Source of the DNA: a virus
Taxonomy: Duplodnaviria; Caudoviricetes
Virus record (IMG/VR): IMGVR_UViG_3300046739_000338
Span: 1-58,209 of that record
Strand: one strand, 5' to 3'
Length of the DNA: 58,209 nucleotides
Shown: piece by piece, positions 1 through 58,209 of the stretch
Position numbering within the stretch: position 1 is the first letter of the stretch
Layout of the letters: each line of letters opens with the position of its first letter
Program-made: the position numbers and the translations under genes
The notes under the pieces: generated by a model
Databases searched by the model: none
What the model was told of the DNA's origin: nothing
The model's input: only the letters and a program-made list of their open reading frames with translations

Positions 1-127
1 CGCCATCGCCGAGAGGCCCAATTCACGGCCAGACAAGACCGTCGACAACACGGCTTCAGGCGTGCCGTAGGCGCTGAACAGGCGCGCCTTGAACAGCAAC
101 TGCGCCAACTGCACGGCCTGGTTCATG
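1..127. repeat. Terminal direct repeat (assembly overlap), copy 1
   Basis: 1-127 is identical to 58083-58209, and a - strand ORF reads through the junction in frame. Confidence 0.97.
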
Positions 128-1140
128 GACTGCGGCTCGAGTTGCCGTTCGTAATCGGCAGTGACTGGCGCCAGTGACAAGCGCGATGCTGGGGCCGGCG
201 AGACGTCTGGTTCGGGCTGCGGTGTGGGAGCTTTGGGTGCGACGCGGCGCGCCACATCGGCCACAAAGGCGCCGAGGGCATCCGTCGCCTGATCGGCCGT
301 CAATTCCTGCTCGATCGTCGGCATCGCTTCGTTGATATCAGTCATGATCGGATCCTCACTATCCGTGGGCACGCGCTCGGTGAGCACGGCGGCTAAGTCA
401 ATCGGCGCATCCTCGCGCAACGTCAACAACGCGCGCACCGTCGGCAGGCGTTCAGCGAAGGCGAGTAAGGCTGTCGCTTGCGCTGGCTTCACGGCGTTCA
501 GCTCGACTCCGGAATGAAGGACGGTATACAAGTCATCCAGATTCCCGAATTGCGCCAGCAACGCCGCGGCTCCCTTGGCTCCGATGCCTTTGACGCCAAC
601 CACGCCGTCGGACGCATCGCCAACCAGCGTCAGATAATCGCGGACCTGATCCGGCGTCACGCCGAACTTCTCCTTCACGGCGGCTGGATCCATCACGTTG
701 CCCGTCACCGGCGACTTCACACTGACGTGCTCCGTCACCAGCTGCAGCAAGTCTTTGTCCGCCGAGACGACCAGCACCGGCCAGGCGCCGACTCTCGCCT
801 GTGCCGTCGCACTCGCAATCACGTCGTCGGCTTCAAAGCCTTCCGCCATCCACTGCGGATAGCCGTCCGTCTTCAGCGTCTCCAGCGCAATCTCGCATTG
901 ATGAAAGAAGGGCGCCGGCTTCGATTCGCGCGCCGCTTTGTACGTCGCGTCCATCTCTTTGCGAAACGACGTCGGCGAATCCAAGCACAAGGCCACGTGC
1001 GGCTGGCCGCTCGCCAGGGCGCGCACCTTCGCGATGATGCCGATGGACGTCGCGTCCGGATTCGGATCATTGCTCGCCATGTGCCAGACAGGATGGGCAA
1101 TGGATGAGAAGTCGATGAGGACGATCGTCGGTTTATTCAC
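1..1140 (-). CDS. N-terminal part of a 5'-3' exonuclease (PIN/FEN + H3TH) fused to a RecT-like annealase; continues across the origin to 57753 (about 489 aa in total)
   Basis: Own translation from GTG 1140: MNKPTIVLIDFSS..FRKEMDATYKAAR..GFEADDVIAS..VVSADKDLLQLV..YLTLVGDASDGVVGVKGIGAKGA (PolA-type 5'-3' exonuclease motifs). No stop before ATG 126 (=58208). Missing from the ORF track because it runs off the window edge. Confidence 0.9.
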   Translation of the reverse strand, partial: MNKPTIVLIDFSSIAHPVWHMASNDPNPDATSIGIIAKVRALASGQPHVALCLDSPTSFRKEMDATYKAARESKPAPFFHQCEIALETLKTDGYPQWMAEGFEADDVIASATAQARVGAWPVLVVSADKDLLQLVTEHVSVKSPVTGNVMDPAAVKEKFGVTPDQVRDYLTLVGDASDGVVGVKGIGAKGAAALLAQFGNLDDLYTVLHSGVELNAVKPAQATALLAFAERLPTVRALLTLREDAPIDLAAVLTERVPTDSEDPIMTDINEAMPTIEQELTADQATDALGAFVADVARRVAPKAPTPQPEPDVSPAPASRLSLAPVTADYERQLEPQSMNQAVQLAQLLFKARLFSAYGTPEAVLSTVLSGRELGLSAMA

Positions 1141-1330
1141 CGTCGGACTCCAAGCTCGCCAGAAACGAATTCAAGCAATTGTCGGAACAGAAGTAGTAAT
1201 CCCCGCGCCGCGTCACGAAGAGAATCGGCTGCGGATGGTCGATGTCGTTCCCGCAGGTATCGCAGATGTGCCACTCGGGCGCGAGGCTGTCGTCCGTCTC
1301 GGCGTCCGGCTGATCGGCAAAGCGGCTCAT
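1133..1330 (-). CDS. Small TRASH/YHS-like metal-binding protein
   Basis: CDTC...YYFCSDNCL; overlaps both neighbours. Confidence 0.65.
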   Translation of the reverse strand: MSRFADQPDAETDDSLAPEWHICDTCGNDIDHPQPILFVTRRGDYYFCSDNCLNSFLASLESDGE

Positions 1331-1575
1331 ACGGCCTCCGCAGAAAACTCAGTGAGTTCCAAGCCCAGCGTCATGATGGCGTAGGCATTCGCCGCGGTCA
1401 GGCTGTCGAACGTCTGCGCAAAACGGCGGTCCTCCGTCCAATGCAGGTTCGGCGAGGCGAAGACGCCAGACGTCAGACGCACGGCATACTGCGTGCGCGC
1501 GGCCTTGACCAGTGCGGCTTCCGTCCGCGCCAAGGCTTTGGCTGTTTCGAAAAAGTGCCGTGAGATGTTGTCCAT
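1327..1575 (-). CDS. Hypothetical protein, probably leaderless
   Basis: 82-aa ORF; ATG lies 7 nt after a predicted -10 box. Confidence 0.65.
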   Translation of the reverse strand: MDNISRHFFETAKALARTEAALVKAARTQYAVRLTSGVFASPNLHWTEDRRFAQTFDSLTAANAYAIMTLGLELTEFSAEAV

Positions 1576-1582
1576 GGAAGAG

Positions 1583-1612
1583 AGCTTACACCTAAGCGCT
1601 TAGGCTTGTCAA
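1583..1612 (-). promoter_or_regulatory. Sigma70-type promoter containing a 14-bp palindrome (candidate operator)
   Basis: TTGACA (1612-1607), 18 nt, TAAGCT (1588-1583); CCTAAGCGCTTAGG at 1591-1604 in the spacer. Confidence 0.7.
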
Positions 1613-1618
1613 GTGCCC

Positions 1619-1774
1619 TCACCGGGCGACGCCGAGGAGCCGACAAATCGCCCAGGCGAGTCGCGACGTGTGCCGATACACGGCTTTCCGGATGATTCGC
1701 TGCGGGAGGCGCCCGCGCGCTACGGCATGCATATCGCCAAGCGCACGGGCAACCTGATACAACGCGCGTCTCAT
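1619..1774 (-). CDS. Small basic hypothetical protein (51 aa)
   Basis: MRRALYQVARALGDMHAVARG; ATGA overlap with the upstream stop. Confidence 0.6.
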   Translation of the reverse strand: MRRALYQVARALGDMHAVARGRLPQRIIRKAVYRHTSRLAWAICRLLGVAR

Positions 1775-2244
1775 TGCACGGAGTCCGCGCCGTGGGCCGT
1801 GTCTTTCAATGCCGACATCGCCATCAAGATCGCGTCGACTTTCGTTTCCAACCCGAGAGCTGCCGCGATGACACGCGCGCGTCTGAGCACGCTCGCCGCC
1901 CGCTCGCATTCACTGATCAGACTTTGCCGCGCCGCGTCTGGATTTTCACGCAGCGTATCGAGGCTCGTGTACCCTTGCTCGTTGCCCAACCGGCTCGGGT
2001 CTGGCACGTAGAACGGCGCCTTGATGGTGATGTCGTTGACGACCATCTGCACCTGCACGGTGCGGATCAGGACGCGCGCCTGATCGAGCCAGTAGTGCTC
2101 GGCGGCTTTCTGCACGTCCCAAGTGAAATGCTTGTGCAGTGGGCTGTCCGGTCGTTTGGCGTCGTTGACGACGCGCTCTGGCGTCAGACGCCCGTCGAGT
2201 TCAAGAAATTTCAGATGCTCACGCACGACTTTTGAAATACGCAT
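1771..2244 (-). CDS. Conserved phage protein, putative partner of the RAMP-like protein
   Basis: RBS GAAGGAG before ATG 2244; LTPERVVNDAKRPDSPLHKHFTWDVQKAAEHYWLDQARVLIR resembles a recurrent uncharacterised phage family. Confidence 0.8.
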   Translation of the reverse strand: MRISKVVREHLKFLELDGRLTPERVVNDAKRPDSPLHKHFTWDVQKAAEHYWLDQARVLIRTVQVQMVVNDITIKAPFYVPDPSRLGNEQGYTSLDTLRENPDAARQSLISECERAASVLRRARVIAAALGLETKVDAILMAMSALKDTAHGADSVQ

Positions 2245-2271
2245 GTGCCCCACTCCTTCATTTGTTGTTGT

Positions 2272-2870
2272 TGCCGGCCCAGACATGCCGCGTCTCACCA
2301 CGTCATTGCTAACCTCGCCTCGCCAGTCCTCGTCTGCACTGCCTTGTCTTGCCAGACGTTATCGGGTCATTCCATGCCACGCCAAAACCCGCCCCACGTC
2401 ACCGCGCCCGACCACGCCTCGCCTGCCGTGTCTCACCTCGCCAGATCAAGCCATAGCTCGTCGTGTCTTGTCGTGCCAATCCCCACCACGTCTGCCATGC
2501 CCGATCTGACCCAACCTCACCAGATCGACCCCACCGCGTCGGACCATGTCTGCCGTGTCTCGTCACGCCTCACCGGACCCGACCAAGCGTCACCGCACCA
2601 GATCTAGTCTCACCGCGTCTGCCACGCCATACCCAACCATGCGCCGCCGTGCCGTGCCGGACCCCAACACGCCCCGTCGCACCTCGTCTGCCGTGTCTCG
2701 CCTGACCCAGTCGCTCTCTACCCAGCCTGATCTGGTCGCACCGGGTCTCACCGTGTCCGCCTGCCTTGTCTTGCCCAGCCTCGCAGCACCTCGCCAAGGC
2801 GTGCTGTGTCTCGCCGCGCCGTGACGCATCTGCCGTGCCAATCTCGCCTTGTCCTGTCCGGCCTTGCCTT
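2272..2870 (-). ncRNA. GGY-NN pentamer array 2 (about 9 units; putative guide RNA precursor)
   Basis: 5-nt periodicity, e.g. 2692-2621 on - reads GGC A GAC GA GGT GC GAC GG GGC GT GTT GG GGT CC GGC AC GGC AC... Unit breaks (ctgcc on +) at 2339, 2423, 2492, 2550, 2619, 2688, 2761, 2830. The repeat is seen directly; RNA function is inferred. Confidence 0.75.
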
Positions 2871-3639
2871 ACGCCACACCCTTCAACTGCCGATGCTTCA
2901 GTTCCGTATCGAACCACGCCAGTAACGACATCGTCTCGTCGTCGTACGCCGACGGCGCCTCGATCGCCGCCAACTGCGCGGCCCGTCCCCCGTTCTGCAC
3001 GATCTCGAGAAACGTCGGATCGTCTTTGTCGACAATAGTGAACTGTCCGTACGACATCGCGCCCTTCTCAGGCCGTCCATCGCCGACGCCCGCCGTGAAC
3101 CCCGATGCGCCCAACAGGTTTGCCACCGCTTGCATCCGCATCAACGGCTGCACGAACGTCACCGTCAGCTTGCACGCCCACTGCGGCAGAATGGCGCGCG
3201 TCCGAATATCAGGCGTCCGATTCATGTCGGCCGACCGCACGGTCGTCATGAACAACTGCGGCACCCCGTAGATGCCGACCATGTCGCCTTCGACATACAC
3301 GAGCCGACCAATCTGCGCCTTCTTCGCGCCTGGCAGATCGAGCGCGGCCGTCTTCATCGCGCCCTTGAAGGCCGTGGCGAGGATGGCAATAGCTGTCGGC
3401 GCCGCCTCGTTGCTGAGCAGATAGGGCGACGATCGATATTCCGTCAACGGATCGTGCTTGAGTGTCGTGGCGCGTTCCATCGCGTTCTTGCGCCCGCGAG
3501 GCAAGAGCAGCTCGTGCTTCGCCTTCTCGGACATGCGGTTGCAGATCATCGGCGATCGGCCGAGGATGTAGAACTCTGCGCGGCCCTGTGAGACTTCGAT
3601 GATGTCGACGCTGTCGGATGTCGGTGTCTTCGGTTTCAT
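2869..3639 (-). CDS. Cas7/RAMP-like protein (RRM fold, G-rich loop); candidate RNA-guided effector
   Basis: Strand then GRSPMICN; ILATAFKGAMKTAA (RAMP-like KG helix); thumb-like insert VRSADMNRTPDIRTRA; C-terminal G-loop GFTAGVGDGRPEKGAMSYGQF; RBS AAAGGA. Confidence 0.75.
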   Translation of the reverse strand: MKPKTPTSDSVDIIEVSQGRAEFYILGRSPMICNRMSEKAKHELLLPRGRKNAMERATTLKHDPLTEYRSSPYLLSNEAAPTAIAILATAFKGAMKTAALDLPGAKKAQIGRLVYVEGDMVGIYGVPQLFMTTVRSADMNRTPDIRTRAILPQWACKLTVTFVQPLMRMQAVANLLGASGFTAGVGDGRPEKGAMSYGQFTIVDKDDPTFLEIVQNGGRAAQLAAIEAPSAYDDETMSLLAWFDTELKHRQLKGVA

Positions 3640-3672
3640 GTCGCTGTCCTTTGCTTGAAAAAGTTATCGCTT

Positions 3673-3963
3673 CTGCCTGCCACGCCTAACCTACCGTGCC
3701 CGGCCCCACCACGTCTGACCTCGCCTGCCCTGTCGCGGTCGCACCCAACCAATCCCAGTCCCGCCATGTCTGCCCCGCAGTGCCAAGTCATTCGCCACCA
3801 GGCCATTCCGAAGCTCGCCATGTCCCACCGTGTCTGCCGCGTCTTACCTAGCCCCGCGTTGCCAAACCCGACCACGCCCGGCCAAGTCTCTCCACGTCGG
3901 CCAAATCACGCCTCGTCGCTCCGCGTCAAAACTAACCTCACCAAATCACGCCGCGCCTTGACT
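3673..3963 (-). ncRNA. GGY-NN pentamer array 1 (5 units; putative guide RNA precursor)
   Basis: From 3962: GTC AA GGC GC GGC GT GAT TT GGT GA GGT TA GTT TT GAC GC...; unit breaks near 3898, 3834, 3770, 3725, 3677. Confidence 0.75.
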
Positions 3964-3969
3964 GAATCA

Positions 3970-3998
3970 GTTGTAATCGAAGTGTTTCGGTTTGTCAA
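3970..3998 (-). promoter_or_regulatory. Sigma70-type promoter for the array/RAMP operon
   Basis: TTGACA (3998-3993), 17 nt, TACAAC (3975-3970); predicted start about 3963. Confidence 0.75.
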
Positions 3999-3999
3999 G

Positions 4000-4146
4000 T
4001 CACGATTTGGATTTCACGGCAGGCGTCGGCTTGCTGCGCGGTCGTCCACCTAATTTCCCATTGCGTCGGCACGCCGCTGTCTTCGCGGGACTCGTCACGC
4101 GCCCACCAATTCTGCCGAGCGCTTGTGCATGAATGTTTTTGGCCAT
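4000..4146 (-). CDS. Small basic KGG/GGRP-type putative nucleic-acid-binding protein (48 aa)
   Basis: MAKNIHAQALGRIGGRVTSPAKTAACRRNGKLGGRPRSK. Confidence 0.7.
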   Translation of the reverse strand: MAKNIHAQALGRIGGRVTSPAKTAACRRNGKLGGRPRSKPTPAVKSKS

Positions 4147-4156
4147 AGTTATGGGA

Positions 4157-4185
4157 AGCCTAATCGAATCGGTTTCGTCTGTCAA
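4157..4185 (-). promoter_or_regulatory. Sigma70-type promoter
   Basis: TTGACA (4185-4180), 17 nt, TAGGCT (4162-4157), ATG at 4146. Confidence 0.7.
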
Positions 4186-4227
4186 CGGTGTCTATGTGTG
4201 GTAGGTCTCAGCCGTGGAGACGCCCGC

Positions 4228-4491
4228 ATGTTGCGGTTGCGATTCGCGCGCATTCGTTCCACACTAGCCGCCGTGCTGACGAACAAAGAAGCGACGTTGC
4301 AAAGTGTCGTCGAACATCTCGCCGCCGACGTCGCGGCCCTCGAACAAGAAGTCGTCGTCTATCGCGAAATGGTCCAGATCCTGATGGCGCAGAACGCCGA
4401 ACTGCTCAAACAACACGCCGCGCTGCGCCAGCAAATCGCCGACCGCCGCGACGAAATCCAACGCTACGTCGCCACGCAGATGCCCGCGTGA
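4228..4491 (+). CDS. Coiled-coil hypothetical protein
   Basis: GGAG RBS before ATG 4228; heptad-like LAADVAALEQEV..LLKQHAALRQQI. Confidence 0.65.
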   Translation: MLRLRFARIRSTLAAVLTNKEATLQSVVEHLAADVAALEQEVVVYREMVQILMAQNAELLKQHAALRQQIADRRDEIQRYVATQMPA

Positions 4492-5108
4492 CGCCGCTGG
4501 CCATCGACCTCTTCTGTGGCCTGGGCGGCTGGACGGAAGGTCTACTGCGTGCGGGCTATCGCGTCATCGGGTTCGACAACGAGCAGCACATCTACGGTGA
4601 GGCCCGGTATCCCGCGCAGCTCGTGATCCAGGACGTCCTGACGCTGCATGGTTCGCAGTTCAAGGCGGCGGCGCTGATCGTCGCGAGTCCCCCGTGTCAG
4701 GCGTATTCATATCGCGCGATGCCGTGGAAACGGGCGAAGGCCTTACCGACGCCGAGTAATGAACTCTTCGATGCCTGCTTTCGGATTCAGCGGGAAGCCT
4801 GCGAGGCGGCGGGGCATCACATCCCGCTGGTCGTGGAGAACGTCTGCGGGGCGCAGAAGTGGGTGGGGCGCGCACGGTGGCATTACGGGAGCTTCTACTT
4901 GTGGGGTGATGTGCCGGCGCTGATGCCGATGACGCTGAAGGCGATTAAGGGAGACGGGCGGAAACAGAAGGGCAGCGGTGCCGCCTGGTTCGACAACGGC
5001 ATTTGCAAATCAGGCAGCGCGAGTAAGGCTCGCAAAGCCGCCTCCGCGCACATCGCCAAGATCCCGCTGGCCCTCGCCACGCATATCGCCCAGGCGTGGC
5101 ATCCATGA
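4488..5108 (+). CDS. Short C5-cytosine DNA methyltransferase-like protein
   Basis: GTG 4488; DLFCGLGG (motif I), ASPPCQ (IV), VVENV (VI). Confidence 0.8.
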   Translation: MTPLAIDLFCGLGGWTEGLLRAGYRVIGFDNEQHIYGEARYPAQLVIQDVLTLHGSQFKAAALIVASPPCQAYSYRAMPWKRAKALPTPSNELFDACFRIQREACEAAGHHIPLVVENVCGAQKWVGRARWHYGSFYLWGDVPALMPMTLKAIKGDGRKQKGSGAAWFDNGICKSGSASKARKAASAHIAKIPLALATHIAQAWHP

Positions 5109-5497
5109 GCCACGGGCTGCGCTGGACAGAAGAAGAATACGCCGCGTTTCGCCGTCGCATGGATGGCCTCGCACCTCCGCTCCCGCTGCCCTTGCGGCCC
5201 CATGCCCAGCCCTTCGATCGCTTCATGGAGCTCTGCGCCGCGGCCAAGCTCCCCATTCCCGCCCGCGAAGTGCTGTTCCTGGCCGACCGGGATTTCCGCG
5301 CGGATTATTGCTGGCCCCTGCAAAAAATCATCGTCGAACAGCAAGGCTTTCGCGACCATTCGACGCGCAAAGGGCTCCAGCGCGATTACGAAAAAAGCAA
5401 TCTCGCGCAGGCGGCTGGATTCCGTTACTTCCAGTTCACGCCGAAGCAGCTCGCGATGGTCGAGACGATTGAGTGGCTGCGGGGACAACTGACATGA
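5105..5497 (+). CDS. Vsr/DUF559-like PD-(D/E)XK endonuclease
   Basis: RDFRADYCWPLQKIIVEQQG...RDYEKSNLAQAAGFRYFQFT. Confidence 0.75.
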   Translation: MSHGLRWTEEEYAAFRRRMDGLAPPLPLPLRPHAQPFDRFMELCAAAKLPIPAREVLFLADRDFRADYCWPLQKIIVEQQGFRDHSTRKGLQRDYEKSNLAQAAGFRYFQFTPKQLAMVETIEWLRGQLT

Positions 5498-6207
5498 CGC
5501 CGTATTACGACCATGCCGGGATTCAAATTTTCCACGGCGATTGCCGCGACGTCCTCGAAGAGTGGGAAGGCCTCCGCACCCAGAGCTTTGATCTGCTCCT
5601 GACAGACCCACCGTATGGGATCGGCGAGGCGAGAGGAAAGAACGCAAGCAGGGGCCAGCTAGCTCAGGCGACCGATTGGGGCATCAGCGATTGGGACGAT
5701 ATCCCGCAGGTGGAAGGCGTTGCCCGCGCGAGAGCAGTCAGCCGCTATCACATCATTTTCGGGGGGAATTACTATACGCTACCGCCCACATCGTGCTGGT
5801 TGGTCTGGGACAAAGATAACGGCGACACAGACTTCTCGGATTGCGAATTGGCATGGACGAATCTGCGGAAGGCCGTGCGGAAGCTCACCTATCGCTGGAA
5901 TGGCATGTTGCAAGCTCCTGGTTGTCCCAAGGAGCTACGATTACACCCGACCATAAAGCCTGAGCCGGTCATGCGCTGGGCGTTGATGCAAGCCCCGCCA
6001 GGCGTGCGGACGGTGCTCGATCCCTTTATGGGCAGCGGCACGACGCTGGTCGCGGCCAAACGCCTCGGCCGGCAGTGCGTCGGCATTGAACGCGAAGAAC
6101 GCTATTGCGAGGTCGCCGCCAAGCGTCTCGCGCAAGACGTCCTGCCGTTTGCGGACGACACCGTAGCAAACGAACGGACGCAGATGCCGTTGAGTTTGGT
6201 AGAGTAG
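5494..6207 (+). CDS. N6-adenine/N4-cytosine DNA methyltransferase (beta class)
   Basis: LTDPPYG precedes HPTIKP and VLDPFMGSGTT. Confidence 0.92.
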   Translation: MTPYYDHAGIQIFHGDCRDVLEEWEGLRTQSFDLLLTDPPYGIGEARGKNASRGQLAQATDWGISDWDDIPQVEGVARARAVSRYHIIFGGNYYTLPPTSCWLVWDKDNGDTDFSDCELAWTNLRKAVRKLTYRWNGMLQAPGCPKELRLHPTIKPEPVMRWALMQAPPGVRTVLDPFMGSGTTLVAAKRLGRQCVGIEREERYCEVAAKRLAQDVLPFADDTVANERTQMPLSLVE

Positions 6208-6302
6208 TGTCGGCGGGCGCCCGGCCAGGCCCCTGTCGCGTCGTGCTTATCTCACGACACGAGCCCGCCGCTTCTCTCACACCTAGATAAGAGGTGCTTC
6301 CC

Positions 6303-7487
6303 ATGAGTGATACTTCCTGGCACGTTCACCTGGACAAATCCGAGCGCGGCTTCCGTCCCACACTCAGTAATGCCGTCGCCGTCCTTCAACACGATCCAGC
6401 CTATGGCCCAGACGTTCTCTGGTATGACGAATTCCTCGATCGCGTCCTCACCCGCATCAATGGCGATGCCCCACGTGAGTGGCGCGACGATGACGACTAT
6501 CGCCTCACCGTCTACATGCAACAAACCATCGGCATCCCGTCCCTCTCGGATATCATCGTCGCCAAAGCCGTCAAGTATGTCGCCCATCAACGCGTGAAGC
6601 ATGTCGTCCGCGATTGGGTGCTGCCACTCCCGTGGGATGGCATCGACCGGGTGGACCATGCCTTCGAAGATTATTGGGGTGTCGACTGCAATGAGACGAT
6701 GCCCTGCGAATATGTCCGCGCCGCCAGTCGCAATCTCTTTCTCGGGATGGTGGCGCGCATCCTGCGGCCTGGCTGTCAACTCGATACGATGGTCGTCTTC
6801 GAAGGCGCCCAAGGCATCGGCAAAACCTCCGCCCTCCGCGTCCTCGGCGGACCGTGGTACGCCCTCGCCCATGAATCCGTCACCCGGAAGGATTTCTTCG
6901 AAGCCCTCCAAGGCAAGTGGGTCATCGAAATCGGCGAACTCGACGCCTTCAGTCGCGCCGAAGTCACCCGCGTCAAAACCGTCATCAGCACGCCGAGTGA
7001 CCGCTTCCGCGCCAGTTACGGCCACCGCGCGAATGACCATCCCCGGCAGTGCATCTTCGCCGGCACGACCAACCACGACGGCTGGGGGGCCGACGAAACG
7101 GGCCTCCGACGGTTTTGGCCCATTCGCTGCGGCGACGTGAACCTCGACGCGCTCGTCGCCTCACGGGATCAACTCTTCGCCGAAGCCCGCATCCTGGTGC
7201 TGGCCGGCGCGGAATGGTGGACGATGCCAGGCATGACACAGGCCATCCAAGCGGACCGCCAAGCCGACGATGCCTGGACCGACCTCATCTTCGCCGGCCT
7301 CGGCCTCGACACCGAAATCACCGTCGCCGAAATCCTCATCCGTATCCTCAAATTCGACGCCGCCCAAATTAACCGTGGTGACGAACTCAGGGTAGGACGA
7401 ATCCTCAGATTAGCGGGGTGGACGAAGAAAAACCTGACCAGAAATCGAAAACAAGCCAAAAGATGGGTAGCACCAGAAAATGGGTAG
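6303..7487 (+). CDS. VapE/virulence-associated-E family P-loop ATPase (replicative helicase-like)
   Basis: GAQGIGKTS Walker A, WVIEIGEL, FAGTTN, DETGLRRFWPI, RDQLFAEA. Confidence 0.88.
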   Translation: MSDTSWHVHLDKSERGFRPTLSNAVAVLQHDPAYGPDVLWYDEFLDRVLTRINGDAPREWRDDDDYRLTVYMQQTIGIPSLSDIIVAKAVKYVAHQRVKHVVRDWVLPLPWDGIDRVDHAFEDYWGVDCNETMPCEYVRAASRNLFLGMVARILRPGCQLDTMVVFEGAQGIGKTSALRVLGGPWYALAHESVTRKDFFEALQGKWVIEIGELDAFSRAEVTRVKTVISTPSDRFRASYGHRANDHPRQCIFAGTTNHDGWGADETGLRRFWPIRCGDVNLDALVASRDQLFAEARILVLAGAEWWTMPGMTQAIQADRQADDAWTDLIFAGLGLDTEITVAEILIRILKFDAAQINRGDELRVGRILRLAGWTKKNLTRNRKQAKRWVAPENG

Positions 7488-7632
7488 ACCAAGGGTAGAC
7501 CGCGTTTTTCGCGTTTCTAGGCCTCTTTTCTACTTACTCTACCCACTACCCTTACCTACCCTATGTGGGTACAACGCACGCGTAACTGTATAAAACTCGA
7601 TCTAGCCAGGGGTAGAGTAGGGTAGAGGGTAG
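7465..7632. repeat. GGGTAG/CTACCC hexamer cluster (candidate replication origin)
   Basis: GGGTAG at 7465, 7482, 7493; CTACCC at 7539, 7546, 7556; GGGTAG at 7610, 7620, 7627. Confidence 0.55.
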
Positions 7633-7695
7633 AACAGCCACGATTCTCATTGACAGCCTAGGTCCCTTCGCCTCACACTCCATGCCAACGCCCCC

Positions 7696-7929
7696 ATGAC
7701 GAAAACCGTCTGCGACCGCTGCGGCACCGATGCCCTCGACACCGTCATGGCCAAAGCCCATATCCGCTACAACGACGAACAGACCACCACTTGGGACCTC
7801 TGCAAAGCCTGCCGTAAAGCCCTCGACAGTGCCCTCGCTGACGCCATGGCGGGCACACAGAAGCCTAAACCCGCAGACCCCAAGGTCCAGGCCACCCCCG
7901 ACGTCAAAGCCGCGCCACGGCCCTCCTGA
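7696..7929 (+). CDS. Small zinc-finger protein
   Basis: CDRCG...WDLCKAC. Confidence 0.65.
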   Translation: MTKTVCDRCGTDALDTVMAKAHIRYNDEQTTTWDLCKACRKALDSALADAMAGTQKPKPADPKVQATPDVKAAPRPS

Positions 7930-7937
7930 GGCCTCCC

Positions 7938-8342
7938 ATGCCTGATGAGCCTGACCCCGTAAAAGAAACCCTTCCGAAAGCCCCCCGGCCCGGAGGCAAG
8001 TTTCGACCCGGCCAAGCCCCAGGCCCCGGCCGCCCCAAAGGCATCCCGAATAAAATCGCGTGGAAACAACGCGAAGTTGCAGCCCTCATCCTCGGCGAAC
8101 CCGGCTCGAAGGCGTTTCAGGAATTCGTCGCGCATGAGCGGGAAGAATGGAAGGCCGGCACGATGCATCCTGGCGTCAAGGTGCTCTGGTTGCACTATCT
8201 GCTTGGTAAGCCCACGGAAACGATTGACGTGCATGGCGAGATTACCAGCATGAAAATCGTGCGTATGACGCTCGATGAACAGACGCTCGCCCACGAGACG
8301 ATGCCCGCCGAATTGCAATCTGAACTCTTGCAGTTGCAATAG
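7938..8342 (+). CDS. terS: Putative terminase small subunit
   Basis: GKFRPGQAPGPGRPKGIPNK motif; immediately upstream of terL. Confidence 0.65.
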   Translation: MPDEPDPVKETLPKAPRPGGKFRPGQAPGPGRPKGIPNKIAWKQREVAALILGEPGSKAFQEFVAHEREEWKAGTMHPGVKVLWLHYLLGKPTETIDVHGEITSMKIVRMTLDEQTLAHETMPAELQSELLQLQ

Positions 8343-8347
8343 GGCAT

Positions 8348-9556
8348 GTGAGCGGCCGCACCCTCGAAATTGTCCTCCCCACGCCGAAGGCGTATCTGCC
8401 GTTGCTCGCACCCCACAAGCGCTATCGCGGCGCGCGGGGTGGGCGCGGCTCGGCGAAGTCGTGGTTTTTCGCTGAACTGATCGTCGATCGCTTTCTCGAA
8501 TATCCCCGTTTACGTGCGGTGTGCGTGCGCGAATTTCAGAAGTCGCTCGAGATGTCGGCGAAGCGGTTGATCGAAGATACGATTGACCGATTGGGCGTGG
8601 GCCAGTTCTTTCGCGTGCTGAATACGCACATTGAAACGCCGGCCGGTGGGGTCATTCTCTTTCAAGGCATGGCGACGCACACCGCCGAATCGATCAAATC
8701 GCTCGAGGGGTTCTCGCTGGCGTGGATTGAAGAAGCGCAGTCGTTATCGCAGCGGTCCCTCGACCTGTTGCGCCCCACGATTCGCGAGGAAGGGTCCGAG
8801 ATTTTCGCCAGCTGGAACCCCGTGGCACCTGACGATCCGATTGAGCAGCTGCTGTGGAGCGACAATCGCCCCGATGACGTTGCGGTCGTGCATACGACGT
8901 ATCAGAATAATCCGTTCTTTCCAGACGTCTTGCGCAAAGAAATGGAATGGGATCGGAAGCGGGATCCTGAGAAGTACGCGCACGTCTGGCTCGGCGGCTA
9001 TGCGACTCGAAGCGAAGCGCGAGTCTTTAAGAACTGGAAGATCGACGAATTTGAGACGCCTGACGATGCCGCGTGCTACTACGGCGCGGACTGGGGCTTC
9101 TCGGTCGATCCGAGTGTACTCGTGCGCTGCTTCATCAAAGGGCGCCAGTTGTTCGTGGATTATGAAGCGTACCAGGTGGGCGTCGAGATCGACCACATTG
9201 GGTCGCTCTTCGACAGGGTGCCCGGTGCTCGTGCATCTGCTATCGTTGCGGATTCAGCGCGTCCCGAAACGATCTCCTACCTGCAACGCAACGGCTTCCC
9301 TCGGATGACGGCGGCGATCAAGGGCAAGGATAGCGTCAAGGAGGGCGTCATCTTCCTCCAGAACTACGATATCGTCGTGCACCCTCGGTGTAAACATACG
9401 ATTGATGAATTCAATGAGTATGCCTATGCGACGGATACGAAGACTCAAAAGATGATCGACCCTCCACGCTTGGCGGACAAGAAGAACCATGTGATCGACT
9501 CGCTGCGCTACGCCGTCGAGAAGCTACGGAAGCCGGCGATGGGCTTGGTGTGGTGA
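8348..9556 (+). CDS. terL: Terminase large subunit (PBSX type)
   Basis: GGRGSAKS Walker A, WIEEA Walker B, ASWNP, GADWGFSVDP, NHVIDSLRY. Confidence 0.96.
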   Translation: MSGRTLEIVLPTPKAYLPLLAPHKRYRGARGGRGSAKSWFFAELIVDRFLEYPRLRAVCVREFQKSLEMSAKRLIEDTIDRLGVGQFFRVLNTHIETPAGGVILFQGMATHTAESIKSLEGFSLAWIEEAQSLSQRSLDLLRPTIREEGSEIFASWNPVAPDDPIEQLLWSDNRPDDVAVVHTTYQNNPFFPDVLRKEMEWDRKRDPEKYAHVWLGGYATRSEARVFKNWKIDEFETPDDAACYYGADWGFSVDPSVLVRCFIKGRQLFVDYEAYQVGVEIDHIGSLFDRVPGARASAIVADSARPETISYLQRNGFPRMTAAIKGKDSVKEGVIFLQNYDIVVHPRCKHTIDEFNEYAYATDTKTQKMIDPPRLADKKNHVIDSLRYAVEKLRKPAMGLVW

Positions 9557-9566
9557 AAAGGATCTG

Positions 9567-10070
9567 ATGCCGAAATACGCACTGCTCGCGTTCGCCTTCC
9601 TCGTCGCGGTCTACGCCTACAGCAGCCCGATGCGCGCGCAAGAGCAGCAGCCGAAGGCGACGCCGACCGGCACGCCCGTGACGCAGGTACCTGGTACGCT
9701 GCCCGTGCTCGTGAAGGATTCGACGCCCGCCGTCGTGACGACCACAGTCCCGTCGCCGGCCTCGCCGTCGCATTATCCCGAGCAGATCATGTGGGCCGCG
9801 GCGATGGCGTATCTGATCGAGTGGCTGAAGAAGCAGACGTGGTTCCCGCTCAGCAAGGCGACGCCGGCGAACCTCCAGGCGACGTTCGGCTTCGTCGTCG
9901 CGCTGCTGACCGCAGCCGGCATTCACATCGCCGTGACGGGCAACCTGCTGAGCGACAGCGGGCTGTCGTTTAGCGTGACGGGGCTGACGGCCGACGCCAT
10001 CAAGGACATCGGCTTTCAGTGGGTGTCGCAGCAAGGCTGGTACGACGCCCTGATCAAGGCGAAGGCATGA
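9567..10070 (+). CDS. Membrane protein with signal peptide (holin-like?)
   Basis: Hydrophobic N-terminus plus two further hydrophobic segments. Confidence 0.55.
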   Translation: MPKYALLAFAFLVAVYAYSSPMRAQEQQPKATPTGTPVTQVPGTLPVLVKDSTPAVVTTTVPSPASPSHYPEQIMWAAAMAYLIEWLKKQTWFPLSKATPANLQATFGFVVALLTAAGIHIAVTGNLLSDSGLSFSVTGLTADAIKDIGFQWVSQQGWYDALIKAKA

Positions 10071-10282
10071 CGCTGACGCGCGGCGAACTGGAATACCTGC
10101 TATTGCTGGCGACGCGCGAGCAGCAGCGGGCGCACGTGCACCAGCACGGCGTGTTGCATCCGGTGCTCTTTGCTCACTGCCAGCACGTCGACTGCGCGTT
10201 CGTGCACGGCATTCACGACCAACTGGCGCGGCTGTCGCGGTTCAAGAAGGGCCAGACGATTGCGATCGAGGGGACGCCATGA
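10067..10282 (+). CDS. His/Cys-rich hypothetical protein
   Basis: ATGA overlaps on both sides; MTLTRGELEYLL. Confidence 0.5.
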   Translation: MTLTRGELEYLLLLATREQQRAHVHQHGVLHPVLFAHCQHVDCAFVHGIHDQLARLSRFKKGQTIAIEGTP

Positions 10283-10602
10283 CCTGGATGTTGTTCATGC
10301 TGCTCGCACAAACCCACGTGAGCCAATTTCAATGGGATCAGGATGGCCCTACCCTCGCCACCGTGAGTGCCTATACGTACAAAATCTACGCCGACGGCGC
10401 AACGACGGGCACGCCGCTGACGCCAGTCGCCTGCACCGGCGCGGCGACGCCGTTTACGTGCACGGTCAGCATGCCGGTATTCTCTCCAGGCAGTCACTCG
10501 GTGGCGCTGACGGCGAGTGATGCGAACGGCGAAAGTCAGAAAGGCGCGCCGCTCGCGTTCAACGTGCCGGCCGCGCCGACGGGGTTTCAGGTCACGCCAT
10601 GA
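10279..10602 (+). CDS. Fibronectin-III/Ig-like protein
   Basis: FQWDQD..YTYKIYADG..PGSHSVALTASDANGES. Confidence 0.55.
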   Translation: MTWMLFMLLAQTHVSQFQWDQDGPTLATVSAYTYKIYADGATTGTPLTPVACTGAATPFTCTVSMPVFSPGSHSVALTASDANGESQKGAPLAFNVPAAPTGFQVTP

Positions 10603-11207
10603 AATTCTTGCTGCTGCTCCTGCTCGCCGCGCCGTTGCAGGCGCAGACGTTCGGCCCGACGGCCAAGTATCAATGGAACATGGCAGCGCCGTCGGCGCCC
10701 GAGGCGCAAGGCTATCCCTACACGATCAAGGACGACGTCGCGACGGTGCGCCCGCTGCCGAACGTCACGTGCACGCAAGGGGCGGGCGTGCAGACGTGCC
10801 AGGCGCCCATCCTGACGTATCCCGACGGCGTGCACACGGCGACGTTGACGTACGTGCTGACGGGTCTGACGTCGCCTCAGTCAAATACGGTGACGTTCAC
10901 GTTTCAGACGCCCGCGACGCAGTGCGGCACGATTTCCGTGCAGACCTACAGCGCGACGGTCGCCGTGGGCACGCAGGGGAACGTCGCGTTTCAGGTGCTG
11001 AACTCCTCGAAACCGATCGTCGACCTGCAGGTGCGCTTCGGGACGCAGGTTGTCGGCGAGCTGCTAGGCACCGACCTGCGCGCGTCGATGGGATTGTACT
11101 TCTCCGTGCCGCGCACGCCGGGGCCGTACAGCTTGACGGTCTACGCAAAGGACAGCATCGGGTGCAGCGTCGTCACGACGGCCGTGCGCACGGTAACGGT
11201 GCAGTGA
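10599..11207 (+). CDS. Ig-like protein with signal peptide
   Basis: MKFLLLLLLAAPLQA; beta-rich, PGPYSLTVYAKD. Confidence 0.6.
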   Translation: MKFLLLLLLAAPLQAQTFGPTAKYQWNMAAPSAPEAQGYPYTIKDDVATVRPLPNVTCTQGAGVQTCQAPILTYPDGVHTATLTYVLTGLTSPQSNTVTFTFQTPATQCGTISVQTYSATVAVGTQGNVAFQVLNSSKPIVDLQVRFGTQVVGELLGTDLRASMGLYFSVPRTPGPYSLTVYAKDSIGCSVVTTAVRTVTVQ

Positions 11208-11323
11208 GCACCATCATCAACATCGGGCAAGTGATCATCCACCCACGCCGGATGACGTGGGCGTTGAAGTCTATCGGTCCTGTTTCAGAACAACCACGCG
11301 TATCTTTTCCTAGAGGTGAGACC

Positions 11324-11650
11324 ATGCTCGTAGTACTGACGAACACGCAGAAAGTTGCAGCAGGTTGGGGATCTCCGGTTGACGCGAAGGGCGATCCGGC
11401 GCAGGTGCAAAACCTGACGTGGAAGACGAGCGACGCGGCGACCGCGACGGCAGAACAGGATCCGGCCGTGCCGTATGGCGTCATCGTGAAGGCCGTGCAC
11501 GCTGGTGCGGCGCAAGTGTGGCCCGAGGCCGACGCGGACCTCGGCGACGGCGTGACGCTCATCACGGGCGACAAGCTGGACGTGACGGTGACGGGCGGGC
11601 AGGCAGTTGGGTTCGGGCCGGTCACGATCGGCACGCCGACCGAGCAGTAG
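11324..11650 (+). CDS. Ig-like putative structural protein
   Basis: GAGGTGAG RBS; PVDAKGDPAQVQNLTWKTSD. Confidence 0.6.
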   Translation: MLVVLTNTQKVAAGWGSPVDAKGDPAQVQNLTWKTSDAATATAEQDPAVPYGVIVKAVHAGAAQVWPEADADLGDGVTLITGDKLDVTVTGGQAVGFGPVTIGTPTEQ

Positions 11651-11651
11651 C

Positions 11652-12263
11652 ATGTCGATGCTGGCGCGAGAAGAACAGGCGAAATACGAGCGCATCTGGG
11701 GCGTGCCGCTCTACGCGCGCAACTCGCCAGGCGAACGCCTCGTGCCAGCGTTCGTCGACATGACGCATCCACACGCCGACGCGACCATCTTGGACGCGGG
11801 ATGCGGGTCCGGCAAGGGTGCCATCGCCCTCCGGGCTCTCGGCTATCACGTGACGATGTGCGACATCACGGACAGCGGCATCGTCGACGAGGCGAAGGGC
11901 ATTCCGTTCTTCCCGGCCATCTTGTGGGAGGACCAGCGTGCGAAGCCGCGCAGGTGGATGAGCAATCGGTGGACGGGCTCGCAGATGTTCGACTACGTCT
12001 ACTGCTGTGACGTGCTCGAGCACATTCCGCCGACGTTCACGATGCTCGTCGTGGCGCGGCTGCTCGAGGTCGCGCGCAAGGGCGTGTTCCTGTCGATCGC
12101 GTTGCAGATGGATGACTTCGGCGCGTGGGCGGGCGAGGCGCTGCATCAGACGATTCAGCCGTATGTGGTGTGGCGCGAGCAACTCAGTGCGCTGGCGTTG
12201 GTCACAGAGTCGCGCGACTTGCTGAACAACGGACTGTTTTATTTGGAGCACAAGCGTGGATAA
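11652..12263 (+). CDS. Class I SAM-dependent methyltransferase
   Basis: ILDAGCGSGKG; FDYVYCCDVLEHI. Confidence 0.9.
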   Translation: MSMLAREEQAKYERIWGVPLYARNSPGERLVPAFVDMTHPHADATILDAGCGSGKGAIALRALGYHVTMCDITDSGIVDEAKGIPFFPAILWEDQRAKPRRWMSNRWTGSQMFDYVYCCDVLEHIPPTFTMLVVARLLEVARKGVFLSIALQMDDFGAWAGEALHQTIQPYVVWREQLSALALVTESRDLLNNGLFYLEHKRG

Positions 12264-12492
12264 TTCAATGCGTGGGATCGCTAATGGAGTCAGTACGCCT
12301 TCGCCCTATCCTGTGTCCGAGTATTCGATCCGCGACGTGATCGACGAGCTGCATCGTCGACTACTCTCCGATGATCGTCTTCAGGACTTGGGACATAGGT
12401 GCGCGTACGAGCACGTAGGCGTGATGTCACTCGTCCTAAGTGACGTGGTGCACGACCTGATGCCGGATCCGTGGGGGCGTCGCCGTGGCTAA
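12256..12492 (+). CDS. Hypothetical protein
   Basis: Fills the gap, overlapping both neighbours. Confidence 0.45.
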   Translation: MDNSMRGIANGVSTPSPYPVSEYSIRDVIDELHRRLLSDDRLQDLGHRCAYEHVGVMSLVLSDVVHDLMPDPWGRRRG

Positions 12493-13381
12493 TAGTTCGA
12501 ACTTAAATGTCATGGTACAAGCCGTCGAGTACCCAGACCAGGTTGTCAAGGACACGATGGCCGGTGGCGTGTTGAACACCGACCACAAGATCATCCTCGA
12601 CAACATCCGCCACGCGATCCGGCAAGGCCATGTGCAGGTGCGCCCGGATTCGCTCAAGACGCAGCGCATCGTGCTGCTCGGCAGCGGCCCGTCGCTGAAC
12701 GAGTCCGAGGACGAGATCCGCAAACTCCTGTGGGAGGGCAACACGACGCTCGTGACGCTGAACGGCGCGTACCACTGGGCCATCGAGCATAAGTTGCGTC
12801 CGAACGTGCAGATCGTGATGGATGCACGAGATACGAACTTCCGGTTCGTACAACCTCCCGTGCCTGAGTGCCGCTATCTCCTAGCTTCGCAGTGCTCACC
12901 CACTGTGTGGAAGGCTGTCGAAGGACGGCCAGGCGTCTGGATCTTCCATGCGGTGATGCGCGAGACGGAGCCCGAACCCACGGCGGTGCTCGACGACTAC
13001 TACCTGGGCAACTGGGTCGGCGTCAACGGCGGCACCTCGGTCGCGACGCGCGCGATGTTCCTGCTCCGCATGCTGGGCTACGTGCAGTACGACCTCTTCG
13101 GCGTCGACTGCTGCTGGAAGGGTAGTGAGCACCATGCGCTGCCGCAGCCGGAGAACGAGGCGGACAAAAAGATCGCGATGAACCTCGACGTGGTCGGCCA
13201 CGAGCCGATCCGCTTCTGGGTGTCGGCCTGGCACCTGAAGCAGTTCGAGGACTTCATGACGATCTTCAAGCTGACGGGCGGCCAACACTGGATGCTCAAC
13301 GTGCACGGCGGCGGGCTGCTCGCGCACGCGATTCGCTTGCTGGGGACCGATACGGACTTTACGCTGACGGAGGCGTCGTGA
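12485..13381 (+). CDS. Maf/MptE-like (DUF115) putative nucleotide-sugar transferase
   Basis: IVLLGSGPSL, TLNGA, VMDA, GGTSVA..LGY..LFGVD. Confidence 0.7.
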   Translation: MANSSNLNVMVQAVEYPDQVVKDTMAGGVLNTDHKIILDNIRHAIRQGHVQVRPDSLKTQRIVLLGSGPSLNESEDEIRKLLWEGNTTLVTLNGAYHWAIEHKLRPNVQIVMDARDTNFRFVQPPVPECRYLLASQCSPTVWKAVEGRPGVWIFHAVMRETEPEPTAVLDDYYLGNWVGVNGGTSVATRAMFLLRMLGYVQYDLFGVDCCWKGSEHHALPQPENEADKKIAMNLDVVGHEPIRFWVSAWHLKQFEDFMTIFKLTGGQHWMLNVHGGGLLAHAIRLLGTDTDFTLTEAS

Positions 13382-13974
13382 GGCAGTTCTCCGACGAGCA
13401 CCGCGCGAAGCTGCGAGCGGCGAAGCTGGCGAATCCGGTGAAGTATTGGGCAGGGAAGACGCGGCCATCGCCGTCAGTCGAGACGCGGGCAAAGATGTCG
13501 GCATCGATCACTGGCATGACGTATCACACTGAGGAATCGAAGGCCAAGCTACGCGCGGCGTTCGTCGGCAAGTCGCGCAGCGAGGAAGTGAAGCGGAAGA
13601 TGCGCGAGGGATGGCAACGTTCTGAATTAAGGCATCAACCGAAGGGCCGTTCGCCGAAGTATCCCAGTTGCTTCCCCTATAAAGGTCTGCTGTTTCGATC
13701 ATCGTGGGAAGTGCGCGTGGCGAAGGCACTCGACGCGCTGGGCGTGCGCTGGGAATATGAACGGACGCGATTCTTGCTAGGGTTGAAAACATATACCCCT
13801 GATTTTTATCTGCCTGATGGCGACTGTTATTGGGAGGTGAAAGGCTGGCGAGGGCCGCGCACAGAGAAGACATTGGCGTTGTTCTATGAGCAGTTTCAAG
13901 GTGTGCGGTTGCTGCTCATTAACGAGGACGCCATGCTCGCGTTGGAGCGGGCAGCATTTGAGAAAACCGCGTAA
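13378..13974 (+). CDS. Homing-type endonuclease: NUMOD3-like repeats plus PD-(D/E)XK domain
   Basis: SVETRAKMS, HTEESKAKL, RSEEVKRKM; FRSSWE..YTPDFYL..EVKG. Confidence 0.8.
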   Translation: MRQFSDEHRAKLRAAKLANPVKYWAGKTRPSPSVETRAKMSASITGMTYHTEESKAKLRAAFVGKSRSEEVKRKMREGWQRSELRHQPKGRSPKYPSCFPYKGLLFRSSWEVRVAKALDALGVRWEYERTRFLLGLKTYTPDFYLPDGDCYWEVKGWRGPRTEKTLALFYEQFQGVRLLLINEDAMLALERAAFEKTA

Positions 13975-13995
13975 CCTATTGAAAAGAGGGGACTT

Positions 13996-14448
13996 ATGGC
14001 CGCGCAGAAATGGAAATTGTATAATAAGGCGATCAACAAGATTTGCAAGGGCACGATGATCATGGGCAACCCGCTGCGCATGGTGCTCGTGACGTCGGCG
14101 AGCAACTTCGCGACAGCGACGTTGTCGCTGCTCGGCTCGCTGACGACGCAGCTCACAGAGGCCAACGGCTACAGTTCGTCTGGCAAGGCGCTGGCGTCGG
14201 AGGGGTTCATCGTCGGCACGTCGGCCGGGCAGTACAAGCTCTCGGCCGCGAATCCCATCTGGACGGCAACAGGCGGCGCGATTGCCTCGATCAAGGCAGC
14301 GGTGCTCGTCATGTCGGGCGCGGCGGCGGGCTCGATGCACCTGCTGGCGTACGCCTCGCTGACGTCGACGCAGTTCACGTTGGCGCAGAACAACACGCTC
14401 ACGATCCAATTTAACGCAGCCGGAATCTTCACTGCAGCGAACGGCTGA
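13996..14448 (+). CDS. Putative virion structural protein
   Basis: Strong RBS; beta-rich, ends FTLAQNNTLTIQFNAAGIFT. Confidence 0.65.
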   Translation: MAAQKWKLYNKAINKICKGTMIMGNPLRMVLVTSASNFATATLSLLGSLTTQLTEANGYSSSGKALASEGFIVGTSAGQYKLSAANPIWTATGGAIASIKAAVLVMSGAAAGSMHLLAYASLTSTQFTLAQNNTLTIQFNAAGIFTAANG

Positions 14449-14559
14449 GTTAATTTATTAGATTGTGTTGGCTAAAGTCGTCCTGTTCTGTGCGCTCATC
14501 GGCGTCGGCATCACATTCGCCGCGTGGTGCCTGCTGCTGATGGTCGTCTGGGTGGATCG

Positions 14560-14907
14560 ATGAAGCTCGTGATCCGTCTCCTCGATGGTGACGGCAAGCT
14601 CCTCGGCTGGACCGAGCACGCGCCGCTGCTGCTCGGCGACGGCACGCTGCGGGCGTCCTCGAACATCGTGATTCCGGTCGACGAGGCGGGCGTCACCGCG
14701 TTCGTCTCGACGCACTGGTGCGACGTGAACGTCGAGACGCGCGTCCATGCGGGCACGTTCACTGTCGTCCCCGGCGCCCAGTTCGCCTGGGCGCGCTACA
14801 AGGACATGCTCGTGGTGTGCGGGCAGATGCCGGTCAACTTGCCGCCCGTGACGGTGAAGAGCCACACGGTGATCGCGGTCCCCGTCGGGTCGATGGTGAG
14901 TGGCTGA
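14560..14907 (+). CDS. Hypothetical protein
   Basis: MKLVIRLLDGDGKLLGW; coupled to the next gene. Confidence 0.55.
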   Translation: MKLVIRLLDGDGKLLGWTEHAPLLLGDGTLRASSNIVIPVDEAGVTAFVSTHWCDVNVETRVHAGTFTVVPGAQFAWARYKDMLVVCGQMPVNLPPVTVKSHTVIAVPVGSMVSG

Positions 14908-15662
14908 TGCCGAGGGTCAAGATCCAGAATCGCCTCGGCCTCTTGACGCCCGTCTATCCGAGCGGGCTCAAGAGTCATTGGGTGGCGTTCGACCGGGCCG
15001 GCGCGCCGAACTCCGCACTGCAGTGCTACAGGCCGGGGAACGTGACGGTCAAGGACAGCAACCTGATCCTGACGGCGCAGGTGGAGACGTGCACGTGTGC
15101 CAGCTTCGACCTAGCGAGCGCGAGCTACAGCTATTCGTCGGGCTACGTGGCGATGAACGGGTTCAACTTCCAATATGGTGAGATCGAGGCGCGCATCAAG
15201 TTCGGAGGGGCGCAAAGCTCGGGCTGCTGGCCGGTCTTCTGGATGGAGAATGCCAACTGCCAGGCGAGCGATCCGACGGGGACCGACGACACGTGCACGG
15301 GCGAAGAGATCGACATCGCGGAGATCCTGAGCAGCGACTATACGCTGATCAACCAGCAGATGCACGTCGGCGCGCACAACGACCAGAACCTGCAGTCCGG
15401 CATCAGCGATCCGGCTGGCACGTATCACGTCTACCGCCTTGAATGGTCGGCCGGGCAGATGATCTGGAAGATCGACGGGGCGACGACGTTCACCGTGACG
15501 CAAGCCTACATTCCCGCGCTGCCGATGTACGCGAAGTTCATGTACAACGTCGGCTATCAGAACGGTGCGGTGGTCAATGGGTCGCTGCCGTGGCAGATGA
15601 TGATCGACTACGTGACGGTGACACAGAGTGGCGTCACCGTCTTCGGGGATGATTTCACCTAA
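14907..15662 (+). CDS. Glycoside hydrolase family 16 protein
   Basis: FQYGEIEARIK, WPVFW, catalytic EIDIAE, YHVYRLEW, MMIDYV. Confidence 0.9.
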   Translation: MPRVKIQNRLGLLTPVYPSGLKSHWVAFDRAGAPNSALQCYRPGNVTVKDSNLILTAQVETCTCASFDLASASYSYSSGYVAMNGFNFQYGEIEARIKFGGAQSSGCWPVFWMENANCQASDPTGTDDTCTGEEIDIAEILSSDYTLINQQMHVGAHNDQNLQSGISDPAGTYHVYRLEWSAGQMIWKIDGATTFTVTQAYIPALPMYAKFMYNVGYQNGAVVNGSLPWQMMIDYVTVTQSGVTVFGDDFT

Positions 15663-16903
15663 TGGCGACGACCTTCCTCGAGCCCGGGACGGATGCGACC
15701 CAGGACTTCAGTCTGTGGGGCAATAGCACATCCGTCGATCTCACGGGTGCTCTCACATCGGCCACAGACCAGGCGCATACCGGCACGCGATCGATTAAAT
15801 CGTCGGTCGGCTCAAATACCGGCACGCTGGCCCAAGCCTATACCGGGGATGGGATTTTCTCCGATGCGGGCGGCCGCTTCTCGATCTGGATTCGGCTCAA
15901 CGCCATTCCGGCCACTAATAAAACGGCCATCCTCTGGGTCGGCCAATCCGGGTTTGGCAGTGCGGTCTTTGCGATTGGAGTGGATACGGCCGGGAAAGTG
16001 ACGGTCGGGAATGAAGGCGGCGCGGGCATTCTCGGCACGGGCACGACGGTCGTGAGCGACGCCACATGGACGCGCATTAGTGCGGCGTATGTCATCACCA
16101 GCACGACCAATTGGACGTATAAGCAATGGGTGAACGGCGTGCTGGACTTGACGCTGACAAACTCGCCCACACTGACCACGGTGACATCGGGCGAATTGTG
16201 GGTCGGAGCCTCGCCAGCCTCCAGTGCTGGATTTTCGTTGTGCGAGGCGAATCTGATCGTCTGGGTGGACGATATTTACTGCGACGACTCCAACGCGCTC
16301 ACGGATCCTGGCGACATCCGTGTGACGGCGAAGCGTCCGATCGCGAACGGCACGACGAACGGGTTCACGACGCAGATCGGATCGGGCGGATCAGGAACGG
16401 GCACGGGTCACAGCCCGCAGGTCAACGAGCAGCCGCTGAGCCAGACGAACGGCTGGTCGATGGTTGGCGCGGGGTCGGCGGTGACGGAAGAGTATAACGT
16501 CCAAAGTCTCTCGGCTGGCGATGTCGACCTCACGGGTCAAACGATCGTTGATTGGATGGGCTGGGCGTTCGCGAAGGCGCTGGCGTCTGAGACAGCCTCG
16601 ATCGTCGTCGGGGGTGTGTCGTCGAATATCGCTCTGACCAGCACGCCGACGGCGTTTCAAAAGGCGAAAGGCTCGACGACATATCCGGCCGGCAGCGGTA
16701 CGGATATCGGCATCATCACGAGCACAACGGTGACGACTGTGAGCCTATATGAGTGCGGCGTGCTCATCGCATATACGCCTTCGACGGTGGTCGCAATCGC
16801 GACGCCCGCAGGCGCTGCGAAGTTCGCTGGCCAGGCGCCGTGGTCGTTGGTCGAGGACACCTACGTGCCGCATCTCATCATCAAGAATCGGCTGGCGCCC
16901 TGA
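15662..16903 (+). CDS. Concanavalin/LamG-like lectin-domain structural protein
   Basis: WTRISAAY..QWVNGVL..VWVDDIYCDD; T/G/S-rich. Confidence 0.65.
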   Translation: MATTFLEPGTDATQDFSLWGNSTSVDLTGALTSATDQAHTGTRSIKSSVGSNTGTLAQAYTGDGIFSDAGGRFSIWIRLNAIPATNKTAILWVGQSGFGSAVFAIGVDTAGKVTVGNEGGAGILGTGTTVVSDATWTRISAAYVITSTTNWTYKQWVNGVLDLTLTNSPTLTTVTSGELWVGASPASSAGFSLCEANLIVWVDDIYCDDSNALTDPGDIRVTAKRPIANGTTNGFTTQIGSGGSGTGTGHSPQVNEQPLSQTNGWSMVGAGSAVTEEYNVQSLSAGDVDLTGQTIVDWMGWAFAKALASETASIVVGGVSSNIALTSTPTAFQKAKGSTTYPAGSGTDIGIITSTTVTTVSLYECGVLIAYTPSTVVAIATPAGAAKFAGQAPWSLVEDTYVPHLIIKNRLAP

Positions 16904-17643
16904 TGGCCATTGCCTTCGTGAGCCAGATTGCGGCATCCGGCGCGAATACCTTTACGTCTGGCACGCTTGACACGTCTGGTGCTGATCTCCTTGTCGTGGT
17001 CGTAACCGAGGGCACCGCGGGCGCCGTCACGCTGTCCGACAGCAAATCGAACACGTGGAACCCACTCACCGAACAGAGCGCGGTGGCTCCAGCGTGCGTC
17101 ATCTACTATGCCAAAGCCGCTGGCAAGACGGGCACCGGGCACACGTTCACGGCGACGGGGTCGAGCATCTTCTGCGTGCTCAACGTGATGGCGTTCAGCG
17201 GCAGCGACGCGACGGCTCCGTTCGATCAACAGAATGGAGCCGGCGGCGGATCATTCACGAGCACGGCCGCGCCAGGCAGCATCACGCCGACGGTCGACAA
17301 TGAACTCATCATCTCTGGCTTCGCGTGGAACGCGTCGCTGACGATCACGAGTGTGACGGGTGCGACGGCGTTCTATCAGACGAACTATTCGGGCGGCGCG
17401 AACTACGGCGGCGGCGGCGCCTACGCGATGCAGACGACGGCGACGGCCGCCAATGACGCGTGGAACTTCACGGGCACCATTGCCGGCAACATCGTGACGG
17501 CGTCGTTCAAGGCCGCGAGCGGCGGTTCTATTTCGATTGCGACGCCCGCCGGCGTCTCGCAGTTTATCGGCAAAATCCCTGAGATGGTCGTCAGCGACCA
17601 GTACGCCGCTCACGTGAACATCAAGAATCGGCTGGCGCCCTGA
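16903..17643 (+). CDS. Beta-rich structural protein
   Basis: MAIAFVSQ..DTSGADLLVVVV..SDSKSNTW; C-terminus shared with the previous gene. Confidence 0.65.
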   Translation: MAIAFVSQIAASGANTFTSGTLDTSGADLLVVVVTEGTAGAVTLSDSKSNTWNPLTEQSAVAPACVIYYAKAAGKTGTGHTFTATGSSIFCVLNVMAFSGSDATAPFDQQNGAGGGSFTSTAAPGSITPTVDNELIISGFAWNASLTITSVTGATAFYQTNYSGGANYGGGGAYAMQTTATAANDAWNFTGTIAGNIVTASFKAASGGSISIATPAGVSQFIGKIPEMVVSDQYAAHVNIKNRLAP

Positions 17644-20183
17644 TGGCGATGACGCTGACGTGCCGGGGCACGATCTTCCTCACCACGGCGCAGTCGTCCT
17701 ACACGACGACGCAGACGGCGTATACGCCCGCCGCGCATTCACTGCTCATCGTCGCGGTCAACAACTCGCTGGCCTCGACGCCGCTTGATCCGACCGGCGT
17801 CACGGGGCATGGCGTGACGTTCAGCAAGATCACGCTCGGCACGCGCATCTATGGATCGACGAACTGCATGTCGATCTGGGTCGCGGACTCGGGTGCCGCG
17901 CCATCGAGCACGAAGGTCGTCGCGGACTGGGGTGGCGTGAATCAGACGGGCGCCTGCGTCATTGAGTATGAAGTGACGGGCGCCGACCTGAGCGTGTCGG
18001 CGACGGCGGCCATCGTACAGAAGCCGACGGGGACGAACACGACCGGGACGGGCACCTTGACGTTTGCCGCGCGCGGCAATCCAGCCAACTGCCAGATGTC
18101 ATTTTGGGGGCATGGCCAGAACGAGGCCACGACACCGCGCGCCAGCTGGGTCGAAGACAGCACGATCGCCTCGGATGGCAACTACAACACGCCCGCGACG
18201 GCGCTCGAGGGCCAATACCGCAACGACGGGACGTTCGACACGACGTCGACGGCCACCTGGACGACGACGACCGTGCCGTGGTTGGGCGTTGGATTAGAGA
18301 TTCAGGCGGCACTCGTGACGGCCGTCGGCGTGTTGACGCTCGCTGGGCAAGTCATCTCAGCGGGCCTCGGCGTCTTGGCGACGACTGGCGCACTGCTCTT
18401 CGCTGGACAAGCCCCGACGGTCGTCATGCCGGTGGTCCTCTCGCCGCCAGCGGCTTCCCTGAACCTCGTCGGCCAGTACCTGACGGTGCAGTTTCTTGGT
18501 GCATCGAACGGCGTCCTCACGTTCGCCGGGCAAGTGCCCACGGTCGCGGTCGGCGGGCCGGTCAACATCGCTGTCCCGAACGGCGTCCTCACGTTCGCCG
18601 GACAAATCCCGTCGATTCCAGGCGCCGGCACGATTCCCGTGCCGGTCGGCTCGTTGCTCTTCACCGGGCAGTATCCAGGCATCGCGACCCTCGGCCCACC
18701 GCGCGGATCGTTGGTGTTCGCGGGGCAAGTGCCAACGGTCGTGGCGGGTGGGCCTGGCACGAACATTCCCGTGCCTCAGGGCGTCCTCGCGTTTGTTGGG
18801 CAGACTCCCTCACAGGGTCTTGGTAACGCGACACCATCTGGCTTGGTGTTCTTCGCTGGCACGTGGGTCTCGGTCCAGTTCAACGATCCGGCGCCAGGTG
18901 TCCTGACGTTTGCTGGGCAAGTCCCGTCGCTGCAGTTCAATTTCTTCATTGCGCCGCCGAGCGGTGTGCTCACGTTTGCGGGGCAGTCGCCATCACTAGC
19001 GACGACCGACGCCATCCCATCCGGGATCTTGACGCTCGCCGGTACGCTTCCGACGACTGGACTCGGCAACGCCACGCCTGTCGGGTCGTTGTTGTTTGCG
19101 GGCCAGGTGCCGACGGCGAGCGTGGCTGGGCAACTCACAATCCCCACGCCTGCCGGCGCGTTGCTGTTGGCCGGACAGGTGCCTGTCGATGGCCTCGGGA
19201 ATGCCATGCCAGCCGGCGCATTGCTCTTTGCCGGACAAGTTCCGACGCTGAGCCTCGGCGGCGGCGCAACGACGATCGCCATTCCTGCTGGCCTCCTGAC
19301 ATTCGCAGGACAGACACCCACAGATGGGTTGGGCGTTGGCACGCCCAACGGCATCCTGACGTTCGTCGGGCAAGCGCCGTCCCTTGGGGGCACGGGCAAC
19401 ATCAGCACGCCGGCTGGTGCGCTGGTCTTCAGTGGTCAGGTTCCGGCAGAACTCACCGGAGAAGGTGTCCCAGTCGGCGCGCTGCTCTTTGCAGGCCAGA
19501 TCCCTGCGCTGCAGTTCAACTTCGTCATCAGCACGCCTGCAGGAGCGTTGCTCTTCGCTGGTCAAGTGCCGACGCCGGTCTTCACCGGCGGCATCGCGCC
19601 GCCGACGGGCGCCGTGCTCTTCGCCGGGCAGACGCCGACGCTCAACTTCACCTATACGCTCGCGGTGCCGTCCGGCGTATTGACCCTTGCGGGCCAGCTG
19701 CCGTCGACGAACCTCGGCGTGGCGACTCCAGCGGGAGCCCTCCTCCTGGCCGGCAAGATTCCGGCGACGGGCGCGGGCATCGCGCCTCCCAGCGGAGTGC
19801 TGACATTTGCGGGGCAAACGCCTGCACTTTCCGCGCCCGTCGTCGTGCCGATTCCGGCCGGTGTGCTGCTCCTGGCTGGACAGCCACCCTCTATCTCAGG
19901 ACTCGCACGCATACCGGCCGGTGCCGTGCTCTTCGCAGGGCAGACGCCGAGCCTGCAGTTCGCCATCAGCCCGCCCTCAGGTGCGCTGCTATTCGCAGGC
20001 AAGGCGCCGAACGTCAAGTCTGATTACTTTATCGTCGTGCCGACCGGCGCGCTCGTCTTCGCGGGCCTGCGCACGGGCGGGCGGTTCCCGGATGACATGC
20101 TGATCGCGAGCCAGTCGATCGTCGAGCAGAAACGCACTGAGTCGATCGTCGAGCAGCAGCGCACGGAGACCTATACGCTATGA
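17643..20183 (+). CDS. Repeat-rich fibre/scaffold protein (about 28 GxLxFAGQxP repeats)
   Basis: About 220-aa head, then 28 counted repeats of roughly 20-25 aa. Confidence 0.8.
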   Translation: MAMTLTCRGTIFLTTAQSSYTTTQTAYTPAAHSLLIVAVNNSLASTPLDPTGVTGHGVTFSKITLGTRIYGSTNCMSIWVADSGAAPSSTKVVADWGGVNQTGACVIEYEVTGADLSVSATAAIVQKPTGTNTTGTGTLTFAARGNPANCQMSFWGHGQNEATTPRASWVEDSTIASDGNYNTPATALEGQYRNDGTFDTTSTATWTTTTVPWLGVGLEIQAALVTAVGVLTLAGQVISAGLGVLATTGALLFAGQAPTVVMPVVLSPPAASLNLVGQYLTVQFLGASNGVLTFAGQVPTVAVGGPVNIAVPNGVLTFAGQIPSIPGAGTIPVPVGSLLFTGQYPGIATLGPPRGSLVFAGQVPTVVAGGPGTNIPVPQGVLAFVGQTPSQGLGNATPSGLVFFAGTWVSVQFNDPAPGVLTFAGQVPSLQFNFFIAPPSGVLTFAGQSPSLATTDAIPSGILTLAGTLPTTGLGNATPVGSLLFAGQVPTASVAGQLTIPTPAGALLLAGQVPVDGLGNAMPAGALLFAGQVPTLSLGGGATTIAIPAGLLTFAGQTPTDGLGVGTPNGILTFVGQAPSLGGTGNISTPAGALVFSGQVPAELTGEGVPVGALLFAGQIPALQFNFVISTPAGALLFAGQVPTPVFTGGIAPPTGAVLFAGQTPTLNFTYTLAVPSGVLTLAGQLPSTNLGVATPAGALLLAGKIPATGAGIAPPSGVLTFAGQTPALSAPVVVPIPAGVLLLAGQPPSISGLARIPAGAVLFAGQTPSLQFAISPPSGALLFAGKAPNVKSDYFIVVPTGALVFAGLRTGGRFPDDMLIASQSIVEQKRTESIVEQQRTETYTL

Positions 20184-20533
20184 GTGTGATTCTGTCGCTC
20201 ACCGACGGATGGACGGGGATGCTCGGGCCGTTCACCTTGAAGGTCGACGGCGCGCCGATCAGCCTTTCGGGGTTCACGGTGGCCCTCGTGCTGCACGATC
20301 CGACGGGCGCCCTCGTGACGCCTGGCGGTACGGTGACCGTCGATCCCGATCAGGTCGGGCATCCAGGGCAGGTCTCGTATCAGCCCGTGGCGACGGACTT
20401 CGTCTACAGCGGATCGTTTCCCTACGCGCATCAGCAACCCTATACGCTGCACTGGAAGGTGACCGACTTGGCGAACAAGGTCGTCTTCTTCCCGAACGGC
20501 CAGGCGGACTTCATCAACGTGTACAAGGCCTAA
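20180..20533 (+). CDS. BppU-like adaptor protein
   Basis: FTLKVDGAPISLSGFTV..GQVSYQPVATDF..WKVT..FP. Confidence 0.55.
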   Translation: MSVILSLTDGWTGMLGPFTLKVDGAPISLSGFTVALVLHDPTGALVTPGGTVTVDPDQVGHPGQVSYQPVATDFVYSGSFPYAHQQPYTLHWKVTDLANKVVFFPNGQADFINVYKA

Positions 20534-20536
20534 CCG

Positions 20537-22501
20537 ATGGCAAAGACCAAGACGGAGCCGCGCACCGCCGAGATGGCCCCGACGGACATTCAACGGCCGA
20601 GTCGCGCACGGACGGAACGCCGGTCAGCCGAACTGCAGCAGGTCCTGCGGTCACTCGACGTGCTGCTCGACCGGCAGGCCTTCATGCAGATGGCGGGCCT
20701 GCAGTTCGACGGGCGCCGCGACCTGTACCAAATCTTCGGCTACGACCGCATCATCACCGCGCATCAGTACCGAGAAGTATACCTGCGCGGCGGCGTGGCG
20801 AAGCAGATCGTCGAGGCGTTCCCGAAGGCCACGTGGCGCGGAGGCGTCGAGGTCTACGAGGATGAAGATGCCAGCGTGTCCACGCCCTTCGAGCAGGCCT
20901 TCGAGGTGCTGGAGAAGAAACATCACATCTTCAACACGTTGTTGTCTGCCGACATCCTCGCGGGGCTGAGCACGTATTCGGTCATCCTCGTGGGTGCGCC
21001 AGGCAACTTGCAGGAGGAGCTACCGAAAGGCAACCCCGACAGCCTGCTGTACTTGGCTCCCTTCTGGGGCGGCGGCGGCCCGGGAGACCAGAGTCGCTCG
21101 ACGAGCATGCGGACGCAGGCCTCGGACACGGACGTCACGATCGAGAGTTTCGAGGTCGACCCGTCGCAGCCTCGGTTCGGCGAGCCGCTGACCTACCGCA
21201 TTCGCCGCACGGACATCTCGTCACCGATGCTGGCGCGCGAGGTCCATTGGTCGCGCGTGATCCACATCTGCGAAGGGGCGCTCGACAGCAGCGTCTACGG
21301 GACGCCGACGCTGGAGAGCATCTGGAACCTGCTGATGGACCTGGAGAAGGTGACGGGCGGCGGGTCGGAATCCTACTTCCAGCGCGCGAAGCACGCCCTG
21401 CACCTGAATATCGACAAGGACACGGCGTTTTCGCCCGACGACCTCACGGCGTTGAAAACGAAGCTCGATGAGTTTCAGCACAACATCACGACGGCGTTGC
21501 CGACGCGCGGCGTCGATGTGAAGATGCTGGAAGCCGCGGTGGCGAACTTCTCGCCGGCCGTCGACTCGATCATCAAGCAGATCGCCGGCAGCAAGGGCAT
21601 TCCGCAGCGCATCCTGACCGGATCGGAGATGGGCACGCTGGCCTCGGAGCAGGATGCGGCGAACTTCGACAGCCGCGTACAGGACCGGCGCACGGGCTAC
21701 GCGGGACCGATGATCGCGCGGCGACTGATCGACCGGTTGATCGACTACGGCTACCTGCCGACGCCGAAGCAATACGACATCGGCTGGCCGGTCGAAGAGA
21801 ACATGGACGAGGCCGGTCGGGCGGCGTTCGCCGAGCAACTCGCCAAGGTCAACCAGACGTTCGGCGCGCTCGTGTTCACCCAGGACGAGATCCGCGAGAA
21901 GGCGTTCGACCTCGAACCGTTGCCCGAGATGACGTCGAGCGAACAGTTGTCCGAACCCGAGAAGGCCGTGCTGGCCGACAAGTTGACGCTGGCCAACAAG
22001 CAGCAGGGCGTGACGGTGTTCACGGACGACGAAATCCGCAAGATTGCCTATGACTTCGAGCCGCTGCCAGAGGGCGAGAAGGTCGCCATCGGGGCGCCCG
22101 AACGCATCACCGTGACGGCGCCGCCGCCCATCGGAGAAGAGGGGACGCCGATGCCGCAGGCGCAGGAGGGCCAGCCGAAGCCGGTGGCCAAGCCGGCGGT
22201 GCCAGCCCCGACCCTGCAGGCGGCCGAGCTCCACACCTTGCTGCGCGACCTGGAGACGGCCATCGAGCGACAGGACTTGGCCGCGGTCGGCCGGTTGCTG
22301 GACTTCGGCGACAGCATGAACGTCGAGAAGGCGCTGGCGTATCTCGGCCACGGCATCCCCGTCATGCTGCGGCCTGACAGTCCGCTGGTGGTCTGGGTGA
22401 ACGCGCGGGACAAGTCGGGTGTGCTCGTCAATGACACGTACGAATCGCTGAAAGCCGCATGGGATGCCGAGCAGGACAAAGGGATCAACCCCAGTGGGTA
22501 G
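20537..22501 (+). CDS. Portal protein (DUF1073-like) with C-terminal extension
   Basis: YLRGGVAKQIVEAFP, VHWSRVIH, IAGSKGIPQRILTGSEMG; precedes the MuF gene. Confidence 0.85.
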   Translation: MAKTKTEPRTAEMAPTDIQRPSRARTERRSAELQQVLRSLDVLLDRQAFMQMAGLQFDGRRDLYQIFGYDRIITAHQYREVYLRGGVAKQIVEAFPKATWRGGVEVYEDEDASVSTPFEQAFEVLEKKHHIFNTLLSADILAGLSTYSVILVGAPGNLQEELPKGNPDSLLYLAPFWGGGGPGDQSRSTSMRTQASDTDVTIESFEVDPSQPRFGEPLTYRIRRTDISSPMLAREVHWSRVIHICEGALDSSVYGTPTLESIWNLLMDLEKVTGGGSESYFQRAKHALHLNIDKDTAFSPDDLTALKTKLDEFQHNITTALPTRGVDVKMLEAAVANFSPAVDSIIKQIAGSKGIPQRILTGSEMGTLASEQDAANFDSRVQDRRTGYAGPMIARRLIDRLIDYGYLPTPKQYDIGWPVEENMDEAGRAAFAEQLAKVNQTFGALVFTQDEIREKAFDLEPLPEMTSSEQLSEPEKAVLADKLTLANKQQGVTVFTDDEIRKIAYDFEPLPEGEKVAIGAPERITVTAPPPIGEEGTPMPQAQEGQPKPVAKPAVPAPTLQAAELHTLLRDLETAIERQDLAAVGRLLDFGDSMNVEKALAYLGHGIPVMLRPDSPLVVWVNARDKSGVLVNDTYESLKAAWDAEQDKGINPSG

Positions 22502-23291
22502 CCTCGCCCCTCGGCAAGCGGCGCTCCTCTTGGTTGCGGCCTCTCGGCATGCACGCCACCTGAAGACCTATCGCCCAGAAACCCCCGTCCACGCCGCCGC
22601 TGACAAGCACCTGAAGCCGATGCTGAAGGTGATTCACCGCGCCATCGCGCGCGGGCGGTATGCTCTCGGCCACGCCGGCAAGCCGAACGTCGACGGCGCG
22701 GCGAACACCATCAAGCTCGAACTGCTGCACGGGCTGCGGGCGCCGCTGCTGGCAACGCTCATCGACGGCGGGAAAGCGGCACTCGGGATGCTGAAACAGC
22801 GACGGGCCGCAGAAGGTCGCACCCTCGCCGACCCCACGTTCACGATGCGCTTCGATGCCGAGTCTCCTGACGCCATCGCCTGGGCTGAGGAGCACGCCGG
22901 TCTACTGGCCACGCAGATCAGCGACACGACGCGCCAGCGCATCAGAGACGCCATCGTCGCGGCCCTCGAAGGCGACGGCATCGACGCGGCCTACAGCGAC
23001 ATCGAGGACGCGGTGGGCGACGAGGCGCGCGCCGAGCTGATCGCGCGCACCGAGATCATGACCGCGGCGAACGAGGGGCAGCGCGAGGCGTGGGATCAGG
23101 CCATCGAGGCGGGCCTGCTGACTGGCAACGAGAAGAAGGAATGGATCGCCACGGGCGACGCGAACGTCTGCCCGCAGTGCGACGAGTTGGATGGGACGGT
23201 CGTGGGGCTCGACGAGCAGTATCCGGATGACGGCGGGGACGGGCCGCCGGCACATCCGAACTGCCGGTGCACGGAAGGAATTGTGGGATGA
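22464..23291 (+). CDS. MuF-like minor head protein
   Basis: RAELIARTE, KEWIATGD..CPQC..PPAHPNCRC. Confidence 0.92.
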   Translation: MPSRTKGSTPVGSLAPRQAALLLVAASRHARHLKTYRPETPVHAAADKHLKPMLKVIHRAIARGRYALGHAGKPNVDGAANTIKLELLHGLRAPLLATLIDGGKAALGMLKQRRAAEGRTLADPTFTMRFDAESPDAIAWAEEHAGLLATQISDTTRQRIRDAIVAALEGDGIDAAYSDIEDAVGDEARAELIARTEIMTAANEGQREAWDQAIEAGLLTGNEKKEWIATGDANVCPQCDELDGTVVGLDEQYPDDGGDGPPAHPNCRCTEGIVG

Positions 23292-23295
23292 GGCG

Positions 23296-23565
23296 ATGGG
23301 ACTACTACAAGTGACGGTCTCGTTTGTGCCATACCTCGTGGATCACATCTTCCCGATGCTGAACTTCGTCGGCATCATCCTCGCGCTCATCGGCCTGCAG
23401 TACGTGCGCGTGGCGCAGGAGGACGCGAAGAAGGCCGCGTCTGAGGCTCGGAAGGTGGCGGAGGATGTGAAGAAGATTGTCGCGGACCGCGCGCCGCAGA
23501 TCGAGCGGTTCAAGCAGCAGCTCGACCAGTTGACGGACCCCAAAGGCCGGCATGACCAGCCTTGA
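23296..23565 (+). CDS. Membrane-anchored coiled-coil protein
   Basis: One TM segment followed by a charged coil. Confidence 0.55.
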   Translation: MGLLQVTVSFVPYLVDHIFPMLNFVGIILALIGLQYVRVAQEDAKKAASEARKVAEDVKKIVADRAPQIERFKQQLDQLTDPKGRHDQP

Positions 23566-23923
23566 ACTCGCGAAAGCGGCGACGGCGCTGCCGCTCACGG
23601 CGCTGTTGCTGCTCGTGCTGATTGGGGGCTACGTCGAGTGGTGGATCTACGGGTCGTTGCACCGGGCGCAGGTGGCGGACTTGCAGAAGCAGATCAGTGA
23701 GGAGACGGCGCGGGCGGATAAATGGGAAGGGCGGTTTCTGGAAGTGAATCAGAAGCTGGATCAATTGGGGCGGACGACCCGCGCGATTGGCAACGCCGTC
23801 GATGGGACCGCCTCGCGCGCCGAAGACAAGCTCGCGAGCGTCGAGCAATCGTTGGAAAAGGTTACCACCGAACTGGCCGAGATCAAGGCGCGCGGCCAGC
23901 AACGCCGCGAGGGAGATAAATAG
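23552..23923 (+). CDS. Membrane-anchored coiled-coil protein (holin/spanin-like?)
   Basis: N-terminal TM segment plus heptads. Confidence 0.55.
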   Translation: MTSLELAKAATALPLTALLLLVLIGGYVEWWIYGSLHRAQVADLQKQISEETARADKWEGRFLEVNQKLDQLGRTTRAIGNAVDGTASRAEDKLASVEQSLEKVTTELAEIKARGQQRREGDK

Positions 23924-24124
23924 ATGGGCATCATCAGTCTCTTGATCACGTTGCTCCTCTTCGTGCTCGTCGTGCTCGTCGTCAAGTGGGTGCTCGGCGA
24001 ATTAGGCGTCCCGGCCAACATCCAGAAGGTCGTCATGGTGATCCTCGCCTTGCTGTTCTTGCTGTGGCTACTGCAAGGCATCGGCACGATCGCCCCGCTG
24101 TCGACGTGGCGCTTTCCGAGGTAG
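23924..24124 (+). CDS. Small two-TM membrane protein
   Basis: Two hydrophobic helices; GGGAG RBS. Confidence 0.65.
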   Translation: MGIISLLITLLLFVLVVLVVKWVLGELGVPANIQKVVMVILALLFLLWLLQGIGTIAPLSTWRFPR

Positions 24125-24133
24125 GAGAGGCTA

Positions 24134-24280
24134 ATGAATTACGGCGCACATTACAGTCGGTTGATCGAGCGCGCAGAAAGGCGCGTTCTCGACGGCTATT
24201 TTGAACGGCATCATGTGGTGCCTCGTTGTATCGACCGTTCCTCAAATTATCGGGTCGCGTTAACTCCAGAAGAGCATTAA
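24134..24280 (+). pseudogene. Truncated HNH homing endonuclease remnant
   Basis: Own translation MNYGAHYSRLIERAERRVLDGYFERHHVVPRCIDRSSNYRVALTPEEH*; RBS GGAGAGG. Confidence 0.7.
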
Positions 24281-25588
24281 ATGCCATACCACATCATAAA
24301 TAGCGGCGATAAGTTTGTCGTTGAAAAGCAAGATGGTTCTAAACGATTCGGGACGCACGATACAAAGGCTGAAGCAGAAAAGCAAATGGCCGCTCTCTAT
24401 GCCGCTGAACCGAAGGTGGCAGAATCGAGGGCTTTACATCTACTTGGAGCCATCGGGAAAGTGCGGACGGACATGGTTGGGAAACTGGAACATCTCATCG
24501 TTCCCGTTGTTGCGTTAATAGAGGGCGTAATACATGCCGTTAACTCGGATTATCCCGAACTGGTACCTGTGAAGACGCTGCAGCAGATGGCGAAAACGTT
24601 TAACGATAAACCCATCACGTTAGGTCATCCAAAGAAGGACGGTAAGCAGTGCTCTGCCAGTGATGCGGCGGCACTCGGCTCACATATTGGGTTTATCCGC
24701 AATGCCCGAGTTGAGGGTAAAAAACTGTTGATGGAGGCTTTGATCGATACGTCGAAAGCAAAGAAACTCGATCCGAATATGTACGCCCGCCTCGAACAAG
24801 GTGGCACTGAAGAAGTCTCTGTTGGTGCGCTAGTGGTGACTGACAAGCAGCCCGGTGAGTGGCTTGGTCCACAAGAAATAAAAAAGCCTTACAAGGCAAC
24901 CTGGGTGGCAGGTGAAGGAGACCATCTCGCATTTTTAAATACGCGAGGTGCTTGTAGTGTCTCGATGGGCTGCGGGACGCATCGGGCCGCCATGCGGGTG
25001 TGCGGTGACCATTTGGAGGACGACGTGGATTCAATCATCGACCCGGAGACGCTGCGGTGCCTGCGCGACATTCCGCAGTCGGCGCGCGACAAGATGAGTG
25101 CCTCAGACTTTGCAGGTCCCAATGAGAGCTTCCCCATCTCGACGCAGGCGGACGTCGACGCGGCGGCGCACCTCATCGGCAAGGCGGCGGACCCAGAAGC
25201 CGTCAATCGGAAGATCATCGCCATCGCCAAGCGCAAAGGCCTCACGCTTCCAGCGGCGTGGCAGTCGATGAAGGCGGCTGCTGGAAGCATGATGGAGTGC
25301 CCCACGTGTGACGGCGAGGGCACGGTCGGCGGCAACGACTGCCCGACGTGCGACGGTGAAGGCGAAATCCCGGTGAGTAGCAAATACGCCGAGGATGCGC
25401 GGGTGCTGGCTGGGGCACGACATTCAGCGAAGGATGCATCCGTGATACAGCAGATGCATGACCACACGATGACCCTCGGGGCCGCGTGTGACAGGGGGAA
25501 CATGAAGATGGCTGAACAGCATCTCGTGTCCATCGACGATCCCAACTTGGTGTATATCCACCGAGTCAAGAAAACGGCGGTGACGTAA
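24281..25588 (+). CDS. Prohead protease (DUF2213-like) with accessory domains including a DnaJ-type zinc finger
   Basis: FNDKPITLGHP, EVSVG, DHLAFL..GACS..GCG; CPTCDGEG x2. Confidence 0.78.
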   Translation: MPYHIINSGDKFVVEKQDGSKRFGTHDTKAEAEKQMAALYAAEPKVAESRALHLLGAIGKVRTDMVGKLEHLIVPVVALIEGVIHAVNSDYPELVPVKTLQQMAKTFNDKPITLGHPKKDGKQCSASDAAALGSHIGFIRNARVEGKKLLMEALIDTSKAKKLDPNMYARLEQGGTEEVSVGALVVTDKQPGEWLGPQEIKKPYKATWVAGEGDHLAFLNTRGACSVSMGCGTHRAAMRVCGDHLEDDVDSIIDPETLRCLRDIPQSARDKMSASDFAGPNESFPISTQADVDAAAHLIGKAADPEAVNRKIIAIAKRKGLTLPAAWQSMKAAAGSMMECPTCDGEGTVGGNDCPTCDGEGEIPVSSKYAEDARVLAGARHSAKDASVIQQMHDHTMTLGAACDRGNMKMAEQHLVSIDDPNLVYIHRVKKTAVT

Positions 25589-26211
25589 TGGCCAATTGTG
25601 GCTGTCAGGAAGCAGCCCCATGCGGCTGCGGAGGTCGAATCATGGAGAAAGCTACCAGAGCGGAGTTGATCGCGGCGCTCGTCACGGACAAGTACAGCGG
25701 GTTTCGGAACGGCGACGAGGCGATGCTCGAATCCGCATCGGATGTGCGGCTCGAGGAGTTTCGGACGGCATCGGAAGCCAATCGGACGTCGGCGACGACG
25801 CTCGCTCGGATGGAAACGGATCAGCGCAATACGGCGGCGCGGCTGAAAGTCGCCGAGGAGCGGCTGGTGCAGGCCGAATCGACCATCAGCGACGAGGATT
25901 TTATCGCACGCCTCGCGCCGACGTCATCCATCAAGGAGCTGCTCGAGTCGCGAGCGGCCGAAGAGAAGGCGCTGCACGCCTCGCTCGTCTCATCGCTGAA
26001 GAACCTGGGCGGCGAGTCCGAAGAGGAACTGAAGAAGAAGTCCGTCAAGGATCTGCAGGTCCTGGCGCGCTACGCGGGCGTCAAGGTGCTGGACTTCAGC
26101 GGCAAGGGCTTCCCCGTGACGCGGTCGGCATCGGAGCAGCAGACGTCCTACGCACCGCCCGACCCGTACAAGGACGCGATCGAGAAGCACCGCGCGGCCG
26201 AACGCTTTTAA
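25588..26211 (+). CDS. Putative capsid scaffolding protein
   Basis: Helical and charged; lies between protease and capsid genes. Confidence 0.6.
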   Translation: MANCGCQEAAPCGCGGRIMEKATRAELIAALVTDKYSGFRNGDEAMLESASDVRLEEFRTASEANRTSATTLARMETDQRNTAARLKVAEERLVQAESTISDEDFIARLAPTSSIKELLESRAAEEKALHASLVSSLKNLGGESEEELKKKSVKDLQVLARYAGVKVLDFSGKGFPVTRSASEQQTSYAPPDPYKDAIEKHRAAERF

Positions 26212-26271
26212 CAAGTTGGCTGTCCTAAGGCCCGCAGCAGGCGCTGCGGTACCGGACACGAAGGAGCAGAT

Positions 26272-26712
26272 ATGTCAATCACGAGACTGAACCCGAACAC
26301 GATCTTCCTCGGCGGCGAGCGGGTCATGATCAACGACCTGGCGGCGTCCGAGACCATCACGCCAGGCAGCTTGATCGACCGCTTTAACAATTCTGGCGTC
26401 ATCCGGTGGCGCAACCACGCGACGGCGTCGATTGCCGTGGCGCCGATCTTCGCCGGTGAGCATGCGATGGCCAACAAGGGGCCGGACGACAACTACCTGG
26501 TCAATGACCTCGTCGAGGCGATCGCCGCGCAGTCTGGGACGGCCATCTGGGCGTTCATCGCGTCAGGCCAGAACATCGTCGCTGGCAACAAGCTGGAATC
26601 GGCTGGTGACGGCACGCTGAAGATCTTCTCCGCTGGCATCGTGCTCGCGTCGTCGCTGGAGAACAAGCCGAACGTCGCCGTGAAGACGCGCATCCGGGTG
26701 GAAGTGGTCTAG
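26272..26712 (+). CDS. Capsid decoration/cement protein
   Basis: GAAGGAG RBS; ASETITPG..GQNIVAGNKLESAGDGTLK; precedes the capsid gene. Confidence 0.7.
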   Translation: MSITRLNPNTIFLGGERVMINDLAASETITPGSLIDRFNNSGVIRWRNHATASIAVAPIFAGEHAMANKGPDDNYLVNDLVEAIAAQSGTAIWAFIASGQNIVAGNKLESAGDGTLKIFSAGIVLASSLENKPNVAVKTRIRVEVV

Positions 26713-26793
26713 AGTTTCTCGACCCTTGCGCTTTCGTGGGAGCGCGCCGGGGCAATCGACAGTATGTGACGCTCCGGCGTCAGGAGGATTCGG

Positions 26794-27897
26794 ATGGACA
26801 AAGAGATGCGATTCATGGCCAACGGGCAGGCAAGCCCGTTGAGCGGCGTTATCACGCGGTCGCTGGGCGAGACAGGCCGATGGGACGTCGAAGGCATGCG
26901 GAGGCCAGGCTTCCGCATGATGGAGCAGATCGAGAACGAAATGCGGGAGTTCAGGACGCTGGCGCCCTTGATGGACAAGGCGCAGGTGTCGATCGATCGC
27001 GCGGTGGTCGAGGTGGGCCTGCAGCGGCTGACCCTCGTCGCTGACCTCATCTCGGCTGGGCTCACGTACCCATTGAGCGATCCGCTCTCGGTGGCGCAGC
27101 TCGAATGGAGCCAACAGTCGAAGATCGGCGCGGCGCAGAGGACGATGAGCCCGGCGGCACGGGGTGAGAACAAGGCGCCGCTCATCGCGCCGAACCGTTT
27201 GCCGATCTACCTGACGACCGACCAGTTCGAGATCGACATCCGCACGCTGAAGACGTCTCAGCGCGTTGGCACGCCGCTCGACGTGGCGATCGTGAAGCAG
27301 TGCGTGCGCGCGGTGAACGAGGCCATCGAGGACGCGGCCATCAACGGCGCGACGACGCTGGATGGCCAGAACCTGCAGGACTCGGGCTACACGGCGCCTG
27401 GGCTGCTGAACGCGACGGGCGTCAACACGCAGACGCTGACGGCGGCGGCCTGGACGACGACGCCGGTCGGCACGACGGTGTTCAACGAAGTGATGGCGAT
27501 GATCAGCAAGCTGCAGGCGAAGAAGAAGTTCGGCCCATATCGCCTCTACGTCGGCACGCAGATCGGCAACACGATGGACACCGACTACAACACCAGTTCG
27601 CCGACGCCGGTGACGATCCGGCAGCGGCTGCTGCAGATCGATTCGCTGCAGGCGGTGAAGGTGGCCGACCTGATCACGAGTGGCAACGGCGCCGCGCCGT
27701 CGATCGGCAACAAGGTGATCCTCATGCAGATGACGTCGGACGTGTGCGACGTGGTCATGGGGCAGCCGCCGACGGTGATTCCATGGACGTCGTTGGATGG
27801 CTTCACGATTCACAACATCGTGATGGCGATCATGGTGCCGAGGGTGCGGTCGGACTTTGACGGCAACAGCGGCATTTGCGTCGGGACGACAGCGTAG
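26794..27897 (+). CDS. Major capsid protein (HK97 fold, encapsulin/linocin-like)
   Basis: 367 aa; LPIYLTTDQFEIDIRTL, APGLLN, KKFGPYRLYV, MVPRVRSD. Confidence 0.85.
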   Translation: MDKEMRFMANGQASPLSGVITRSLGETGRWDVEGMRRPGFRMMEQIENEMREFRTLAPLMDKAQVSIDRAVVEVGLQRLTLVADLISAGLTYPLSDPLSVAQLEWSQQSKIGAAQRTMSPAARGENKAPLIAPNRLPIYLTTDQFEIDIRTLKTSQRVGTPLDVAIVKQCVRAVNEAIEDAAINGATTLDGQNLQDSGYTAPGLLNATGVNTQTLTAAAWTTTPVGTTVFNEVMAMISKLQAKKKFGPYRLYVGTQIGNTMDTDYNTSSPTPVTIRQRLLQIDSLQAVKVADLITSGNGAAPSIGNKVILMQMTSDVCDVVMGQPPTVIPWTSLDGFTIHNIVMAIMVPRVRSDFDGNSGICVGTTA

Positions 27898-27948
27898 TAG
27901 AAGAAGCCAGGGGCGTGGGGACCCTGGCGTTCTGCGTGGGAGACAGAC

Positions 27949-28200
27949 ATGGACCGAGCGCCACAGACAAGTTATCAGGGACCGCGCGACGACCAGGCGT
28001 CGCTCGCATCGCAGATGGCCGCCGTGCGCGTGCTGTCGCAGATGCCCGTGGCTGACGCGATGGGCGCGGCGTGCTCGTTCCTGCTCAGCTGCTCGTATAA
28101 CCACCGAGAGATGTTTCGTCGGGTCATGAACGAAAAAGTCATTCGAGAGGGATTTTCCGGGATCTCGCTCATCGAGTTGTTTAAACGTGTGTGTCGTTAA
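27949..28200 (+). CDS. Hypothetical protein
   Basis: GGGAG RBS; 83 aa. Confidence 0.5.
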   Translation: MDRAPQTSYQGPRDDQASLASQMAAVRVLSQMPVADAMGAACSFLLSCSYNHREMFRRVMNEKVIREGFSGISLIELFKRVCR

Positions 28201-28210
28201 GGAGTGACAG

Positions 28211-28657
28211 ATGGCAAAAGGGACGGCATACGCAAATTCGTTGCTTTTATTAATTTTTAATACGACGACGTTCGCCAACGTCGCGATCAACGCGACCAGC
28301 TCGCCGATCACGAGCATCTTCGCCAGCCTGCACACGAGCGACCCTGGCGCGGCGGGAGACCAGACGACGAACGAGATGACCACGGGGCAGTACCTCGGCT
28401 ATGCCCGCGTCGCGGTCACGCGCGCGTCTGGCGCAGGTGGCTGGACGGTGACGACGAACTCGGTCAGCCCGCAGGCGACGATCACGTTCCCAGCCGGCAC
28501 GGGCGGCTCTGGGGCCACGGCCTCGTTCTTTGCCGTCGGCTCGCTGACCTCTGGCGCGGGCGTGCGGTTCTACAGCGGGACGATCTCGCCGACGATCGCG
28601 TGCGGCAACGGCGTGACACCCTCGCTGAGCACGGCGACGGCGATCACGGAGACGTAG
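28211..28657 (+). CDS. Conserved virion (fibre-associated) protein
   Basis: AAGGAG RBS; SLHTSDPGAAGDQTTNE..YLGYARVAV. Confidence 0.7.
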   Translation: MAKGTAYANSLLLLIFNTTTFANVAINATSSPITSIFASLHTSDPGAAGDQTTNEMTTGQYLGYARVAVTRASGAGGWTVTTNSVSPQATITFPAGTGGSGATASFFAVGSLTSGAGVRFYSGTISPTIACGNGVTPSLSTATAITET

Positions 28658-29080
28658 ATGCCGAACAGCCCGGCGGCGATCAGTGCGGCGTTGGAGTCGG
28701 CGATGGCTGCGGCAGCGATCGCGGTGCCTGGACCGACGCCGACGAACGGCACGTCGGTCGTCTTGCCGCGTGTGCTTGCGGCGTACGCGAATACGGCCGC
28801 CGCGTGGGTCTGGCAAAAGGGGTATTTGGTGTTCTTCGCGTCGCCGGACCACGCAAGCGTGACGAACTATGAGGCGCGTCTGCGGGTGAATGGCAGCGGC
28901 ACGGTAATCGGGACGTTGACCATGGGCGTACCGTTGCCTGACGTCTACGGGACGATTGGAGTCGATGCGACGTCCCTGCTCGCCGGGCATACAGGCAGCC
29001 ATACGATGTCGGTCGCGGTGACAACAACGGCCGGAACGACCGATTCAGCATTGAGTTCTCCGTTTACGTTGCCGCTATGA
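28658..29080 (+). CDS. Hypothetical protein (Ig/FN3-like C-terminal half)
   Basis: SPDHASVTNYEARL..HTMSVAV. Confidence 0.55.
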   Translation: MPNSPAAISAALESAMAAAAIAVPGPTPTNGTSVVLPRVLAAYANTAAAWVWQKGYLVFFASPDHASVTNYEARLRVNGSGTVIGTLTMGVPLPDVYGTIGVDATSLLAGHTGSHTMSVAVTTTAGTTDSALSSPFTLPL

Positions 29081-30408
29081 GGTTAGTGATGAAGAAGTGG
29101 ATGGCGATAAGCGTTGCGTTGATGGCTGTTATTGCCCTGGCGCATTTGGTGCAGCCTATTCAAGCACAAGGTTCGGTAGCAGCGGCATCGTGCGCTGCTG
29201 CAGACATTACGACGGCGATCAATACAGCACTTAGTGGCAGCGCGACCACTGTCACGGTGCCGGCCGGCACCTGCGTCTGGACTGCCGGGCAGATCGTCTT
29301 CACCACAAGTCCCACGCGTACCATTCGACTGCAAGGAGCTGGGGCTGGTCAGACGATCATCAACATGACGGCTTTGGGGTCGAACAACGGGATGCTGACG
29401 GGTCGCTTTGCAGGTGCGGATATTTCTGGCTTCACGATCATCTGCGGAAGGATCCTTGTATATGGCTCCGGCTGGCGCATTCACAATAATAGCTTCACGT
29501 GCAACCAACTGGATTATTCGACGTACGGGACCGCTGTTTGGGCAAACAATACAAACCTCGGCAGCGTTGGCATCGTCGGCGGGTCATCTCCGTTAGATGG
29601 GCTTGTTGACAATAATACTTTTACCGACCAACGGGTACTGATTGAACGGTGGGCCTCCGGCGACCCGGTCGAACAGAATGGGTCGACGCTCTGGTCTGAA
29701 CCGTTGGGGCTTGGTGGTCCAGGTGCGGTTTATGTCGAAGACAATACATTCACAGCCCTGAGTTTTGGCAACGTCATCGATTGCCAAGAGTCAGGCGAAT
29801 ATGTCTTTCGACACAATGTTGTTCACGAGTCTTACCCCGAAGCGCATACACCGCGCGGGTACTTCCGGGGCTGTAGGAAATGGGAAATTTATAACAACAC
29901 CTTCACCCAATCCGCCCTGACGGTGAGTTCGGTCGCCATCATCAATGGCGGTACGGGTGTCATTTTCAATAATACCTGGACGGGCACGTTTGGGGGTAAT
30001 ACCGGCACGTTGGCCTATCAGCGGGCCTATGTGGACGACGGCGCGAGTTCATTCGGACTGTGTAACGGCGCGTCTCCGTGGGACGGCAATCAAGACGCGA
30101 CGGGGTGGCCGTGTCTCGACCAGATGGGACGGTCGACGGATCCCACGCCGTTTGTCGGATCACCCCCTCCTTATCCAACGCACAGCCAAAGCAGTGTTCC
30201 AGCATATTTTTGGAACAATACGATCAACGGAAACCAACTGACGTGGAGTCCGTTCAACTCTCAGACGGCTGCCCGTGTCGTGGCTGGACGGGATTATTTT
30301 ACAAGCCCAAGTACGGCCATGCCTAGCTATACGCCGTACACCTATCCGCATCCGCTGCAAGGATCGGCCTTGCCGCGTCCAGCGACGGGCGTCATCGTGA
30401 CCCCGTAG
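29077..30408 (+). CDS. Right-handed beta-helix (pectin-lyase-like) protein with signal peptide
   Basis: VTVPAGTCVW; repeated VDNNTF/VEDNTF/IYNNTF/IFNNTW; visibly lower GC. Confidence 0.75.
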   Translation: MRLVMKKWMAISVALMAVIALAHLVQPIQAQGSVAAASCAAADITTAINTALSGSATTVTVPAGTCVWTAGQIVFTTSPTRTIRLQGAGAGQTIINMTALGSNNGMLTGRFAGADISGFTIICGRILVYGSGWRIHNNSFTCNQLDYSTYGTAVWANNTNLGSVGIVGGSSPLDGLVDNNTFTDQRVLIERWASGDPVEQNGSTLWSEPLGLGGPGAVYVEDNTFTALSFGNVIDCQESGEYVFRHNVVHESYPEAHTPRGYFRGCRKWEIYNNTFTQSALTVSSVAIINGGTGVIFNNTWTGTFGGNTGTLAYQRAYVDDGASSFGLCNGASPWDGNQDATGWPCLDQMGRSTDPTPFVGSPPPYPTHSQSSVPAYFWNNTINGNQLTWSPFNSQTAARVVAGRDYFTSPSTAMPSYTPYTYPHPLQGSALPRPATGVIVTP

Positions 30409-30416
30409 GAGACTTT

Positions 30417-30674
30417 ATGATCGTGATGTCGACTGGAGTATCCATCAACACCTCCTACGGGGAAGTCGCCAAGCGGCGCCTCGAAGCCGCCGCGCATCAG
30501 GCGATCGAGCAGGCGCACGAAAACGGGCTGAACGACACCGACCATGGGACGATCATCCGGCAGCTCTGGCTCTCAGCGCACGACCTAGAGTTGGAGAAGA
30601 TCAAGTGCGATGAATATCTCGCGCAGATCAACGAGTTGAAGAACAAGTTGCAACTGATTCAGAACATCCTATGA
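30417..30674 (+). CDS. Hypothetical coiled-coil protein
   Basis: AGGAG RBS; coupled to the next gene. Confidence 0.55.
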   Translation: MIVMSTGVSINTSYGEVAKRRLEAAAHQAIEQAHENGLNDTDHGTIIRQLWLSAHDLELEKIKCDEYLAQINELKNKLQLIQNIL

Positions 30675-31417
30675 GCATCGCGTTCGACGCCATCACGAAC
30701 GTCACGGGCCGCTCGTCGGTCCCGTCGAAGACGTTCGCGCACACGGTGACGGGCGTGAACTGCCTTTTGTTCGTGGGCGTTCTGCATGCGTCAGGGCAAA
30801 CAGTGACAGGGATCACGTACGGCGGCGTGGCGATGGCGGCGGCGGATTCGCAGGTCAACCACGGCGGCGCGTTTACCCTCGACCTCTGGTACCTCTTCAG
30901 CGCACAGGGCCTTCCGACTGGCGCGAATAACGTCGTGGTCACGTTCAGCGCGGCGACCGACCAGATGTGTATGTCCGTCTCGTATTCGGGCGTGAAGCAG
31001 GCGAACTTTGACGCGTATTCTTATTCGTCGACGACGGGCAACGCGACGCGCACGGAGACGTTGACGACGACCGCTGATAACTGCTGGATGATGTGGTTGG
31101 GCGTCGACGAGTACAACGTCACGCCGACGGCAGGAGCCGGAACGGTCATCCGAGGCCTGCAGGACGGGTTTCCTGGCCTATTTTGGGCGGACAGCAATGG
31201 GTCGATTCATCCCGCCGGACCAAACAGCCTGCACGTCGTTCCGACGTCGAGCGCGGACTACATGGACGACATGGTCTTTGCGCTGGCGCCGTTCCTCGGA
31301 GGAGGCTCGGCGACGATCGCGGCCGGTGGCGGCAATACGTCGATCTCTGAGGCGAACATGTTGGGCGGCGGGCAGACGTTGACGATCACGTTGACAGGCG
31401 ACACGTTTCTGACGTAG
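30671..31417 (+). CDS. Beta-rich structural protein
   Basis: MSIAFDA..VTGITYGGVAM..PTGANNVVVTF..SYSGV. Confidence 0.65.
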   Translation: MSIAFDAITNVTGRSSVPSKTFAHTVTGVNCLLFVGVLHASGQTVTGITYGGVAMAAADSQVNHGGAFTLDLWYLFSAQGLPTGANNVVVTFSAATDQMCMSVSYSGVKQANFDAYSYSSTTGNATRTETLTTTADNCWMMWLGVDEYNVTPTAGAGTVIRGLQDGFPGLFWADSNGSIHPAGPNSLHVVPTSSADYMDDMVFALAPFLGGGSATIAAGGGNTSISEANMLGGGQTLTITLTGDTFLT

Positions 31418-31426
31418 GGAGCAGGC

Positions 31427-32020
31427 ATGCCACCAGTGATTGACGCGACCGTCGGCGGGCCAAACGCCAACTCGTACCTCACGCAGGCCGAGGCGAACGC
31501 CTACTTCGACACGCGTCCCCCGCTGCCGACGCCGTGGCAGACGACGGGCGACCCGGCCATCCGGCTGATCATCCAGGCGACGCGTGTCTTTGACGCTTTG
31601 GCGCAGCCGCTGAAGACGCTCTTCGTCGACACCGGGCGCGTCTACTACCGCGTGCGCCCGATGTGGACGGGCGTCGCGGCCGGCGGGACGCAGCGGCTGG
31701 CGTGGCCTCGGGCCGGGATGTTCGACCAGAACGGCTTTGCGATCAGCCCGGCCGTTATTCCTCAGACGCTGAAGGATGCGACAGCGGAACTGGCTGGGCA
31801 ACTCGGGATCCAGGACCGCACGTTGGACAACGACGTCATCATTCAGGGCATCAAGTCCGTCCGTGCGGGCAGCGTGGGCGTGAGTTTCAAGGACGACATC
31901 ATGGCGCAGGTGATTCCTGACTTCGTCTACAACATGATCCCGATCACGTGGTTGACCGAGGAGACGTACGAGCCGGCGATCCCGGCGATCTTCGACGTAA
32001 TCGGCGGAGACCTCGCATGA
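31427..32020 (+). CDS. Head-tail adaptor protein
   Basis: ANSYLTQAEANAYF, TQRLAWPR, IPQTLKDATAELA. Confidence 0.8.
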   Translation: MPPVIDATVGGPNANSYLTQAEANAYFDTRPPLPTPWQTTGDPAIRLIIQATRVFDALAQPLKTLFVDTGRVYYRVRPMWTGVAAGGTQRLAWPRAGMFDQNGFAISPAVIPQTLKDATAELAGQLGIQDRTLDNDVIIQGIKSVRAGSVGVSFKDDIMAQVIPDFVYNMIPITWLTEETYEPAIPAIFDVIGGDLA

Positions 32021-32400
32021 GCATTCGAGATGCATTGGTGGCTGGAGTGAAGGCTGCCGACAAGGTGACGAAGTCCGTGCAGCCGATCGTCGCCTACGAG
32101 CAAGTCATCGCGACAGACGAATTCGGCGCGTTCATGTACTCAGCGCCGATCATGATGCACGCGGTCGTGGATGACAAAGAGGTGCCGGTGCGCACGCGTG
32201 AAGGCGTGCTGACGTCGGCGAGGGCGACGTTGACGTTGCTCAGCGTGCTCGAGGTCGTCATGTCGACAGGCGGCGAGGGCGTCAAAGCGAACGACCGGTT
32301 TACGTTGTCGAACGGCTACACGGGCCTCGTGCTCGACGTCAACGGAACGGTGGACCCAGGCACGGGGCATCCGTTCGCCACGACCGTCATGTTGGGATAA
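32017..32400 (+). CDS. Putative head-closure protein
   Basis: Follows the adaptor; DEFG..NDRFTL. Confidence 0.6.
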   Translation: MSIRDALVAGVKAADKVTKSVQPIVAYEQVIATDEFGAFMYSAPIMMHAVVDDKEVPVRTREGVLTSARATLTLLSVLEVVMSTGGEGVKANDRFTLSNGYTGLVLDVNGTVDPGTGHPFATTVMLG

Positions 32401-33159
32401 ATGATCACTATCGCCTTGACGTACTTCAAGAGTCTGACGCTCGTCAACCTGATGGCGGCGCTCTATTCGGTGCGTCGGCAGGACTTCTCGCAGGTTGAAG
32501 AACTGGTCGTCGTCGACAACGATACGGCGGACGACCCTGAGCAGATTCGGTACCTCGTCGCGTCGTTCAACTTTCCCGTGCACGTGCGCGTCGTGTCGCA
32601 CAAGCACGGCGACCGGACGCTCGCGCAGGCGTGGTCGACGAACCAGACCGTGCGGCTGGCCGATACCGAATGGGTCTTTTATACGCGGGCTGACTACTTG
32701 CTCGATTTCGATATGCTGGCGAAGTTCGCGGCCATCGTCGCCAGCAAGCCGATCGGGTGGGATGGGTTCATCGTCAGCCACGGGTGTCATCTCGGAGAGG
32801 ACATCACCGGAGTCGAGCAATATCCGTGGCGGGACCATGGCACGCGCGTCCTGAAGGGCATCGTCTACGACTATACGGAGATCGACTCCGGCGTCTGGAT
32901 GGCACGACGCGGCACCTACGACCGCATCGGTGGATTCGACGAGCGGTTGTCGGCGTGGGGACACGCGCAGACCGAGTTCCAATACCGCATGCACCTCGCG
33001 GGCGTCGAGTTCGTGCGCGTGCCAGAGACGCTCTTTTATCATCCCGGTCACGGCGGCGACAAGGACATGGGGCTGGCGAATCAGCAATTGGCCGTCGTCG
33101 GGACGGACCTGAAGGTCATGTGGGCGCGCTACCACGGCGAGTCGCCCTATGGCCGCTAG
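32401..33159 (+). CDS. Glycosyltransferase, GT2-like
   Basis: ELVVVDND, IGGFDERLSAWGH, FYHPGH. Confidence 0.85.
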   Translation: MITIALTYFKSLTLVNLMAALYSVRRQDFSQVEELVVVDNDTADDPEQIRYLVASFNFPVHVRVVSHKHGDRTLAQAWSTNQTVRLADTEWVFYTRADYLLDFDMLAKFAAIVASKPIGWDGFIVSHGCHLGEDITGVEQYPWRDHGTRVLKGIVYDYTEIDSGVWMARRGTYDRIGGFDERLSAWGHAQTEFQYRMHLAGVEFVRVPETLFYHPGHGGDKDMGLANQQLAVVGTDLKVMWARYHGESPYGR

Positions 33160-33850
33160 GCCCTATACGCGCTCGCTGCACCCTGAGGACTACGAGTTCT
33201 TGCCGCAGACGCAACCGCTGCGGTTGTTCGAGCGCGACATGACGCTCTTCAAGGTTCCGCACCGCGAGTGGCACGAGCACCGCTTCTGGGAGTATGCGTC
33301 GATCCTGCAGCAACTCGACGAACTGCACGTGCCGTCGGACGCCGAGATGGTCGACGTCGGAGCTGGGGCGAGCTTCTTCGACCCGTACTGCGCGATTCGC
33401 TTCGAGCGCCTCTGCTGCGTCGACAACATGCTCTATGGCGACATCGCGCCGATGGTCGACGCGCAGCGCCGTCATTACGGCGTGCCGCTGCCGCTCTACG
33501 ACATGCCGCTCGAAAACATGGCGACGTTTATCAGTAATACGTTCGACGTGACGCTGTGCATCAGCACGATCGAGCACGCGACCGACCACGACGCGGCGTT
33601 TAACGAGCTGGTGCGGATTACGAAGCCGGGAGGGTATCTCTTTCTTACGTCTGATTATTTCCGAGACCTGCAGCACTTCGAGCAGTCGGTGTCGCGCGTC
33701 TATCAGGTGACGCCCTATACGCAGGAGTTCGTGCTCGACCTGCCGAACCGGTTCCCCGTGAAGTTCGTCGGCAAGACGGATCTCGACTATCGCGGAGACT
33801 TCGTTCACAACTACTCGTTCTGCAACGTCTGCCTGAGGAAGTTATGGTAA
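33149..33850 (+). CDS. SAM-dependent methyltransferase
   Basis: MVDVGAGAS, FDVTLCISTIEH, RITKPGG. Confidence 0.88.
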   Translation: MAARPYTRSLHPEDYEFLPQTQPLRLFERDMTLFKVPHREWHEHRFWEYASILQQLDELHVPSDAEMVDVGAGASFFDPYCAIRFERLCCVDNMLYGDIAPMVDAQRRHYGVPLPLYDMPLENMATFISNTFDVTLCISTIEHATDHDAAFNELVRITKPGGYLFLTSDYFRDLQHFEQSVSRVYQVTPYTQEFVLDLPNRFPVKFVGKTDLDYRGDFVHNYSFCNVCLRKLW

Positions 33851-35073
33851 CCGAACGAGTGTGTCGCGCGTGCGGTCGGTCGCTCGTCTCGATGCTGAAC
33901 CTCGGCAACCTGGCACTGTCGGGATTCCCTGTTGGCGGCGAGGTGCCAGAGTTCGCGCCGCTCGACTTCTGCCATTGCTCATCGTGCGGCCTCGTGCAGC
34001 TGCGGCACACGGTCGAGCCAGACGTCCTGTTCAAACAGTATTGGTACAAGAGCGGCGTCAACGAGACGATGCGCGCCGAGCTGCACGACGTCATGCTCGA
34101 TGGGGTCGACCAGCTTGGGCACCTCGAAGAAGGCGACGTCATTGTCGACGTCGGGGCGAACGACGGGACGCTGCTCGCCTGGGCACCGAGGGGCGTGAAG
34201 CGCATCGCCTACGAACCGGCCGAGAACCTGCAGGAGAGCCTACGCAAGCACTGCGACGTACTGCATCCGGAATACTTCCCTGGCACGCAGCCGTTGGAGC
34301 CTGGCAGCGTGTCGTTGTTGACCTCGATCGCGTGCTTCTATGCGGTCGACGACCCAATCAAGTTCGTCAGCGCCGTGAACGACGCGCTGTCGGCGCGAGG
34401 CATCTGGGTGCTGCAGTTTCAGGACTTGCACCAGATGCTGATGGCGACGGCGTTCGACGACATCTGCCATGAGCACCTCTTCTACCCGAGCCTCGCGTCG
34501 ATCGCGCGGATGATCGAGCCGTTCGACTTGGAGATCATCGACGCCGAGCGCCGCGAGATCAACGGTGGGAGCCTGCGCGTGACGGTCGGCCGGCGCTGGC
34601 GGCACGTCTCGCCACACGTCAAGGCGATGACGATTGCCGAGTATCGCTGCGAGCACTTCATGACGCTGCGCGACTTCGCGCAACGGTTGCTGAAGACGCG
34701 CGAGAAGATCTACCAGGCACTCGACACGCAGCGTGGGCCGATCGACCTCTACGGTGCCTCGACGAAGGGCAACACGCTGCTGCAAGTCTGCGACCTCGGG
34801 CCGAAAGACATCCGCCAGGCCTGGGAGCGGTCGCCCGAGAAGTGGGGCCGGCAGACGATCACCGGTATCCCGATCGTCAGCGAAGAAGCAGGGCGCGCCG
34901 ACCCGCCGGCCATGCTCGTCGTCGGCATTTGGCAGTTCCGCGACGCGATCCTCCAGCGTGAAAAAGCGTATCTGGCGCAGGGGGGAAAGTTATTGTTCCC
35001 GCTGCCGAGAGTTGAGGTCATTGATGGTCTTCACCAAGGTGTCGGTGCTCATTCCCACACGGCATCGGCTTGA
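33844..35073 (+). CDS. NDP-sugar C-methyltransferase
   Basis: CRACG/CSSCGLVQL zinc site, VDVGANDGTLL, FDDICHEH, INGGSLR, YGASTKGNTLL. Confidence 0.9.
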   Translation: MVTERVCRACGRSLVSMLNLGNLALSGFPVGGEVPEFAPLDFCHCSSCGLVQLRHTVEPDVLFKQYWYKSGVNETMRAELHDVMLDGVDQLGHLEEGDVIVDVGANDGTLLAWAPRGVKRIAYEPAENLQESLRKHCDVLHPEYFPGTQPLEPGSVSLLTSIACFYAVDDPIKFVSAVNDALSARGIWVLQFQDLHQMLMATAFDDICHEHLFYPSLASIARMIEPFDLEIIDAERREINGGSLRVTVGRRWRHVSPHVKAMTIAEYRCEHFMTLRDFAQRLLKTREKIYQALDTQRGPIDLYGASTKGNTLLQVCDLGPKDIRQAWERSPEKWGRQTITGIPIVSEEAGRADPPAMLVVGIWQFRDAILQREKAYLAQGGKLLFPLPRVEVIDGLHQGVGAHSHTASA

Positions 35074-35695
35074 AAGGCTGGGGCAAGTGATTGCGTCGTA
35101 CCTGCAGACGGTCAACGTGGACCATGAGCATTCGGAGCTGGCCTTTCGCGTCGACGACGACGACGTCGAGACGCAACGCTACCTCGGGCGCGTCTCAGAC
35201 GAGGCGGTCGTGCCCTGCCGCGTCGTCGTTGGGCCGCGCAAGAAGGGCTACGCGAGCCTGGGCGATTTCTTCAACGAACTCTATGCGGCGTCGGATGGCG
35301 ACGTGCTGATGTGCGGCAACGACGACATGGTCTTTCAGACGTTCGGCTGGGACGAGAAGATCCTCGACGAGGCGAACCGCTATCCGGACGGCATCTTCGA
35401 CTTTGGCGTGGCGACGCACAACGAAGCGAACTTTCCGTTTGCGACCGTCTCGCGCAGCATGTGCGACCGACTGGGGTTCTTCTTTGACCCGCGTATGTTC
35501 TGGGGCGACATCTTTTGGCGGGACGTCACGTCACGATTCGGGCGGGCCATCGCGCTCGCCGACATTCGGATCGACCACGACTGGGCGGGCTTCGCGCCAG
35601 ATGAGGTGTTTCTCGAGGGTGAGCCGACGCGCCGGGCCGACCACCTGGCGTTTCACGCGCAGGCGGTGAACGAAGCCGTGGAGAAGCTGAAGTGA
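35024..35695 (+). CDS. Glycosyltransferase, GT2-like
   Basis: VSVLIPTRHR, VDDDD, CGNDDM. Confidence 0.8.
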   Translation: MVFTKVSVLIPTRHRLERLGQVIASYLQTVNVDHEHSELAFRVDDDDVETQRYLGRVSDEAVVPCRVVVGPRKKGYASLGDFFNELYAASDGDVLMCGNDDMVFQTFGWDEKILDEANRYPDGIFDFGVATHNEANFPFATVSRSMCDRLGFFFDPRMFWGDIFWRDVTSRFGRAIALADIRIDHDWAGFAPDEVFLEGEPTRRADHLAFHAQAVNEAVEKLK

Positions 35696-36342
35696 AACCC
35701 ATCTATGTGTGCGTCCCGGTCCTCAGGCGCTACGACCTGCTCCGGCAGATGCTCATATCACTGGAGCCGAGCACCGTCGAGCCGTCGGGCGTCTACGTCA
35801 TCGACAACGGGCGCAACGCCGAGCGGGTGAAGGCGGCGACCGACAGGTGCCCATTCCCCGTCGTCATCTGGACGCCCGAGGAGCCGATGGGCATCGCGGA
35901 GTCGTGGAACTGGTTCCTGGACCACGCGCCAGAGGAGCGTCTCATCACGAACGATGACATCGTCTTCGCGCCCGAGTCGCTCGAAGCGTTCGGCAAGACG
36001 ACGACCGACATCTGCTGGTCGCGCGAGGCGGGCTTCTCGTGCTTCATCATCCGCGACAGCTGCGTGAAGAAGATCGGCTACTTCGACGAGTCGATCTCGC
36101 CTGGCTACGCCTACTTCGAGGACGAGGACTACGCGCAGCGGATCAACCGGAAGGGCAAGGGGCCGGAGTTCGCGACCTCCGGCGATTGCGTCTCTGGCCT
36201 GGAGCACTTGCACAGCCAGACGATCTCGGTGGCGTCGCCAGATGAGCTCGAGGACCACCATCGTCGGTTCTGGGTCGCGCGCTACAACTACGTCATGAAG
36301 TGGGACCTGCAGAAGGAGTTCAACATGGACAAGAACCTATGA
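35692..36342 (+). CDS. Glycosyltransferase, GT2-like
   Basis: YVIDNG, TNDDI, IGYFDE, YFEDEDY. Confidence 0.85.
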   Translation: MKPIYVCVPVLRRYDLLRQMLISLEPSTVEPSGVYVIDNGRNAERVKAATDRCPFPVVIWTPEEPMGIAESWNWFLDHAPEERLITNDDIVFAPESLEAFGKTTTDICWSREAGFSCFIIRDSCVKKIGYFDESISPGYAYFEDEDYAQRINRKGKGPEFATSGDCVSGLEHLHSQTISVASPDELEDHHRRFWVARYNYVMKWDLQKEFNMDKNL

Positions 36343-36869
36343 TCACGTTTCTGGTGCCGACCATCGGTCGTCCCTCGCTGCTGCACACGCTGCGGTCGAT
36401 CGAGACGTTGCCGGGCGACGAAATCCTCGTCGTCGGCGGTGTCAATCCGATGTGCACCGATCCGCGCGTGCGGTGCATCCCATGCAAGCCGGGTGGAGAT
36501 TGGGGACACGCCGAGCGCAACTACGCGTCACCGATGGCAAAAGGCCAGTACATCGCGCACATCGACGACGACGACGTCTACTCGCCAGGGACGAGGGCGT
36601 TGATGCAGGACGCCATCGAGAAGACGCCGGGCTTGCCCATCTTGTTTCGCATGCAGTATCCGAACGGGTATCGGCTCTGGCAAGAGGAGAAAGTCTATTG
36701 CGGGAATGTTGGGACGCCGATGTTCTTGATCCCGAACCAACCCGAGAAGTGTGGGACGTGGGGATCGTTCGTCGGCGGGGACTGCTCGTTCTTGGAAACA
36801 AGCAAGTGGGCGGCGGAGGACTACGTGTGGCGGCCAGAGGTCACGGTGCTGTTGGGGCACAACGTATGA
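36339..36869 (+). CDS. Glycosyltransferase, GT2-like (short)
   Basis: VPTIGRPSL, GHAERN, AHIDDDD. Confidence 0.82.
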   Translation: MITFLVPTIGRPSLLHTLRSIETLPGDEILVVGGVNPMCTDPRVRCIPCKPGGDWGHAERNYASPMAKGQYIAHIDDDDVYSPGTRALMQDAIEKTPGLPILFRMQYPNGYRLWQEEKVYCGNVGTPMFLIPNQPEKCGTWGSFVGGDCSFLETSKWAAEDYVWRPEVTVLLGHNV

Positions 36870-37099
36870 TCATCGGCTTCAACAAACCAGCAGGCATCGG
36901 CATGATCGCGCGCATCGACATCGTGAATGGTGACGAGATTTACCAAAATGTTCCAGTCATGATTCTTCGAGAAGCAACGGTTGAAGAATGGCTGGCGGAT
37001 GCGGTAGACCGCTACGGCGAACAGAAAGGGAGGGCTGTATTAGCAGAACGATTATCTCAGTTTCCAGGTGCTGTGTTTTACGACGTGAGCATTGATTAG
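36866..37099 (+). CDS. Small hypothetical protein (AT-richer insert)
   Basis: ATGA overlap; ILREATVEEW. Confidence 0.5.
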   Translation: MIIGFNKPAGIGMIARIDIVNGDEIYQNVPVMILREATVEEWLADAVDRYGEQKGRAVLAERLSQFPGAVFYDVSID

Positions 37100-37115
37100 C
37101 GTGGGGCTAATGACT

Positions 37116-38321
37116 ATGAAAAAGCTACTGTGGGTCGGAGACGCCGCGTGCCCCTCTGGGTTCGCGCAGGCGACGCACAAGACGCTCGAGACGCTGAAGG
37201 ACCATTACGACGTGACCGTCTTGGGAATCAACTACCGCGGCGATCCCTACGACTATCCTTATCCCATCTACGCCGCTGCCGCCGGCGGTGATCAGCTCGG
37301 GATCAACCGCCTCATCTGGATGTGCGCGAACTTCGAGCCCGACCTCATCGTGCTGCAGAACGACCCGTGGCAGATTCCGCTCTACCTGCGGCAGCTGCAG
37401 CAGTATCCCGAGCATCGGCACATTCCGGTCATCGCGTCGCTGGCCGTCGACGGGAAGAACCAGCAGGGGATGAACCACCTCAACGGCCTCTCGCTAGCCA
37501 TCTTCTGGTCTGAGTTCGGGCAGCGCGAGGCACGCAAGGCCGGGTATACGGGGCCGAGCACGGTCATTCCGCTGGGCGTCGACCTCGACACCTATTACCC
37601 GATCGACAAGACCCAGGCGCGGCTGAACCGCAAGCTCGACTTCGTCAAGGACAAATTCATCGTCGGCAACGTCAACCGCAACCAGCCGCGCAAGCGCTGG
37701 GACTTGACGATCGAGTACTTCGCCGAGTGGGTCAAGGCCGAGAAGATCAAGGACGCGCGGCTCTACTTCCACACGGCGCCGACGGGCGACGTCGGCTGCG
37801 ACGTCAAGCAGTTGGTGAAGTATTACGGCATCCTCGACATGTTGCTGCTGCGCGAGCCGCAGGTCTGGTACGGCGACTCCGATGAGGCGATGCGCGAGAC
37901 TTACAACTGCTTCGATGTCCAAGTGAGCACGACACAGGGCGAGGGGTTCGGCCTGACGACGTTCGAGGGCATGGCCTGCGGCGTGCCGCAGATCGTGCCC
38001 GATTGGGCGGCGCTCGGAGAGCACGCGAGGAACGCTGCACTGCTTGTGCCGTGCACGTCGACGGCCATCGGGTGGCCCTACCTGAACATCATCGGCGGCA
38101 TCGCGGATAAGGCAGGCTTTATCAAAGCACTGTCGTTGATGTATCACGACCACAACGTGCGTGAAGAGTTCAGAGCTCTCGGTTTCGTGCGTGTGATGGA
38201 CGATAAATTGCGTTGGCCGAACATCGGCGAGCGGTGGGTGAAAGAGCTGGCGCAGATCGAGGCCAAGCACACCGAGATCGAGTGGAAGGACCTCGGACGT
38301 CCAGAAGAGGTGACCACGTGA
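37116..38321 (+). CDS. Glycosyltransferase, GT4 (GT-B fold)
   Basis: NRNQPRKRWD, YNCFDV..GEGFGLTTFEGMACGVP. Confidence 0.92.
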   Translation: MKKLLWVGDAACPSGFAQATHKTLETLKDHYDVTVLGINYRGDPYDYPYPIYAAAAGGDQLGINRLIWMCANFEPDLIVLQNDPWQIPLYLRQLQQYPEHRHIPVIASLAVDGKNQQGMNHLNGLSLAIFWSEFGQREARKAGYTGPSTVIPLGVDLDTYYPIDKTQARLNRKLDFVKDKFIVGNVNRNQPRKRWDLTIEYFAEWVKAEKIKDARLYFHTAPTGDVGCDVKQLVKYYGILDMLLLREPQVWYGDSDEAMRETYNCFDVQVSTTQGEGFGLTTFEGMACGVPQIVPDWAALGEHARNAALLVPCTSTAIGWPYLNIIGGIADKAGFIKALSLMYHDHNVREEFRALGFVRVMDDKLRWPNIGERWVKELAQIEAKHTEIEWKDLGRPEEVTT

Positions 38322-38752
38322 AGCCGGACGCCGCCGCGATGATCGCGAAGCTGCAGAAGGTCTTGAGGATCTGGCCGGCGCGCGTCGGCGCGGCCCTCTA
38401 CCAGGAAGGGCAGATCATCATGACCGAGTCGAAGAAGCGTTGCCCGGTGGCGCCTGACGGTGGCACGCTGCGCGCGAGCGGACAGGTCCATCCGCCTGAG
38501 TACGTCGGCCCGCACATCTCAGTCACGTTGTCCTATGGCGGCGCGGCCGAGGCCTACGCCATCGCGGTGCACGAGCATCTCTCGGAGCATTCTCCACCCT
38601 CGTGGAAGGTGGCCGAGGCGGCTGGACGGGGCATCCACTGGAACGTGCCAGGCACGGGGCCGAAGTTCCTCGAAGGGCCGATCAACGAGGCGCAGCCGAC
38701 CATCGCGGCGCGCATCGCGCAACGCATCAACTTGAACGAGGTGCAGGTCTAA
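38318..38752 (+). CDS. HK97 gp10-like neck protein
   Basis: CPVAPDGGTLRASG, YAIAVHE, GPKFLE. Confidence 0.8.
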   Translation: MKPDAAAMIAKLQKVLRIWPARVGAALYQEGQIIMTESKKRCPVAPDGGTLRASGQVHPPEYVGPHISVTLSYGGAAEAYAIAVHEHLSEHSPPSWKVAEAAGRGIHWNVPGTGPKFLEGPINEAQPTIAARIAQRINLNEVQV

Positions 38753-39156
38753 TGCCCTTCCTCGATGAACTCGCAGATCGGCTTGTCGCCGCAGGCGTCG
38801 GCACGCGCAGTGCCAACATCTTCCTCGGGGCGAACGCGCTCATCCCGCAGGGCGACGGGCCGTTCTTGACGGTCATCGAGACAGGCGGCATGGCGCCGAC
38901 GCGCATCCAGAACAAGGCGAGCGTCGCGCAGCAGCAGCCGACGGCGCAGATCGCCGTGCGAGGCGCACGCTACAACACGGCGCGCGCGATGTGCAAAGCG
39001 GCGTACGACGCCCTCGACGGCGTCTTCAACACGACCCTCAGCGGCACGTTCTATCAGCGCATGGTCGCACGACAAGAACCGACGGACATCGGATTGGACA
39101 GCGTGGGGCGTCCCGTCATTGTCTTCAACGTTGAAGCACAAAAGGAGCCCTCGTAG
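38752..39156 (+). CDS. Tail terminator-like protein
   Basis: ETGG, PTAQIAVRG, IGLDSVGRP..FN; directly before the tail tube. Confidence 0.75.
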   Translation: MPFLDELADRLVAAGVGTRSANIFLGANALIPQGDGPFLTVIETGGMAPTRIQNKASVAQQQPTAQIAVRGARYNTARAMCKAAYDALDGVFNTTLSGTFYQRMVARQEPTDIGLDSVGRPVIVFNVEAQKEPS

Positions 39157-39213
39157 TAGGTAGCTGTTCACCGCACGTTCGAGCCTCGGCCCTCTTATAC
39201 AGGAGTGTGACAC

Positions 39214-39648
39214 ATGGCGATCTCAGGACACGGAACAAAAGTCGCGCGCGCGCCCGCCGCGACGCCGACGGTCTTCACCGACATCGCGGAGATGAAGGAC
39301 GTCACCCCGCCAGAGTTTTCCCGCAACGAGTTCGACGCGACGACGCAGAACCTCAACATCGACACCTACGTGGTCGGTGTGCTGCGTCGCAGCGGATTCA
39401 CGATGTCGCTGAACTTCCTCGACACCGACGGATCGCACGACCACCTGACCGGTTTGCTCAAGGCGATGATCACTGAGCCGCCGCCGGTTGACGGCTACCG
39501 GATCACGTTTCCCAGCGGCGTCATCTGGGTGATGAGCGGTCAGGTGTCGAAGTTTGCGCCGAAGTATCCGGTGGACGGTCTGCAGGAAGCCGCGGTCACG
39601 ATTCGACCGACGGGCCGCATGACCATCAACGGGATCATCATCGGCTAG
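39214..39648 (+). CDS. Tail tube protein
   Basis: AGGAG RBS; DVTPPEFSRNEFDAT..GVLRRSG..YRITFP..VTIRPTG. Confidence 0.85.
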   Translation: MAISGHGTKVARAPAATPTVFTDIAEMKDVTPPEFSRNEFDATTQNLNIDTYVVGVLRRSGFTMSLNFLDTDGSHDHLTGLLKAMITEPPPVDGYRITFPSGVIWVMSGQVSKFAPKYPVDGLQEAAVTIRPTGRMTINGIIIG

Positions 39649-39746
39649 GTCTGCCCCACGCAGCGTTTGCTTCTCCCTTGCCGGTTCAGGGGACCAAGCG
39701 TAGTAGGAACCGGCACTTACCTCGGCATGCGTGGGGAGAGCAGGCT

Positions 39747-40133
39747 ATGAGCGAACAGAACGGACAGCAGCGGATCTTGAGCGTCGACGAAATGCTCGGA
39801 GCGGACGACGTCGAATACCAGACGGTGCCGAGCTGGAAGGTCAAGGACCCGAAGACGGGTGAGATGATCCAAGGCTACGTGCGCATCGCGTCGCTGAACG
39901 CCGAGGACCTCATCGAGTGGCGCGAGGCGAACGAAGGCCCAGCGAAGCGCACGATGGGCATTCGGCTCCTCGTGAGCAGCCTCGTCGACGAGCAGGGCAA
40001 TCGCATCGGCAGCGCCAAGCACTACGAGCAGTTCAAGAAGAAGTCGAACGCGGTGATGGAGAAGATCCTGGCCGAGATCATCAAGCTGAACGGCATGACG
40101 CAGAAGGCGGAGACGACTGCAAAAAACGACTGA
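39747..40133 (+). CDS. Tail assembly chaperone (G-like)
   Basis: Lies between tube and tape measure; ends AKND*. Confidence 0.8.
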   Translation: MSEQNGQQRILSVDEMLGADDVEYQTVPSWKVKDPKTGEMIQGYVRIASLNAEDLIEWREANEGPAKRTMGIRLLVSSLVDEQGNRIGSAKHYEQFKKKSNAVMEKILAEIIKLNGMTQKAETTAKND

Positions 40134-40474
40134 AGCGAAGCCCCTCTCGGCGCTTCGCCTATCAGTTGGCCGTCAAGCTCGGACGGACTGACGTGAACGG
40201 GATGCTCAGGGCGATGTCGGCCAAGCAGTTTCGCGACTGGGAAACCTATGCGCAGATCGAGCCGTTCAACGAGATGCGCCAGGACTACCGCATCGCGAGC
40301 GTGGTGGCGATGATCTTCAACATGGCGGTCAAGTCGGATGACCGCAAGCCGATCAAGGAGTTCCTCTTGCCCTTCGGCGAAGACGTCGAGAAGTCACGGC
40401 AGACGCCAGAGCAGATGGAGCGCATGGCCAAGTGGATCGCCCTCTGCTACTCGGTGGGCGCAAAGGATCTGTAG
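40121..40474 (+). CDS. Tail chaperone -1 frameshift extension (GT-like)
   Basis: Slippery A AAA AAC at 40121-40127; -1 frame KKRLKRSPSRRFAYQLA..MSAKQFRDW open to 40474. Confidence 0.8.
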   Translation, partial: KKRLKRSPSRRFAYQLAVKLGRTDVNGMLRAMSAKQFRDWETYAQIEPFNEMRQDYRIASVVAMIFNMAVKSDDRKPIKEFLLPFGEDVEKSRQTPEQMERMAKWIALCYSVGAKDL

Positions 40475-43400
40475 ATGGACATCGGGTCACTCACTGGCGA
40501 AATCACCCTCGAAGATAAGCTCTCTGGCGCCCTCGACAGCGTCACCGAGAAGATCAAGGACTTCGCTGGTGAACTGGAGGGGATGACCGGGGCTGCGGCC
40601 ATCGGCTTTGGCGTGCTGACCGCAGCCGTGCTGGCGACGACGGCCAGCATCGTGAAGCTCGGCGAGGAAGGGTCGACGCTGATCGGCGTCGAGACGGCGT
40701 TCGATCATCTGGCCGAGGGCATCGGCCTGACGGGTGAGGCGCTACGCGGGACGCTGTCAGAAGGCCTCAAGGGCACCGTGACCGACATGACCGCGATGCA
40801 GTCGGTCCAGCGGCTGCTCGTCTCTGGTTTCAAGCTCACCGACGACCAAGCGAAGCTGCTCGCCGAGACGGCCCGCGAGCTGGGCAAGGCGTTCGGCGTC
40901 GACGCCGCCTCGGAACTCGAGACGATGAGCACGGCGCTCGCCACCGGCCGCACGCGCACGCTGGCCTTGCAGGGCGTCGTCGTCGACGTCAAGAAGGGCG
41001 AGGAGGAGTTCGCCAAGTCGATCGGCACGACGGTTGACCAACTGAACGCCGAGGGGCTGCTCGAGGGCAAGCGCATCGCCATCATGGAAGGCGTCAAGGC
41101 CAAGCGCGACGCGCTCGGCGTCTCCGAGCTGAGCTTCAAGGAGATGGTCCAGCAGACGAACACGGCCATCAAGGAATGGGGCGAGAGCCTGGCCAAGTCC
41201 GTCGCGTCGTCGCCAGATGTGCTCGAAGCCTATCAGGCGATGAAGACGGCCTTCGTCCAGACGTTCGGCGGCGATAGTCAGGACATGCTGAAGACGGTCA
41301 CCGGGTGGATCAACACCTTCGCCAAGGGCGTCACGGAGAATGGCCCGACGGTCGTCAAGGTGCTCGGCGACGTGCTCAGCGGCATCAAGAGCGTCTTCGA
41401 TTTCCTCGCCGCGCACGAGACGGCGATCAAGAACCTCGCCGTCGGCGTCGCGGCCTACGCGGCGGCGTGGGAACTGCTGACCTTTGGCGGGACGATCGTC
41501 ACCGGCGTCATCGCCGGGCTCAAGGCCATTCAAGTCTCGGCCACGCTGCTCGAAGCCAGCTCGCTCATCGGCCTCATCACGCCCATCGGCCTCGTGGCGG
41601 TCGCGGTCGCAGGGCTCGCCGTCGCGGTCTACAACTTCAACAAGCAGATTGCCGACATGCAGAAGCCCAGCACGACGGGCGACCTGCTCGACAGCCTGAA
41701 GACGAAGGCCAACGGCGCAGGCCTGACCATCGATGACCTGAAAAAGAAGATGGCCGCGCTCGGCAAGGGCTCGCTCGAAGGCACGACGCTGACGATTCCT
41801 GGCATCGCGCCGAAGGGCGGCACGCCGACCGACAACTCGAAGTTCATCAAGGACCAGTCCGATAAGATCGAGGCCGCGACGAATGCAAGCATCGCGAAGA
41901 CGGCCGAGCTGTGGGACCAGTACTTCACGACCGTCGACAAGATGAACCTCGACTCGGTCGGCGCGCAGGTTCTGGCCATCGACCGCAAGGAGACGGCCGA
42001 GGTCGCTGCGCTCGACAAGAGCAAGAAGTACAACCAGGATTACCAAAACCAGCTGCAGGCGATCGAGGCGGTGGCTGATGTCAACCGCGCGGCGATCTTC
42101 GAAGATCTGCGCAAGAAGAACGTCGCGGCCGACGAGAAGGCGCTGACCGAGAGCCAGGCGGCGTTGGTCGCCGACGGCGAGAAGCGCCTCTCCCTCAGCA
42201 CGGCGACGTTCGACAAGCTCACGTCGGCTGCCGAGAAGGAGCAGCGCACGCTCGAGGACGTCACGACGACGGGCCTCGACCGTCAGCTGCTCGACATCCA
42301 GCGCTCGGCCGAGGATCAGATCGCGGCCCTTGGCGCCGTACCGCAGGACGAAGCCATGGCGTCGTTGTGGCAGGCGAATGTCGACAAGATCCACGCCATC
42401 CAGCAACAGCAGGTCGACAACCTCTACGTCGACAACGACGCGATGGTAAAGAATTCGACCGACGCGCTGCAAGCCATCGCCGACAAGAACTATACGACGT
42501 GGCTGGCGATGGCGGCTGATCCTGACGAGTATTCGAAGCAAGCCATCCAAGACATGAAGGACATCGCCGACGCCTCGCAGCGCACGGCGTTGGGCATCCA
42601 GAAGAGCCTTGGGGCTGACCTCTTCACCGCGTTGAAAGGCGTCCCGAACACGATCGCCGACGCGTTCAAGAGCGGTGGCAGCCTCCTCAGCGCCGCAGAA
42701 TCGCTCGGCAGTCAATTCGGGGCCATCTTCGGCAAGCACATCGGCACGTCGATCTCCGACGCTGTCTCTGGCCTCGGGTCGCTCGCGGGCCCCATCGGCG
42801 CGGCCATCGGCGCGCTCGCCGGCCCGCTCATCGGCCTGCTGGCCAAGATCGGCGGACCCTCGCAGAACGAACTGGCGGCCCGCTCGACGTTCGCCGACTT
42901 CCAGAAGCAGTTCGGCACGCTGCCGCAGACCATCGACGCCGTGGGCGCCGCCTACGCCCGCATGGGCCTGACGGGCACCGAGGCGCAGCGCGACATCCAG
43001 CGCGCCCTCGACGCGACGCACGTCAGCGCCGCGGCTGAGGCCTCGGCCCTCGACACGATCAACCTCGTGCTCGACGCCGACAAGCAGCGCACGCAGGACC
43101 TCACCGACGCCACGAACGCCGTCATCACGGCTGGCAAAGGCTACTCGGGACCGCTGCCCGCGGCCCTCCAGGTGACGATCGACCAGATCATGAACGCCTC
43201 TGGCGCGACTGACGCCATGAAGACGGCGCTGCAGGGCGTGCTTGACCAGGCTGAACCCGACTACAAGAAGCTCACCGCGCTGGCCGGCACCTACGGCCTG
43301 TCGCTGGCGGACCTCGGGCCGAAGTTCGAGCAGGCGGACCTCGAAGGACGTTCGAAGCAGATCTTCGACGACTTCACGGCCCTCACGCAGGCCGGCGGCG

Positions 43401-44011
43401 ACGTCGGCGGCGTCCTCAGCCACATGCGCGACCAGATCAGCGCCTTGGTCGACGACTCGCTGAAGTTCGGCACGGCCATCCCCGAGAACATGAAGCCGCT
43501 GATCGACGAGCTGGCGAAGAGCGGGCAGCTGACCGACGACCAAGGCAACAAGATCGAGGACACGTCGAAGCTGACGTTCGAGGACACGCCGCTCGACAAG
43601 AGCTTGAAGGGGTTGAACGACGCCATCGACCACCTATCAGAAGTGCTGGGCCTCGTACCAGGTCAGCTCGACAAGATCGGCACGGCGGCGAACAATCTGC
43701 CGAAGGACCCCTTCGCCAACTATAACCCTCCGGCACCGCCTGTGGAGCAACCGCAAGGCTATGCATCAGGCGGCACGGTCTACGCTGCTTCAGGGATGAC
43801 TTCCGGCCCCCGCGGCACCGACACCGTGCCAGCGTGGCTGACGCCGGGCGAAGACGTCACGTCGGTCCAGCAGAAGAAGGACAACGCCGAGTCGTTCGAT
43901 GCGCTGCAGACGGAAGTGATGGGACTGCGCGCCGACATGAACAGCAAGTTCCCCCGCGCGATTGGCAGAGCAATCGGTACGGCCCTCGTCGGAGTCAGGA
44001 CTGCGTCCTAA
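40475..44011 (+). CDS. Tape measure protein
   Basis: 1178 aa, helical and Ala-rich, follows the chaperones; C-terminal YASGG..GTDTVPAWLTPGE. Confidence 0.92.
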   Translation: MDIGSLTGEITLEDKLSGALDSVTEKIKDFAGELEGMTGAAAIGFGVLTAAVLATTASIVKLGEEGSTLIGVETAFDHLAEGIGLTGEALRGTLSEGLKGTVTDMTAMQSVQRLLVSGFKLTDDQAKLLAETARELGKAFGVDAASELETMSTALATGRTRTLALQGVVVDVKKGEEEFAKSIGTTVDQLNAEGLLEGKRIAIMEGVKAKRDALGVSELSFKEMVQQTNTAIKEWGESLAKSVASSPDVLEAYQAMKTAFVQTFGGDSQDMLKTVTGWINTFAKGVTENGPTVVKVLGDVLSGIKSVFDFLAAHETAIKNLAVGVAAYAAAWELLTFGGTIVTGVIAGLKAIQVSATLLEASSLIGLITPIGLVAVAVAGLAVAVYNFNKQIADMQKPSTTGDLLDSLKTKANGAGLTIDDLKKKMAALGKGSLEGTTLTIPGIAPKGGTPTDNSKFIKDQSDKIEAATNASIAKTAELWDQYFTTVDKMNLDSVGAQVLAIDRKETAEVAALDKSKKYNQDYQNQLQAIEAVADVNRAAIFEDLRKKNVAADEKALTESQAALVADGEKRLSLSTATFDKLTSAAEKEQRTLEDVTTTGLDRQLLDIQRSAEDQIAALGAVPQDEAMASLWQANVDKIHAIQQQQVDNLYVDNDAMVKNSTDALQAIADKNYTTWLAMAADPDEYSKQAIQDMKDIADASQRTALGIQKSLGADLFTALKGVPNTIADAFKSGGSLLSAAESLGSQFGAIFGKHIGTSISDAVSGLGSLAGPIGAAIGALAGPLIGLLAKIGGPSQNELAARSTFADFQKQFGTLPQTIDAVGAAYARMGLTGTEAQRDIQRALDATHVSAAAEASALDTINLVLDADKQRTQDLTDATNAVITAGKGYSGPLPAALQVTIDQIMNASGATDAMKTALQGVLDQAEPDYKKLTALAGTYGLSLADLGPKFEQADLEGRSKQIFDDFTALTQAGGDVGGVLSHMRDQISALVDDSLKFGTAIPENMKPLIDELAKSGQLTDDQGNKIEDTSKLTFEDTPLDKSLKGLNDAIDHLSEVLGLVPGQLDKIGTAANNLPKDPFANYNPPAPPVEQPQGYASGGTVYAASGMTSGPRGTDTVPAWLTPGEDVTSVQQKKDNAESFDALQTEVMGLRADMNSKFPRAIGRAIGTALVGVRTAS

Positions 44012-47000
44012 GTGGCGACCTACTACCTTGCGACGACGGGCAATGATGGCAACACTGGCGGCATCAGCGACCCGTGGCTGACCTTTGCGCATGCGGGAGC
44101 GATCCTCGTAGCCGGTGATACGCTGACCGTGCGCGGTGGAACCTACGATGAATCGCGAATCGGTGATACGTTTCCGAGCGGCACGGATTGGACGACCGGC
44201 GCCATTACCGTCGTCGCCTATCCAGGGGAAACGGTGACGGTCTGGCCGACTACGTTTGCCGTACAGACGGTGTTGTGGCTGCAGGGGAAGGCGTTTCACA
44301 TCTGGGACGGCATCAGCCTGCGCGGCGACAACATGGAACCGGATGCCCCGAACGCCCTCATCGACGGCTCGAACCACATCCGCATTAAGAACAGCAGCAA
44401 TTACCGTGCGGCGTGCGCTGGCGTCCTCGTCAAACAATCTTTCGCGGCGTCGAACTCCATTGAACTGATCAACCTGACGATCACCAATGGCGACTTCAAC
44501 AGTTCGTCGACGCAGCCGGCCGCCGGGATCTGGTTTACGTCGGTCGCCGGCAACGCGACAGGGACGAATCTGGCGAACCTCGTCGACGGGTGCCATATCA
44601 GCGGCTTCACGCGAACCTTCTATGACGCGGCAGTCAACATCACCGGCGACCCAGACCGGCTTGGCGGCATTACCATCCGTAACAACGTCCTCAGCGGCAA
44701 TAGCATCGGGGCGATCCTCCGGCACGCGACGACCGTGGCCAATCAGTTCTACAACAATACGGTGTCTGGGAACACCGGGGACGGGATCAACAACTACAGC
44801 GATACCAACAACAGCACCATCTTCAACAACACGATTCACGGCAATGGAGGCTGGGGCATCAACATCGGCGACGGCAGCAACGTCAGACTGACATCGATCA
44901 AGAACAACTCGATCTCGAGCAACACGAGCGGCCCGATTCGCATCGGGACGGCCGACGCCGCCAACACGGCCGTCATCGCCCACAACAACTTCAACGGCAA
45001 CGGCAACGGCAACGTCGACAGCGATGGAAACGGCCTCTCGACGGCCACGAACACGACGACCGTCGCGCCGGCCTATGTCAATGCGGGCACTGGCGACTTT
45101 TCGCTGCAGGGCAGCAGTGGCCTGATCGACATCGGCGTGACGCTCAGCGCCGTGACGACCGACCAAGTTGGCACGACGCGTCCGCAAGGGTCCGCCTACG
45201 ACATCGGGGCATTCGAGTTCAGCGCCTTTTCTGGCTTCCGGCAAGCGGTCCTCGACGGCCTCGTCTCGGCGCAGTCGGAAACGAACGGCTTCAACGCCAA
45301 GCACTCGCAGATCTCCGCCTCAGCCGTCACGCGCGTCAGTAATACGGTCGTCACGATCTTCCTGCCGCCGCTCGTCGGCTACGACATCACGGTGCTAGAG
45401 CAATTGACCGAGACGATCCCCGCGTCGGCGCTTGCTGGCGGCGTGGCGATCGTCGCGACGCCAGTTATCACCATCCTACCGAGCGGAGGGACGACGGGAT
45501 CGACAGGGACGGTGACAGGAACGGCGACAGTCGTTGGCGTTGGACGGACCCTGGCGACGAGCGTCGGCATCGCGGCGGGCGTGGCTGGCGTCACGGCCTC
45601 TTCGACGGTCACGGTGCCGCGTGGCTTGTCGTTCCCGTCGTCGACGGCGACGGCCGTTGGCAGGGCCGCGGCTCGCGCCACGGGCACGGCGACCGGCAGC
45701 GCAGCGGTCATAGGCATCCTCAATCAACCTGGCGCGCACATCGGCACGGCAGCAGGCGGCTCGACTGCGACGGCCGTCGGTCGCGCCGCCTCGCGTGGCA
45801 CGGGCAACGCAGCTGGCACGTCGACGGCCACGACGTCGCCAAAGACGCTGACGAGCGGCACGATCGAGATGGAGTTCAATGGGATCGGCGGAGGTTGGAC
45901 GATGGTCTCCGACTGGCGCCGGTCGGTCGGCGTGCAGTGGCACCGGGGGTTCCCCGGCGTCGGTGTACTGGACCTCGTGGCGGACATCGGGACGCTCAAC
46001 CTCACGCTTGACAACAGCGAGCAGAACAGCGCGACGCTTGCCGGCTACTACAGCCCAGACAACGTGAACTGTCGCATCGGCTTCGGCCTCAATGCGCGCG
46101 TCCGCTACTCGATCGGCGGCACGGTGCGCTTCCTCGGCTTCATCGCGGCGATCGACCCGGTGCCCGGCCTGAAGGGCCCCCGCTACGTGAACATCGAGGT
46201 CGAGAGTTGGATGGCCGTCGCTGCGCGCACGCGGTGTAACGCCAACCTGCCGGTGCAGTTGAACAAGCGCGGCGACGAGATCTTCCAGCTGCTCATCGAC
46301 AATATGGCGCCAGGCACTGGGCCGCCGGCCGTGCAGCGCCAAGGCACGCTCGACATCTACCCCTATACGCTCGACCGGCTACGCGACGAACAGACGCTGA
46401 TTCGTGACGAGATCTACCGCGTCTGCACGAGCGGCCTGGACCGGTGCTGGGAGCGCGGCGACGGGACGGTGGTCTTCGAGAGCCGCGCGCAACGCGCCTC
46501 GGTCGTGGCGAGCGTCGACACGTTCACTGACAGTTCAGGGTTCACGCCGTCACGCGACAGGTCGGGCATCGTCAACAGCGCGCAGACGACCGTCCATCCA
46601 CGGTTGCCTGGCGCGGCCTACGTCGTGATGTACAGCTTGAATGCGCCCATCACGCTGACGCCAGGGCAACCGGTGTCGATCACCGGTACGTGGACGGACC
46701 CCGACAACCCGAACGTGCGCGTCGGGGCGATCGACCTCTTGCCGCTCGTCGCTGGTGTCGACTATATCGTCACTGGCCCGTCTGGTGACATCACGCCATA
46801 CGCGACGGTGACGACGGGACTCTCAGGCAACGCGACGGCGTTCACGGTGACCCTCGGCGGATCGGTCACCGGGCAATTAACGCGGCTGCAGCAACGCGGG
46901 AAGCCGCTCTACGACTATGGCCCGATCGTCCTCACGTGGGCTAACCAGGCGAGCATGCTGCAGAACGGCGTGCAGCAGCAGAGCGTCGACATGGCGTATC

Positions 47001-47359
47001 AGGCTGACCAGCGCTTCGGCCTCGAAGCCGCGCAGTACATCGTCTCGACGCAATCGGTCTTGCAGACGCGGGTCGAGGCCTTCCGGCGAGTCTACGGCCT
47101 GAGCAACACGATAGAACTGCAGCGCACGTTGGCGCGCGAGATCGGCGATCGCGTGACGATCATCGATCCGTTGACAGGCATCAATCGGACGTTCTTCATC
47201 AACGCGATCACCGAGACAGAAGTCGACAGCGTGCTGACGACCGAGTGGATGCTGGCCCCTGCCGACGTGACGACGTTCTGGATGCTCGAAGTGTTTGGGC
47301 GCAGCGAGTTGGATACGACCGCCCGCCTGGCCTTCGGCCTAATCGTGGGGAATCCGTAA
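44012..47359 (+). CDS. Multidomain tail-tip protein: beta-helix, G/T/A linker, tail hub-like domain
   Basis: YYLATTGNDGN..PWLT, Asn-ladder repeats, AYDIGAFE; C-terminal LTLDN...REIGDRVTI. Confidence 0.78.
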   Translation: MATYYLATTGNDGNTGGISDPWLTFAHAGAILVAGDTLTVRGGTYDESRIGDTFPSGTDWTTGAITVVAYPGETVTVWPTTFAVQTVLWLQGKAFHIWDGISLRGDNMEPDAPNALIDGSNHIRIKNSSNYRAACAGVLVKQSFAASNSIELINLTITNGDFNSSSTQPAAGIWFTSVAGNATGTNLANLVDGCHISGFTRTFYDAAVNITGDPDRLGGITIRNNVLSGNSIGAILRHATTVANQFYNNTVSGNTGDGINNYSDTNNSTIFNNTIHGNGGWGINIGDGSNVRLTSIKNNSISSNTSGPIRIGTADAANTAVIAHNNFNGNGNGNVDSDGNGLSTATNTTTVAPAYVNAGTGDFSLQGSSGLIDIGVTLSAVTTDQVGTTRPQGSAYDIGAFEFSAFSGFRQAVLDGLVSAQSETNGFNAKHSQISASAVTRVSNTVVTIFLPPLVGYDITVLEQLTETIPASALAGGVAIVATPVITILPSGGTTGSTGTVTGTATVVGVGRTLATSVGIAAGVAGVTASSTVTVPRGLSFPSSTATAVGRAAARATGTATGSAAVIGILNQPGAHIGTAAGGSTATAVGRAASRGTGNAAGTSTATTSPKTLTSGTIEMEFNGIGGGWTMVSDWRRSVGVQWHRGFPGVGVLDLVADIGTLNLTLDNSEQNSATLAGYYSPDNVNCRIGFGLNARVRYSIGGTVRFLGFIAAIDPVPGLKGPRYVNIEVESWMAVAARTRCNANLPVQLNKRGDEIFQLLIDNMAPGTGPPAVQRQGTLDIYPYTLDRLRDEQTLIRDEIYRVCTSGLDRCWERGDGTVVFESRAQRASVVASVDTFTDSSGFTPSRDRSGIVNSAQTTVHPRLPGAAYVVMYSLNAPITLTPGQPVSITGTWTDPDNPNVRVGAIDLLPLVAGVDYIVTGPSGDITPYATVTTGLSGNATAFTVTLGGSVTGQLTRLQQRGKPLYDYGPIVLTWANQASMLQNGVQQQSVDMAYQADQRFGLEAAQYIVSTQSVLQTRVEAFRRVYGLSNTIELQRTLAREIGDRVTIIDPLTGINRTFFINAITETEVDSVLTTEWMLAPADVTTFWMLEVFGRSELDTTARLAFGLIVGNP

Positions 47360-47757
47360 TGCCATACATTGCCATCGAGACGGCGACCAGCCTCCGCTTT
47401 GCAGATGGGACGCACGTCAAGACTCCAGAGCAGTACCTCGGGTGGCACCGTTTGCACGTCGACAGTCGCGCAGTGGCCGTCGTCTTCGGCAGCGATGCGC
47501 CACTTGCTGCGCGCATCAACTACGGACGGTGGATCGCCGACTGCGTGTGTCGCACCGGCATGTATACGCATCCCCTGTGGAGGATGGCCTGCTGCGGCGA
47601 GTGCGGCGCGGTGTATCGCGACGTCGTGTTTCCACAGGACTGGCCGTTCATCGAACGCGAGTTGCTGAAGCGACCGGCGCGAGAGTCGCAGAATTGGTTT
47701 CCGACGGAGACGCTCGACATGCTGCAACGCGAATCAGCCGCGCATGGAGTGGCCTAG
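47359..47757 (+). CDS. Cys-rich tail-associated protein
   Basis: WIADCVCRTG..CCGECG. Confidence 0.6.
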   Translation: MPYIAIETATSLRFADGTHVKTPEQYLGWHRLHVDSRAVAVVFGSDAPLAARINYGRWIADCVCRTGMYTHPLWRMACCGECGAVYRDVVFPQDWPFIERELLKRPARESQNWFPTETLDMLQRESAAHGVA

Positions 47758-48254
47758 TGGCGTGGAGCGTCCCTAAAACGTGGACCGTCGGCGAGTTCGT
47801 CACCGCGGCGATGATGAACGTCTACGTCCGCGACAACATGAACTTCCTGCACGACCAGTTTGGGCAGTGGACACCGGTGCCGTTCAACAATGCCAACTTT
47901 TTTACCGACGCCCCGTCCCTGTGGCTCGTCGCGGTGAATAACATTCAACAGAATCAATCCCAGATCTACAACGGCAATACGTTGTTGTGGTCGTTCAGTT
48001 GCGGCGCAACCAGGTTGACCAGCCCCTCGACGTACCTGTACCTCACTGCGCCGAACAGTGGCGGGACGCCATTCCATACGGTCGAACAGGTTGATCGGAC
48101 CGCATATGCTGACAGTTTTCCCGCACCGGCCGTCGAGTGCTTGATCGGGCCGATTTCACCGTTTGTCCTACGCGTCTGGCGCGTCGACGGTTTGCAGTTC
48201 ACCTCCGGTACAGCGTTGGGCCTTTACTTCAACATCTTCATGAGGATCGGCTGA
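47757..48254 (+). CDS. Putative receptor-binding/minor tail protein, paralog 1
   Basis: AWSVPKTWTVGE..MNVYVRDN. Confidence 0.7.
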   Translation: MAWSVPKTWTVGEFVTAAMMNVYVRDNMNFLHDQFGQWTPVPFNNANFFTDAPSLWLVAVNNIQQNQSQIYNGNTLLWSFSCGATRLTSPSTYLYLTAPNSGGTPFHTVEQVDRTAYADSFPAPAVECLIGPISPFVLRVWRVDGLQFTSGTALGLYFNIFMRIG

Positions 48255-48754
48255 TGGCGTGGACCGTGCCTCGCACGTGGGTCACCGGCGAGCTGGTCTC
48301 GTCGTCGATGTTCAACACCAACGTCCGAGACAACTCGAACTTCCTCTTTACGAACTTCGGCGTGTGGGCGCAGGTACCCTTTAACGTGGCGAACTTCGGC
48401 GGAGACGCAGGCCTCTGGACGGTCAACGCAGGAAATGTCACGGCAAACTTCTTCGAGGTCGTCAACCAGACGCTGTACTGGATTTTCGCCGTGAACACTA
48501 CGACCCTCGTCACGGCGACAACCTTCTTGCATATCATCTCTCCCGTCATCGGAGCCTATCATCTGACTGGAAACGCTTCGCAGGCCAAGCGCGTCTCCCT
48601 CCTTGGCGATGCCGGCGGCCTATATGCTTGCGTCATAGGGCCTCTGAACCCGACGACGATGGGTGTCTGGCGCGTCGACGGACAACTCTTTCAACCCAAC
48701 GGGGCCTCGCTGTCGTTGTGGTTTAACACCTTCTGTCAGGTACTGGCAACTTAA
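48254..48754 (+). CDS. Putative receptor-binding/minor tail protein, paralog 2
   Basis: AWTVPRTWVTGE..FNTNVRDN. Confidence 0.7.
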   Translation: MAWTVPRTWVTGELVSSSMFNTNVRDNSNFLFTNFGVWAQVPFNVANFGGDAGLWTVNAGNVTANFFEVVNQTLYWIFAVNTTTLVTATTFLHIISPVIGAYHLTGNASQAKRVSLLGDAGGLYACVIGPLNPTTMGVWRVDGQLFQPNGASLSLWFNTFCQVLAT

Positions 48755-49302
48755 TGGCTTGGTCGATTCCCCGCTCATGGATCCCCGGCGAAATCGCCAC
48801 GGCGGTGATGATGAACGCCAACGTGCGCGACAATCAGAACGCGCTGCTGGCCCTCTTCACACCGTGGGTCGACGTGTCGTTCGATCCGTTGGACTTTACG
48901 GCGGACGATGGACTCGGTGGAGGGGGAGCCTCTTGGACGCAATCGACGTTGAGCATCACGCACAACGCGTACTTCGTCGTGCAGAACACGTTGTTCTGGT
49001 CGTTCGGCTGTAATGGCTCATTCTGCTCGGGCGGGTCTGGTAATGACCAAATCCTATTCTTGTTCATCCGACAACCGACGCGACTGACCCGCAATTTCGC
49101 CACGAGTGAGCAGATCGGATTGGTCAGCTATCTGAACTGCCAAGGACAGATTGCTGGCGTCAACATGGCCGAGTGGATCTGCCGCCCGATCTCAGGCGCA
49201 CAACTGCGTATGGAGCCGAACAACAGCATCCCGTTTACAGCGACGCACGGCTTCAACAACCCGCTGACGCTGTACTTCAATGTCTTTATGTGGATTATAT
49301 GA
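48754..49302 (+). CDS. Putative receptor-binding/minor tail protein, paralog 3
   Basis: AWSIPRSWIPGE..MNANVRDN. Confidence 0.7.
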   Translation: MAWSIPRSWIPGEIATAVMMNANVRDNQNALLALFTPWVDVSFDPLDFTADDGLGGGGASWTQSTLSITHNAYFVVQNTLFWSFGCNGSFCSGGSGNDQILFLFIRQPTRLTRNFATSEQIGLVSYLNCQGQIAGVNMAEWICRPISGAQLRMEPNNSIPFTATHGFNNPLTLYFNVFMWII

Positions 49303-51404
49303 AACAACTATTTCTCCTGGCTTTCCTCACATCCGCGTGCGCGACATTGCCGCCAGGCCCCGTCGTGCCGGCTCCGACGCCGACGAATCCGGCGCTCGGC
49401 GTCGTGGGATCATACCGAGGCCCGCTGGACGCGGCGACGTTGTCCACCCTCGCGACGACGAACCTCACGCTGCGCGCAGGCGTGGCAACCGCTCAGCAGG
49501 CGCAGCAGATCGTCGATTCCGTGAAGCCTTACCCCTCGCTGCACGTCCTCTGGCTCGTGGAGGCGGCCGACGACAGCATCGTCAAAGCCATCGAGCCGAT
49601 TGCGCAAGCGTCGCTGCAGACGTGGGGCATCGAGCTGGGGAACGAGCTGGACCTTGGCGGACTGTCATCGAAGCAGTTCGGCGACTGGGTGCTGCGCAAC
49701 CACACGTGGCTGCGAGCGGCTGGCTACACCGGGCGCGTCGTCAGCGGCGGGATCTTCGCCGTGCAGCCCGAGACGCTGAAATGGCTGACGGACGCAGGTT
49801 CTCAGAACTGGCCGGCGGACATCATCATCGCCGTGCACCGCTACGGCGACCCTGACAGCAGCGACAAGTACACGAGCCGCGACGCCGAGAACCAAGCGAT
49901 CCTCCAAGCCACGCGCGGGCATCAGGTGGTCGTCACCGAGTTCGGCTATCCGACGCACACCAGTGCCGACGAAGCGTGGGCGGCCGAGGCCGTGAAGCGC
50001 GACATCAGCTGGTTCGGCAAGCTGGCCGCGCCGCTCATCACGCAGTACCAGCTGCTCGATGGGCCTGGCACCGGGAACATCGATCACTTCGGCATCAAGA
50101 CTGTCGACGGGCGGTGGAAGACTGGCGCGGCGACGCTGGGCATCATGCCGCGTCCGCCGCCCACTGGCGTCGCAGCGGACCTCGTGGCCTGCAAGTCGCC
50201 CTTCATCGACAACTACTGCGACGGGATGCCAGGGGCGGTCTTTGCCATCGAGGTCGCACCGAACGTCTGGAAGACGTACAAGGGCGATGGGAACGGCTAC
50301 GCGTGGGCAGCCGACCTCCCGAACGTCCCAGACAGCCGCATCACCATCTCCGCGCCGGGTTACTTCACCCTCGGCCCCGTCCACGTCGACATCAACCACG
50401 TTCCCCCTATTCCAACTGACCTCGTCGCGGTGAACGCGGCGGGCATTCACAACGTCTGGCAGTTGCAGGCCGAGCCGCCGCCGTTCCCGCCGCCGCCCAC
50501 GCGTCAGCAGGCGCTGAACGTCCATATTACCGGGCAGGGGCTGACGGTCGATACGCAGCAGTACGGCACGCTGCCGTGGTGGGAAGCCGCGCTGACATAC
50601 CTGACATCGACCGACCGCAACGCCGTCTACGCCGCGAAGCACGCGTCGACCGCGTGGCCTAGCGGCGACGCGCACGCCATCATCGCCGTGCCCTCGGGCC
50701 GCGCGCTCTACGACGAGCCGAATCAGCCGTACAACGCCACGGCGTTCCCGCCGCTCGACTGGACGAACGGCGGCACGGCGATGGTGCCAGAGTTCGACGC
50801 GCTCGTGATCGAAGTGATCCGCAATGGCTTCGTGCCGATGATCTTTCTCGACGAGACGATGGCGACGAGCAACAAGACGTTGCCGGTCGTCATCGACGCG
50901 CTGCAGCATTCGGCGCTCGGCGACCTCACGCCCTACGTCATCATCCTGCCTGGCTGGGACGGGGTCTTCTACGGCTGGGAGCCGTCGCACGAGGTGATCC
51001 CGGCGTGGGCGGCGAACGCGCGCCGGCAGTGCCCGGCCTGCTACCTCGGCATCGAGCACAACGTCGGGCACATTCCGCTCGGCGAGGGCGACTCGGACTG
51101 GACGCCTACCGGGCTGATGAAGGACTTCGACCTGCTGCTGTCGGAGTTCTGGGATGGCATCTTCGACGACACGGTCTACCAGATCGCGGGGCGCACGATC
51201 CGACCGTACCACCGGCCAGCGGACCAGGTCGGCGACCCGAACCCGCCGATGTACATGAAGGGCAACCTGCGGGACCCGAATGCGCAGCCCGCGTGCTTCT
51301 TTGAGTTTGGGATGTACGGGTGGGTGCGTGGGTCATCAAGTGCTGCGTCGATTGTCCAGTGGCGGAAACGGTTCAAGGACCTCGGATATGCGTGTGGAGG
51401 GTAA
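49299..51404 (+). CDS. Lipoprotein with a clan GH-A-like glycoside hydrolase domain and a second possible TIM-barrel domain
   Basis: MKQLFLLAFLTSAC lipobox; IELGNE, AVHRY, VVTEFGY, HFGI; second domain GWEP..FFEFG. Confidence 0.7.
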   Translation: MKQLFLLAFLTSACATLPPGPVVPAPTPTNPALGVVGSYRGPLDAATLSTLATTNLTLRAGVATAQQAQQIVDSVKPYPSLHVLWLVEAADDSIVKAIEPIAQASLQTWGIELGNELDLGGLSSKQFGDWVLRNHTWLRAAGYTGRVVSGGIFAVQPETLKWLTDAGSQNWPADIIIAVHRYGDPDSSDKYTSRDAENQAILQATRGHQVVVTEFGYPTHTSADEAWAAEAVKRDISWFGKLAAPLITQYQLLDGPGTGNIDHFGIKTVDGRWKTGAATLGIMPRPPPTGVAADLVACKSPFIDNYCDGMPGAVFAIEVAPNVWKTYKGDGNGYAWAADLPNVPDSRITISAPGYFTLGPVHVDINHVPPIPTDLVAVNAAGIHNVWQLQAEPPPFPPPPTRQQALNVHITGQGLTVDTQQYGTLPWWEAALTYLTSTDRNAVYAAKHASTAWPSGDAHAIIAVPSGRALYDEPNQPYNATAFPPLDWTNGGTAMVPEFDALVIEVIRNGFVPMIFLDETMATSNKTLPVVIDALQHSALGDLTPYVIILPGWDGVFYGWEPSHEVIPAWAANARRQCPACYLGIEHNVGHIPLGEGDSDWTPTGLMKDFDLLLSEFWDGIFDDTVYQIAGRTIRPYHRPADQVGDPNPPMYMKGNLRDPNAQPACFFEFGMYGWVRGSSSAASIVQWRKRFKDLGYACGG

Positions 51405-51405
51405 C

Positions 51406-51561
51406 GTGAGGGTCATCGACCGATTGAACATCAAGTACTTGCTGAAGATCCTTCGAGGCGATGCGTTCACGAAATGCCCTCGCTGCGGGTATCAGTCACC
51501 GATCGCATCGAAAGAAGAGCAGATCAACGCGGAGCACAAGGCGCAAAAGGAGAAGGCATGA
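51406..51561 (+). CDS. Small hypothetical protein
   Basis: GGAGG RBS, GTG start, CPRCG. Confidence 0.45.
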   Translation: MRVIDRLNIKYLLKILRGDAFTKCPRCGYQSPIASKEEQINAEHKAQKEKA

Positions 51562-51920
51562 GAAGTGTAATGATCATCATCGCGCTGCTCGCGGGCGGCT
51601 GCGCCACAGCCGCGCCGAACCTGACGCCGGTCGGGCAGCACGCCTACACGGCCGACCAAGTGGCGATGCGGGTGGCGGAGCTGCAGAACGCGGCGATACA
51701 GGCGGAGGCGACGGGCGGACTGCCCACGGCGACAACGCGGATCATCGTGCAGTTCGCGGTCACCGTGGCGCCGACATTGCGCGCGGTGCCGGCCGGGTGG
51801 CCGCAGACGGTCTTGGCGGCGTGGACGGCGGCGAAGATGCAAGTCGGACCGTTGACGAACCCGCTCGTCGTCGCCGCGATGAGCGCCTTGGACGTCGTGA
51901 TTGCTGGGATCCAGCCATGA
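51558..51920 (+). CDS. Lipoprotein
   Basis: AAGGAG RBS; MRSVMIIIALLAGGC lipobox. Confidence 0.75.
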   Translation: MRSVMIIIALLAGGCATAAPNLTPVGQHAYTADQVAMRVAELQNAAIQAEATGGLPTATTRIIVQFAVTVAPTLRAVPAGWPQTVLAAWTAAKMQVGPLTNPLVVAAMSALDVVIAGIQP

Positions 51921-52105
51921 ATACAGCACTCTTGCTCGCGCTCATCACGCAGATCGGCATCCCGGAACTCGAAGCCTGGCTGCGGTCCTTGCGCGGCGGC
52001 GGCCAGCAGACGTTGACCGACGCCGACGTGCTCGCGAAGTTGGCGACCGACACGAAGTTCATCGAGGACATCGGCAACGCGTGGTTGGCACAGCACCCGA
52101 AGTAA
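51917..52105 (+). CDS. Hypothetical protein
   Basis: ATGA overlap; last + strand gene. Confidence 0.6.
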   Translation: MNTALLLALITQIGIPELEAWLRSLRGGGQQTLTDADVLAKLATDTKFIEDIGNAWLAQHPK

Positions 52106-52106
52106 G

Positions 52107-52322
52107 CTACATCTTGACAAGCTGATCCTGTAACGACTGGATAAACCGTTGAAGTTGTTCTTTAGTGAGCATCACTTCGCGGCAACGGCCGCGATCGGGA
52201 CCGACTGAACGATAGGTCAACCGGAGTTCTAAGATGGGTAACGACGAACCCTCAACGACGATCCCATCGATGACCTCAGATTCAACGAATCGGCCGAAGA
52301 GCGTTGCGACTTCTGATTTCAT
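52107..52322 (-). CDS. Hypothetical protein (AT-richer)
   Basis: AAGGAA RBS; MKSEVATLFGRF. Confidence 0.5.
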   Translation of the reverse strand: MKSEVATLFGRFVESEVIDGIVVEGSSLPILELRLTYRSVGPDRGRCREVMLTKEQLQRFIQSLQDQLVKM

Positions 52323-52572
52323 GGGTTCCTTAAAGTGCGACTGGGTCCGGTGTCCGGGCTTCTCGGCCCTGGCGCCGGCGCCCGTGCCGCCACCGCTGCC
52401 CTGCGACTGCGGGAGGGCGCCGAAATAAACCTCGGAGGCGGTGCAACCTCGACCCGTGGCGTCATCGTCATCCGTAACGAACAAGAACGATCCCCAGTCA
52501 GGCCAAATTCCCACCGCATTCATCGAGTGCTGACCCGCCGGCAATATGGCGGGTATCGATCTCCGAGGCTCA

Positions 52573-52755
52573 TCACAGGCCGTAGAGCCAGTCCCAGAAG
52601 GCATACCACATGTCCCACCAGGACACCGAGACGGAAGCGGCGTGGAGATAGGCGCCCGACGTGCCGACGAGGATGACGACGGCGAGGAGCCACAGCGTCT
52701 TGCGCTCGGAGGGCAGGTCACTCCAGCGACCGGCGCGAATCAACTGCATCAGCAT
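52573..52755 (-). CDS. Small membrane protein
   Basis: AAAGGAG RBS; one TM segment. Confidence 0.6.
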   Translation of the reverse strand: MLMQLIRAGRWSDLPSERKTLWLLAVVILVGTSGAYLHAASVSVSWWDMWYAFWDWLYGL

Positions 52756-52771
52756 GGTCGTTCTCCTTTGT

Positions 52772-53047
52772 TCATGGCTGCACCGGAGGATCAGGGAGCG
52801 CGGATTCGCGTGAACCGATCCAGATATGTTCTTCAGCCTTGCAGCCGTCGCGGGTGCCTTCCTTCACGAGCCAGCCAATTGCTCGTTCAGCGTCCTCTCT
52901 CCGAGCGAAGCGCATGGCACACTTCGCTCGATGGTGCAGCGTGCCATCAATCGCATCGGTCCATTCGTCGCCGCGTCCCGTCCACCACTGCGGCGTGGAA
53001 CTCCCGAGCGCCACGAGCCACGCGACCTGTTCTGTTGCTTTGTTCAT
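52772..53047 (-). CDS. Hypothetical protein
   Basis: VAWLV..WTD..RFARREDAE..AEEHIW; ends ALPDPPVQP. Confidence 0.7.
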   Translation of the reverse strand: MNKATEQVAWLVALGSSTPQWWTGRGDEWTDAIDGTLHHRAKCAMRFARREDAERAIGWLVKEGTRDGCKAEEHIWIGSRESALPDPPVQP

Positions 53048-53059
53048 TTGTCGGTCCCC

Positions 53060-53452
53060 CTAGGTGTCCGCGCGTGTAGTCGCTGCAATCGTAGCCACAC
53101 TACGATTCGGGGCATTTCGTGAAACCATTAACCGATAGATAGCGGTCAGAGCAGATTGAACAGCAAGGTCGCGCGGCAACGGATGTTGGCTCACGCACGA
53201 TTGAATGTAGTCAACGGCCGCGTCCCAATCAGTGTCCAATGGCTCCTGTCGGTCCCCCTCGGTGTCCGCCCGCAGTAGGGCCTCCATCATCTCAGCACAG
53301 ACCGCAAACGCCTTGGCCTCACCAGCCGCCCGCAGACGATCCGGCGTCAGTGTCCCTTCGACAGAGAACTGCCCAGCCATTAGCGCCATCGAGCGAAACT
53401 CCTTCGCTAACACTTCAATGTGCCACCTGATCCCTGAATGCTTGCGTTTCAT
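53060..53452 (-). CDS. Mosaic hypothetical protein
   Basis: Contains one DTEGDRQ; its stop codon lies inside another repeat copy. Confidence 0.7.
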   Translation of the reverse strand: MKRKHSGIRWHIEVLAKEFRSMALMAGQFSVEGTLTPDRLRAAGEAKAFAVCAEMMEALLRADTEGDRQEPLDTDWDAAVDYIQSCVSQHPLPRDLAVQSALTAIYRLMVSRNAPNRSVATIAATTRADT

Positions 53453-54063
53453 TTCATCTCCCTCTCCGTCACGGCGATGGCTTCTTGCAGCACGTGCTTC
53501 ACGTTTTCGGCTTCCTCAGCGGATGTGTGATCCGTCCATTCAATCGAATCGAGGAACCCCAACGCAGAGTCTGCGGCACCTCGCAGCGTGCTTGTCGCTG
53601 AAGTTGGCTCCTGTCGGTCCCCCTCGGTGTCCGCCCGCGTTGGCGGTGCCTCGTTTAAGTAGCCGCGCCTAAACCAGTTGGGGCGTTCTGCGTCAAGCTC
53701 GCGTGCCCAACCAGCAACAACCATCGGGTCGATAGCCGACACGCCATTCGCCGTCGCATTTCGCATGCGCTCCACCAGCGTCGAAAGCGACCGCTTCGAT
53801 GGGTCATGCAGCGGACAGCCGAACTCGCCGCGACCCGTCCAGCAGGAACAAGTCTCAGGCTCCTGTCGGTCCCCCTCGGTGTCCAGCACGGCCGCACGTA
53901 ACTGAGAAGCCGCAGCAATCATCGCTTCGCCGCGGCCTTGCGCGCGATCTCGCCGGTCAGGTGGGAAGTCGAGGGTGTTCGCGTCTGCGAAATGACTCTC
54001 GATTTGTGCTTCAAACCGTTCCATCAGCGCTCGGAGTCGTCGGGTGCGGGCGTCAGCCGTCAT
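53449..54063 (-). CDS. Mosaic hypothetical protein
   Basis: Starts MTADARTRRLRAL; two DTEGDRQ linkers. Confidence 0.75.
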   Translation of the reverse strand: MTADARTRRLRALMERFEAQIESHFADANTLDFPPDRRDRAQGRGEAMIAAASQLRAAVLDTEGDRQEPETCSCWTGRGEFGCPLHDPSKRSLSTLVERMRNATANGVSAIDPMVVAGWARELDAERPNWFRRGYLNEAPPTRADTEGDRQEPTSATSTLRGAADSALGFLDSIEWTDHTSAEEAENVKHVLQEAIAVTEREMK

Positions 54064-54893
54064 GGCTGCACCGGAGGATCAGGGAGCGCCACAAACGCGC
54101 CGGGGTGTTCCTGCTTGATATGCGCGGCCATATCCTCATACGTGCAGAACGTGGCCCCACAGGGCGAACGATACGGATTGCAATCGCTGTTACATCGGGG
54201 CGCAGGACTGGCGTCCCCCTCGGCTACTGAGCGTTCGGTCATGCAGTCACCACAGACAACTTCCAGCATCGGTTGGTCGCAGAGATCGCAGCGTTGTTCT
54301 GGCTCCTGTCGGTCCCCCTCGGTGTTCGCCCGTGGCGATTGGAGTGCTTGAATCGCCGCGATGATATTGGCGTGCCAGCTGTCATGCTCGCGCGGATAGG
54401 TTCCAAGAACCAGTTCGATGCGGCCCTTGATGTAATCCCAGCCTTCGACTTGTGCGTTCAGGATGGCGATCTCTTTCTTCGCGTCTTCAAGGTCTTGGAA
54501 GACAGTGCCTGAGTGCTCCTGTCGGTCCCCCTCGGTGTCCGCCCGTGGCTTCCATTCCTGACCGTCAATGTCATGTGTCACGCCGGGGATAAGAATGGGG
54601 CGGTCATCGCGGCACTCCACGCAAGTGCAGGGCGTCATGACGCCATCACCGCCAGCGCATTTCGCGGAACAAAAGCCAGCGCCATCAATGGGGAATCCGC
54701 AGGTTGAACAGTTTGGAAACGGCCCATGTTTTGGCTTCTTGTGAACCTGTCGGTCCCCCTCGGTGTCCAGCACGGCCTCAAGTTCGTCCGCGCAAATCAG
54801 GAACCCTGTCGGACGATTGGGACGACTGGAAATCTCTCGCCATTTCGCTTCTAGCGCTCGGAGTCGTCGGGTGCGGGCGTCGTCGGTCGTCAT
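54060..54893 (-). CDS. Mosaic Cys-rich hypothetical protein
   Basis: GGAG RBS, MTTDDARTRRLRAL; three (D/N)TEGDRQ linkers; several CxxC pairs; ends ALPDPPVQP. Confidence 0.75.
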   Translation of the reverse strand: MTTDDARTRRLRALEAKWREISSRPNRPTGFLICADELEAVLDTEGDRQVHKKPKHGPFPNCSTCGFPIDGAGFCSAKCAGGDGVMTPCTCVECRDDRPILIPGVTHDIDGQEWKPRADTEGDRQEHSGTVFQDLEDAKKEIAILNAQVEGWDYIKGRIELVLGTYPREHDSWHANIIAAIQALQSPRANTEGDRQEPEQRCDLCDQPMLEVVCGDCMTERSVAEGDASPAPRCNSDCNPYRSPCGATFCTYEDMAAHIKQEHPGAFVALPDPPVQP

Positions 54894-55164
54894 GGTTGTC
54901 TCCAGTTCACCGGCCCGACCGTGGCGAAGAGTGGGTTGATTGCGCCGTGCGACAGCAGCGTGATGTAGATGTCCTCTCGCCCAGCACACGCAACCGTTCT
55001 TCGTCGGTCAGCGTCCAGCGGGTGATGACTTGACCATCTGGCGTGCGAATCGAGGGCAAGTCGCGGTATTCGGTCTGATGCTCAGCGATGACAACGGCCC
55101 GTGAGCCTTCAGGGACCAGTGAGGGATCGACGCGCGGGTCAGCGATTTCCATTGGTGTTCTCAT
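54890..55164 (-). pseudogene. Apparently frameshifted small phage gene
   Basis: HQTEYRDLPS..RWTLTDEERLRVLGE continues as EDIYITLLSHGAINPLF..WRQP* in the -1 frame from about 54976. Confidence 0.55.
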
Positions 55165-55399
55165 ATCGCTTCGTTGACAAGTTGTAGACCATGCCTCCGG
55201 CCGAATGTCGCTGGAAGCTCTGAAGATCGTGCGAAGCCTGCGGCCGTGAAATGCCGAACTTCCGCATCAGGTGCTCCCGATTGATGAACCCGTAGATGTG
55301 CAGCATGTCGGCAATGAATGCCACGCGCTGATTCTCGAACCATCGACTCATCGTCCTGGCGCTCGGAGTCGTCGGGGTGCGGGCGTCATCAGACGACAT
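55139..55399 (-). CDS. Stand-alone winged-HTH resembling the N-terminal domain of CapW/BrxR-type WYL regulators
   Basis: QRVAFIADMLHIYGFINREHLMRKFGISRPQASHDL..MVYNLSTKRY; start may be 55399 or 55351. Confidence 0.7.
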   Translation of the reverse strand: MSSDDARTPTTPSARTMSRWFENQRVAFIADMLHIYGFINREHLMRKFGISRPQASHDLQSFQRHSAGGMVYNLSTKRYENTNGNR

Positions 55400-55586
55400 A
55401 CACATCATCCGCGCGCGGCCCCTTGGCCCCGGACGCGTCCTCGAATTCGACTTCCTGCCCGACGGTCAGCACTTCAAACCGGACGTTCTTGCAGACCGTC
55501 TTGTGCGCGAAATAGTCCTTTCCATCCTGACCTTTGATGAAGAAAAATCCTTTCTCGAGGTGCAACGACTTCACGGTGCCGGTCAT
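55389..55586 (-). CDS. csp: Cold-shock domain protein
   Basis: GAAGGAG RBS; MTGTVK..KGFFFI..DYFAH..GQEVEF..KGPRADDV. Confidence 0.92.
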   Translation of the reverse strand: MTGTVKSLHLEKGFFFIKGQDGKDYFAHKTVCKNVRFEVLTVGQEVEFEDASGAKGPRADDVYVV

Positions 55587-55799
55587 ACGCGTCTCCTTCT
55601 GCCAACCCATGCGATCAATGCCAAGACGATTAATCCTGCGACGATGCCGATCGCGACGTCGAGGATGGTGGTCATTTAACCTCGTTCAGCAGTTCGAAGT
55701 ATTCAGACGGCTGCTGATGTTTCATGTCGACGTCGACATAGTGTGATATGCGAAACCACATCAGCAAGAATCGAATCAGTGCACGCTCTGTTCGTTCAG

Positions 55800-56099
55800 T
55801 CATGCTTTTTCCTCCCACGCGACGCAGCCGAACGTTGCCGTCGTGCAGAGATCAATATTGTAAAAGTCAGACAGAAATTGGCACTTGATAAAAGGACTCG
55901 GTTCCCGCCCTATCGGAAATGTTGTCCAGTGCTTGCACGTCTCGCACCGCGGCACCAGCATGTAGGTCTCCTCTGGCTTGAACGGCGTCAGCTTCTTGAT
56001 GGCCGCGGTGCACAACTCGGCTTCGTGCTCCGTCAGCGGGCCGCCGCCCGACGTCAGCTCGTCTTCGATCGCTTCGAGCCAGTCGTTGATGATGATCAT
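55800..56099 (-). CDS. Cys-containing hypothetical protein
   Basis: RCETCKHW...TFGCVAWE. Confidence 0.6.
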   Translation of the reverse strand: MIIINDWLEAIEDELTSGGGPLTEHEAELCTAAIKKLTPFKPEETYMLVPRCETCKHWTTFPIGREPSPFIKCQFLSDFYNIDLCTTATFGCVAWEEKA

Positions 56100-56314
56100 C
56101 GCATCCCTTCCTCTTCGCGCAGCATGATCCGCCGCTGATACCAGCGAATCAGCAATGGAATGCCGACCACTGACCGACGATTCGGGAGGCCGCACTGCGT
56201 CAGGCGCGCACCTCGGTGCACCTCCGGACCGACGACGCCGCGCAGATCGGGCGGATCGGGCTGGCGCATCAGATGCACGAAGCGGTTCATCAGCGACGGG
56301 GAATCAATTCGCAT
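56096..56314 (-). CDS. Hypothetical protein
   Basis: GGAGG RBS; ATGA overlap. Confidence 0.5.
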   Translation of the reverse strand: MRIDSPSLMNRFVHLMRQPDPPDLRGVVGPEVHRGARLTQCGLPNRRSVVGIPLLIRWYQRRIMLREEEGMR

Positions 56315-56427
56315 GCGCCACCTCCGTTACCATGAGATCCGCCAGACCCAGAGCGCCGCGAATGCCGCGATGAGCAAGATATTCCGCGCCGCAATCCACC
56401 AATCCCGGTTGGTCATGGCGTCCAACC

Positions 56428-56835
56428 TCAATCCAACTCGCATACCGCGTTGTTGCCACTCAACTGAGGATGCGTCCCGGCCGGGCACTGCCCGCCGGCC
56501 ACGTCGTCGAGCACGAAGCTGTCGTAGCACGTCCAGCGGCAGGTGGACTTCAGCACGAACCACTCGTGCGTCCAGGGGCGGTAGACGGCGGGATCGTCGA
56601 TGCCGTCACCGTCGTAGTCAGCAGCCGGCAGCACGACGTCTCCGTTGAAGCCCCAGTAGAACTCGATGACGATCGGGTTGTTCGCCGCATCGTGGGAGCG
56701 GATGTGCCACTTGAGGTAGTTGTCGACGACGGTGACGGTCGCGGCGCTGGCGTATTTCGAAAGGTACTTGCCAGGGACGAAGCGCTGGGCGCCGAGCGTG
56801 GCGCTGAGGACGACGATGATTAAGGCGGTTTTCAT
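56428..56835 (-). CDS. Secreted protein with an FG-GAP/VCBS-like repeat
   Basis: Signal peptide; LPAADYDGDGIDDPAVYRPWTHEWFV. Confidence 0.75.
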   Translation of the reverse strand: MKTALIIVVLSATLGAQRFVPGKYLSKYASAATVTVVDNYLKWHIRSHDAANNPIVIEFYWGFNGDVVLPAADYDGDGIDDPAVYRPWTHEWFVLKSTCRWTCYDSFVLDDVAGGQCPAGTHPQLSGNNAVCELD

Positions 56836-57233
56836 ACAGGCGTCCGTTTCTCATCTATATCGGTTGTTGTCGAAGTGGTAATCTGGCGAATGGTTCTAAC
56901 CGTTCGACTTTCACCACCACGAACCCAATCCAGCCATTCGACAAACTCAGTAACGGATTGATTTCTTTTCGCGTAGTTACAGGTCGGACAAGATATGGCG
57001 TAATTAAAAAACTCGTCGCTGCCCCCAAGCGACCGCGCTTCTATGTGGTCGACATGGGAAGTATGCAGACTTATCTTGATTCCGCAATACCAGCAGAACC
57101 AACCGTGAATATCCGCAAGCCGACGCAAGACCACCTGTCTTTCACGTTGTTGGCGTCCCCGCTTTGTGCCTGAGTGGCTGGTGCGATGCGGAACCCGCTG
57201 AGCTATTGGAACTATCCGGGGACAACTACTCAT
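56832..57233 (-). CDS. HNH endonuclease
   Basis: CWYCG..HVDHIEARSLGGSD..NYAISCPTCNYAK; AT-richer. Confidence 0.9.
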   Translation of the reverse strand: MSSCPRIVPIAQRVPHRTSHSGTKRGRQQRERQVVLRRLADIHGWFCWYCGIKISLHTSHVDHIEARSLGGSDEFFNYAISCPTCNYAKRNQSVTEFVEWLDWVRGGESRTVRTIRQITTSTTTDIDEKRTPV

Positions 57234-57342
57234 AAGAAATCCCTAAACCACGCCCGCAGGCATGGTAAGCAGAACCACGTCACGTCATCTGGCCCCTTCG
57301 TCCGCATGACGTCCAGGCGCTGGCAGATGGCGCAGGCAAACG

Positions 57343-57753
57343 TCACCACTTGATCTGCTCCTCATCGACCATCGGCTCGGCTGTCTTCGGCTGATAGCCA
57401 CTGCGGATTCGCGCCGCCCAGGCACGAGCGCGCGCCGCATCCAGCTCGTTGTAATGCTTCTTCGTTGGGTCCGCTTCCTTGCCGGCGAAGTAATCCAGCC
57501 GTGCCGCGACCAGATCCAAGTAGTCCGGTGGGCACTCGCTCATGTGGCGCCCTGTCATGTCCGGCCCGGTCCAGTCCTTCGGACTCTTGGCCTTGATGAG
57601 CGGGTCGCCATACTTGCTGTCAAGGTCGACGTGCAGCGCCACGTCATCGGTCGGTTTCGGCGTGGCGGCGCGCTTCGACTTCGACAGTGCCAACAGGGCT
57701 TTCAGCGTGGCATCGATGCTTTTGAGTAGGGCAATGTCGATGGAATCAGACAT
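57343..57753 (-). CDS. Hypothetical protein coupled to the recombinase, with an acidic-aromatic C-terminal tail
   Basis: TAATG overlap with the recombinase stop; ends DEEQIKW, reminiscent of an SSB C-tail. Confidence 0.65.
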   Translation of the reverse strand: MSDSIDIALLKSIDATLKALLALSKSKRAATPKPTDDVALHVDLDSKYGDPLIKAKSPKDWTGPDMTGRHMSECPPDYLDLVAARLDYFAGKEADPTKKHYNELDAARARAWAARIRSGYQPKTAEPMVDEEQIKW

Positions 57754-58209
57754 TAGAACTCCTCTGGCGAATACAACCCAGCGACCACATCCGGATAGAC
57801 CAACCGCGCCAGCTTCGAGGATGCTCGCGCGACCAACATGTCCGATGGATTCTTCGTCCAGCTGCCGCCATTCTTCACGAGGCCAGCCGCTTGCGCTTCT
57901 TCAATCGTGTACCGCAGTTCCATCGGTTCTTCGCCTTCGCGCGTCGTCGTGAACGTCGCCGCCGACGCCGTGCGCTCGGTGCACCGGAACGTCTTCGCCT
58001 TGCCAGATTTCAGCACCAAGGCTCGGAGGGCATCCGCCGCCATCGTGGGTTTGCCTTCGACCACGTGAAACGCGCGCAGGCTCGCCATCGCCGAGAGGCC
58101 CAATTCACGGCCAGACAAGACCGTCGACAACACGGCTTCAGGCGTGCCGTAGGCGCTGAACAGGCGCGCCTTGAACAGCAACTGCGCCAACTGCACGGCC
58201 TGGTTCATG
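57753..58209 (-). CDS. RecT/Red-beta-like annealase domain (C-terminal part of the fusion starting at 1140)
   Basis: GRELGLSAMASL..HVVEGKP..WTKNPSDMLVARA..LARLVYPDVVAGLYSPEE. Confidence 0.85.
   Translation of the reverse strand, partial: MNQAVQLAQLLFKARLFSAYGTPEAVLSTVLSGRELGLSAMASLRAFHVVEGKPTMAADALRALVLKSGKAKTFRCTERTASAATFTTTREGEEPMELRYTIEEAQAAGLVKNGGSWTKNPSDMLVARASSKLARLVYPDVVAGLYSPEEF
58083..58209. repeat. Terminal direct repeat (assembly overlap), copy 2
   Basis: Identical to 1-127. Confidence 0.97.

Follow-up and report, generated by a model that had tools for sequence, protein, structure and literature searches.

A family of phage proteins joins a FEN-type 5' nuclease to a tail-less RecT/Redbeta-type annealase core

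A siphovirus-like soil phage genome carries one gene in which a PolA/FEN-type 5'-3' exonuclease is covalently joined to a RecT/Redbeta-type annealase core. The two domain families are themselves known; their fusion in a single chain appears to be new. The protein belongs to a large, conserved family that goes unremarked under its present labels, and is no singleton. Its annealase part stops a few residues past the core, without the C-terminal domain of its relatives. The stretch of DNA analyzed here, called the window, comprises all 58,209 nucleotides of the IMG/VR record IMGVR_UViG_3300046739_000338. Terminase, portal, capsid and tail genes lie on its plus strand and the fusion is encoded in a leftward early operon, whose relevant features are as follows.

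Positions 1133..1330, minus strand: TRASH/zf-FCS zinc-finger gene, 65 aa (Pfam Arc_trans_TRASH, 9.9e-8), upstream in the same operon.
Positions 361..1140, minus strand: PolA/FEN-type 5'-3' exonuclease or flap endonuclease domain, residues 1-260, assigned by Pfam, PHROG, Foldseek and alignment.
Positions 142..360, minus strand: linker, residues 261-333, Ala/Pro/Glu-rich and mostly disordered in the AF2 model.
Positions 1..141, minus strand: start of the RecT/Redbeta-type annealase core, residues 334-380, with the conserved ...ERQLEP... motif; bases 1-127 are a repeat copy.
Positions 57753..58082, minus strand: rest of the annealase core, residues 381-489 and stop, assigned by PHROG, Pfam and model fold.
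Positions 58083..58209, no strand: terminal direct repeat (127 bases), second copy; it marks the circular assembly and re-encodes residues 339-380.
Positions 57343..57753, minus strand: conserved neighbor gene, 136 aa, whose ATG shares one base with the fusion stop codon; no known family.

The gene is split by the ends of the window. Bases 1-127 are identical to 58083-58209, which is the longest terminal overlap, and the record is classed as carrying direct terminal repeats. The largest default k-mer of a common metagenome assembler is also 127; the repeat is therefore probably the usual sign of a circular assembly path and not a physical terminal repeat. Dropping one copy gives a circle of 58082 bases, on which a minus-strand open reading frame (ORF) runs from a GTG at 1140 to base 1 and then from 58082 to a stop at 57753-57755, encoding 489 aa. 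Left unjoined, the gene appears as a 380-aa piece (from the GTG at 1140 off base 1) and a 151-aa piece (from 58208 to the same stop), which share 42 residues inside the repeat. The first-pass annotation had described an ORF of about 489 aa with these ends and a Pro-rich linker in it; we reproduced the ORF, and the linker string APKAPTPQPEPDVSPAP is present in its translation.

The fusion ORF is real and not a product of circularization. All residues of the joined product equal those of the database protein P0121 (489 aa) except for the notation of the start codon, and P0121 is recorded unbroken on 6 contigs, the longest of 58251 bases; a second protein, P0001, differs at one further residue. 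The earlier reading had named a stop or misassembly within 127-480 as its weak point, and none was found. Among 19 related viral loci, none has a stop between the two domains, the frame being complete in 16 and cut by a contig end in 3. Contigs of four other soil or rhizosphere runs, none of them flagged as a possible source of the window's DNA, tile positions 1-1400 with zero insertions or deletions, and one contig of 2197 bases crosses place 127 and extends 1817 bases past window base 1. Variant positions in these runs fall in steps of three, at third codon positions of the fusion frame, the pattern expected of a gene under purifying selection. Linker length in 200 complete fusions spans 37-202 aa, with a median of 70, and in none of them is the frame broken. 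An assembly or circularization artifact, or two genes merged by a sequencing error, would fit the fact that the window's ORF arises only when both contig ends are joined, but the identical protein on other contigs, the uninterrupted related loci, the in-frame linkers of every length and the indel-free contigs of other runs leave it virtually no chance.

The N-terminal 260 residues belong, by profiles, motifs and fold alike, to the FEN family of the bacterial PolA N-terminal type. They match Pfam 5_3_exonuc_N (PF02739; 1.2e-29, 103.5 bits against a cut-off of 34.3) and 5_3_exonuc (PF01367; 4.7e-20, 72.3 bits against a cut-off of 40), PHROG 107 "exonuclease" (8.8e-34) and the N-terminal part of the NCBIfam DNA polymerase I models. 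An AlphaFold (AF2) model of the full-length protein has a mean pLDDT of 87, and its best Foldseek matches are E. coli ExoIX (3zdb; E 6e-18, target TM 0.88), M. smegmatis FenA, a plastid exonuclease, T5 FEN and Taq Pol I, with T4 RNase H and FEN1 also matched. We aligned 92 full-length family members, 48-95% identical to the window's protein. Both Pfam exonuclease domains are matched by all 92, and D10, E103, D105, D106, D128, D130, D175, D178, Y67, K68 and R71 are invariant, with D54 conserved in at least 90%. In the 5' nuclease of Taq polymerase they correspond to the motifs YKAGR, EADD, ADKDL and GDxSD, which we take to be the metal-binding and substrate-binding residues of the FEN family. 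With both domains complete, the acidic motifs conserved and the alignment with Taq, the nuclease looks catalytically intact, and the PolA/FEN identity proposed for it at first sight is borne out by every one of these comparisons.

The linker that follows is rich in Ala, Pro and Glu throughout the 200 complete fusions. In the AF2 model of the window's protein it has pLDDT values below 50 at residues 262-268, 273-277 and 302-332 and a single predicted helix at residues 282-299. The model contains no fixed contact between the nuclease and annealase domains (pTM 0.57).

Residues 334-489 are assigned by model and profile to the RecT/Redbeta-type annealase fold, a Rad52-like SSAP. The core matches PHROG 561 (3.3e-23) and PHROG 4171 (5.3e-20), both labeled "RecT-like ssDNA annealing protein". 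Pfam RecT (PF03837) matches the window's protein with an E value of 5.5e-5 and 23.2 bits, 0.8 bit below its cut-off of 24, and reaches E <= 0.001 in 28 of the 92 aligned members. Modeled alone, the annealase part has a pLDDT of 90. A Foldseek search of 350,542 chains ranks the Redbeta N-terminal domain on DNA first (7ujl, query TM 0.61) and the Listeria phage RecT on DNA second (LiRecT 7ub2, query TM 0.58). VIA-align gives the same two structures (Z 9.3 over 131 residues and Z 7.2 over 130 residues), followed by Rad52, Mgm101 and Sak at Z of about 5-6. A sequence search of solved structures with the C-terminal piece returned a best match at chance level (E 0.32). The core motifs GRELG, R383, F412 and T423 are kept in all 92 aligned members, and E331, L334 and P336 are invariant or nearly so. 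The first-pass annotation had called this domain RecT-like and accepted that another fold would overturn its reading; since the core model ranks Redbeta and LiRecT at the top and the PHROG profiles agree, that question is answered in favor of a RecT-type fold. The HMM scan it had proposed thus gave both nuclease domains above their Pfam cut-offs and an annealase recognized by PHROG profiles, with Pfam RecT just short of its own.

Fused proteins of this kind are numerous. A word-indexed search with the 380-aa piece scored 8000 candidates, and 1006 proteins among them match at E <= 0.001. Among the 120 matches listed, 114 span at least 98% of the query, including the linker and the start of the core, and are 450-568 aa long; 13 of the 120 already bear a precomputed Pfam RecT hit. 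The labels that family members carry at their source are only "5'-3' exonuclease" or "DNA polymerase-1". When the 151-aa annealase piece was used in an exhaustive HMMER search, 20,920 representatives matched at E <= 0.001, and 176 of these at E <= 1e-30. We classed the best 150 of the 20,920 with two HMMs built from the family alignment. Both domains are present in 110, which puts the fusion family at 110 or more clusters when proteins are grouped at 50% identity. A further 15 are free-standing annealases with a short N terminus, 12 of which match Pfam RecT at E <= 0.001. The last 25 hardly extend, if at all, beyond the core at the C terminus; of these, 22 begin with 26-169 extra N-terminal residues, and 3 are short pieces that have almost no such residues. 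Several of these 25 are visibly fragments that start inside the last helices of the FEN domain, and we therefore do not count rows with only an N-terminal extension as a split form of the protein. A search for full-length homologs, which had been suggested from the window's sequence, has in this way turned one gene into a family.

In a FastTree phylogeny of the annealase core (150 rows), fused and free-standing states change 3 times, of which well-supported branches force only 1, so that the fusion may have arisen once or more than once; the 24 rows with only an N-terminal extension are scattered among the fusions. Among 50,697 deposited phage records, a set that possibly leaves out records near the window, 88 match the 380-aa piece and none of the 88 covers at least 80% of it; the matches are FEN domains only, at about 30% identity. 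When representative prokaryote genomes were scanned with the family alignment, all 80 listed loci matched only query residues up to about 333, at 31-44% identity, and were dominated by polymerase I genes. A natural FEN-RecT fusion is not described in the full-text literature searched, whose coverage stops short of subscription journals and supplementary files, and the words "fusion", "fused" and "FEN" are absent from a 2023 structural review of annealing proteins.

The fused annealases differ from their free-standing relatives at the C terminus. Among the best 150 representatives found with the RecT part, at most 35 residues follow the core in all 110 fusions, and most have 5 or fewer; in the 15 free-standing relatives, 76-239 residues follow it. 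Because all 110 end within 35 residues of the core, they lack the C-terminal tail of their closest free-standing relatives, the region that in Redbeta binds the partner exonuclease and SSB. The tail varies within the RecT/Redbeta family and lies outside the Pfam model, and we therefore regard a missing tail as a variation within the family, in which profile match and model fold place the C-terminal part. According to a 2023 review, the C-terminal domain of Redbeta binds both lambda Exo and the last ~9 residues of host SSB, at overlapping sites, and the contact with SSB is needed in vivo.

Free-standing RecT-like annealases of actinophages and Salinibacter phages are homologous to the fusion throughout the core (identity 30-36%, coverage 96-100%). 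Gordonia phage Adora gp56, Propionibacterium phage B22 gp40 and Thermobifida phage P1312 gp78 are encoded by separate genes, measure 253-339 aa and carry a C-terminal extension; depositors label these homologs of isolated phages RecT-like ssDNA annealing proteins. In all three phages examined, the annealase lies downstream of a RecE-like or PD-(D/E)XK nuclease gene: directly after "exodeoxyribonuclease VIII" in P1312, directly after a PD-(D/E)XK nuclease in B22, and in Adora behind a RecE-like exonuclease, from which a single HNH gene separates it. As the order is the same in 3 of 3 phages, the FEN domain of the fusion holds the position of the resection nuclease in the nearest unfused systems. 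These loci also agree with the premise of the first-pass annotation that exonuclease and annealase are normally separate proteins and that the nuclease is of the lambda-Exo or RecE type, against which a FEN partner in the same chain is a departure.

The same holds when the fusion is set beside Red (Exo and Beta) and RecE/RecT, the SynExo or EATR pairs. Like them, it encodes a nuclease together with an annealase of RecT/Redbeta fold, its core sharing the fold of Redbeta residues 1-177 and of LiRecT, and the exonuclease-then-annealase order is that of RecE/RecT-type operons. By this analogy, the fusion probably works like Red/RecET. Three differences stand out. It is one polypeptide where Red and RecE/RecT are two; its nuclease has a FEN/PIN-like fold in place of the ring-forming PD-(D/E)XK fold; and its annealase is without the C-terminal domain through which Redbeta, according to the 2023 review, contacts exonuclease and host SSB. 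The single chain and the FEN-type nuclease set it apart from the two-protein kind.

FEN-fold 5' nucleases are likewise used with annealing or ssDNA-binding proteins in other viruses, as with T7 gene 6 and gp2.5, T5 D15 and poxvirus G5. T7 gene 6 exonuclease acts in recombination together with gp2.5, and the FEN1-like G5 nuclease of poxviruses reportedly acts in recombination as well. In all of these the nuclease is separate from the annealing protein and the partner lies outside the RecT/Redbeta family; by analogy, they offer a precedent for the class of nuclease, as separate proteins.

No lambda-Exo/RecE/Cas4-type nuclease or other 5'-3' exonuclease, no SSB family member and no DNA polymerase was found among the window ORFs scanned (Pfam, 6 + 26; PHROGs, 5 + 51), although a divergent second nuclease could have been missed since the gene map comes from a crude ORF caller. 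A VapE-like primase/helicase is encoded in the window, and no Gam-like gene was recognized there.

Directly 3' of the fusion gene lies the 136-aa neighbor. All 13 close loci have a homolog in this place, as do all 5 further loci, and three of the latter carry distant fusions that are 55-67% identical to P0055, a protein itself ~48% identical to the window's. The neighbor has no match in Pfam at E <= 0.1, DUF669 and SSB included, and none in PHROG; its profile finds no relative among solved structures (best E 0.38), and an ESM Atlas search returned unnamed viral clusters only. Of 302 candidates, 165 are homologs, and no Pfam domain occurs in any of them. Across 71 aligned neighbors, the residues W61, G63, S72, L79, R110, W112 and G119 never vary, and the acidic C-terminal tail closes with an aromatic residue. 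The tip reads QIKW in the window's neighbor and DIPF in many relatives. Among 120 listed homologs, the tail ends in F or W in 92, in [ILMV]-x-[FW] in 66, in [DE]-[ILMV]-[PS]-[FW] in 32 and in exactly DIPF in 21.

This tip recalls that of bacterial SSB. According to PMC5872125, DDDIPF is the conserved SSB tip that recruits SSB partner proteins, and a 2026 paper reports that prophage DUF669 proteins whose genes adjoin those of Sak4 annealases bear this motif too. The arrangement resembles Sak4 with SSB and the "Healer" pair (DUF669 and Sak4), where a small protein beside the annealase has a C-terminal motif like the SSB tip. The neighbor lies outside both the DUF669 and SSB families of Pfam at E <= 0.1, and its likeness to them comes from tail motif and gene position. 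As it is always downstream and has an SSB-like tip as in the DUF669/Sak4 case, we count it as a probable third component of the module. Its possible roles are those of an unconventional mediator or ssDNA-binding protein, or of an adaptor or decoy directed at the SSB-binding proteins of the host. A complex prediction of the fusion with the neighbor scored 0.00 in both runs, which speaks neither for nor against binding. The breadth of the family, the lost annealase tail and the downstream gene with its SSB-like tail go beyond what had been noted from the window's sequence at first.

Four features fit a picture of resection followed by annealing: the fusion itself, the lost tail, a nuclease that sits where RecE would, and the lack of a second resection nuclease among the ORFs scanned. 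The fusion is, in our judgment, likely to be an exonuclease-annealase recombinase made of a single chain, whose covalent tether stands in for the usual docking domain. The N-terminal FEN-type nuclease would remove the 5' strand at a DNA end, nick or flap, and the flexible tether of 37-202 residues would hold the RecT-type core beside the emerging 3' single strand. The core would then load on that strand, oligomerize and anneal a complementary strand. The covalent link would take over the job of the C-terminal docking domain of free-standing annealases and so account for its absence here. Activity of the nuclease on duplex ends, annealing, the coupling of the two and any role of the neighbor are what we infer from sequence and models. 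Against this reading we count that PolA-type 5' nucleases recognize DNA structures and have little processivity on blunt duplex ends, unlike the ring-shaped lambda Exo and RecE, that the AF2 model lacks a fixed contact between the domains, and that the Pfam RecT match falls just short of its cut-off in the window's protein. More tentatively, and with greater doubt, the neighbor could complete a three-part module, composed of a tethered FEN domain, a tail-less RecT core and a small protein with an SSB tip, in which tether and small protein would replace the two functions of the C-terminal domain, docking of the exonuclease and the link to SSB or the replisome.

The reverse order of events seems to us unlikely, though it deserves weight. 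Annealing would come first, at a fork or gap, and the tethered FEN domain would then cut the displaced 5' flap and leave a ligatable nick, so that the nuclease would finish the reaction and the protein would be linked to replication, either of the lagging strand or dependent on recombination. In both sequence and fold, the nearest counterparts of the nuclease are the flap-processing domains of bacterial polymerase I, ExoIX and FenA. Besides its VapE-like primase/helicase, the window has no polymerase detected among the ORFs scanned, which points to the use of host replication, where flap processing matters. Flap trimming leaves unexplained, however, both the loss of the tail in fused annealases and the seat of the nuclease in the gene position of RecE-like resection nucleases. 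The two orders are not mutually exclusive: T7 gene 6 exonuclease both resects and trims flaps.

We regard it as improbable that the C-terminal domain is a mere ssDNA anchor for a nuclease that degrades DNA, in host chromosome breakdown or nucleotide scavenging, with no recombination. T7 gene 6, a FEN-family phage nuclease, takes part in host DNA breakdown, which we count in favor of this reading, and annealing by the fusion family is itself a prediction. A simple anchor, however, would not need GRELG, R383, F412 and T423 kept across 92 members, the full Redbeta/RecT fold, or nearest free-standing relatives that sit in classical exonuclease-annealase gene pairs.

Recombineering is built on phage exonuclease-annealase pairs. 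Its success with such pairs in new hosts is limited by non-covalent contacts, of annealase with exonuclease and of annealase with host SSB, as the 2023 review states. The fusion family offers a natural experiment on both contacts, with a peptide tether apparently standing for docking, a monomeric FEN for the PD-(D/E)XK ring and a companion with an SSB-like tip. If active, it would provide a one-gene or two-gene recombination tool for compact genome editing and a test of whether tethering can replace processivity and docking. Were the three-part module true, such a system might have far less need to match the host SSB than Red/RecET; it would be a naturally portable, compact recombineering system and an unrecognized evolutionary route of phage recombinases.

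As a separate observation on the operon, the GTG start of the fusion at 1140 and the stop of the gene upstream overlap by 8 bases. The TRASH zinc-finger gene lies upstream of the fusion in 10 of 13 close loci, and we note it as context only.

We also noted genes near the fusion of a FEN-type 5'-3' nuclease to a RecT-like annealase. The following genes lie in its leftward operon:

57343-57753, minus strand: gene for a 136-aa protein, directly after the fusion gene
56832-57233, minus strand: HNH endonuclease
55389-55610, minus strand: cold-shock-domain protein

The 136-aa protein or a homolog is encoded directly 3' of the fusion at every locus, that is, in the window, in the close viral loci L003-L015 and in the further loci L097, L098, L100, L101 and L106. 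It matched no known family in Pfam or PHROG, and its C-terminal tail resembles the tip of bacterial SSB. Among the 120 homologs listed, out of 165, the C-terminal residue is F or W in 92, and 21 end exactly in DIPF. Possible roles for the protein are those of an unconventional SSB, of a mediator, or of a mimic engaging SSB-binding host proteins. HNH genes also lie close to the fusion at the distant loci L098 and L106, and in Gordonia phage Adora an HNH gene separates the RecE-like and RecT-like genes.

Elsewhere in the window, we noted the following genes, together with four large ORFs:

4188-7487, plus strand: C-5 cytosine and N6/N4 DNA methylase-like genes, adjoining a VapE-like primase/helicase
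14718-16903, plus strand: glycosyl hydrolase family 16 (GH16) domain protein and laminin-G/concanavalin-like protein
17643-20183, plus strand: large ORF, 846 aa
32401-33159, 35692-36342 and 37092-38321, plus strand: glycosyltransferase-like genes (at least three)
33149-33850, plus strand: methyltransferase-like gene
40475-44011, plus strand: large ORF, 1178 aa
44012-47359, plus strand: large ORF, 1115 aa
49173-51404, plus strand: large ORF, 743 aa

No DNA polymerase was found in any window ORF scanned, and the phage is therefore likely to depend on host replication. The GH16 and laminin-G genes, whose products may have depolymerase or receptor-binding functions, are flanked by terminase and portal genes, an unusual location for such genes. 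The glycosyltransferase/methyltransferase-like cluster (32401-38321) sits inside the virion structural module, with head-tail adaptor genes on one side and connector genes on the other, and its products may glycosylate the virion. None of the four large ORFs had a PHROG match at E <= 0.001, nor did a Pfam scan match those at 17643-20183 and 49173-51404. Two of these four ORFs, judging by where they lie, probably encode the tape measure and a tail protein.

This phage lineage is widespread in soils. Many metagenome runs from soil and rhizosphere contain sequence near-identical to window positions 1-1400, with at least half of the sampled words found in 15 runs, and the variants that co-occur in these runs differ mainly at third codon positions.

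Follow-up and report, generated by a model that had tools for sequence, protein, structure and literature searches.

A probable VIPR module with tail-less, staggered pentamer arrays in the genome of a GC-rich soil phage

The stretch from 1771 to 3998 on the (-) strand of a 58-kb soil phage very probably corresponds to a VIPR (Viral Interference Programmable Repeat) module, that is, to a recently described CRISPR relative whose small protein reads guide RNAs composed of five-letter repeats (bioRxiv 10.64898/2026.04.26.720920, 10.64898/2026.04.26.720927). The kind of system is real and already described, and the locus adds one more member to the VIPR family, not a separate class of system. An earlier note on this DNA, made from its letters, had likewise suggested that it might be a further member and not a class of its own, and that view is borne out: VIPR is in print (bioRxiv 10.64898/2026.04.26.720920, 720927), and the protein encoded here is homologous to the Vipr of SUSP1. 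The window (the whole stretch of DNA that was analysed, 58,209 nucleotides) is the complete record of a GC-rich phage from soil, whose phage nature is evident from terminase, portal and primase-helicase genes; a 20-kb megablast against named phages returned no match. The locus has the minimal VIPR composition, a vipr gene with one accessory gene and with neither cas genes nor a CRISPR array, in a phage record, and its parts follow one another along the (-) strand in this order:

3970..3998 (-): promoter-like site (TTGACA, 17 nt, TACAAC), about 8 nt upstream of array 1, read from the sequence
3677..3962 (-): putative vrRNA array 1, from the 5-nt lag spectrum, register parses and chain counts against surrogates
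2869..3639 (-): vipr gene, 256 aa, from the open reading frame, homology to SUSP1 Vipr and an AF2 model
2275..2868 (-): putative vrRNA array 2, from the lag spectrum, register parses, chain counts and repeat family D1
1771..2244 (-): accessory gene (vap-like), 157 aa, an open reading frame with a GAAGGAG ribosome-binding site; phrog_15946

All five had been picked out in the earlier note, and a reading of the sequence and its open reading frames places each within a few bases of where that note had put it. Directly supported by the present analysis are the anatomy of the locus, the homology and fold of its protein, its conserved synteny and, at the level of the family, an evolution in which GG is conserved and NN varies.

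The two arrays are defined by a repeat of five nucleotides. Of the 57 G[GA]Y sites in the region 3640-3999 (-), 33 are followed by another at +5, 7 by one at +4 and 3 by one at +6, and in the region 2240-2872 (-) a +5 partner exists for 75 of 111 sites; the corresponding figures for the vipr coding region and the 157-aa gene are 8/84 and 8/40. Across the window as a whole, chains of at least six units in one register number 14 on the (-) strand and one on the (+) strand, and 13 of these chains, each 6-13 units long, fall inside the two arrays; 50 first-order Markov surrogates contained 0.6 such chains on average and three at most. The 5-nt periodicity is thus far above chance and is confined to the two intergenic arrays, which also contain, on the strand of the gene and on its flanks, the four or more tandem YNNGG/GGYNN units by which VIPR arrays are recognized in the published work (bioRxiv 10.64898/2026.04.26.720920, 10.64898/2026.04.26.720927).

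Array 1 resolves into units of 12, 12, 12 and 15 pentamers (3962-3903, 3898-3839, 3834-3775 and 3770-3696), separated by 4-nt GGCC/GGCA steps and followed by three extra pentamers. Array 2 holds approximately seven full units of 12-17 pentamers (starting at 2830, 2757, 2688, 2619, 2492, 2423 and 2334) and two short ones; its boundaries are mostly 4-nt GGCA steps within a semi-conserved GAGACAC-GGCA-GACRY-GGTG motif, which was found again as the six-copy direct-repeat family D1. Together the arrays comprise about 11 units of 12-17 pentamers of the ‘staggered’ kind, in which GGCAG and GACAC have one G in common. Register parses reveal no 3' tail or pseudoknot, the units abutting through their 4-nt steps. 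Array 2 is without clear RNA structure (z -2.15; of 100 shuffles, 4 fold equally well), and Rfam models, hammerheads included, found no match in 1500-4300 at E <= 1. The earlier note had described the repeat as a GGY pentamer; the period of five and a GGY majority stand (58% of 144 register positions), but GAY accounts for 29% and other triplets for 13%, and the repeat is better written GRY here because of that GAY share.

The identity of the protein rests on homology that spans its core. The 256 residues of Vipr comprise a RAMP core (15-206), with a thumb hairpin at approximately 128-151 and a G-loop at G184-P190, and a C-terminal helical extension (208-252) that is specific to the clade. When a profile of the family (68 sequences) was aligned by hhalign to the SUSP1 Vipr clade (35 sequences), residues 17-204 matched residues 1-189 of SUSP1 Vipr with a probability of 99.0% and an E-value of 3.9e-18 over 168 columns. 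A profile search of PDB sequences returned a single significant match, 36pp_D, ‘SUSP1 Vipr protein’ (E 1.3e-7; next E 1.4); phrog_4652 was the only PHROG assignment, and Pfam, PADLOC and NCBIfam yielded no match, and thus no Cas model either. In SUSP1 Vipr the GGY triplet is contacted by H17, R138, D177, W178 and R179, with W178 stacking on G2 (bioRxiv 10.64898/2026.04.26.720920, 10.64898/2026.04.26.720927). Three of these five residues are kept in the hhalign alignment (R138 as R148, D177 as D187, R179 as R189), each invariant or at least 90% conserved across the family, and two are changed, W178 to G188 and H17 to Asn34. The RAMP hallmarks named in the earlier note are accordingly placed: its AFKGAM helix aligns with helix-1 of SUSP1 Vipr, GVGDGRP with GVGDWRP, and R148 with thumb residue R138.

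Structure prediction and a fold search, which that note had proposed as a check, agree with this assignment. The AF2 model (pLDDT 95.1, pTM 0.88) is a Csm3-like RAMP, with Csm3 among its Foldseek matches; 62 PDB entries matched at E <= 0.001, and every match listed is an effector entry of CRISPR type III, type VII or Cas7-11. Homology to SUSP1 Vipr, the predicted Csm3-like fold and the arrays described below for related loci together argue for the proposal that a RAMP protein would here polymerise on GGY/NN RNA, with VIPR as its likely match.

A survey of 108 related loci bears on the 5-nt periodicity that the earlier note had suggested looking for beside homologues: in 100 of them, chains of at least six units lie on the same strand as the gene and no more than 1.5 kb from it. 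Four of the eight loci without arrays have 70 nt or less remaining downstream of the match. Register slips in the related arrays are of 4 nt in 311 of 340 cases, and the stretches from one slip to the next are most often 8-13 pentamers long. That GGY is the conserved and NN the variable part, as had been proposed, is evident among near-identical relatives: between the loci L085 and L086, whose vipr DNA is 98% identical, mismatches at the five successive register positions are 1/73, 2/79, 7/79, 30/79 and 30/78, and the pairs L044/L045 and L068/L069 follow the same pattern. Fragments of the window's own arrays, recovered from four DNA runs, are all identical, and the variability of NN rests on these family loci.

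The same survey distinguishes the accessory gene from the remainder of the neighbourhood. Immediately downstream of vipr, 90 of the 108 related loci carry a homologue of the accessory gene; for six of seven other neighbours tested the count is zero, and for the seventh, a methyltransferase, it is 3/108; among the neighbours tested, the accessory gene is the sole conserved one. Its product combines an N-terminal alpha/beta domain with a C-terminal helical hairpin (AF2 pLDDT 92.2), and has no match in Pfam or among PDB sequences and no similarity to SUSP1 vap1 by hhalign (probability 0.1%). Foldseek returned nothing for the model at E <= 0.001, the weak rows being winged-helix regulators at E 0.4-0.8, and in a wide VIA search the sole match was a generic helical hairpin (residues 100-157).

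Two claims of the earlier note concerning the surroundings of the locus were modified. It had placed a promoter at 3998-3970, and the consensus resemblance (TTGACA, 17 nt, TACAAC) holds; the 58-kb window contains only two other sites of the form TTGACA-N16-18-TAnnnY, at 4185 and 1612, and these too are on the (-) strand. The site at 3998 is absent from the output of a consensus promoter scan because that scan demands a T at the last -10 position, and we infer a promoter from consensus resemblance only. The note had also stated that no nuclease gene is nearby, and a phage-type exonuclease gene (phrog_107) does lie at 1-1140 (-), but has a homologue in none of the 108 related loci. The accompanying statement that CRISPR repeats, cas1 and cas2 are absent was upheld, a repeat search of 1-8000 having returned no CRISPR-like family and neither these genes nor cas10 having been found.

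From work on SUSP1 we infer how, at this locus, the RNA might be processed and filaments built, which skip rule might apply and how silencing might come about. Transcription would run leftward, probably beginning at the promoter-like site at 3998, and would take in array 1, vipr, array 2 and, last, the accessory gene; the arrays would be cut into about 11 vrRNAs of 12-17 pentamers at the 4-nt GGCA steps, where adjoining registers overlap by one base; the array design would be that of the published ‘staggered’ architecture, without a 3' tail. Processing of the vrRNAs must differ from that in SUSP1, since the window's units have no 3' tail or pseudoknot. Vipr protomers would polymerise on each vrRNA, one per pentamer, with the G-loop (D187, R189), the thumb (R148) and helix-1 (T89-A99) clamping the G-R-Y triplet and exposing NN. 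The exposed dinucleotides would then read double-stranded DNA, with one base skipped per unit, and such reading would silence a competing phage, satellite or prophage at the level of transcription, perhaps assisted by the 157-aa protein.

Searches for targets say little, because of their low sensitivity. The 11 guides of the window, read with skips of 0-3 against the window and the 108 related loci, performed no better than shuffled guides, a trivial self match aside, and 302 guides of related loci, compared with the window and with one another's loci, equalled their shuffles. Six exact scans with the 1-nt-skip pattern, in which no mismatch was tolerated, gave 0, 0, 0, 1 (viral_contigs), 0 and 2 (metagenome_contigs) matches, where roughly one match was expected by chance in the viral_contigs scans, as a rough estimate from collection size. 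The viral_contigs match (L110; 20/24 positions, flanks 2/6, in a 30%-GC contig) and the two metagenome_contigs matches (flanks 1/6 and 0/6) were set aside as chance.

The alternative that survives best, although unlikely, is a VIPR relative that shares the filament principle and differs in code or target (a relaxed G-R-Y triplet, another skip, or RNA targets), to which the SUSP1 rules would not transfer. The replacement of the G2-stacking Trp by G188, the GAY share of the units, the C-terminal helical extension of 50 residues that SUSP1 Vipr does not have, and a report of VIPR arrays that diverge in using GAC/NN and other scaffolds (described in the available text of bioRxiv 10.64898/2026.10.21.760802) all point in that direction, as does the failure of the 1-nt-skip rule to yield a target. 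However, the contacts made by D187, R189 and R148 are retained, and skips of 0, 2 and 3 are likewise blank beyond the self match, in searches whose blank outcome carries little weight. The mean GAY share is 0.20 for loci with Gly at the G-loop position (n=10), 0.09 for Trp (n=49) and 0.03 for Phe (n=22), but GAY use tracks subclade and not residue (L038-L042 have Trp with 45-50% GAY, L097 and L100 have Gly with 2-8%); no claim linking the residue to the GAY share is made, because the loci are interrelated and such counter-examples exist.

It is very improbable that what the phage carries is a functionless VIPR locus, inactive or in decay. Degenerate triplets (13% of pentamers), a unit of array 2 interrupted by a non-GGCA slip at 2525 and the loss of the stacking Trp would suit that explanation, but vipr and the accessory gene are both intact, each with a ribosome-binding site, the arrays are long and regular, with their 13 chains of at least six units, and the published caller itself tolerates internal degeneracy (bioRxiv 10.64898/2026.04.26.720920, 10.64898/2026.04.26.720927); moreover, Gly occupies the same position in 10 of the 108 related loci, nine of which have arrays of at least 20 register positions. 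The idea that the arrays are G-rich tandem DNA accompanying the gene (protein-binding iterons or recombination-prone repeats) and not RNA genes draws on the 24 runs containing locus DNA, none of which is recorded as RNA, and is exceedingly improbable, given arrays that keep to the gene's strand in 100 of the 108 loci (chains lie on the opposite strand in only three), GG that is conserved where NN varies, and a match to the SUSP1 arrays, which are guide RNAs by sequencing and cryo-EM (bioRxiv 10.64898/2026.04.26.720920, 720927).

As a probable VIPR module, the locus leaves the known kinds of system unchanged, and shows the tail-less, staggered architecture in well-preserved form in a soil phage that is rich in GC. 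Its approximately 11 guides, together with the natural replacement of Trp by Gly at a residue that contacts a base, offer a direct test of how strict the GGY scaffold is and of how staggered arrays are processed. We tentatively suggest, as a conjecture that may well prove wrong, that the window's clade is a distinct VIPR type, defined by a 256-aa Vipr with a C-terminal helical extension, a phrog_15946 accessory protein and tail-less staggered arrays; its pocket might be relaxed from GGY to GRY, a change tied in the window's subclade to loss or repositioning of the G2-stacking aromatic, and its units might be separated at GGCA overlaps by a processing route other than that of SUSP1.

Compared with the Cas7 proteins of CRISPR type III (Csm3/Cmr4), which are encoded in a cas operon beside a repeat-spacer array, the window's locus differs in having no such arrangement in 1-8000 (no CRISPR array, cas1, cas2, cas10 or match to a Cas model), and in a period of 5 nt rather than 6 nt, with a noncontiguous guide. 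VIPR itself was described in 2026, the published systems numbering 667 (bioRxiv 10.64898/2026.04.26.720920), and was tested mainly in two type II systems, those of Escherichia phage SUSP1 and a Pseudomonas fulva prophage (bioRxiv 10.64898/2026.04.26.720920, 10.64898/2026.04.26.720927). The locus resembles the SUSP1 system in its RAMP protein, homologous over the whole core with R148, D187 and R189 retained, in its GGY/NN pentamers, in its minimal two-gene module within a phage genome, and in having arrays both upstream and downstream of vipr, a re-reading of the SUSP1 locus likewise placing one array ahead of a two-gene pair and one behind it. It differs in the length of Vipr (256 aa with the C-terminal helical extension, versus 195 aa), in Gly for W178, in tail-less units staggered through 4-nt steps, in an accessory protein unrelated to vap1, in about 11 guides as opposed to four, and in a second array placed between vipr and the accessory gene; the invariant structured 3' tail on each vrRNA and the vap1 gene that characterize type II are both missing. 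To the non-canonical GAC/NN arrays, as the available text of their report presents them (bioRxiv 10.64898/2026.10.21.760802), the locus is similar in that GAC/GAT makes up 29% of its register positions, and dissimilar in that it mixes GGY and GAY within one array instead of using one fixed triplet. In array design, to judge from the legend of fig. S18 (10.64898/2026.04.26.720920), the locus is like the ‘staggered vrRNA arrays’ of other VIPR types, in which adjoining units overlap by one nucleotide, each unit's end thereby marking where the following one begins, just as GGCAG and GACAC share their G in the window.

The locus lies on the minus strand, and its architecture proved to be as the earlier note had observed it, with both arrays, the 256-aa gene, the 157-aa gene and the promoter-like site (the arrays and that site by sequence reading) in the places assigned to them, to within a few bases:

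3998-3970, minus strand: TTGACA-17 nt-TACAAC site, promoter-like only
3962-3677, minus strand: array 1, G-rich
3639-2869, minus strand: vipr open reading frame, 256 aa, with AAGGA upstream
2868-2275, minus strand: array 2
2244-1771, minus strand: accessory open reading frame, 157 aa, with GAAGGAG upstream

The 256-aa protein matched nothing in Pfam, PADLOC or NCBIfam, and its sole match in PHROGs was phrog_4652, of unknown function. Its family is large: a search of one collection recovered 2121 proteins at E <= 0.001, a second contains 1735 cluster representatives at 50% identity, and the nearest Atlas clusters are approximately 90% viral. When a profile of 68 diverse family members was compared with PDB sequences, the sole significant match was 36pp_D, 'SUSP1 Vipr protein' (E 1.3e-7; next E 1.4), from the Escherichia phage that carries a tested type II VIPR (Viral Interference Programmable Repeat). 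Comparison of that profile with one built from 35 members of the clade of the 195-aa SUSP1 protein gave 99.0% probability and an E of 3.9e-18 over 168 columns, aligning residues 17-204 of the window protein with SUSP1 1-189. Residues of SUSP1 Vipr that hold the GGY triplet are named in the available text of the structure preprint (10.64898/2026.04.26.720927); in the profile alignment, R138, D177 and R179 correspond to R148, D187 and R189 of the window protein, W178 to G188, and H17 to N34, and E71/M72 correspond to T89/A90, within the AFKGAM helix noticed earlier.

The two arrays displayed a marked five-nucleotide periodicity: 33 of 57 G[GA]Y sites at 3640-3999, and 75 of 111 at 2240-2872, have a partner at +5, as do 8 of 84 in vipr and 8 of 40 in the 157-aa gene. 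Across the window, 15 chains reach at least six units in one register, 13 of them within the two arrays; in 50 Markov surrogates such chains averaged 0.6 per sequence, the highest count being 3. A chain outside the arrays at 57547-57576 falls within a coding ORF; one further such chain is on the plus strand (6 units). Of 144 register positions, 58% have GGY as the scaffold triplet, 29% have GAY and 13% another sequence. The register parse gave units of 12-17 pentamers divided by 4-nt steps (GGCA nearly always, GGCC once); GGCAG and the following GACAC share one G, which gives a one-base overlap between successive registers. The unit boundary, GAGACAC-GGCA-GACRY-GGTG, is semi-conserved and was recovered by a repeat finder as a six-copy family, and 11 units in the window contain at least 10 pentamers. 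The same parse found no invariant tail between units of the window's arrays, and an Rfam search that included hammerhead models gave no match at the locus.

The analysis also covered 108 related loci carrying vipr homologues (26 from genomes, 80 from viral contigs, Gordonia phage ODay and Mycobacterium phage Quico). The five-nucleotide periodicity that the earlier note had proposed to seek around homologues was found: a gene-strand chain of at least six units lies within 1.5 kb of the vipr homologue in 100 of the 108, and in four of the other eight the available sequence ends within 70 nt downstream of the match. Chains elsewhere occur on the plus strand in 4 of the 108 loci and on the minus strand in 3. 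Register slips inside the arrays are 4 nt in 311 of 340 cases, with the pentamer runs between them peaking at 8-13, which makes staggered arrays the norm for the family of the window protein. A homologue of the 157-aa protein is found directly downstream of vipr in 90 loci, and the window's other neighbour genes in 0-3. The gap between the two genes is at most approximately 110 nt in most loci, roughly 200-580 nt in about 15 others, and 625 nt, filled by array, in the window.

Where near-identical vipr genes are accompanied by differing arrays, the changes concentrate at register positions 4 and 5: mismatches between loci L085 and L086 at positions 1 to 5 number 1/73, 2/79, 7/79, 30/79 and 30/78, and the pairs L044/L045 and L068/L069 display the same pattern. 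The L045 array (5848-6300) is almost pure GGC-NN, with 5848-5931 repeated at 6103-6186 and 5981-6014 at 6069-6102; this internal recurrence of whole units suggests array growth by unit duplication. In the actinophages Quico (L002; NC_028751.1 37686-38285) and ODay (L001; MW534375.1 10343-10972), the Vipr homologues are shorter and annotated as hypothetical proteins; both adjoin a homologue of the accessory protein, with 44 pentamer units upstream in Quico and 19 downstream in ODay, and the Quico module adjoins repressor, Cro and antirepressor genes.

At the G-loop position that aligns with SUSP1 W178 (188 in the window protein), the 108 loci variously carry W, F, Y, H or G, and the mean GAY share of their arrays is 0.20 with Gly (n=10), 0.09 with Trp (n=49) and 0.03 with Phe (n=22). 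The pairing of glycine at the G2-stacking position with 29% GAY units in the window is suggestive; a general rule is not supported, because the loci are related and hence non-independent, and because counter-examples exist (Trp loci L038-L042 at 0.45-0.50 GAY; Gly loci L097 and L100 at 0.02-0.08).

The 157-aa protein had no match in Pfam, PDB sequences, PADLOC or NCBIfam, and is unrelated to vap1, the SUSP1 accessory gene (hhalign probability 0.1%). Its structure model (pLDDT 92.2) combines an N-terminal alpha/beta domain with a long helical hairpin. Nothing significant emerged from fold searches; the weak matches were winged-helix regulators, and a wide search matched the hairpin only. Published VIPR accessory proteins, in the portion of 10.64898/2026.04.26.720920 available, are predicted DNA-binding proteins or nucleases.

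Vectorised scans found no guide targets in the window or in approximately 0.8 Mb of related loci, and three matches from collection scans (exact over 18-20 informative bases) were dismissed, their flanks being at chance level. This blank is weak evidence, because the scans were either small or restricted to exact matches.

The pattern TTGACA-N16-18-TAnnnY occurs at only three sites in the 58-kb window (4185, 3998 and 1612), all on the minus strand and at most 2.6 kb apart: one upstream of a small ORF, one upstream of array 1 and one downstream of the accessory gene. These may represent a set of early leftward promoters. Between the first two lies a strongly basic 48-aa ORF (4000-4146, minus strand; inside a 61-aa ORF), which had no PHROG or Pfam match and no homologue in the 108 loci.

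The record encodes a terminase large subunit, portal, primase-helicase, exonuclease and two DNA methyltransferases; comparison with named phages found no close relative. Since the exonuclease ORF (1-1140, minus strand) runs past the start of the record, and the window is the entire record for this genome, the contig is circularly permuted or slightly incomplete. A glycosyltransferase among the late genes (37092-38321, plus strand; phrog_2170, E 2.6e-37) is a possible host-surface-modifying moron. Positions 1771-4000 were found partly or wholly in 24 soil or rhizosphere runs from 24 studies (2023-2024), none on record as RNA; 14 of the 24 contain at least half of the sampled words, and five are possibly the source. 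Contig pieces from four runs have no listed differences from the window over the locus.

VIPR systems, of which 667 are published, have been described in preprints (10.64898/2026.04.26.720920, 10.64898/2026.04.26.720927 and 10.64898/2026.10.15.759431), and non-canonical scaffolds such as GAC/NN are reported in a further preprint, 10.64898/2026.10.21.760802. The legend of fig. S18 in 10.64898/2026.04.26.720920 describes staggered arrays with 1-nt overlaps, and the window's arrays share that overlap. The SUSP1 genome, when re-read, displayed four GGY/NN arrays (minus strand) around its 195-aa and 146-aa genes. Its type II system possesses a 3' tail and vap1, whereas the window locus has neither and is therefore not type II. 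By analogy with SUSP1, the arrays would be expressed, processed and loaded as RNA, and their NN dinucleotides would read dsDNA with one base skipped per unit. The cautious reading of the earlier note, of a new VIPR member rather than a new class, is right. The locus agrees with VIPR in structure, sequence, arrays, synteny and viral context, and is a genuine, intact module belonging to an already known kind of system.

Follow-up and report, generated by a model that had tools for sequence, protein, structure and literature searches.

The question raised by this locus is why a short sequence should recur, always in the same reading frame, inside a set of small early genes. The window analyzed (58,209 nt) is the whole viral record, and the ORFs A, B, and C (Table 1) lie adjacent to each other in an early, minus-strand operon. 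When the whole record was scanned for GACACCGAGGGGGACCGACAGG with up to 3 mismatches, seven matches were found, all on the minus strand and between positions 53047 and 54767, and no copies occur in the rest of the window; the count obtained with 100 shuffled controls was 0.00 on average, with a maximum of 0. The distances between the copies of this repeat, called LINK below, are 198, 365, 252, 443, 213, and 228 nt, in agreement with the irregular spacing of about 190-440 bp originally predicted for seven near-identical copies, and all of them are in the frame of a minus-strand ORF, where they read (D/N)TEGDRQ, as also predicted: three in ORF 54893..54060, two in ORF 54063..53449, and one in ORF 53452..53060, to which a TAG-bearing copy provides the stop. 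The segments separated by these copies had been described as unrelated and often Cys-rich; no mutual relation emerged between them upon clustering the modules, and several are indeed Cys-rich.

Organization of the array

LINK is one of three standard junctions, the other two of which were missed in the original prediction. These DNA-conserved sequences are START, which reads MTxDARTRRLRAL, and END, which reads LPDPPVQP* and overlaps the next start codon (ATGA). The order of the elements in ORF A is START, leader, LINK, Cys-rich module, LINK, helical module, LINK, CxxC module, degenerate LINK, CNSDC module, and END. The degenerate copy, predicted as a partial AEGDA copy near 54211, is real: its letters (GCC GAG GGG GAC GCC AGT CCT GCG CCC) correspond to a "DASPAP" flavor of the linker, and one related contig, G005, carries a full DTEGDPPTP copy at the homologous position. 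At the third START-like motif, the DNA is retained in a shifted frame without its peptide: because of a 1-nt insertion, it reads RTPTTPSAR, not RTRRLRAL.

Table 1. ORFs, junction sequences, and exonuclease/RecT-like gene of the window
Feature	Coordinates	Strand	Description
ORF A	54060..54893	-	277 aa, five modules
ORF B	53449..54063	-	204 aa, three modules; start overlaps ORF A stop (ATGA)
ORF C	53060..53452	-	130 aa, two modules; ends at TAG of LINK copy 7
ORF D	52772..53047	-	91 aa, single module closing with END; module family f3
START junction, ORF A	54851..54893	-	ATG ACG ACC GAC GAC GCC CGC ACC CGA CGA CTC CGA GCG CT = MTTDDARTRRLRAL
START junction, ORF B	54024..54063	-	
Third START-like DNA motif	55356..55408	-	1-nt insertion
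LINK copy 1	54746..54767	-	AVL-DTEGDRQ flavor; extended repeat 54731-54773; leader module to Cys-rich module 2, ORF A
LINK copy 2	54518..54539	-	PRA-DTEGDRQ; ORF A, modules 2/3
LINK copy 3	54305..54326	-	1 mismatch, AAC giving NTEGDRQ; ORF A, modules 3/4
Degenerate LINK	54198..54224	-	AEGDASPAP; retains CCGAGGGGGAC; precedes CNSDCNPY... zinc-finger-like terminal module
LINK copy 4	53862..53883	-	AAVL-DTEGDRQ; follows leader of ORF B
LINK copy 5	53610..53631	-	TRA-DTEGDRQ; within ORF B
LINK copy 6	53245..53266	-	LRA-DTEGDRQ; within ORF C
LINK copy 7	53047..53068	-	3 mismatches; GAG>TAG is the ORF C stop; precedes ORF D start
END junction, ORF A	54060..54089	-	ALPDPPVQP*, ATGA overlap; 30-nt exact repeat of 52772-52801
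END junction, ORF D	52772..52801	-	
RecT-like C-terminal part of 5'-3' exonuclease/RecT-like fusion	57753..58208	-	N-terminal part 1-1140 (-)

The last copy of the repeat reads GACACC-TAG-GGGGACCGACAA-ATG. The single change from GAG to TAG ends ORF 53452..53060, as had been proposed, while two further changes (CAGG>CAAA) create the ATG of ORF 53047..52772, located 7 nt past GGGGGA; to judge from this spacing, GGGGGA is the putative ribosome-binding site of ORF D. The module encoded by ORF D occurs as an in-frame C-terminal fusion in two related contigs (G003 and L128), where GAG stands in place of TAG in the linker, the ATG being retained. The fusing and splitting of micro-domains suggested by the original prediction can therefore be seen directly: the same module is either a separate gene or part of a fusion, depending on whether the linker carries TAG or GAG.

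No Pfam families were detected at E≤0.01 in the four ORFs of the window, and the AlphaFold2 model of ORF A obtained without an alignment (mean pLDDT 39.9) was unusable. Since the GC3 of these ORFs is only 0.62-0.66, a GC3 frame plot was not discriminating, and codon-position divergence was used instead.

Probable exchange of modules between related phages

The 17-mer core of LINK was identified in 57 copies distributed among 18 related viral contigs (up to 2 mismatches), and 40 of these copies are exact. All 57 are on the gene strand and in the DTEGD frame; around each genuine copy this frame stays open for 133-325 codons, and the repeat has no stop in its other two frames either. The array loci (111 kb) contain 53 occurrences of the shorter motif GAGGGGGA, all of them on the sense strand and reading EGD; three of these 53 sites are degenerate LINK copies, and AEGD or VEGD forms are present in database proteins. 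The downstream half of the linker varies at the DNA level and remains Pro-rich (DRQEP, DRPxP, DASPAP, or DPPTP). An in-frame start codon 4-11 nt downstream is absent at 51 of the 57 linkers, and the four in-frame ATGs found after a linker are all 7 nt past GGGGGA. From the open frames and the absence of start codons, we infer that the ORFs are probably translated as fusions.

Another linker shows the same behavior. LINK2 (AALLHAHPP), the sequence of which is unrelated to that of LINK, is identical over about 26 nt in five contigs (27 nt if one synonymous C/T site is included), and its flanks are swapped between contigs in a similar way. In more distant relatives of one module, other Pro-rich linkers are repeated (AAPPAPTAE and ASPVPAE). 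Together with LINK2, these proteins suggest that each lineage may possess a DNA-homogeneous linker of its own.

The relatives all come from similar soil or rhizosphere metagenomes of one period, and therefore do not constitute strongly independent lineages. The 2.8-kb array region has no match in the GenBank phages, and the closest match of the portal protein in an isolated phage shows 35% identity. In a scan of 596 Gb of genome sequences, the 17-mer gave 102 single matches in unrelated high-GC taxa, which we take to be the chance level (tens would be expected according to a rough estimate), and no prophage copy was identified. A 20-mer scan of metagenomes yielded three loci, among which L151 alone is a relative; the other two, L149 and L150, were dropped as chance matches in unrelated genes, as were L130 and L133 from a separate search. 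Locus searches with P0013 and with the f12 module alignment gave no new lineage with a different linker flavor, the contigs obtained being two that already belonged to the set compared. The strings DTEGDRQ, DTEGDRP, LPDPPVQP, and RTRRLRAL were found in no paper of the literature searched, and nothing related was found when the literature was searched for in-frame, linker-based shuffling in phages.

What the junctions separate can be recognized in some cases. Locus L136 carries a complete DUF3850 domain (profile positions 2-77 of 77) between START and LINK, DUF551 fills a terminal module of relatives (Pfam), and module 2 of ORF A matches free-standing proteins of 61, 67, and 74 aa. The only Pfam matches in the relatives' array proteins were DUF3850/ASCH, DUF551, and a weak zf_ZIC match. 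At the level of sequence comparison, the cassettes are thus shown to be autonomous small domains, and these mini-domains are probably accessory proteins involved in host takeover or anti-defense.

The order of the modules in the relatives had been set beforehand as the test of the recombination-joint interpretation. A total number of 106 segments from 39 proteins were clustered into 18 multi-member families, after trimming the junction residues, since the shared START and END residues had merged families in a previous clustering. Module order is not shared: the neighbors on one or both sides differ in all 18 families seen more than once, with more than one left neighbor in 13 families and more than one right neighbor in 12. 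The ends of the nucleotide homology blocks (HSPs) lie within 20 nt of a START, LINK, or END sequence in 75 out of 114 cases, the background being 22.6% of positions. In G005 and L146, one cassette is identical at 166 of 167 nt exactly from LINK to LINK, and its flanks are unrelated. These data support the proposal that the repeats are recombination joints; as far as can be judged by aligning these sequences, the homology breakpoints fall in the junction sequences, and many module orders exist in related phages.

The comparison between sequencing runs is based on assembled contigs. In the contigs of four other metagenome runs, 21 of the 24 loose ends listed (a further 45 were unlisted) are at junction motifs, where the modules of the window continue into other sequences. 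The "joints" listed in these contigs are explained by the repeat itself, since all their sides measure 31 nt or less, and they were rejected as deletions or circles.

Constraints acting on the linker

The LINK codons are GAC ACC GAG GGG GAC CGA CAG, and the exact string is present in five of the seven copies of the window. Since ACC accounts for 22% of the Thr codons, GGG for 22% of the Gly codons, and CGA for 6% of the Arg codons in the structural genes of this phage, the probability of this string being used to encode the peptide is about 0.09%, which bears out the synonymous-site conservation originally predicted. Within the linker, four changes were counted at five third-position sites and eight at ten first- and second-position sites, which amounts to an equal rate per site. 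In homologous modules, the numbers of changes at positions 1, 2, and 3 were 59, 41, and 146, respectively, in 546 codons; this count was performed on eight pairs of modules showing at least 65% amino acid identity, from which low-identity, junction-anchored blastp alignments were left out as spurious. These counts indicate that the modules evolve as coding sequences and the linker does not. The high conservation of the core is partly a matter of ascertainment, since the copies were found using a 17-mer with up to 2 mismatches. Pairs of the six GAG copies share exact identities of 21-34 nt (23-34 nt in 14 of the 15 pairs and 21 nt in the remaining one).

The gene encoding the 5'-3' exonuclease/RecT-like fusion spans the ends of the record and is located upstream of the array in the same minus-strand gene block. 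The exonuclease part was matched by Pfam at 1e-29; the RecT-like part was matched by PHROGs at 3e-23, and its Pfam RecT score (23.2 bits) is below the curated cut-off of 24. The minimal efficient pairing segments reported measure 23-27 bp in the case of Red-beta and 31-34 bp in that of RecA (De Paepe et al., 2014; PMC3945230), and the 21-34 nt of identity between linkers agree with the published minimum for Red-beta-type proteins.

In our opinion, LINK, START, and END are therefore likely to be standard in-frame homology adaptors used to shuffle cassettes in a hypervariable early minus-strand locus of a soil-phage family. The LINK core GGACACCGAGGGGGACC, which encodes DTEGD ahead of a Pro-rich tail, would bound domain-sized cassettes together with START and END, and homologous recombination in the 21-34 nt that the junctions share would exchange these cassettes, either during co-infection or with prophages. 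The recombination might be carried out by the phage's 5'-3' exonuclease/RecT-like protein or by the host RecA; for the exonuclease/RecT-like protein as a candidate driver, the evidence is circumstantial. Since the phase of the junction never changes, an open frame would result from every exchange, a process resembling phase-compatible exon shuffling without introns. Repeated exchange would homogenize the junction DNA, including its synonymous sites, and the acidic, Pro-rich linker peptide would serve as a flexible spacer between independently folding mini-domains. Seven direct repeats beside an annealing protein should lose cassettes, and their persistence requires either selection or rare recombination.

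A more ambitious reading, which is possible but rather doubtful, is that the three adaptors form a "grammar", a combinatorial assembly line in which mini-domains would be inserted, removed, fused, and split by the phage's exonuclease/RecT-like recombinase, always in frame. The single-base TAG/GAG toggle would then decide whether a domain has its own gene or forms part of a fusion, and the adaptors might be maintained because the lineages carrying them re-assort anti-host effectors faster.

The strongest competitor of the adaptor interpretation, although we consider it improbable, is that LINK is conserved primarily as a peptide signal, such as a putative protease or self-cleavage site of a polyprotein or a bound motif, recombination being a side effect. 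The restriction of all 57 copies to the DTEGD frame, even though stops are absent from the other two, along with the other repeated Pro-rich linkers found in distant relatives of one module, argues that a protein-level requirement is real, and this requirement could be the primary constraint. The EGD residues and Pro-rich tail retained in the degenerate copies and the Pro-rich character of the DNA-variable downstream half point in the same direction, and it has been proposed that polyvalent phage proteins are cleaved into functional units (Iyer et al., 2017; PMC5512222). A peptide signal alone, however, does not predict that rare GGG and CGA codons will be retained or that third positions will vary no more than first and second ones, nor does it account for the START motif persisting at the DNA level in a shifted frame. 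No peptidase domain was detected in these proteins or in the 74 ORFs of the window scanned, apart from head-maturation-type matches in the structural block.

Somewhat less probable still is the idea that LINK is a nucleic-acid site inside the coding sequence, at which a regulator binds, RNA is processed, or a Shine-Dalgarno-like sequence (GAGGGGGA, AGGAG) causes pausing or re-initiation. It would be consistent with the DNA-level conservation and the strict strand bias, with a core which, by eye, might resemble two 10-nt direct half-sites (GGACACCGAG / GGGGACCGAC), with the Shine-Dalgarno-like G-run followed by an in-frame ATG exactly 7 nt on in four copies, and with the cold-shock-domain gene located 600 nt upstream. 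A pure nucleic-acid site would not require a single reading phase in 57 out of 57 copies, however, and 51 of these have no in-frame start downstream; nor would it explain why blocks of homology end at LINK. The RNA-level signal which the original prediction had put forward as an alternative finds no support, and a structured RNA was rejected: no stable or shared fold was obtained (the z-scores of the seven copies and the END/START junction ranged from -1.24 to +0.66), Rfam gave no match in the region 52000-56500 (apart from a sub-threshold RtT match elsewhere), and no promoter- or terminator-like sites were present at any of the LINK copies.

It is very unlikely that a dedicated site-specific system (integron-, shufflon-, or homing-like) moves the cassettes via the 17-nt core. 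The core is near-invariant between variable flanks, the cassettes are discrete units, and an HNH endonuclease gene (56832-57233) is present in the same operon of the window; but the array follows the exonuclease/RecT-like gene both in the window and in the relatives, where, judging from the ORFs and the homology blocks, this gene and a small ORF appear to precede the array without the block that bears the HNH gene in the window. The fact that the three junctions and LINK2 behave alike fits general homology better than a single recognition site. No integrase or invertase families were matched by PHROGs among the 74 ORFs of the window; all the copies are direct, none being inverted, and no attC-like hairpin was found.

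That the shuffling is an artefact of chimeric assembly across short repeats is scarcely credible: the related sequences are all metagenome assemblies and the Logan contigs of four runs break exactly at the repeats, but a protein identical to that of ORF A is recorded on nine contigs, several arrangements recur with identical copy spacing in separately named contigs (e.g., 3300046517_001214, 3300046475_000195, and 3300046740_000335), the final k-mers used by common metagenome assemblers are longer than the 21-34 nt of linker identity, and even a chimeric path needs each module-junction-neighbor adjacency to be present in the reads.

Comparison with known systems and significance

It is an old question whether the joints of phage mosaics result from illegitimate recombination plus selection or from guided homologous exchange at "linker" sequences. 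Among the guided cases, the mobile regulatory cassettes (promoter-early stem-loops, PeSLs) of T4-type phages are reportedly also the subject of work by Comeau et al. in 2014. PeSLs are described as intergenic sequences of about 100 bp composed of a sigma-70 promoter and a terminator stem-loop, which move whole genes along with their regulation and for which mini-circles have been demonstrated (Arbiol et al., 2010; PMC2839356). The present array resembles them in that short conserved repeats are distributed across a hyperplastic region of small accessory ORFs and delimit the insertions, deletions, and replacements that distinguish related phages (here at the 75 HSP ends mentioned above), and in that recombination between the repeats has been proposed, exchange being targeted to "acceptable" places. 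In contrast with the PeSLs so described, LINK measures 17-34 nt, is located inside ORFs in one phase in all seven copies of the window and all 57 of the relatives, has neither promoter, terminator, nor fold, and moves protein domains, giving fusion proteins. A promoter/terminator cassette of the PeSL type was therefore rejected, since the LINK copies lie inside open frames and have no promoter- or terminator-like site.

The tail-fiber adhesins of T-even phages, on which Tetart et al. are said to have worked in 1996 and 1998 (work cited by Trojet et al.), show another form of conserved in-frame motif. In gp38, the glycine-rich motifs (GRMs) constitute the structural core of one domain, the segments between them form loops, and deleting any one GRM abolishes function (Trojet et al., 2011; PMC3157838). 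Both systems have highly conserved in-frame motifs with hypervariable segments between them, but relative to that description the segments are here unrelated autonomous domains (DUF3850, DUF551, and free-standing Cys-rich proteins) and the motif is a spacer, the array is an early accessory locus and not a determinant of host range, and START and END adaptors are present as well. Exchange within LINK is supported here by comparative evidence.

Homology-guided mosaicism mediated by Rad52-like, Red-beta, and RecT recombinases has been described in temperate phages, where ordinary diverged genes form the flanking "shoulders" (Martinsohn et al., 2008; PMC2327257; De Paepe et al., 2014; PMC3945230). 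The features shared with these accounts are the patches of high identity between short homologies, the RecT-like gene beside the array, and the ability of a phage annealing protein to use short or diverged homology; the difference is that a few standard in-phase repeats are here reused many times in one genome. Polyvalent proteins are large proteins with 2-15 domains drawn from a defined set, often packaged and proposed to be processed by a peptidase, and the word "linker" is absent from the main text of that paper (Iyer et al., 2017; PMC5512222). Several unrelated conflict-type domains per polypeptide of a mobile element and highly variable architectures are features in common with that description, but none of the domains described there and no such peptidase were found in the array proteins.

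Integrons move whole promoterless genes by means of the IntI integrase and folded attC sites, while shufflons depend on inverted sites and the Rci invertase. Discrete exchangeable cassettes at one locus, with a recurring site as their boundary, are common to these systems and the array, which differs in having direct repeats only, no such enzyme, no hairpin, and in-frame domain cassettes. An integron was rejected because no integrase family was present in the 74 ORFs of the window (PHROGs) and no inverted-repeat structure exists in or around the copies, and a shufflon because all the LINK copies are on one strand. In CRISPR arrays, non-coding repeats of 28-37 nt alternate with spacers that are regular and similar in length; with copies lying inside ORFs at irregular distances of 198-443 nt, a CRISPR array or a solitary CRISPR-repeat mimic was also rejected.

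The documented cases of guided exchange are either intergenic (PeSLs) or confined to a single adhesin domain (the gp38 motifs). Here, unrelated whole domains are joined by a short, phase-fixed coding adaptor, which is accompanied by START and END adaptors. In the sequences compared, recent exchanges appear to be bounded exactly by this coding adaptor, which makes the linker hypothesis directly testable in the case of protein-domain shuffling. The array offers a rule, taken from nature, for designing modular assemblies that stay in frame, and it is a natural system for mixing accessory proteins. If the three-adaptor grammar is true, it would correspond, for protein domains, to an integron or to phase-compatible exon shuffling. 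The array family also marks about 80 small, mostly uncharacterized domains as probable independently acting early phage effectors.

Linker ORFs and their genomic setting

The record is complete, with 58,209 bp and direct terminal repeats, and the comparison of 74 ORFs with the PHROGs gave a siphovirus-like layout. In the early block, the exonuclease/RecT-like gene is followed by an HNH endonuclease gene, a cold-shock-domain gene and the linker ORFs. The N-terminal part of the fusion gene corresponds to a FEN-type 5'-3' exonuclease (Pfam, 1e-29 and 5e-20) and the C-terminal part to a RecT-like annealing domain (PHROG, 3e-23; the Pfam RecT match is just under the cut-off); in a related contig, G003, the fusion is a single 481-aa ORF. 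A small ORF adjoining the exonuclease gene matches the TRASH/zf-FCS zinc finger (Pfam, 1e-7), and one methyltransferase-like and two glycosyltransferase-like genes (PHROG, 4e-21 and 3e-37) occupy an unusual position between the head and tail blocks. No isolated phage is close to this one: no match to the 2.8-kb linker region was found among GenBank phages, and the portal protein shares at most 35% identity with that of any isolated phage. The runs containing the window sequence are soil and rhizosphere metagenomes.

Features of the window and position of a second junction in related contigs
Feature	Position	Strand	Basis
DNA methyltransferases, helicase/primase, large terminase, portal, head and tail genes	~4.2 to 51.4 kb	plus	PHROGs
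Methyltransferase-like and two glycosyltransferase-like genes	33149-38321	plus	PHROGs
Early block	record end down to ~52.6 kb	minus	PHROGs
5'-3' exonuclease (N-terminal)/RecT-like (C-terminal) fusion gene, across record ends	57753-58208 and 1-1140	minus	Pfam, PHROGs
65-aa ORF with TRASH/zf-FCS match	1133-1330	minus	Pfam
Three consecutive linker-bearing ORFs (A, B, C)	54893..54060, 54063..53449, 53452..53060	minus	open frames
ORF D	53047..52772	minus
Third START DNA motif, 1-nt insertion, other frame	55356-55408	minus	alignment
AALLHAHPP junction	L014-L018 and L134 (G001, G002, G004, G005, L134)

The repeat described in the original prediction as seven near-identical copies was recovered as a 22-mer occurring seven times, always on the minus strand; no copy is expected by chance, and the rest of the genome has none. 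The spacing, said to be irregular, was measured at 198-443 nt, and each copy does read (D/N)TEGDRQ in the frame of ORFs A to C. As had also been noticed, a change from GAG to TAG in the last copy ends ORF C, with an ATG 7 nt past GGGGGA. The partial copy seen near 54211 proved to be a degenerate linker that reads AEGDASPAP and keeps CCGAGGGGGAC. The exact codon string is present in 5/7 copies, in agreement with the synonymous conservation claimed: in this phage GGG makes up 22% of Gly codons, ACC 22% of Thr codons and CGA 6% of Arg codons, and the probability of the exact string given the peptide is ~0.09% per copy.

Beyond that earlier observation, the linker (LINK) is one of three standard junctions. 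At the gene start (START), two linker-containing ORFs open with a common stretch of ~40 nt encoding MT(T/A)DDARTRRLRAL, as found by aligning the repeats; at the gene end (END), an identical 30 nt, encoding ALPDPPVQP and the stop with an ATGA overlap with the next start, closes both ORF A and the single-module ORF D. A further START copy lies in a shifted frame, where it reads DDARTPTTPSAR and heads an 89-aa ORF (55139-55408; no Pfam match) with an internal ATG directly after the motif, which shows that the junction persists as DNA without its peptide. The GC3 of the four cassette ORFs (52772-54893) is 0.62-0.66, versus 0.8-0.9 in most of the structural genes of this phage, which is consistent with an accessory sequence pool circulating among genomes.

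Modules and their neighbors in related contigs

The exact linker core (a conserved 17-mer read DTEGD), used to scan the collection of viral contigs, yielded ~18 contigs, from samples similar to that of the window, with 57 linker copies including those of the window (at most two mismatches; exact 17-mers in 40/57). All the copies lie on the gene strand, each genuine copy sits in a DTEGD frame that is open for 133-325 codons, and GAGGGGGA occurs 53 times in 111 kb of loci, never on the other strand or in another frame. START is conserved at the DNA level in 17 of the 18 linker contigs and END in 16 of them. Pattern matches in four loci (L130, L133, L149, and L150) fall by chance in unrelated genes and were set aside; the scan of bacterial and archaeal genomes with the core revealed no prophage, and its 102 single matches look like chance. 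Protein searches gave no more than a few dozen relatives, each of them unnamed or "hypothetical". One linker copy of locus L134 (reverse strand, ~2976-2992) has six G instead of five, which shifts the frame, and the ORF runs on as an Arg-rich tail that is probably meaningless; this G-run is likely a slippage or sequencing-error spot.

The segments between junctions are autonomous domains. L136 has a complete DUF3850 (profile 2-77 of 77) bounded by START and LINK, L146 has another (profile 2-76) directly 3' of the START motif, and one terminal module is filled by DUF551. The library-wide search with ORF A gave separate matches to each module: the Cys-rich second module resembles free-standing proteins of 61, 67, and 74 aa starting at its first residues, and the leader core and the terminal module are also found alone or in other contexts. 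There is an FCS-like motif in this second module (residues 52-100 of ORF A; 54594-54740), which also matches the 2,186-aa protein P0023 in 12 stretches; together with the TRASH/zf-FCS ORF, it suggests a repeated zinc-finger type.

When 39 distinct proteins (34 encoded in the loci and 5 taken from the protein database; five others were left out as chance matches or as lacking the linker) were cut at the linkers, the 106 segments, clustered after trimming of junction residues, included 18 families with at least two members. More than one kind of left neighbor was found in 13 of these families and more than one kind of right neighbor in 12; the module swaps to be looked for in relatives were present in the sense that all 18 differ on at least one side. 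In G003, P0004, and P0022, for example, the module after the window leader EAKWREISSRPNRPTGFLICADEL is a different one, the helical third module has other partners on both sides in P0002 and P0003, and the terminal CNSDCNPY module is preceded by a different one in G005. A LINK-to-LINK stretch spanning a gene boundary (53267-53632) recurs in L135, with 88% identity over 383 nt and unrelated flanks.

Fusing and splitting, likewise proposed from the window, can be seen in ORF D, a gene of its own behind the TAG linker in the window, which in G003 and L128 is fused in frame after a GAG linker, with the ATG still at 7 nt. An in-frame start codon 4-11 nt past the linker G-run is present in only 6/57 copies (ATG in four of these, always at 7 nt), and most downstream modules would therefore be producible only as fusions. 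The linker can apparently switch between a spacer and a stop-plus-ribosome-site.

A second junction, AALLHAHPP, for which five contigs share ~26 identical nt (27 nt if one synonymous C/T site is counted), splits swapped leaders and tails in a different family of genes in the relatives and is absent from the window. The genes carrying it have their own start motif, MSADGLRVGLE, and end motif, ALLPPEDGQP before the stop. In more distant module relatives (P0013, P0016, P0012, and P0034), known as protein sequences only, there are repeated Pro-rich linkers (AAPPAPTAE, ASPVPAE, and ASPPPA), which suggests that each lineage may have its own linker flavor.

Conservation of the junctions as DNA and homology breakpoints

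In eight module pairs with at least 65% amino acid identity, the numbers of differing sites at codon positions 1/2/3 were 59/41/146 over 546 aligned codons, a protein-coding signature in the frame running through the linkers. In the linker core codons of the 57 copies, there were four changes at the five third-position sites versus eight at the ten first- and second-position sites. The fact that the per-site rate is equal, in copies admitted under a mismatch limit favoring no codon position, shows that the linker is held, or homogenized, as DNA. The peptide may carry a signal, for instance for cleavage, which would account for the strict reading phase but leaves the synonymous conservation unexplained; the acidic, then Pro-rich peptide would most simply be a flexible spacer.

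Breakpoints were taken from the inter-contig blastn HSPs that touch the arrays and are 70 nt or longer, of which there are 75, mutually non-independent: 75 of the 114 ends falling within arrays lay at most 20 nt from START, LINK, or END, versus 22.6% of positions. In the clearest case, G005 and L146 share 166/167 nt over a stretch that begins in the AVL flank of a linker and ends in the DRP tail of the following one, while the sequences to either side cannot be aligned, and other cassettes with 94-99% identity are also bounded by junctions. Outside the arrays, homology restarts at START upstream and at END downstream, which makes the array a hypervariable island in a constant genomic location. 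Of the 24 loose contig ends listed for four other metagenome runs, which probably belong to a single sampling campaign, 21 were at junction motifs (contigs only; there were 45 more loose ends), which shows other neighbors for the window modules. The idea that the shuffling reflects assembly chimeras is unlikely, the ORF A protein being on record from nine contigs and several arrangements recurring across separately named contigs.

Exchange of cassettes and comparable systems

At the sequence level, the comparison shows a cassette structure, combinatorial diversity, junction-bounded homology, junction DNA identity, and fused and split states, and the original prediction that the repeats are recombination joints appears to hold in the comparison of relatives proposed for it. 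We infer that exchange would occur by homologous recombination within the junction identity. The six GAG copies of the window share 21-34 nt of pairwise identity; according to PMC3945230, the minimal efficient pairing segment is 23-27 bp for Red-beta and 31-34 bp for RecA. Apart from the shortest pair, at 21 nt, the linker identity would fit at or above the Red-beta range and around that of RecA, and the adjoining exonuclease/RecT-like gene would be the obvious candidate driver. A site-specific recombination system has no support, as PHROGs revealed no integrase among the 74 window ORFs compared and the repeats are direct only; nor has a regulatory DNA cassette or an RNA element, the latter being the RNA-level alternative initially offered, since the linker region shows no fold, Rfam family, promoter, or terminator.

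The motif strings were not found in the open-access papers searched, nor was any account of such an in-frame adaptor system. The closest published systems are the PeSL cassettes of T4-type phages, which are intergenic (PMC2839356), whereas the linkers are coding and phase-fixed; the gp38 adhesins, with in-frame glycine-rich motifs and exchanges nearby (PMC3157838); and the homology-guided mosaicism due to Red-beta/RecT-type proteins (PMC2327257, PMC3945230). The principle is common to all of them, but the present case differs in unit and place: coding adaptors, along with start and end adaptors, join whole unrelated domains at an early accessory locus.
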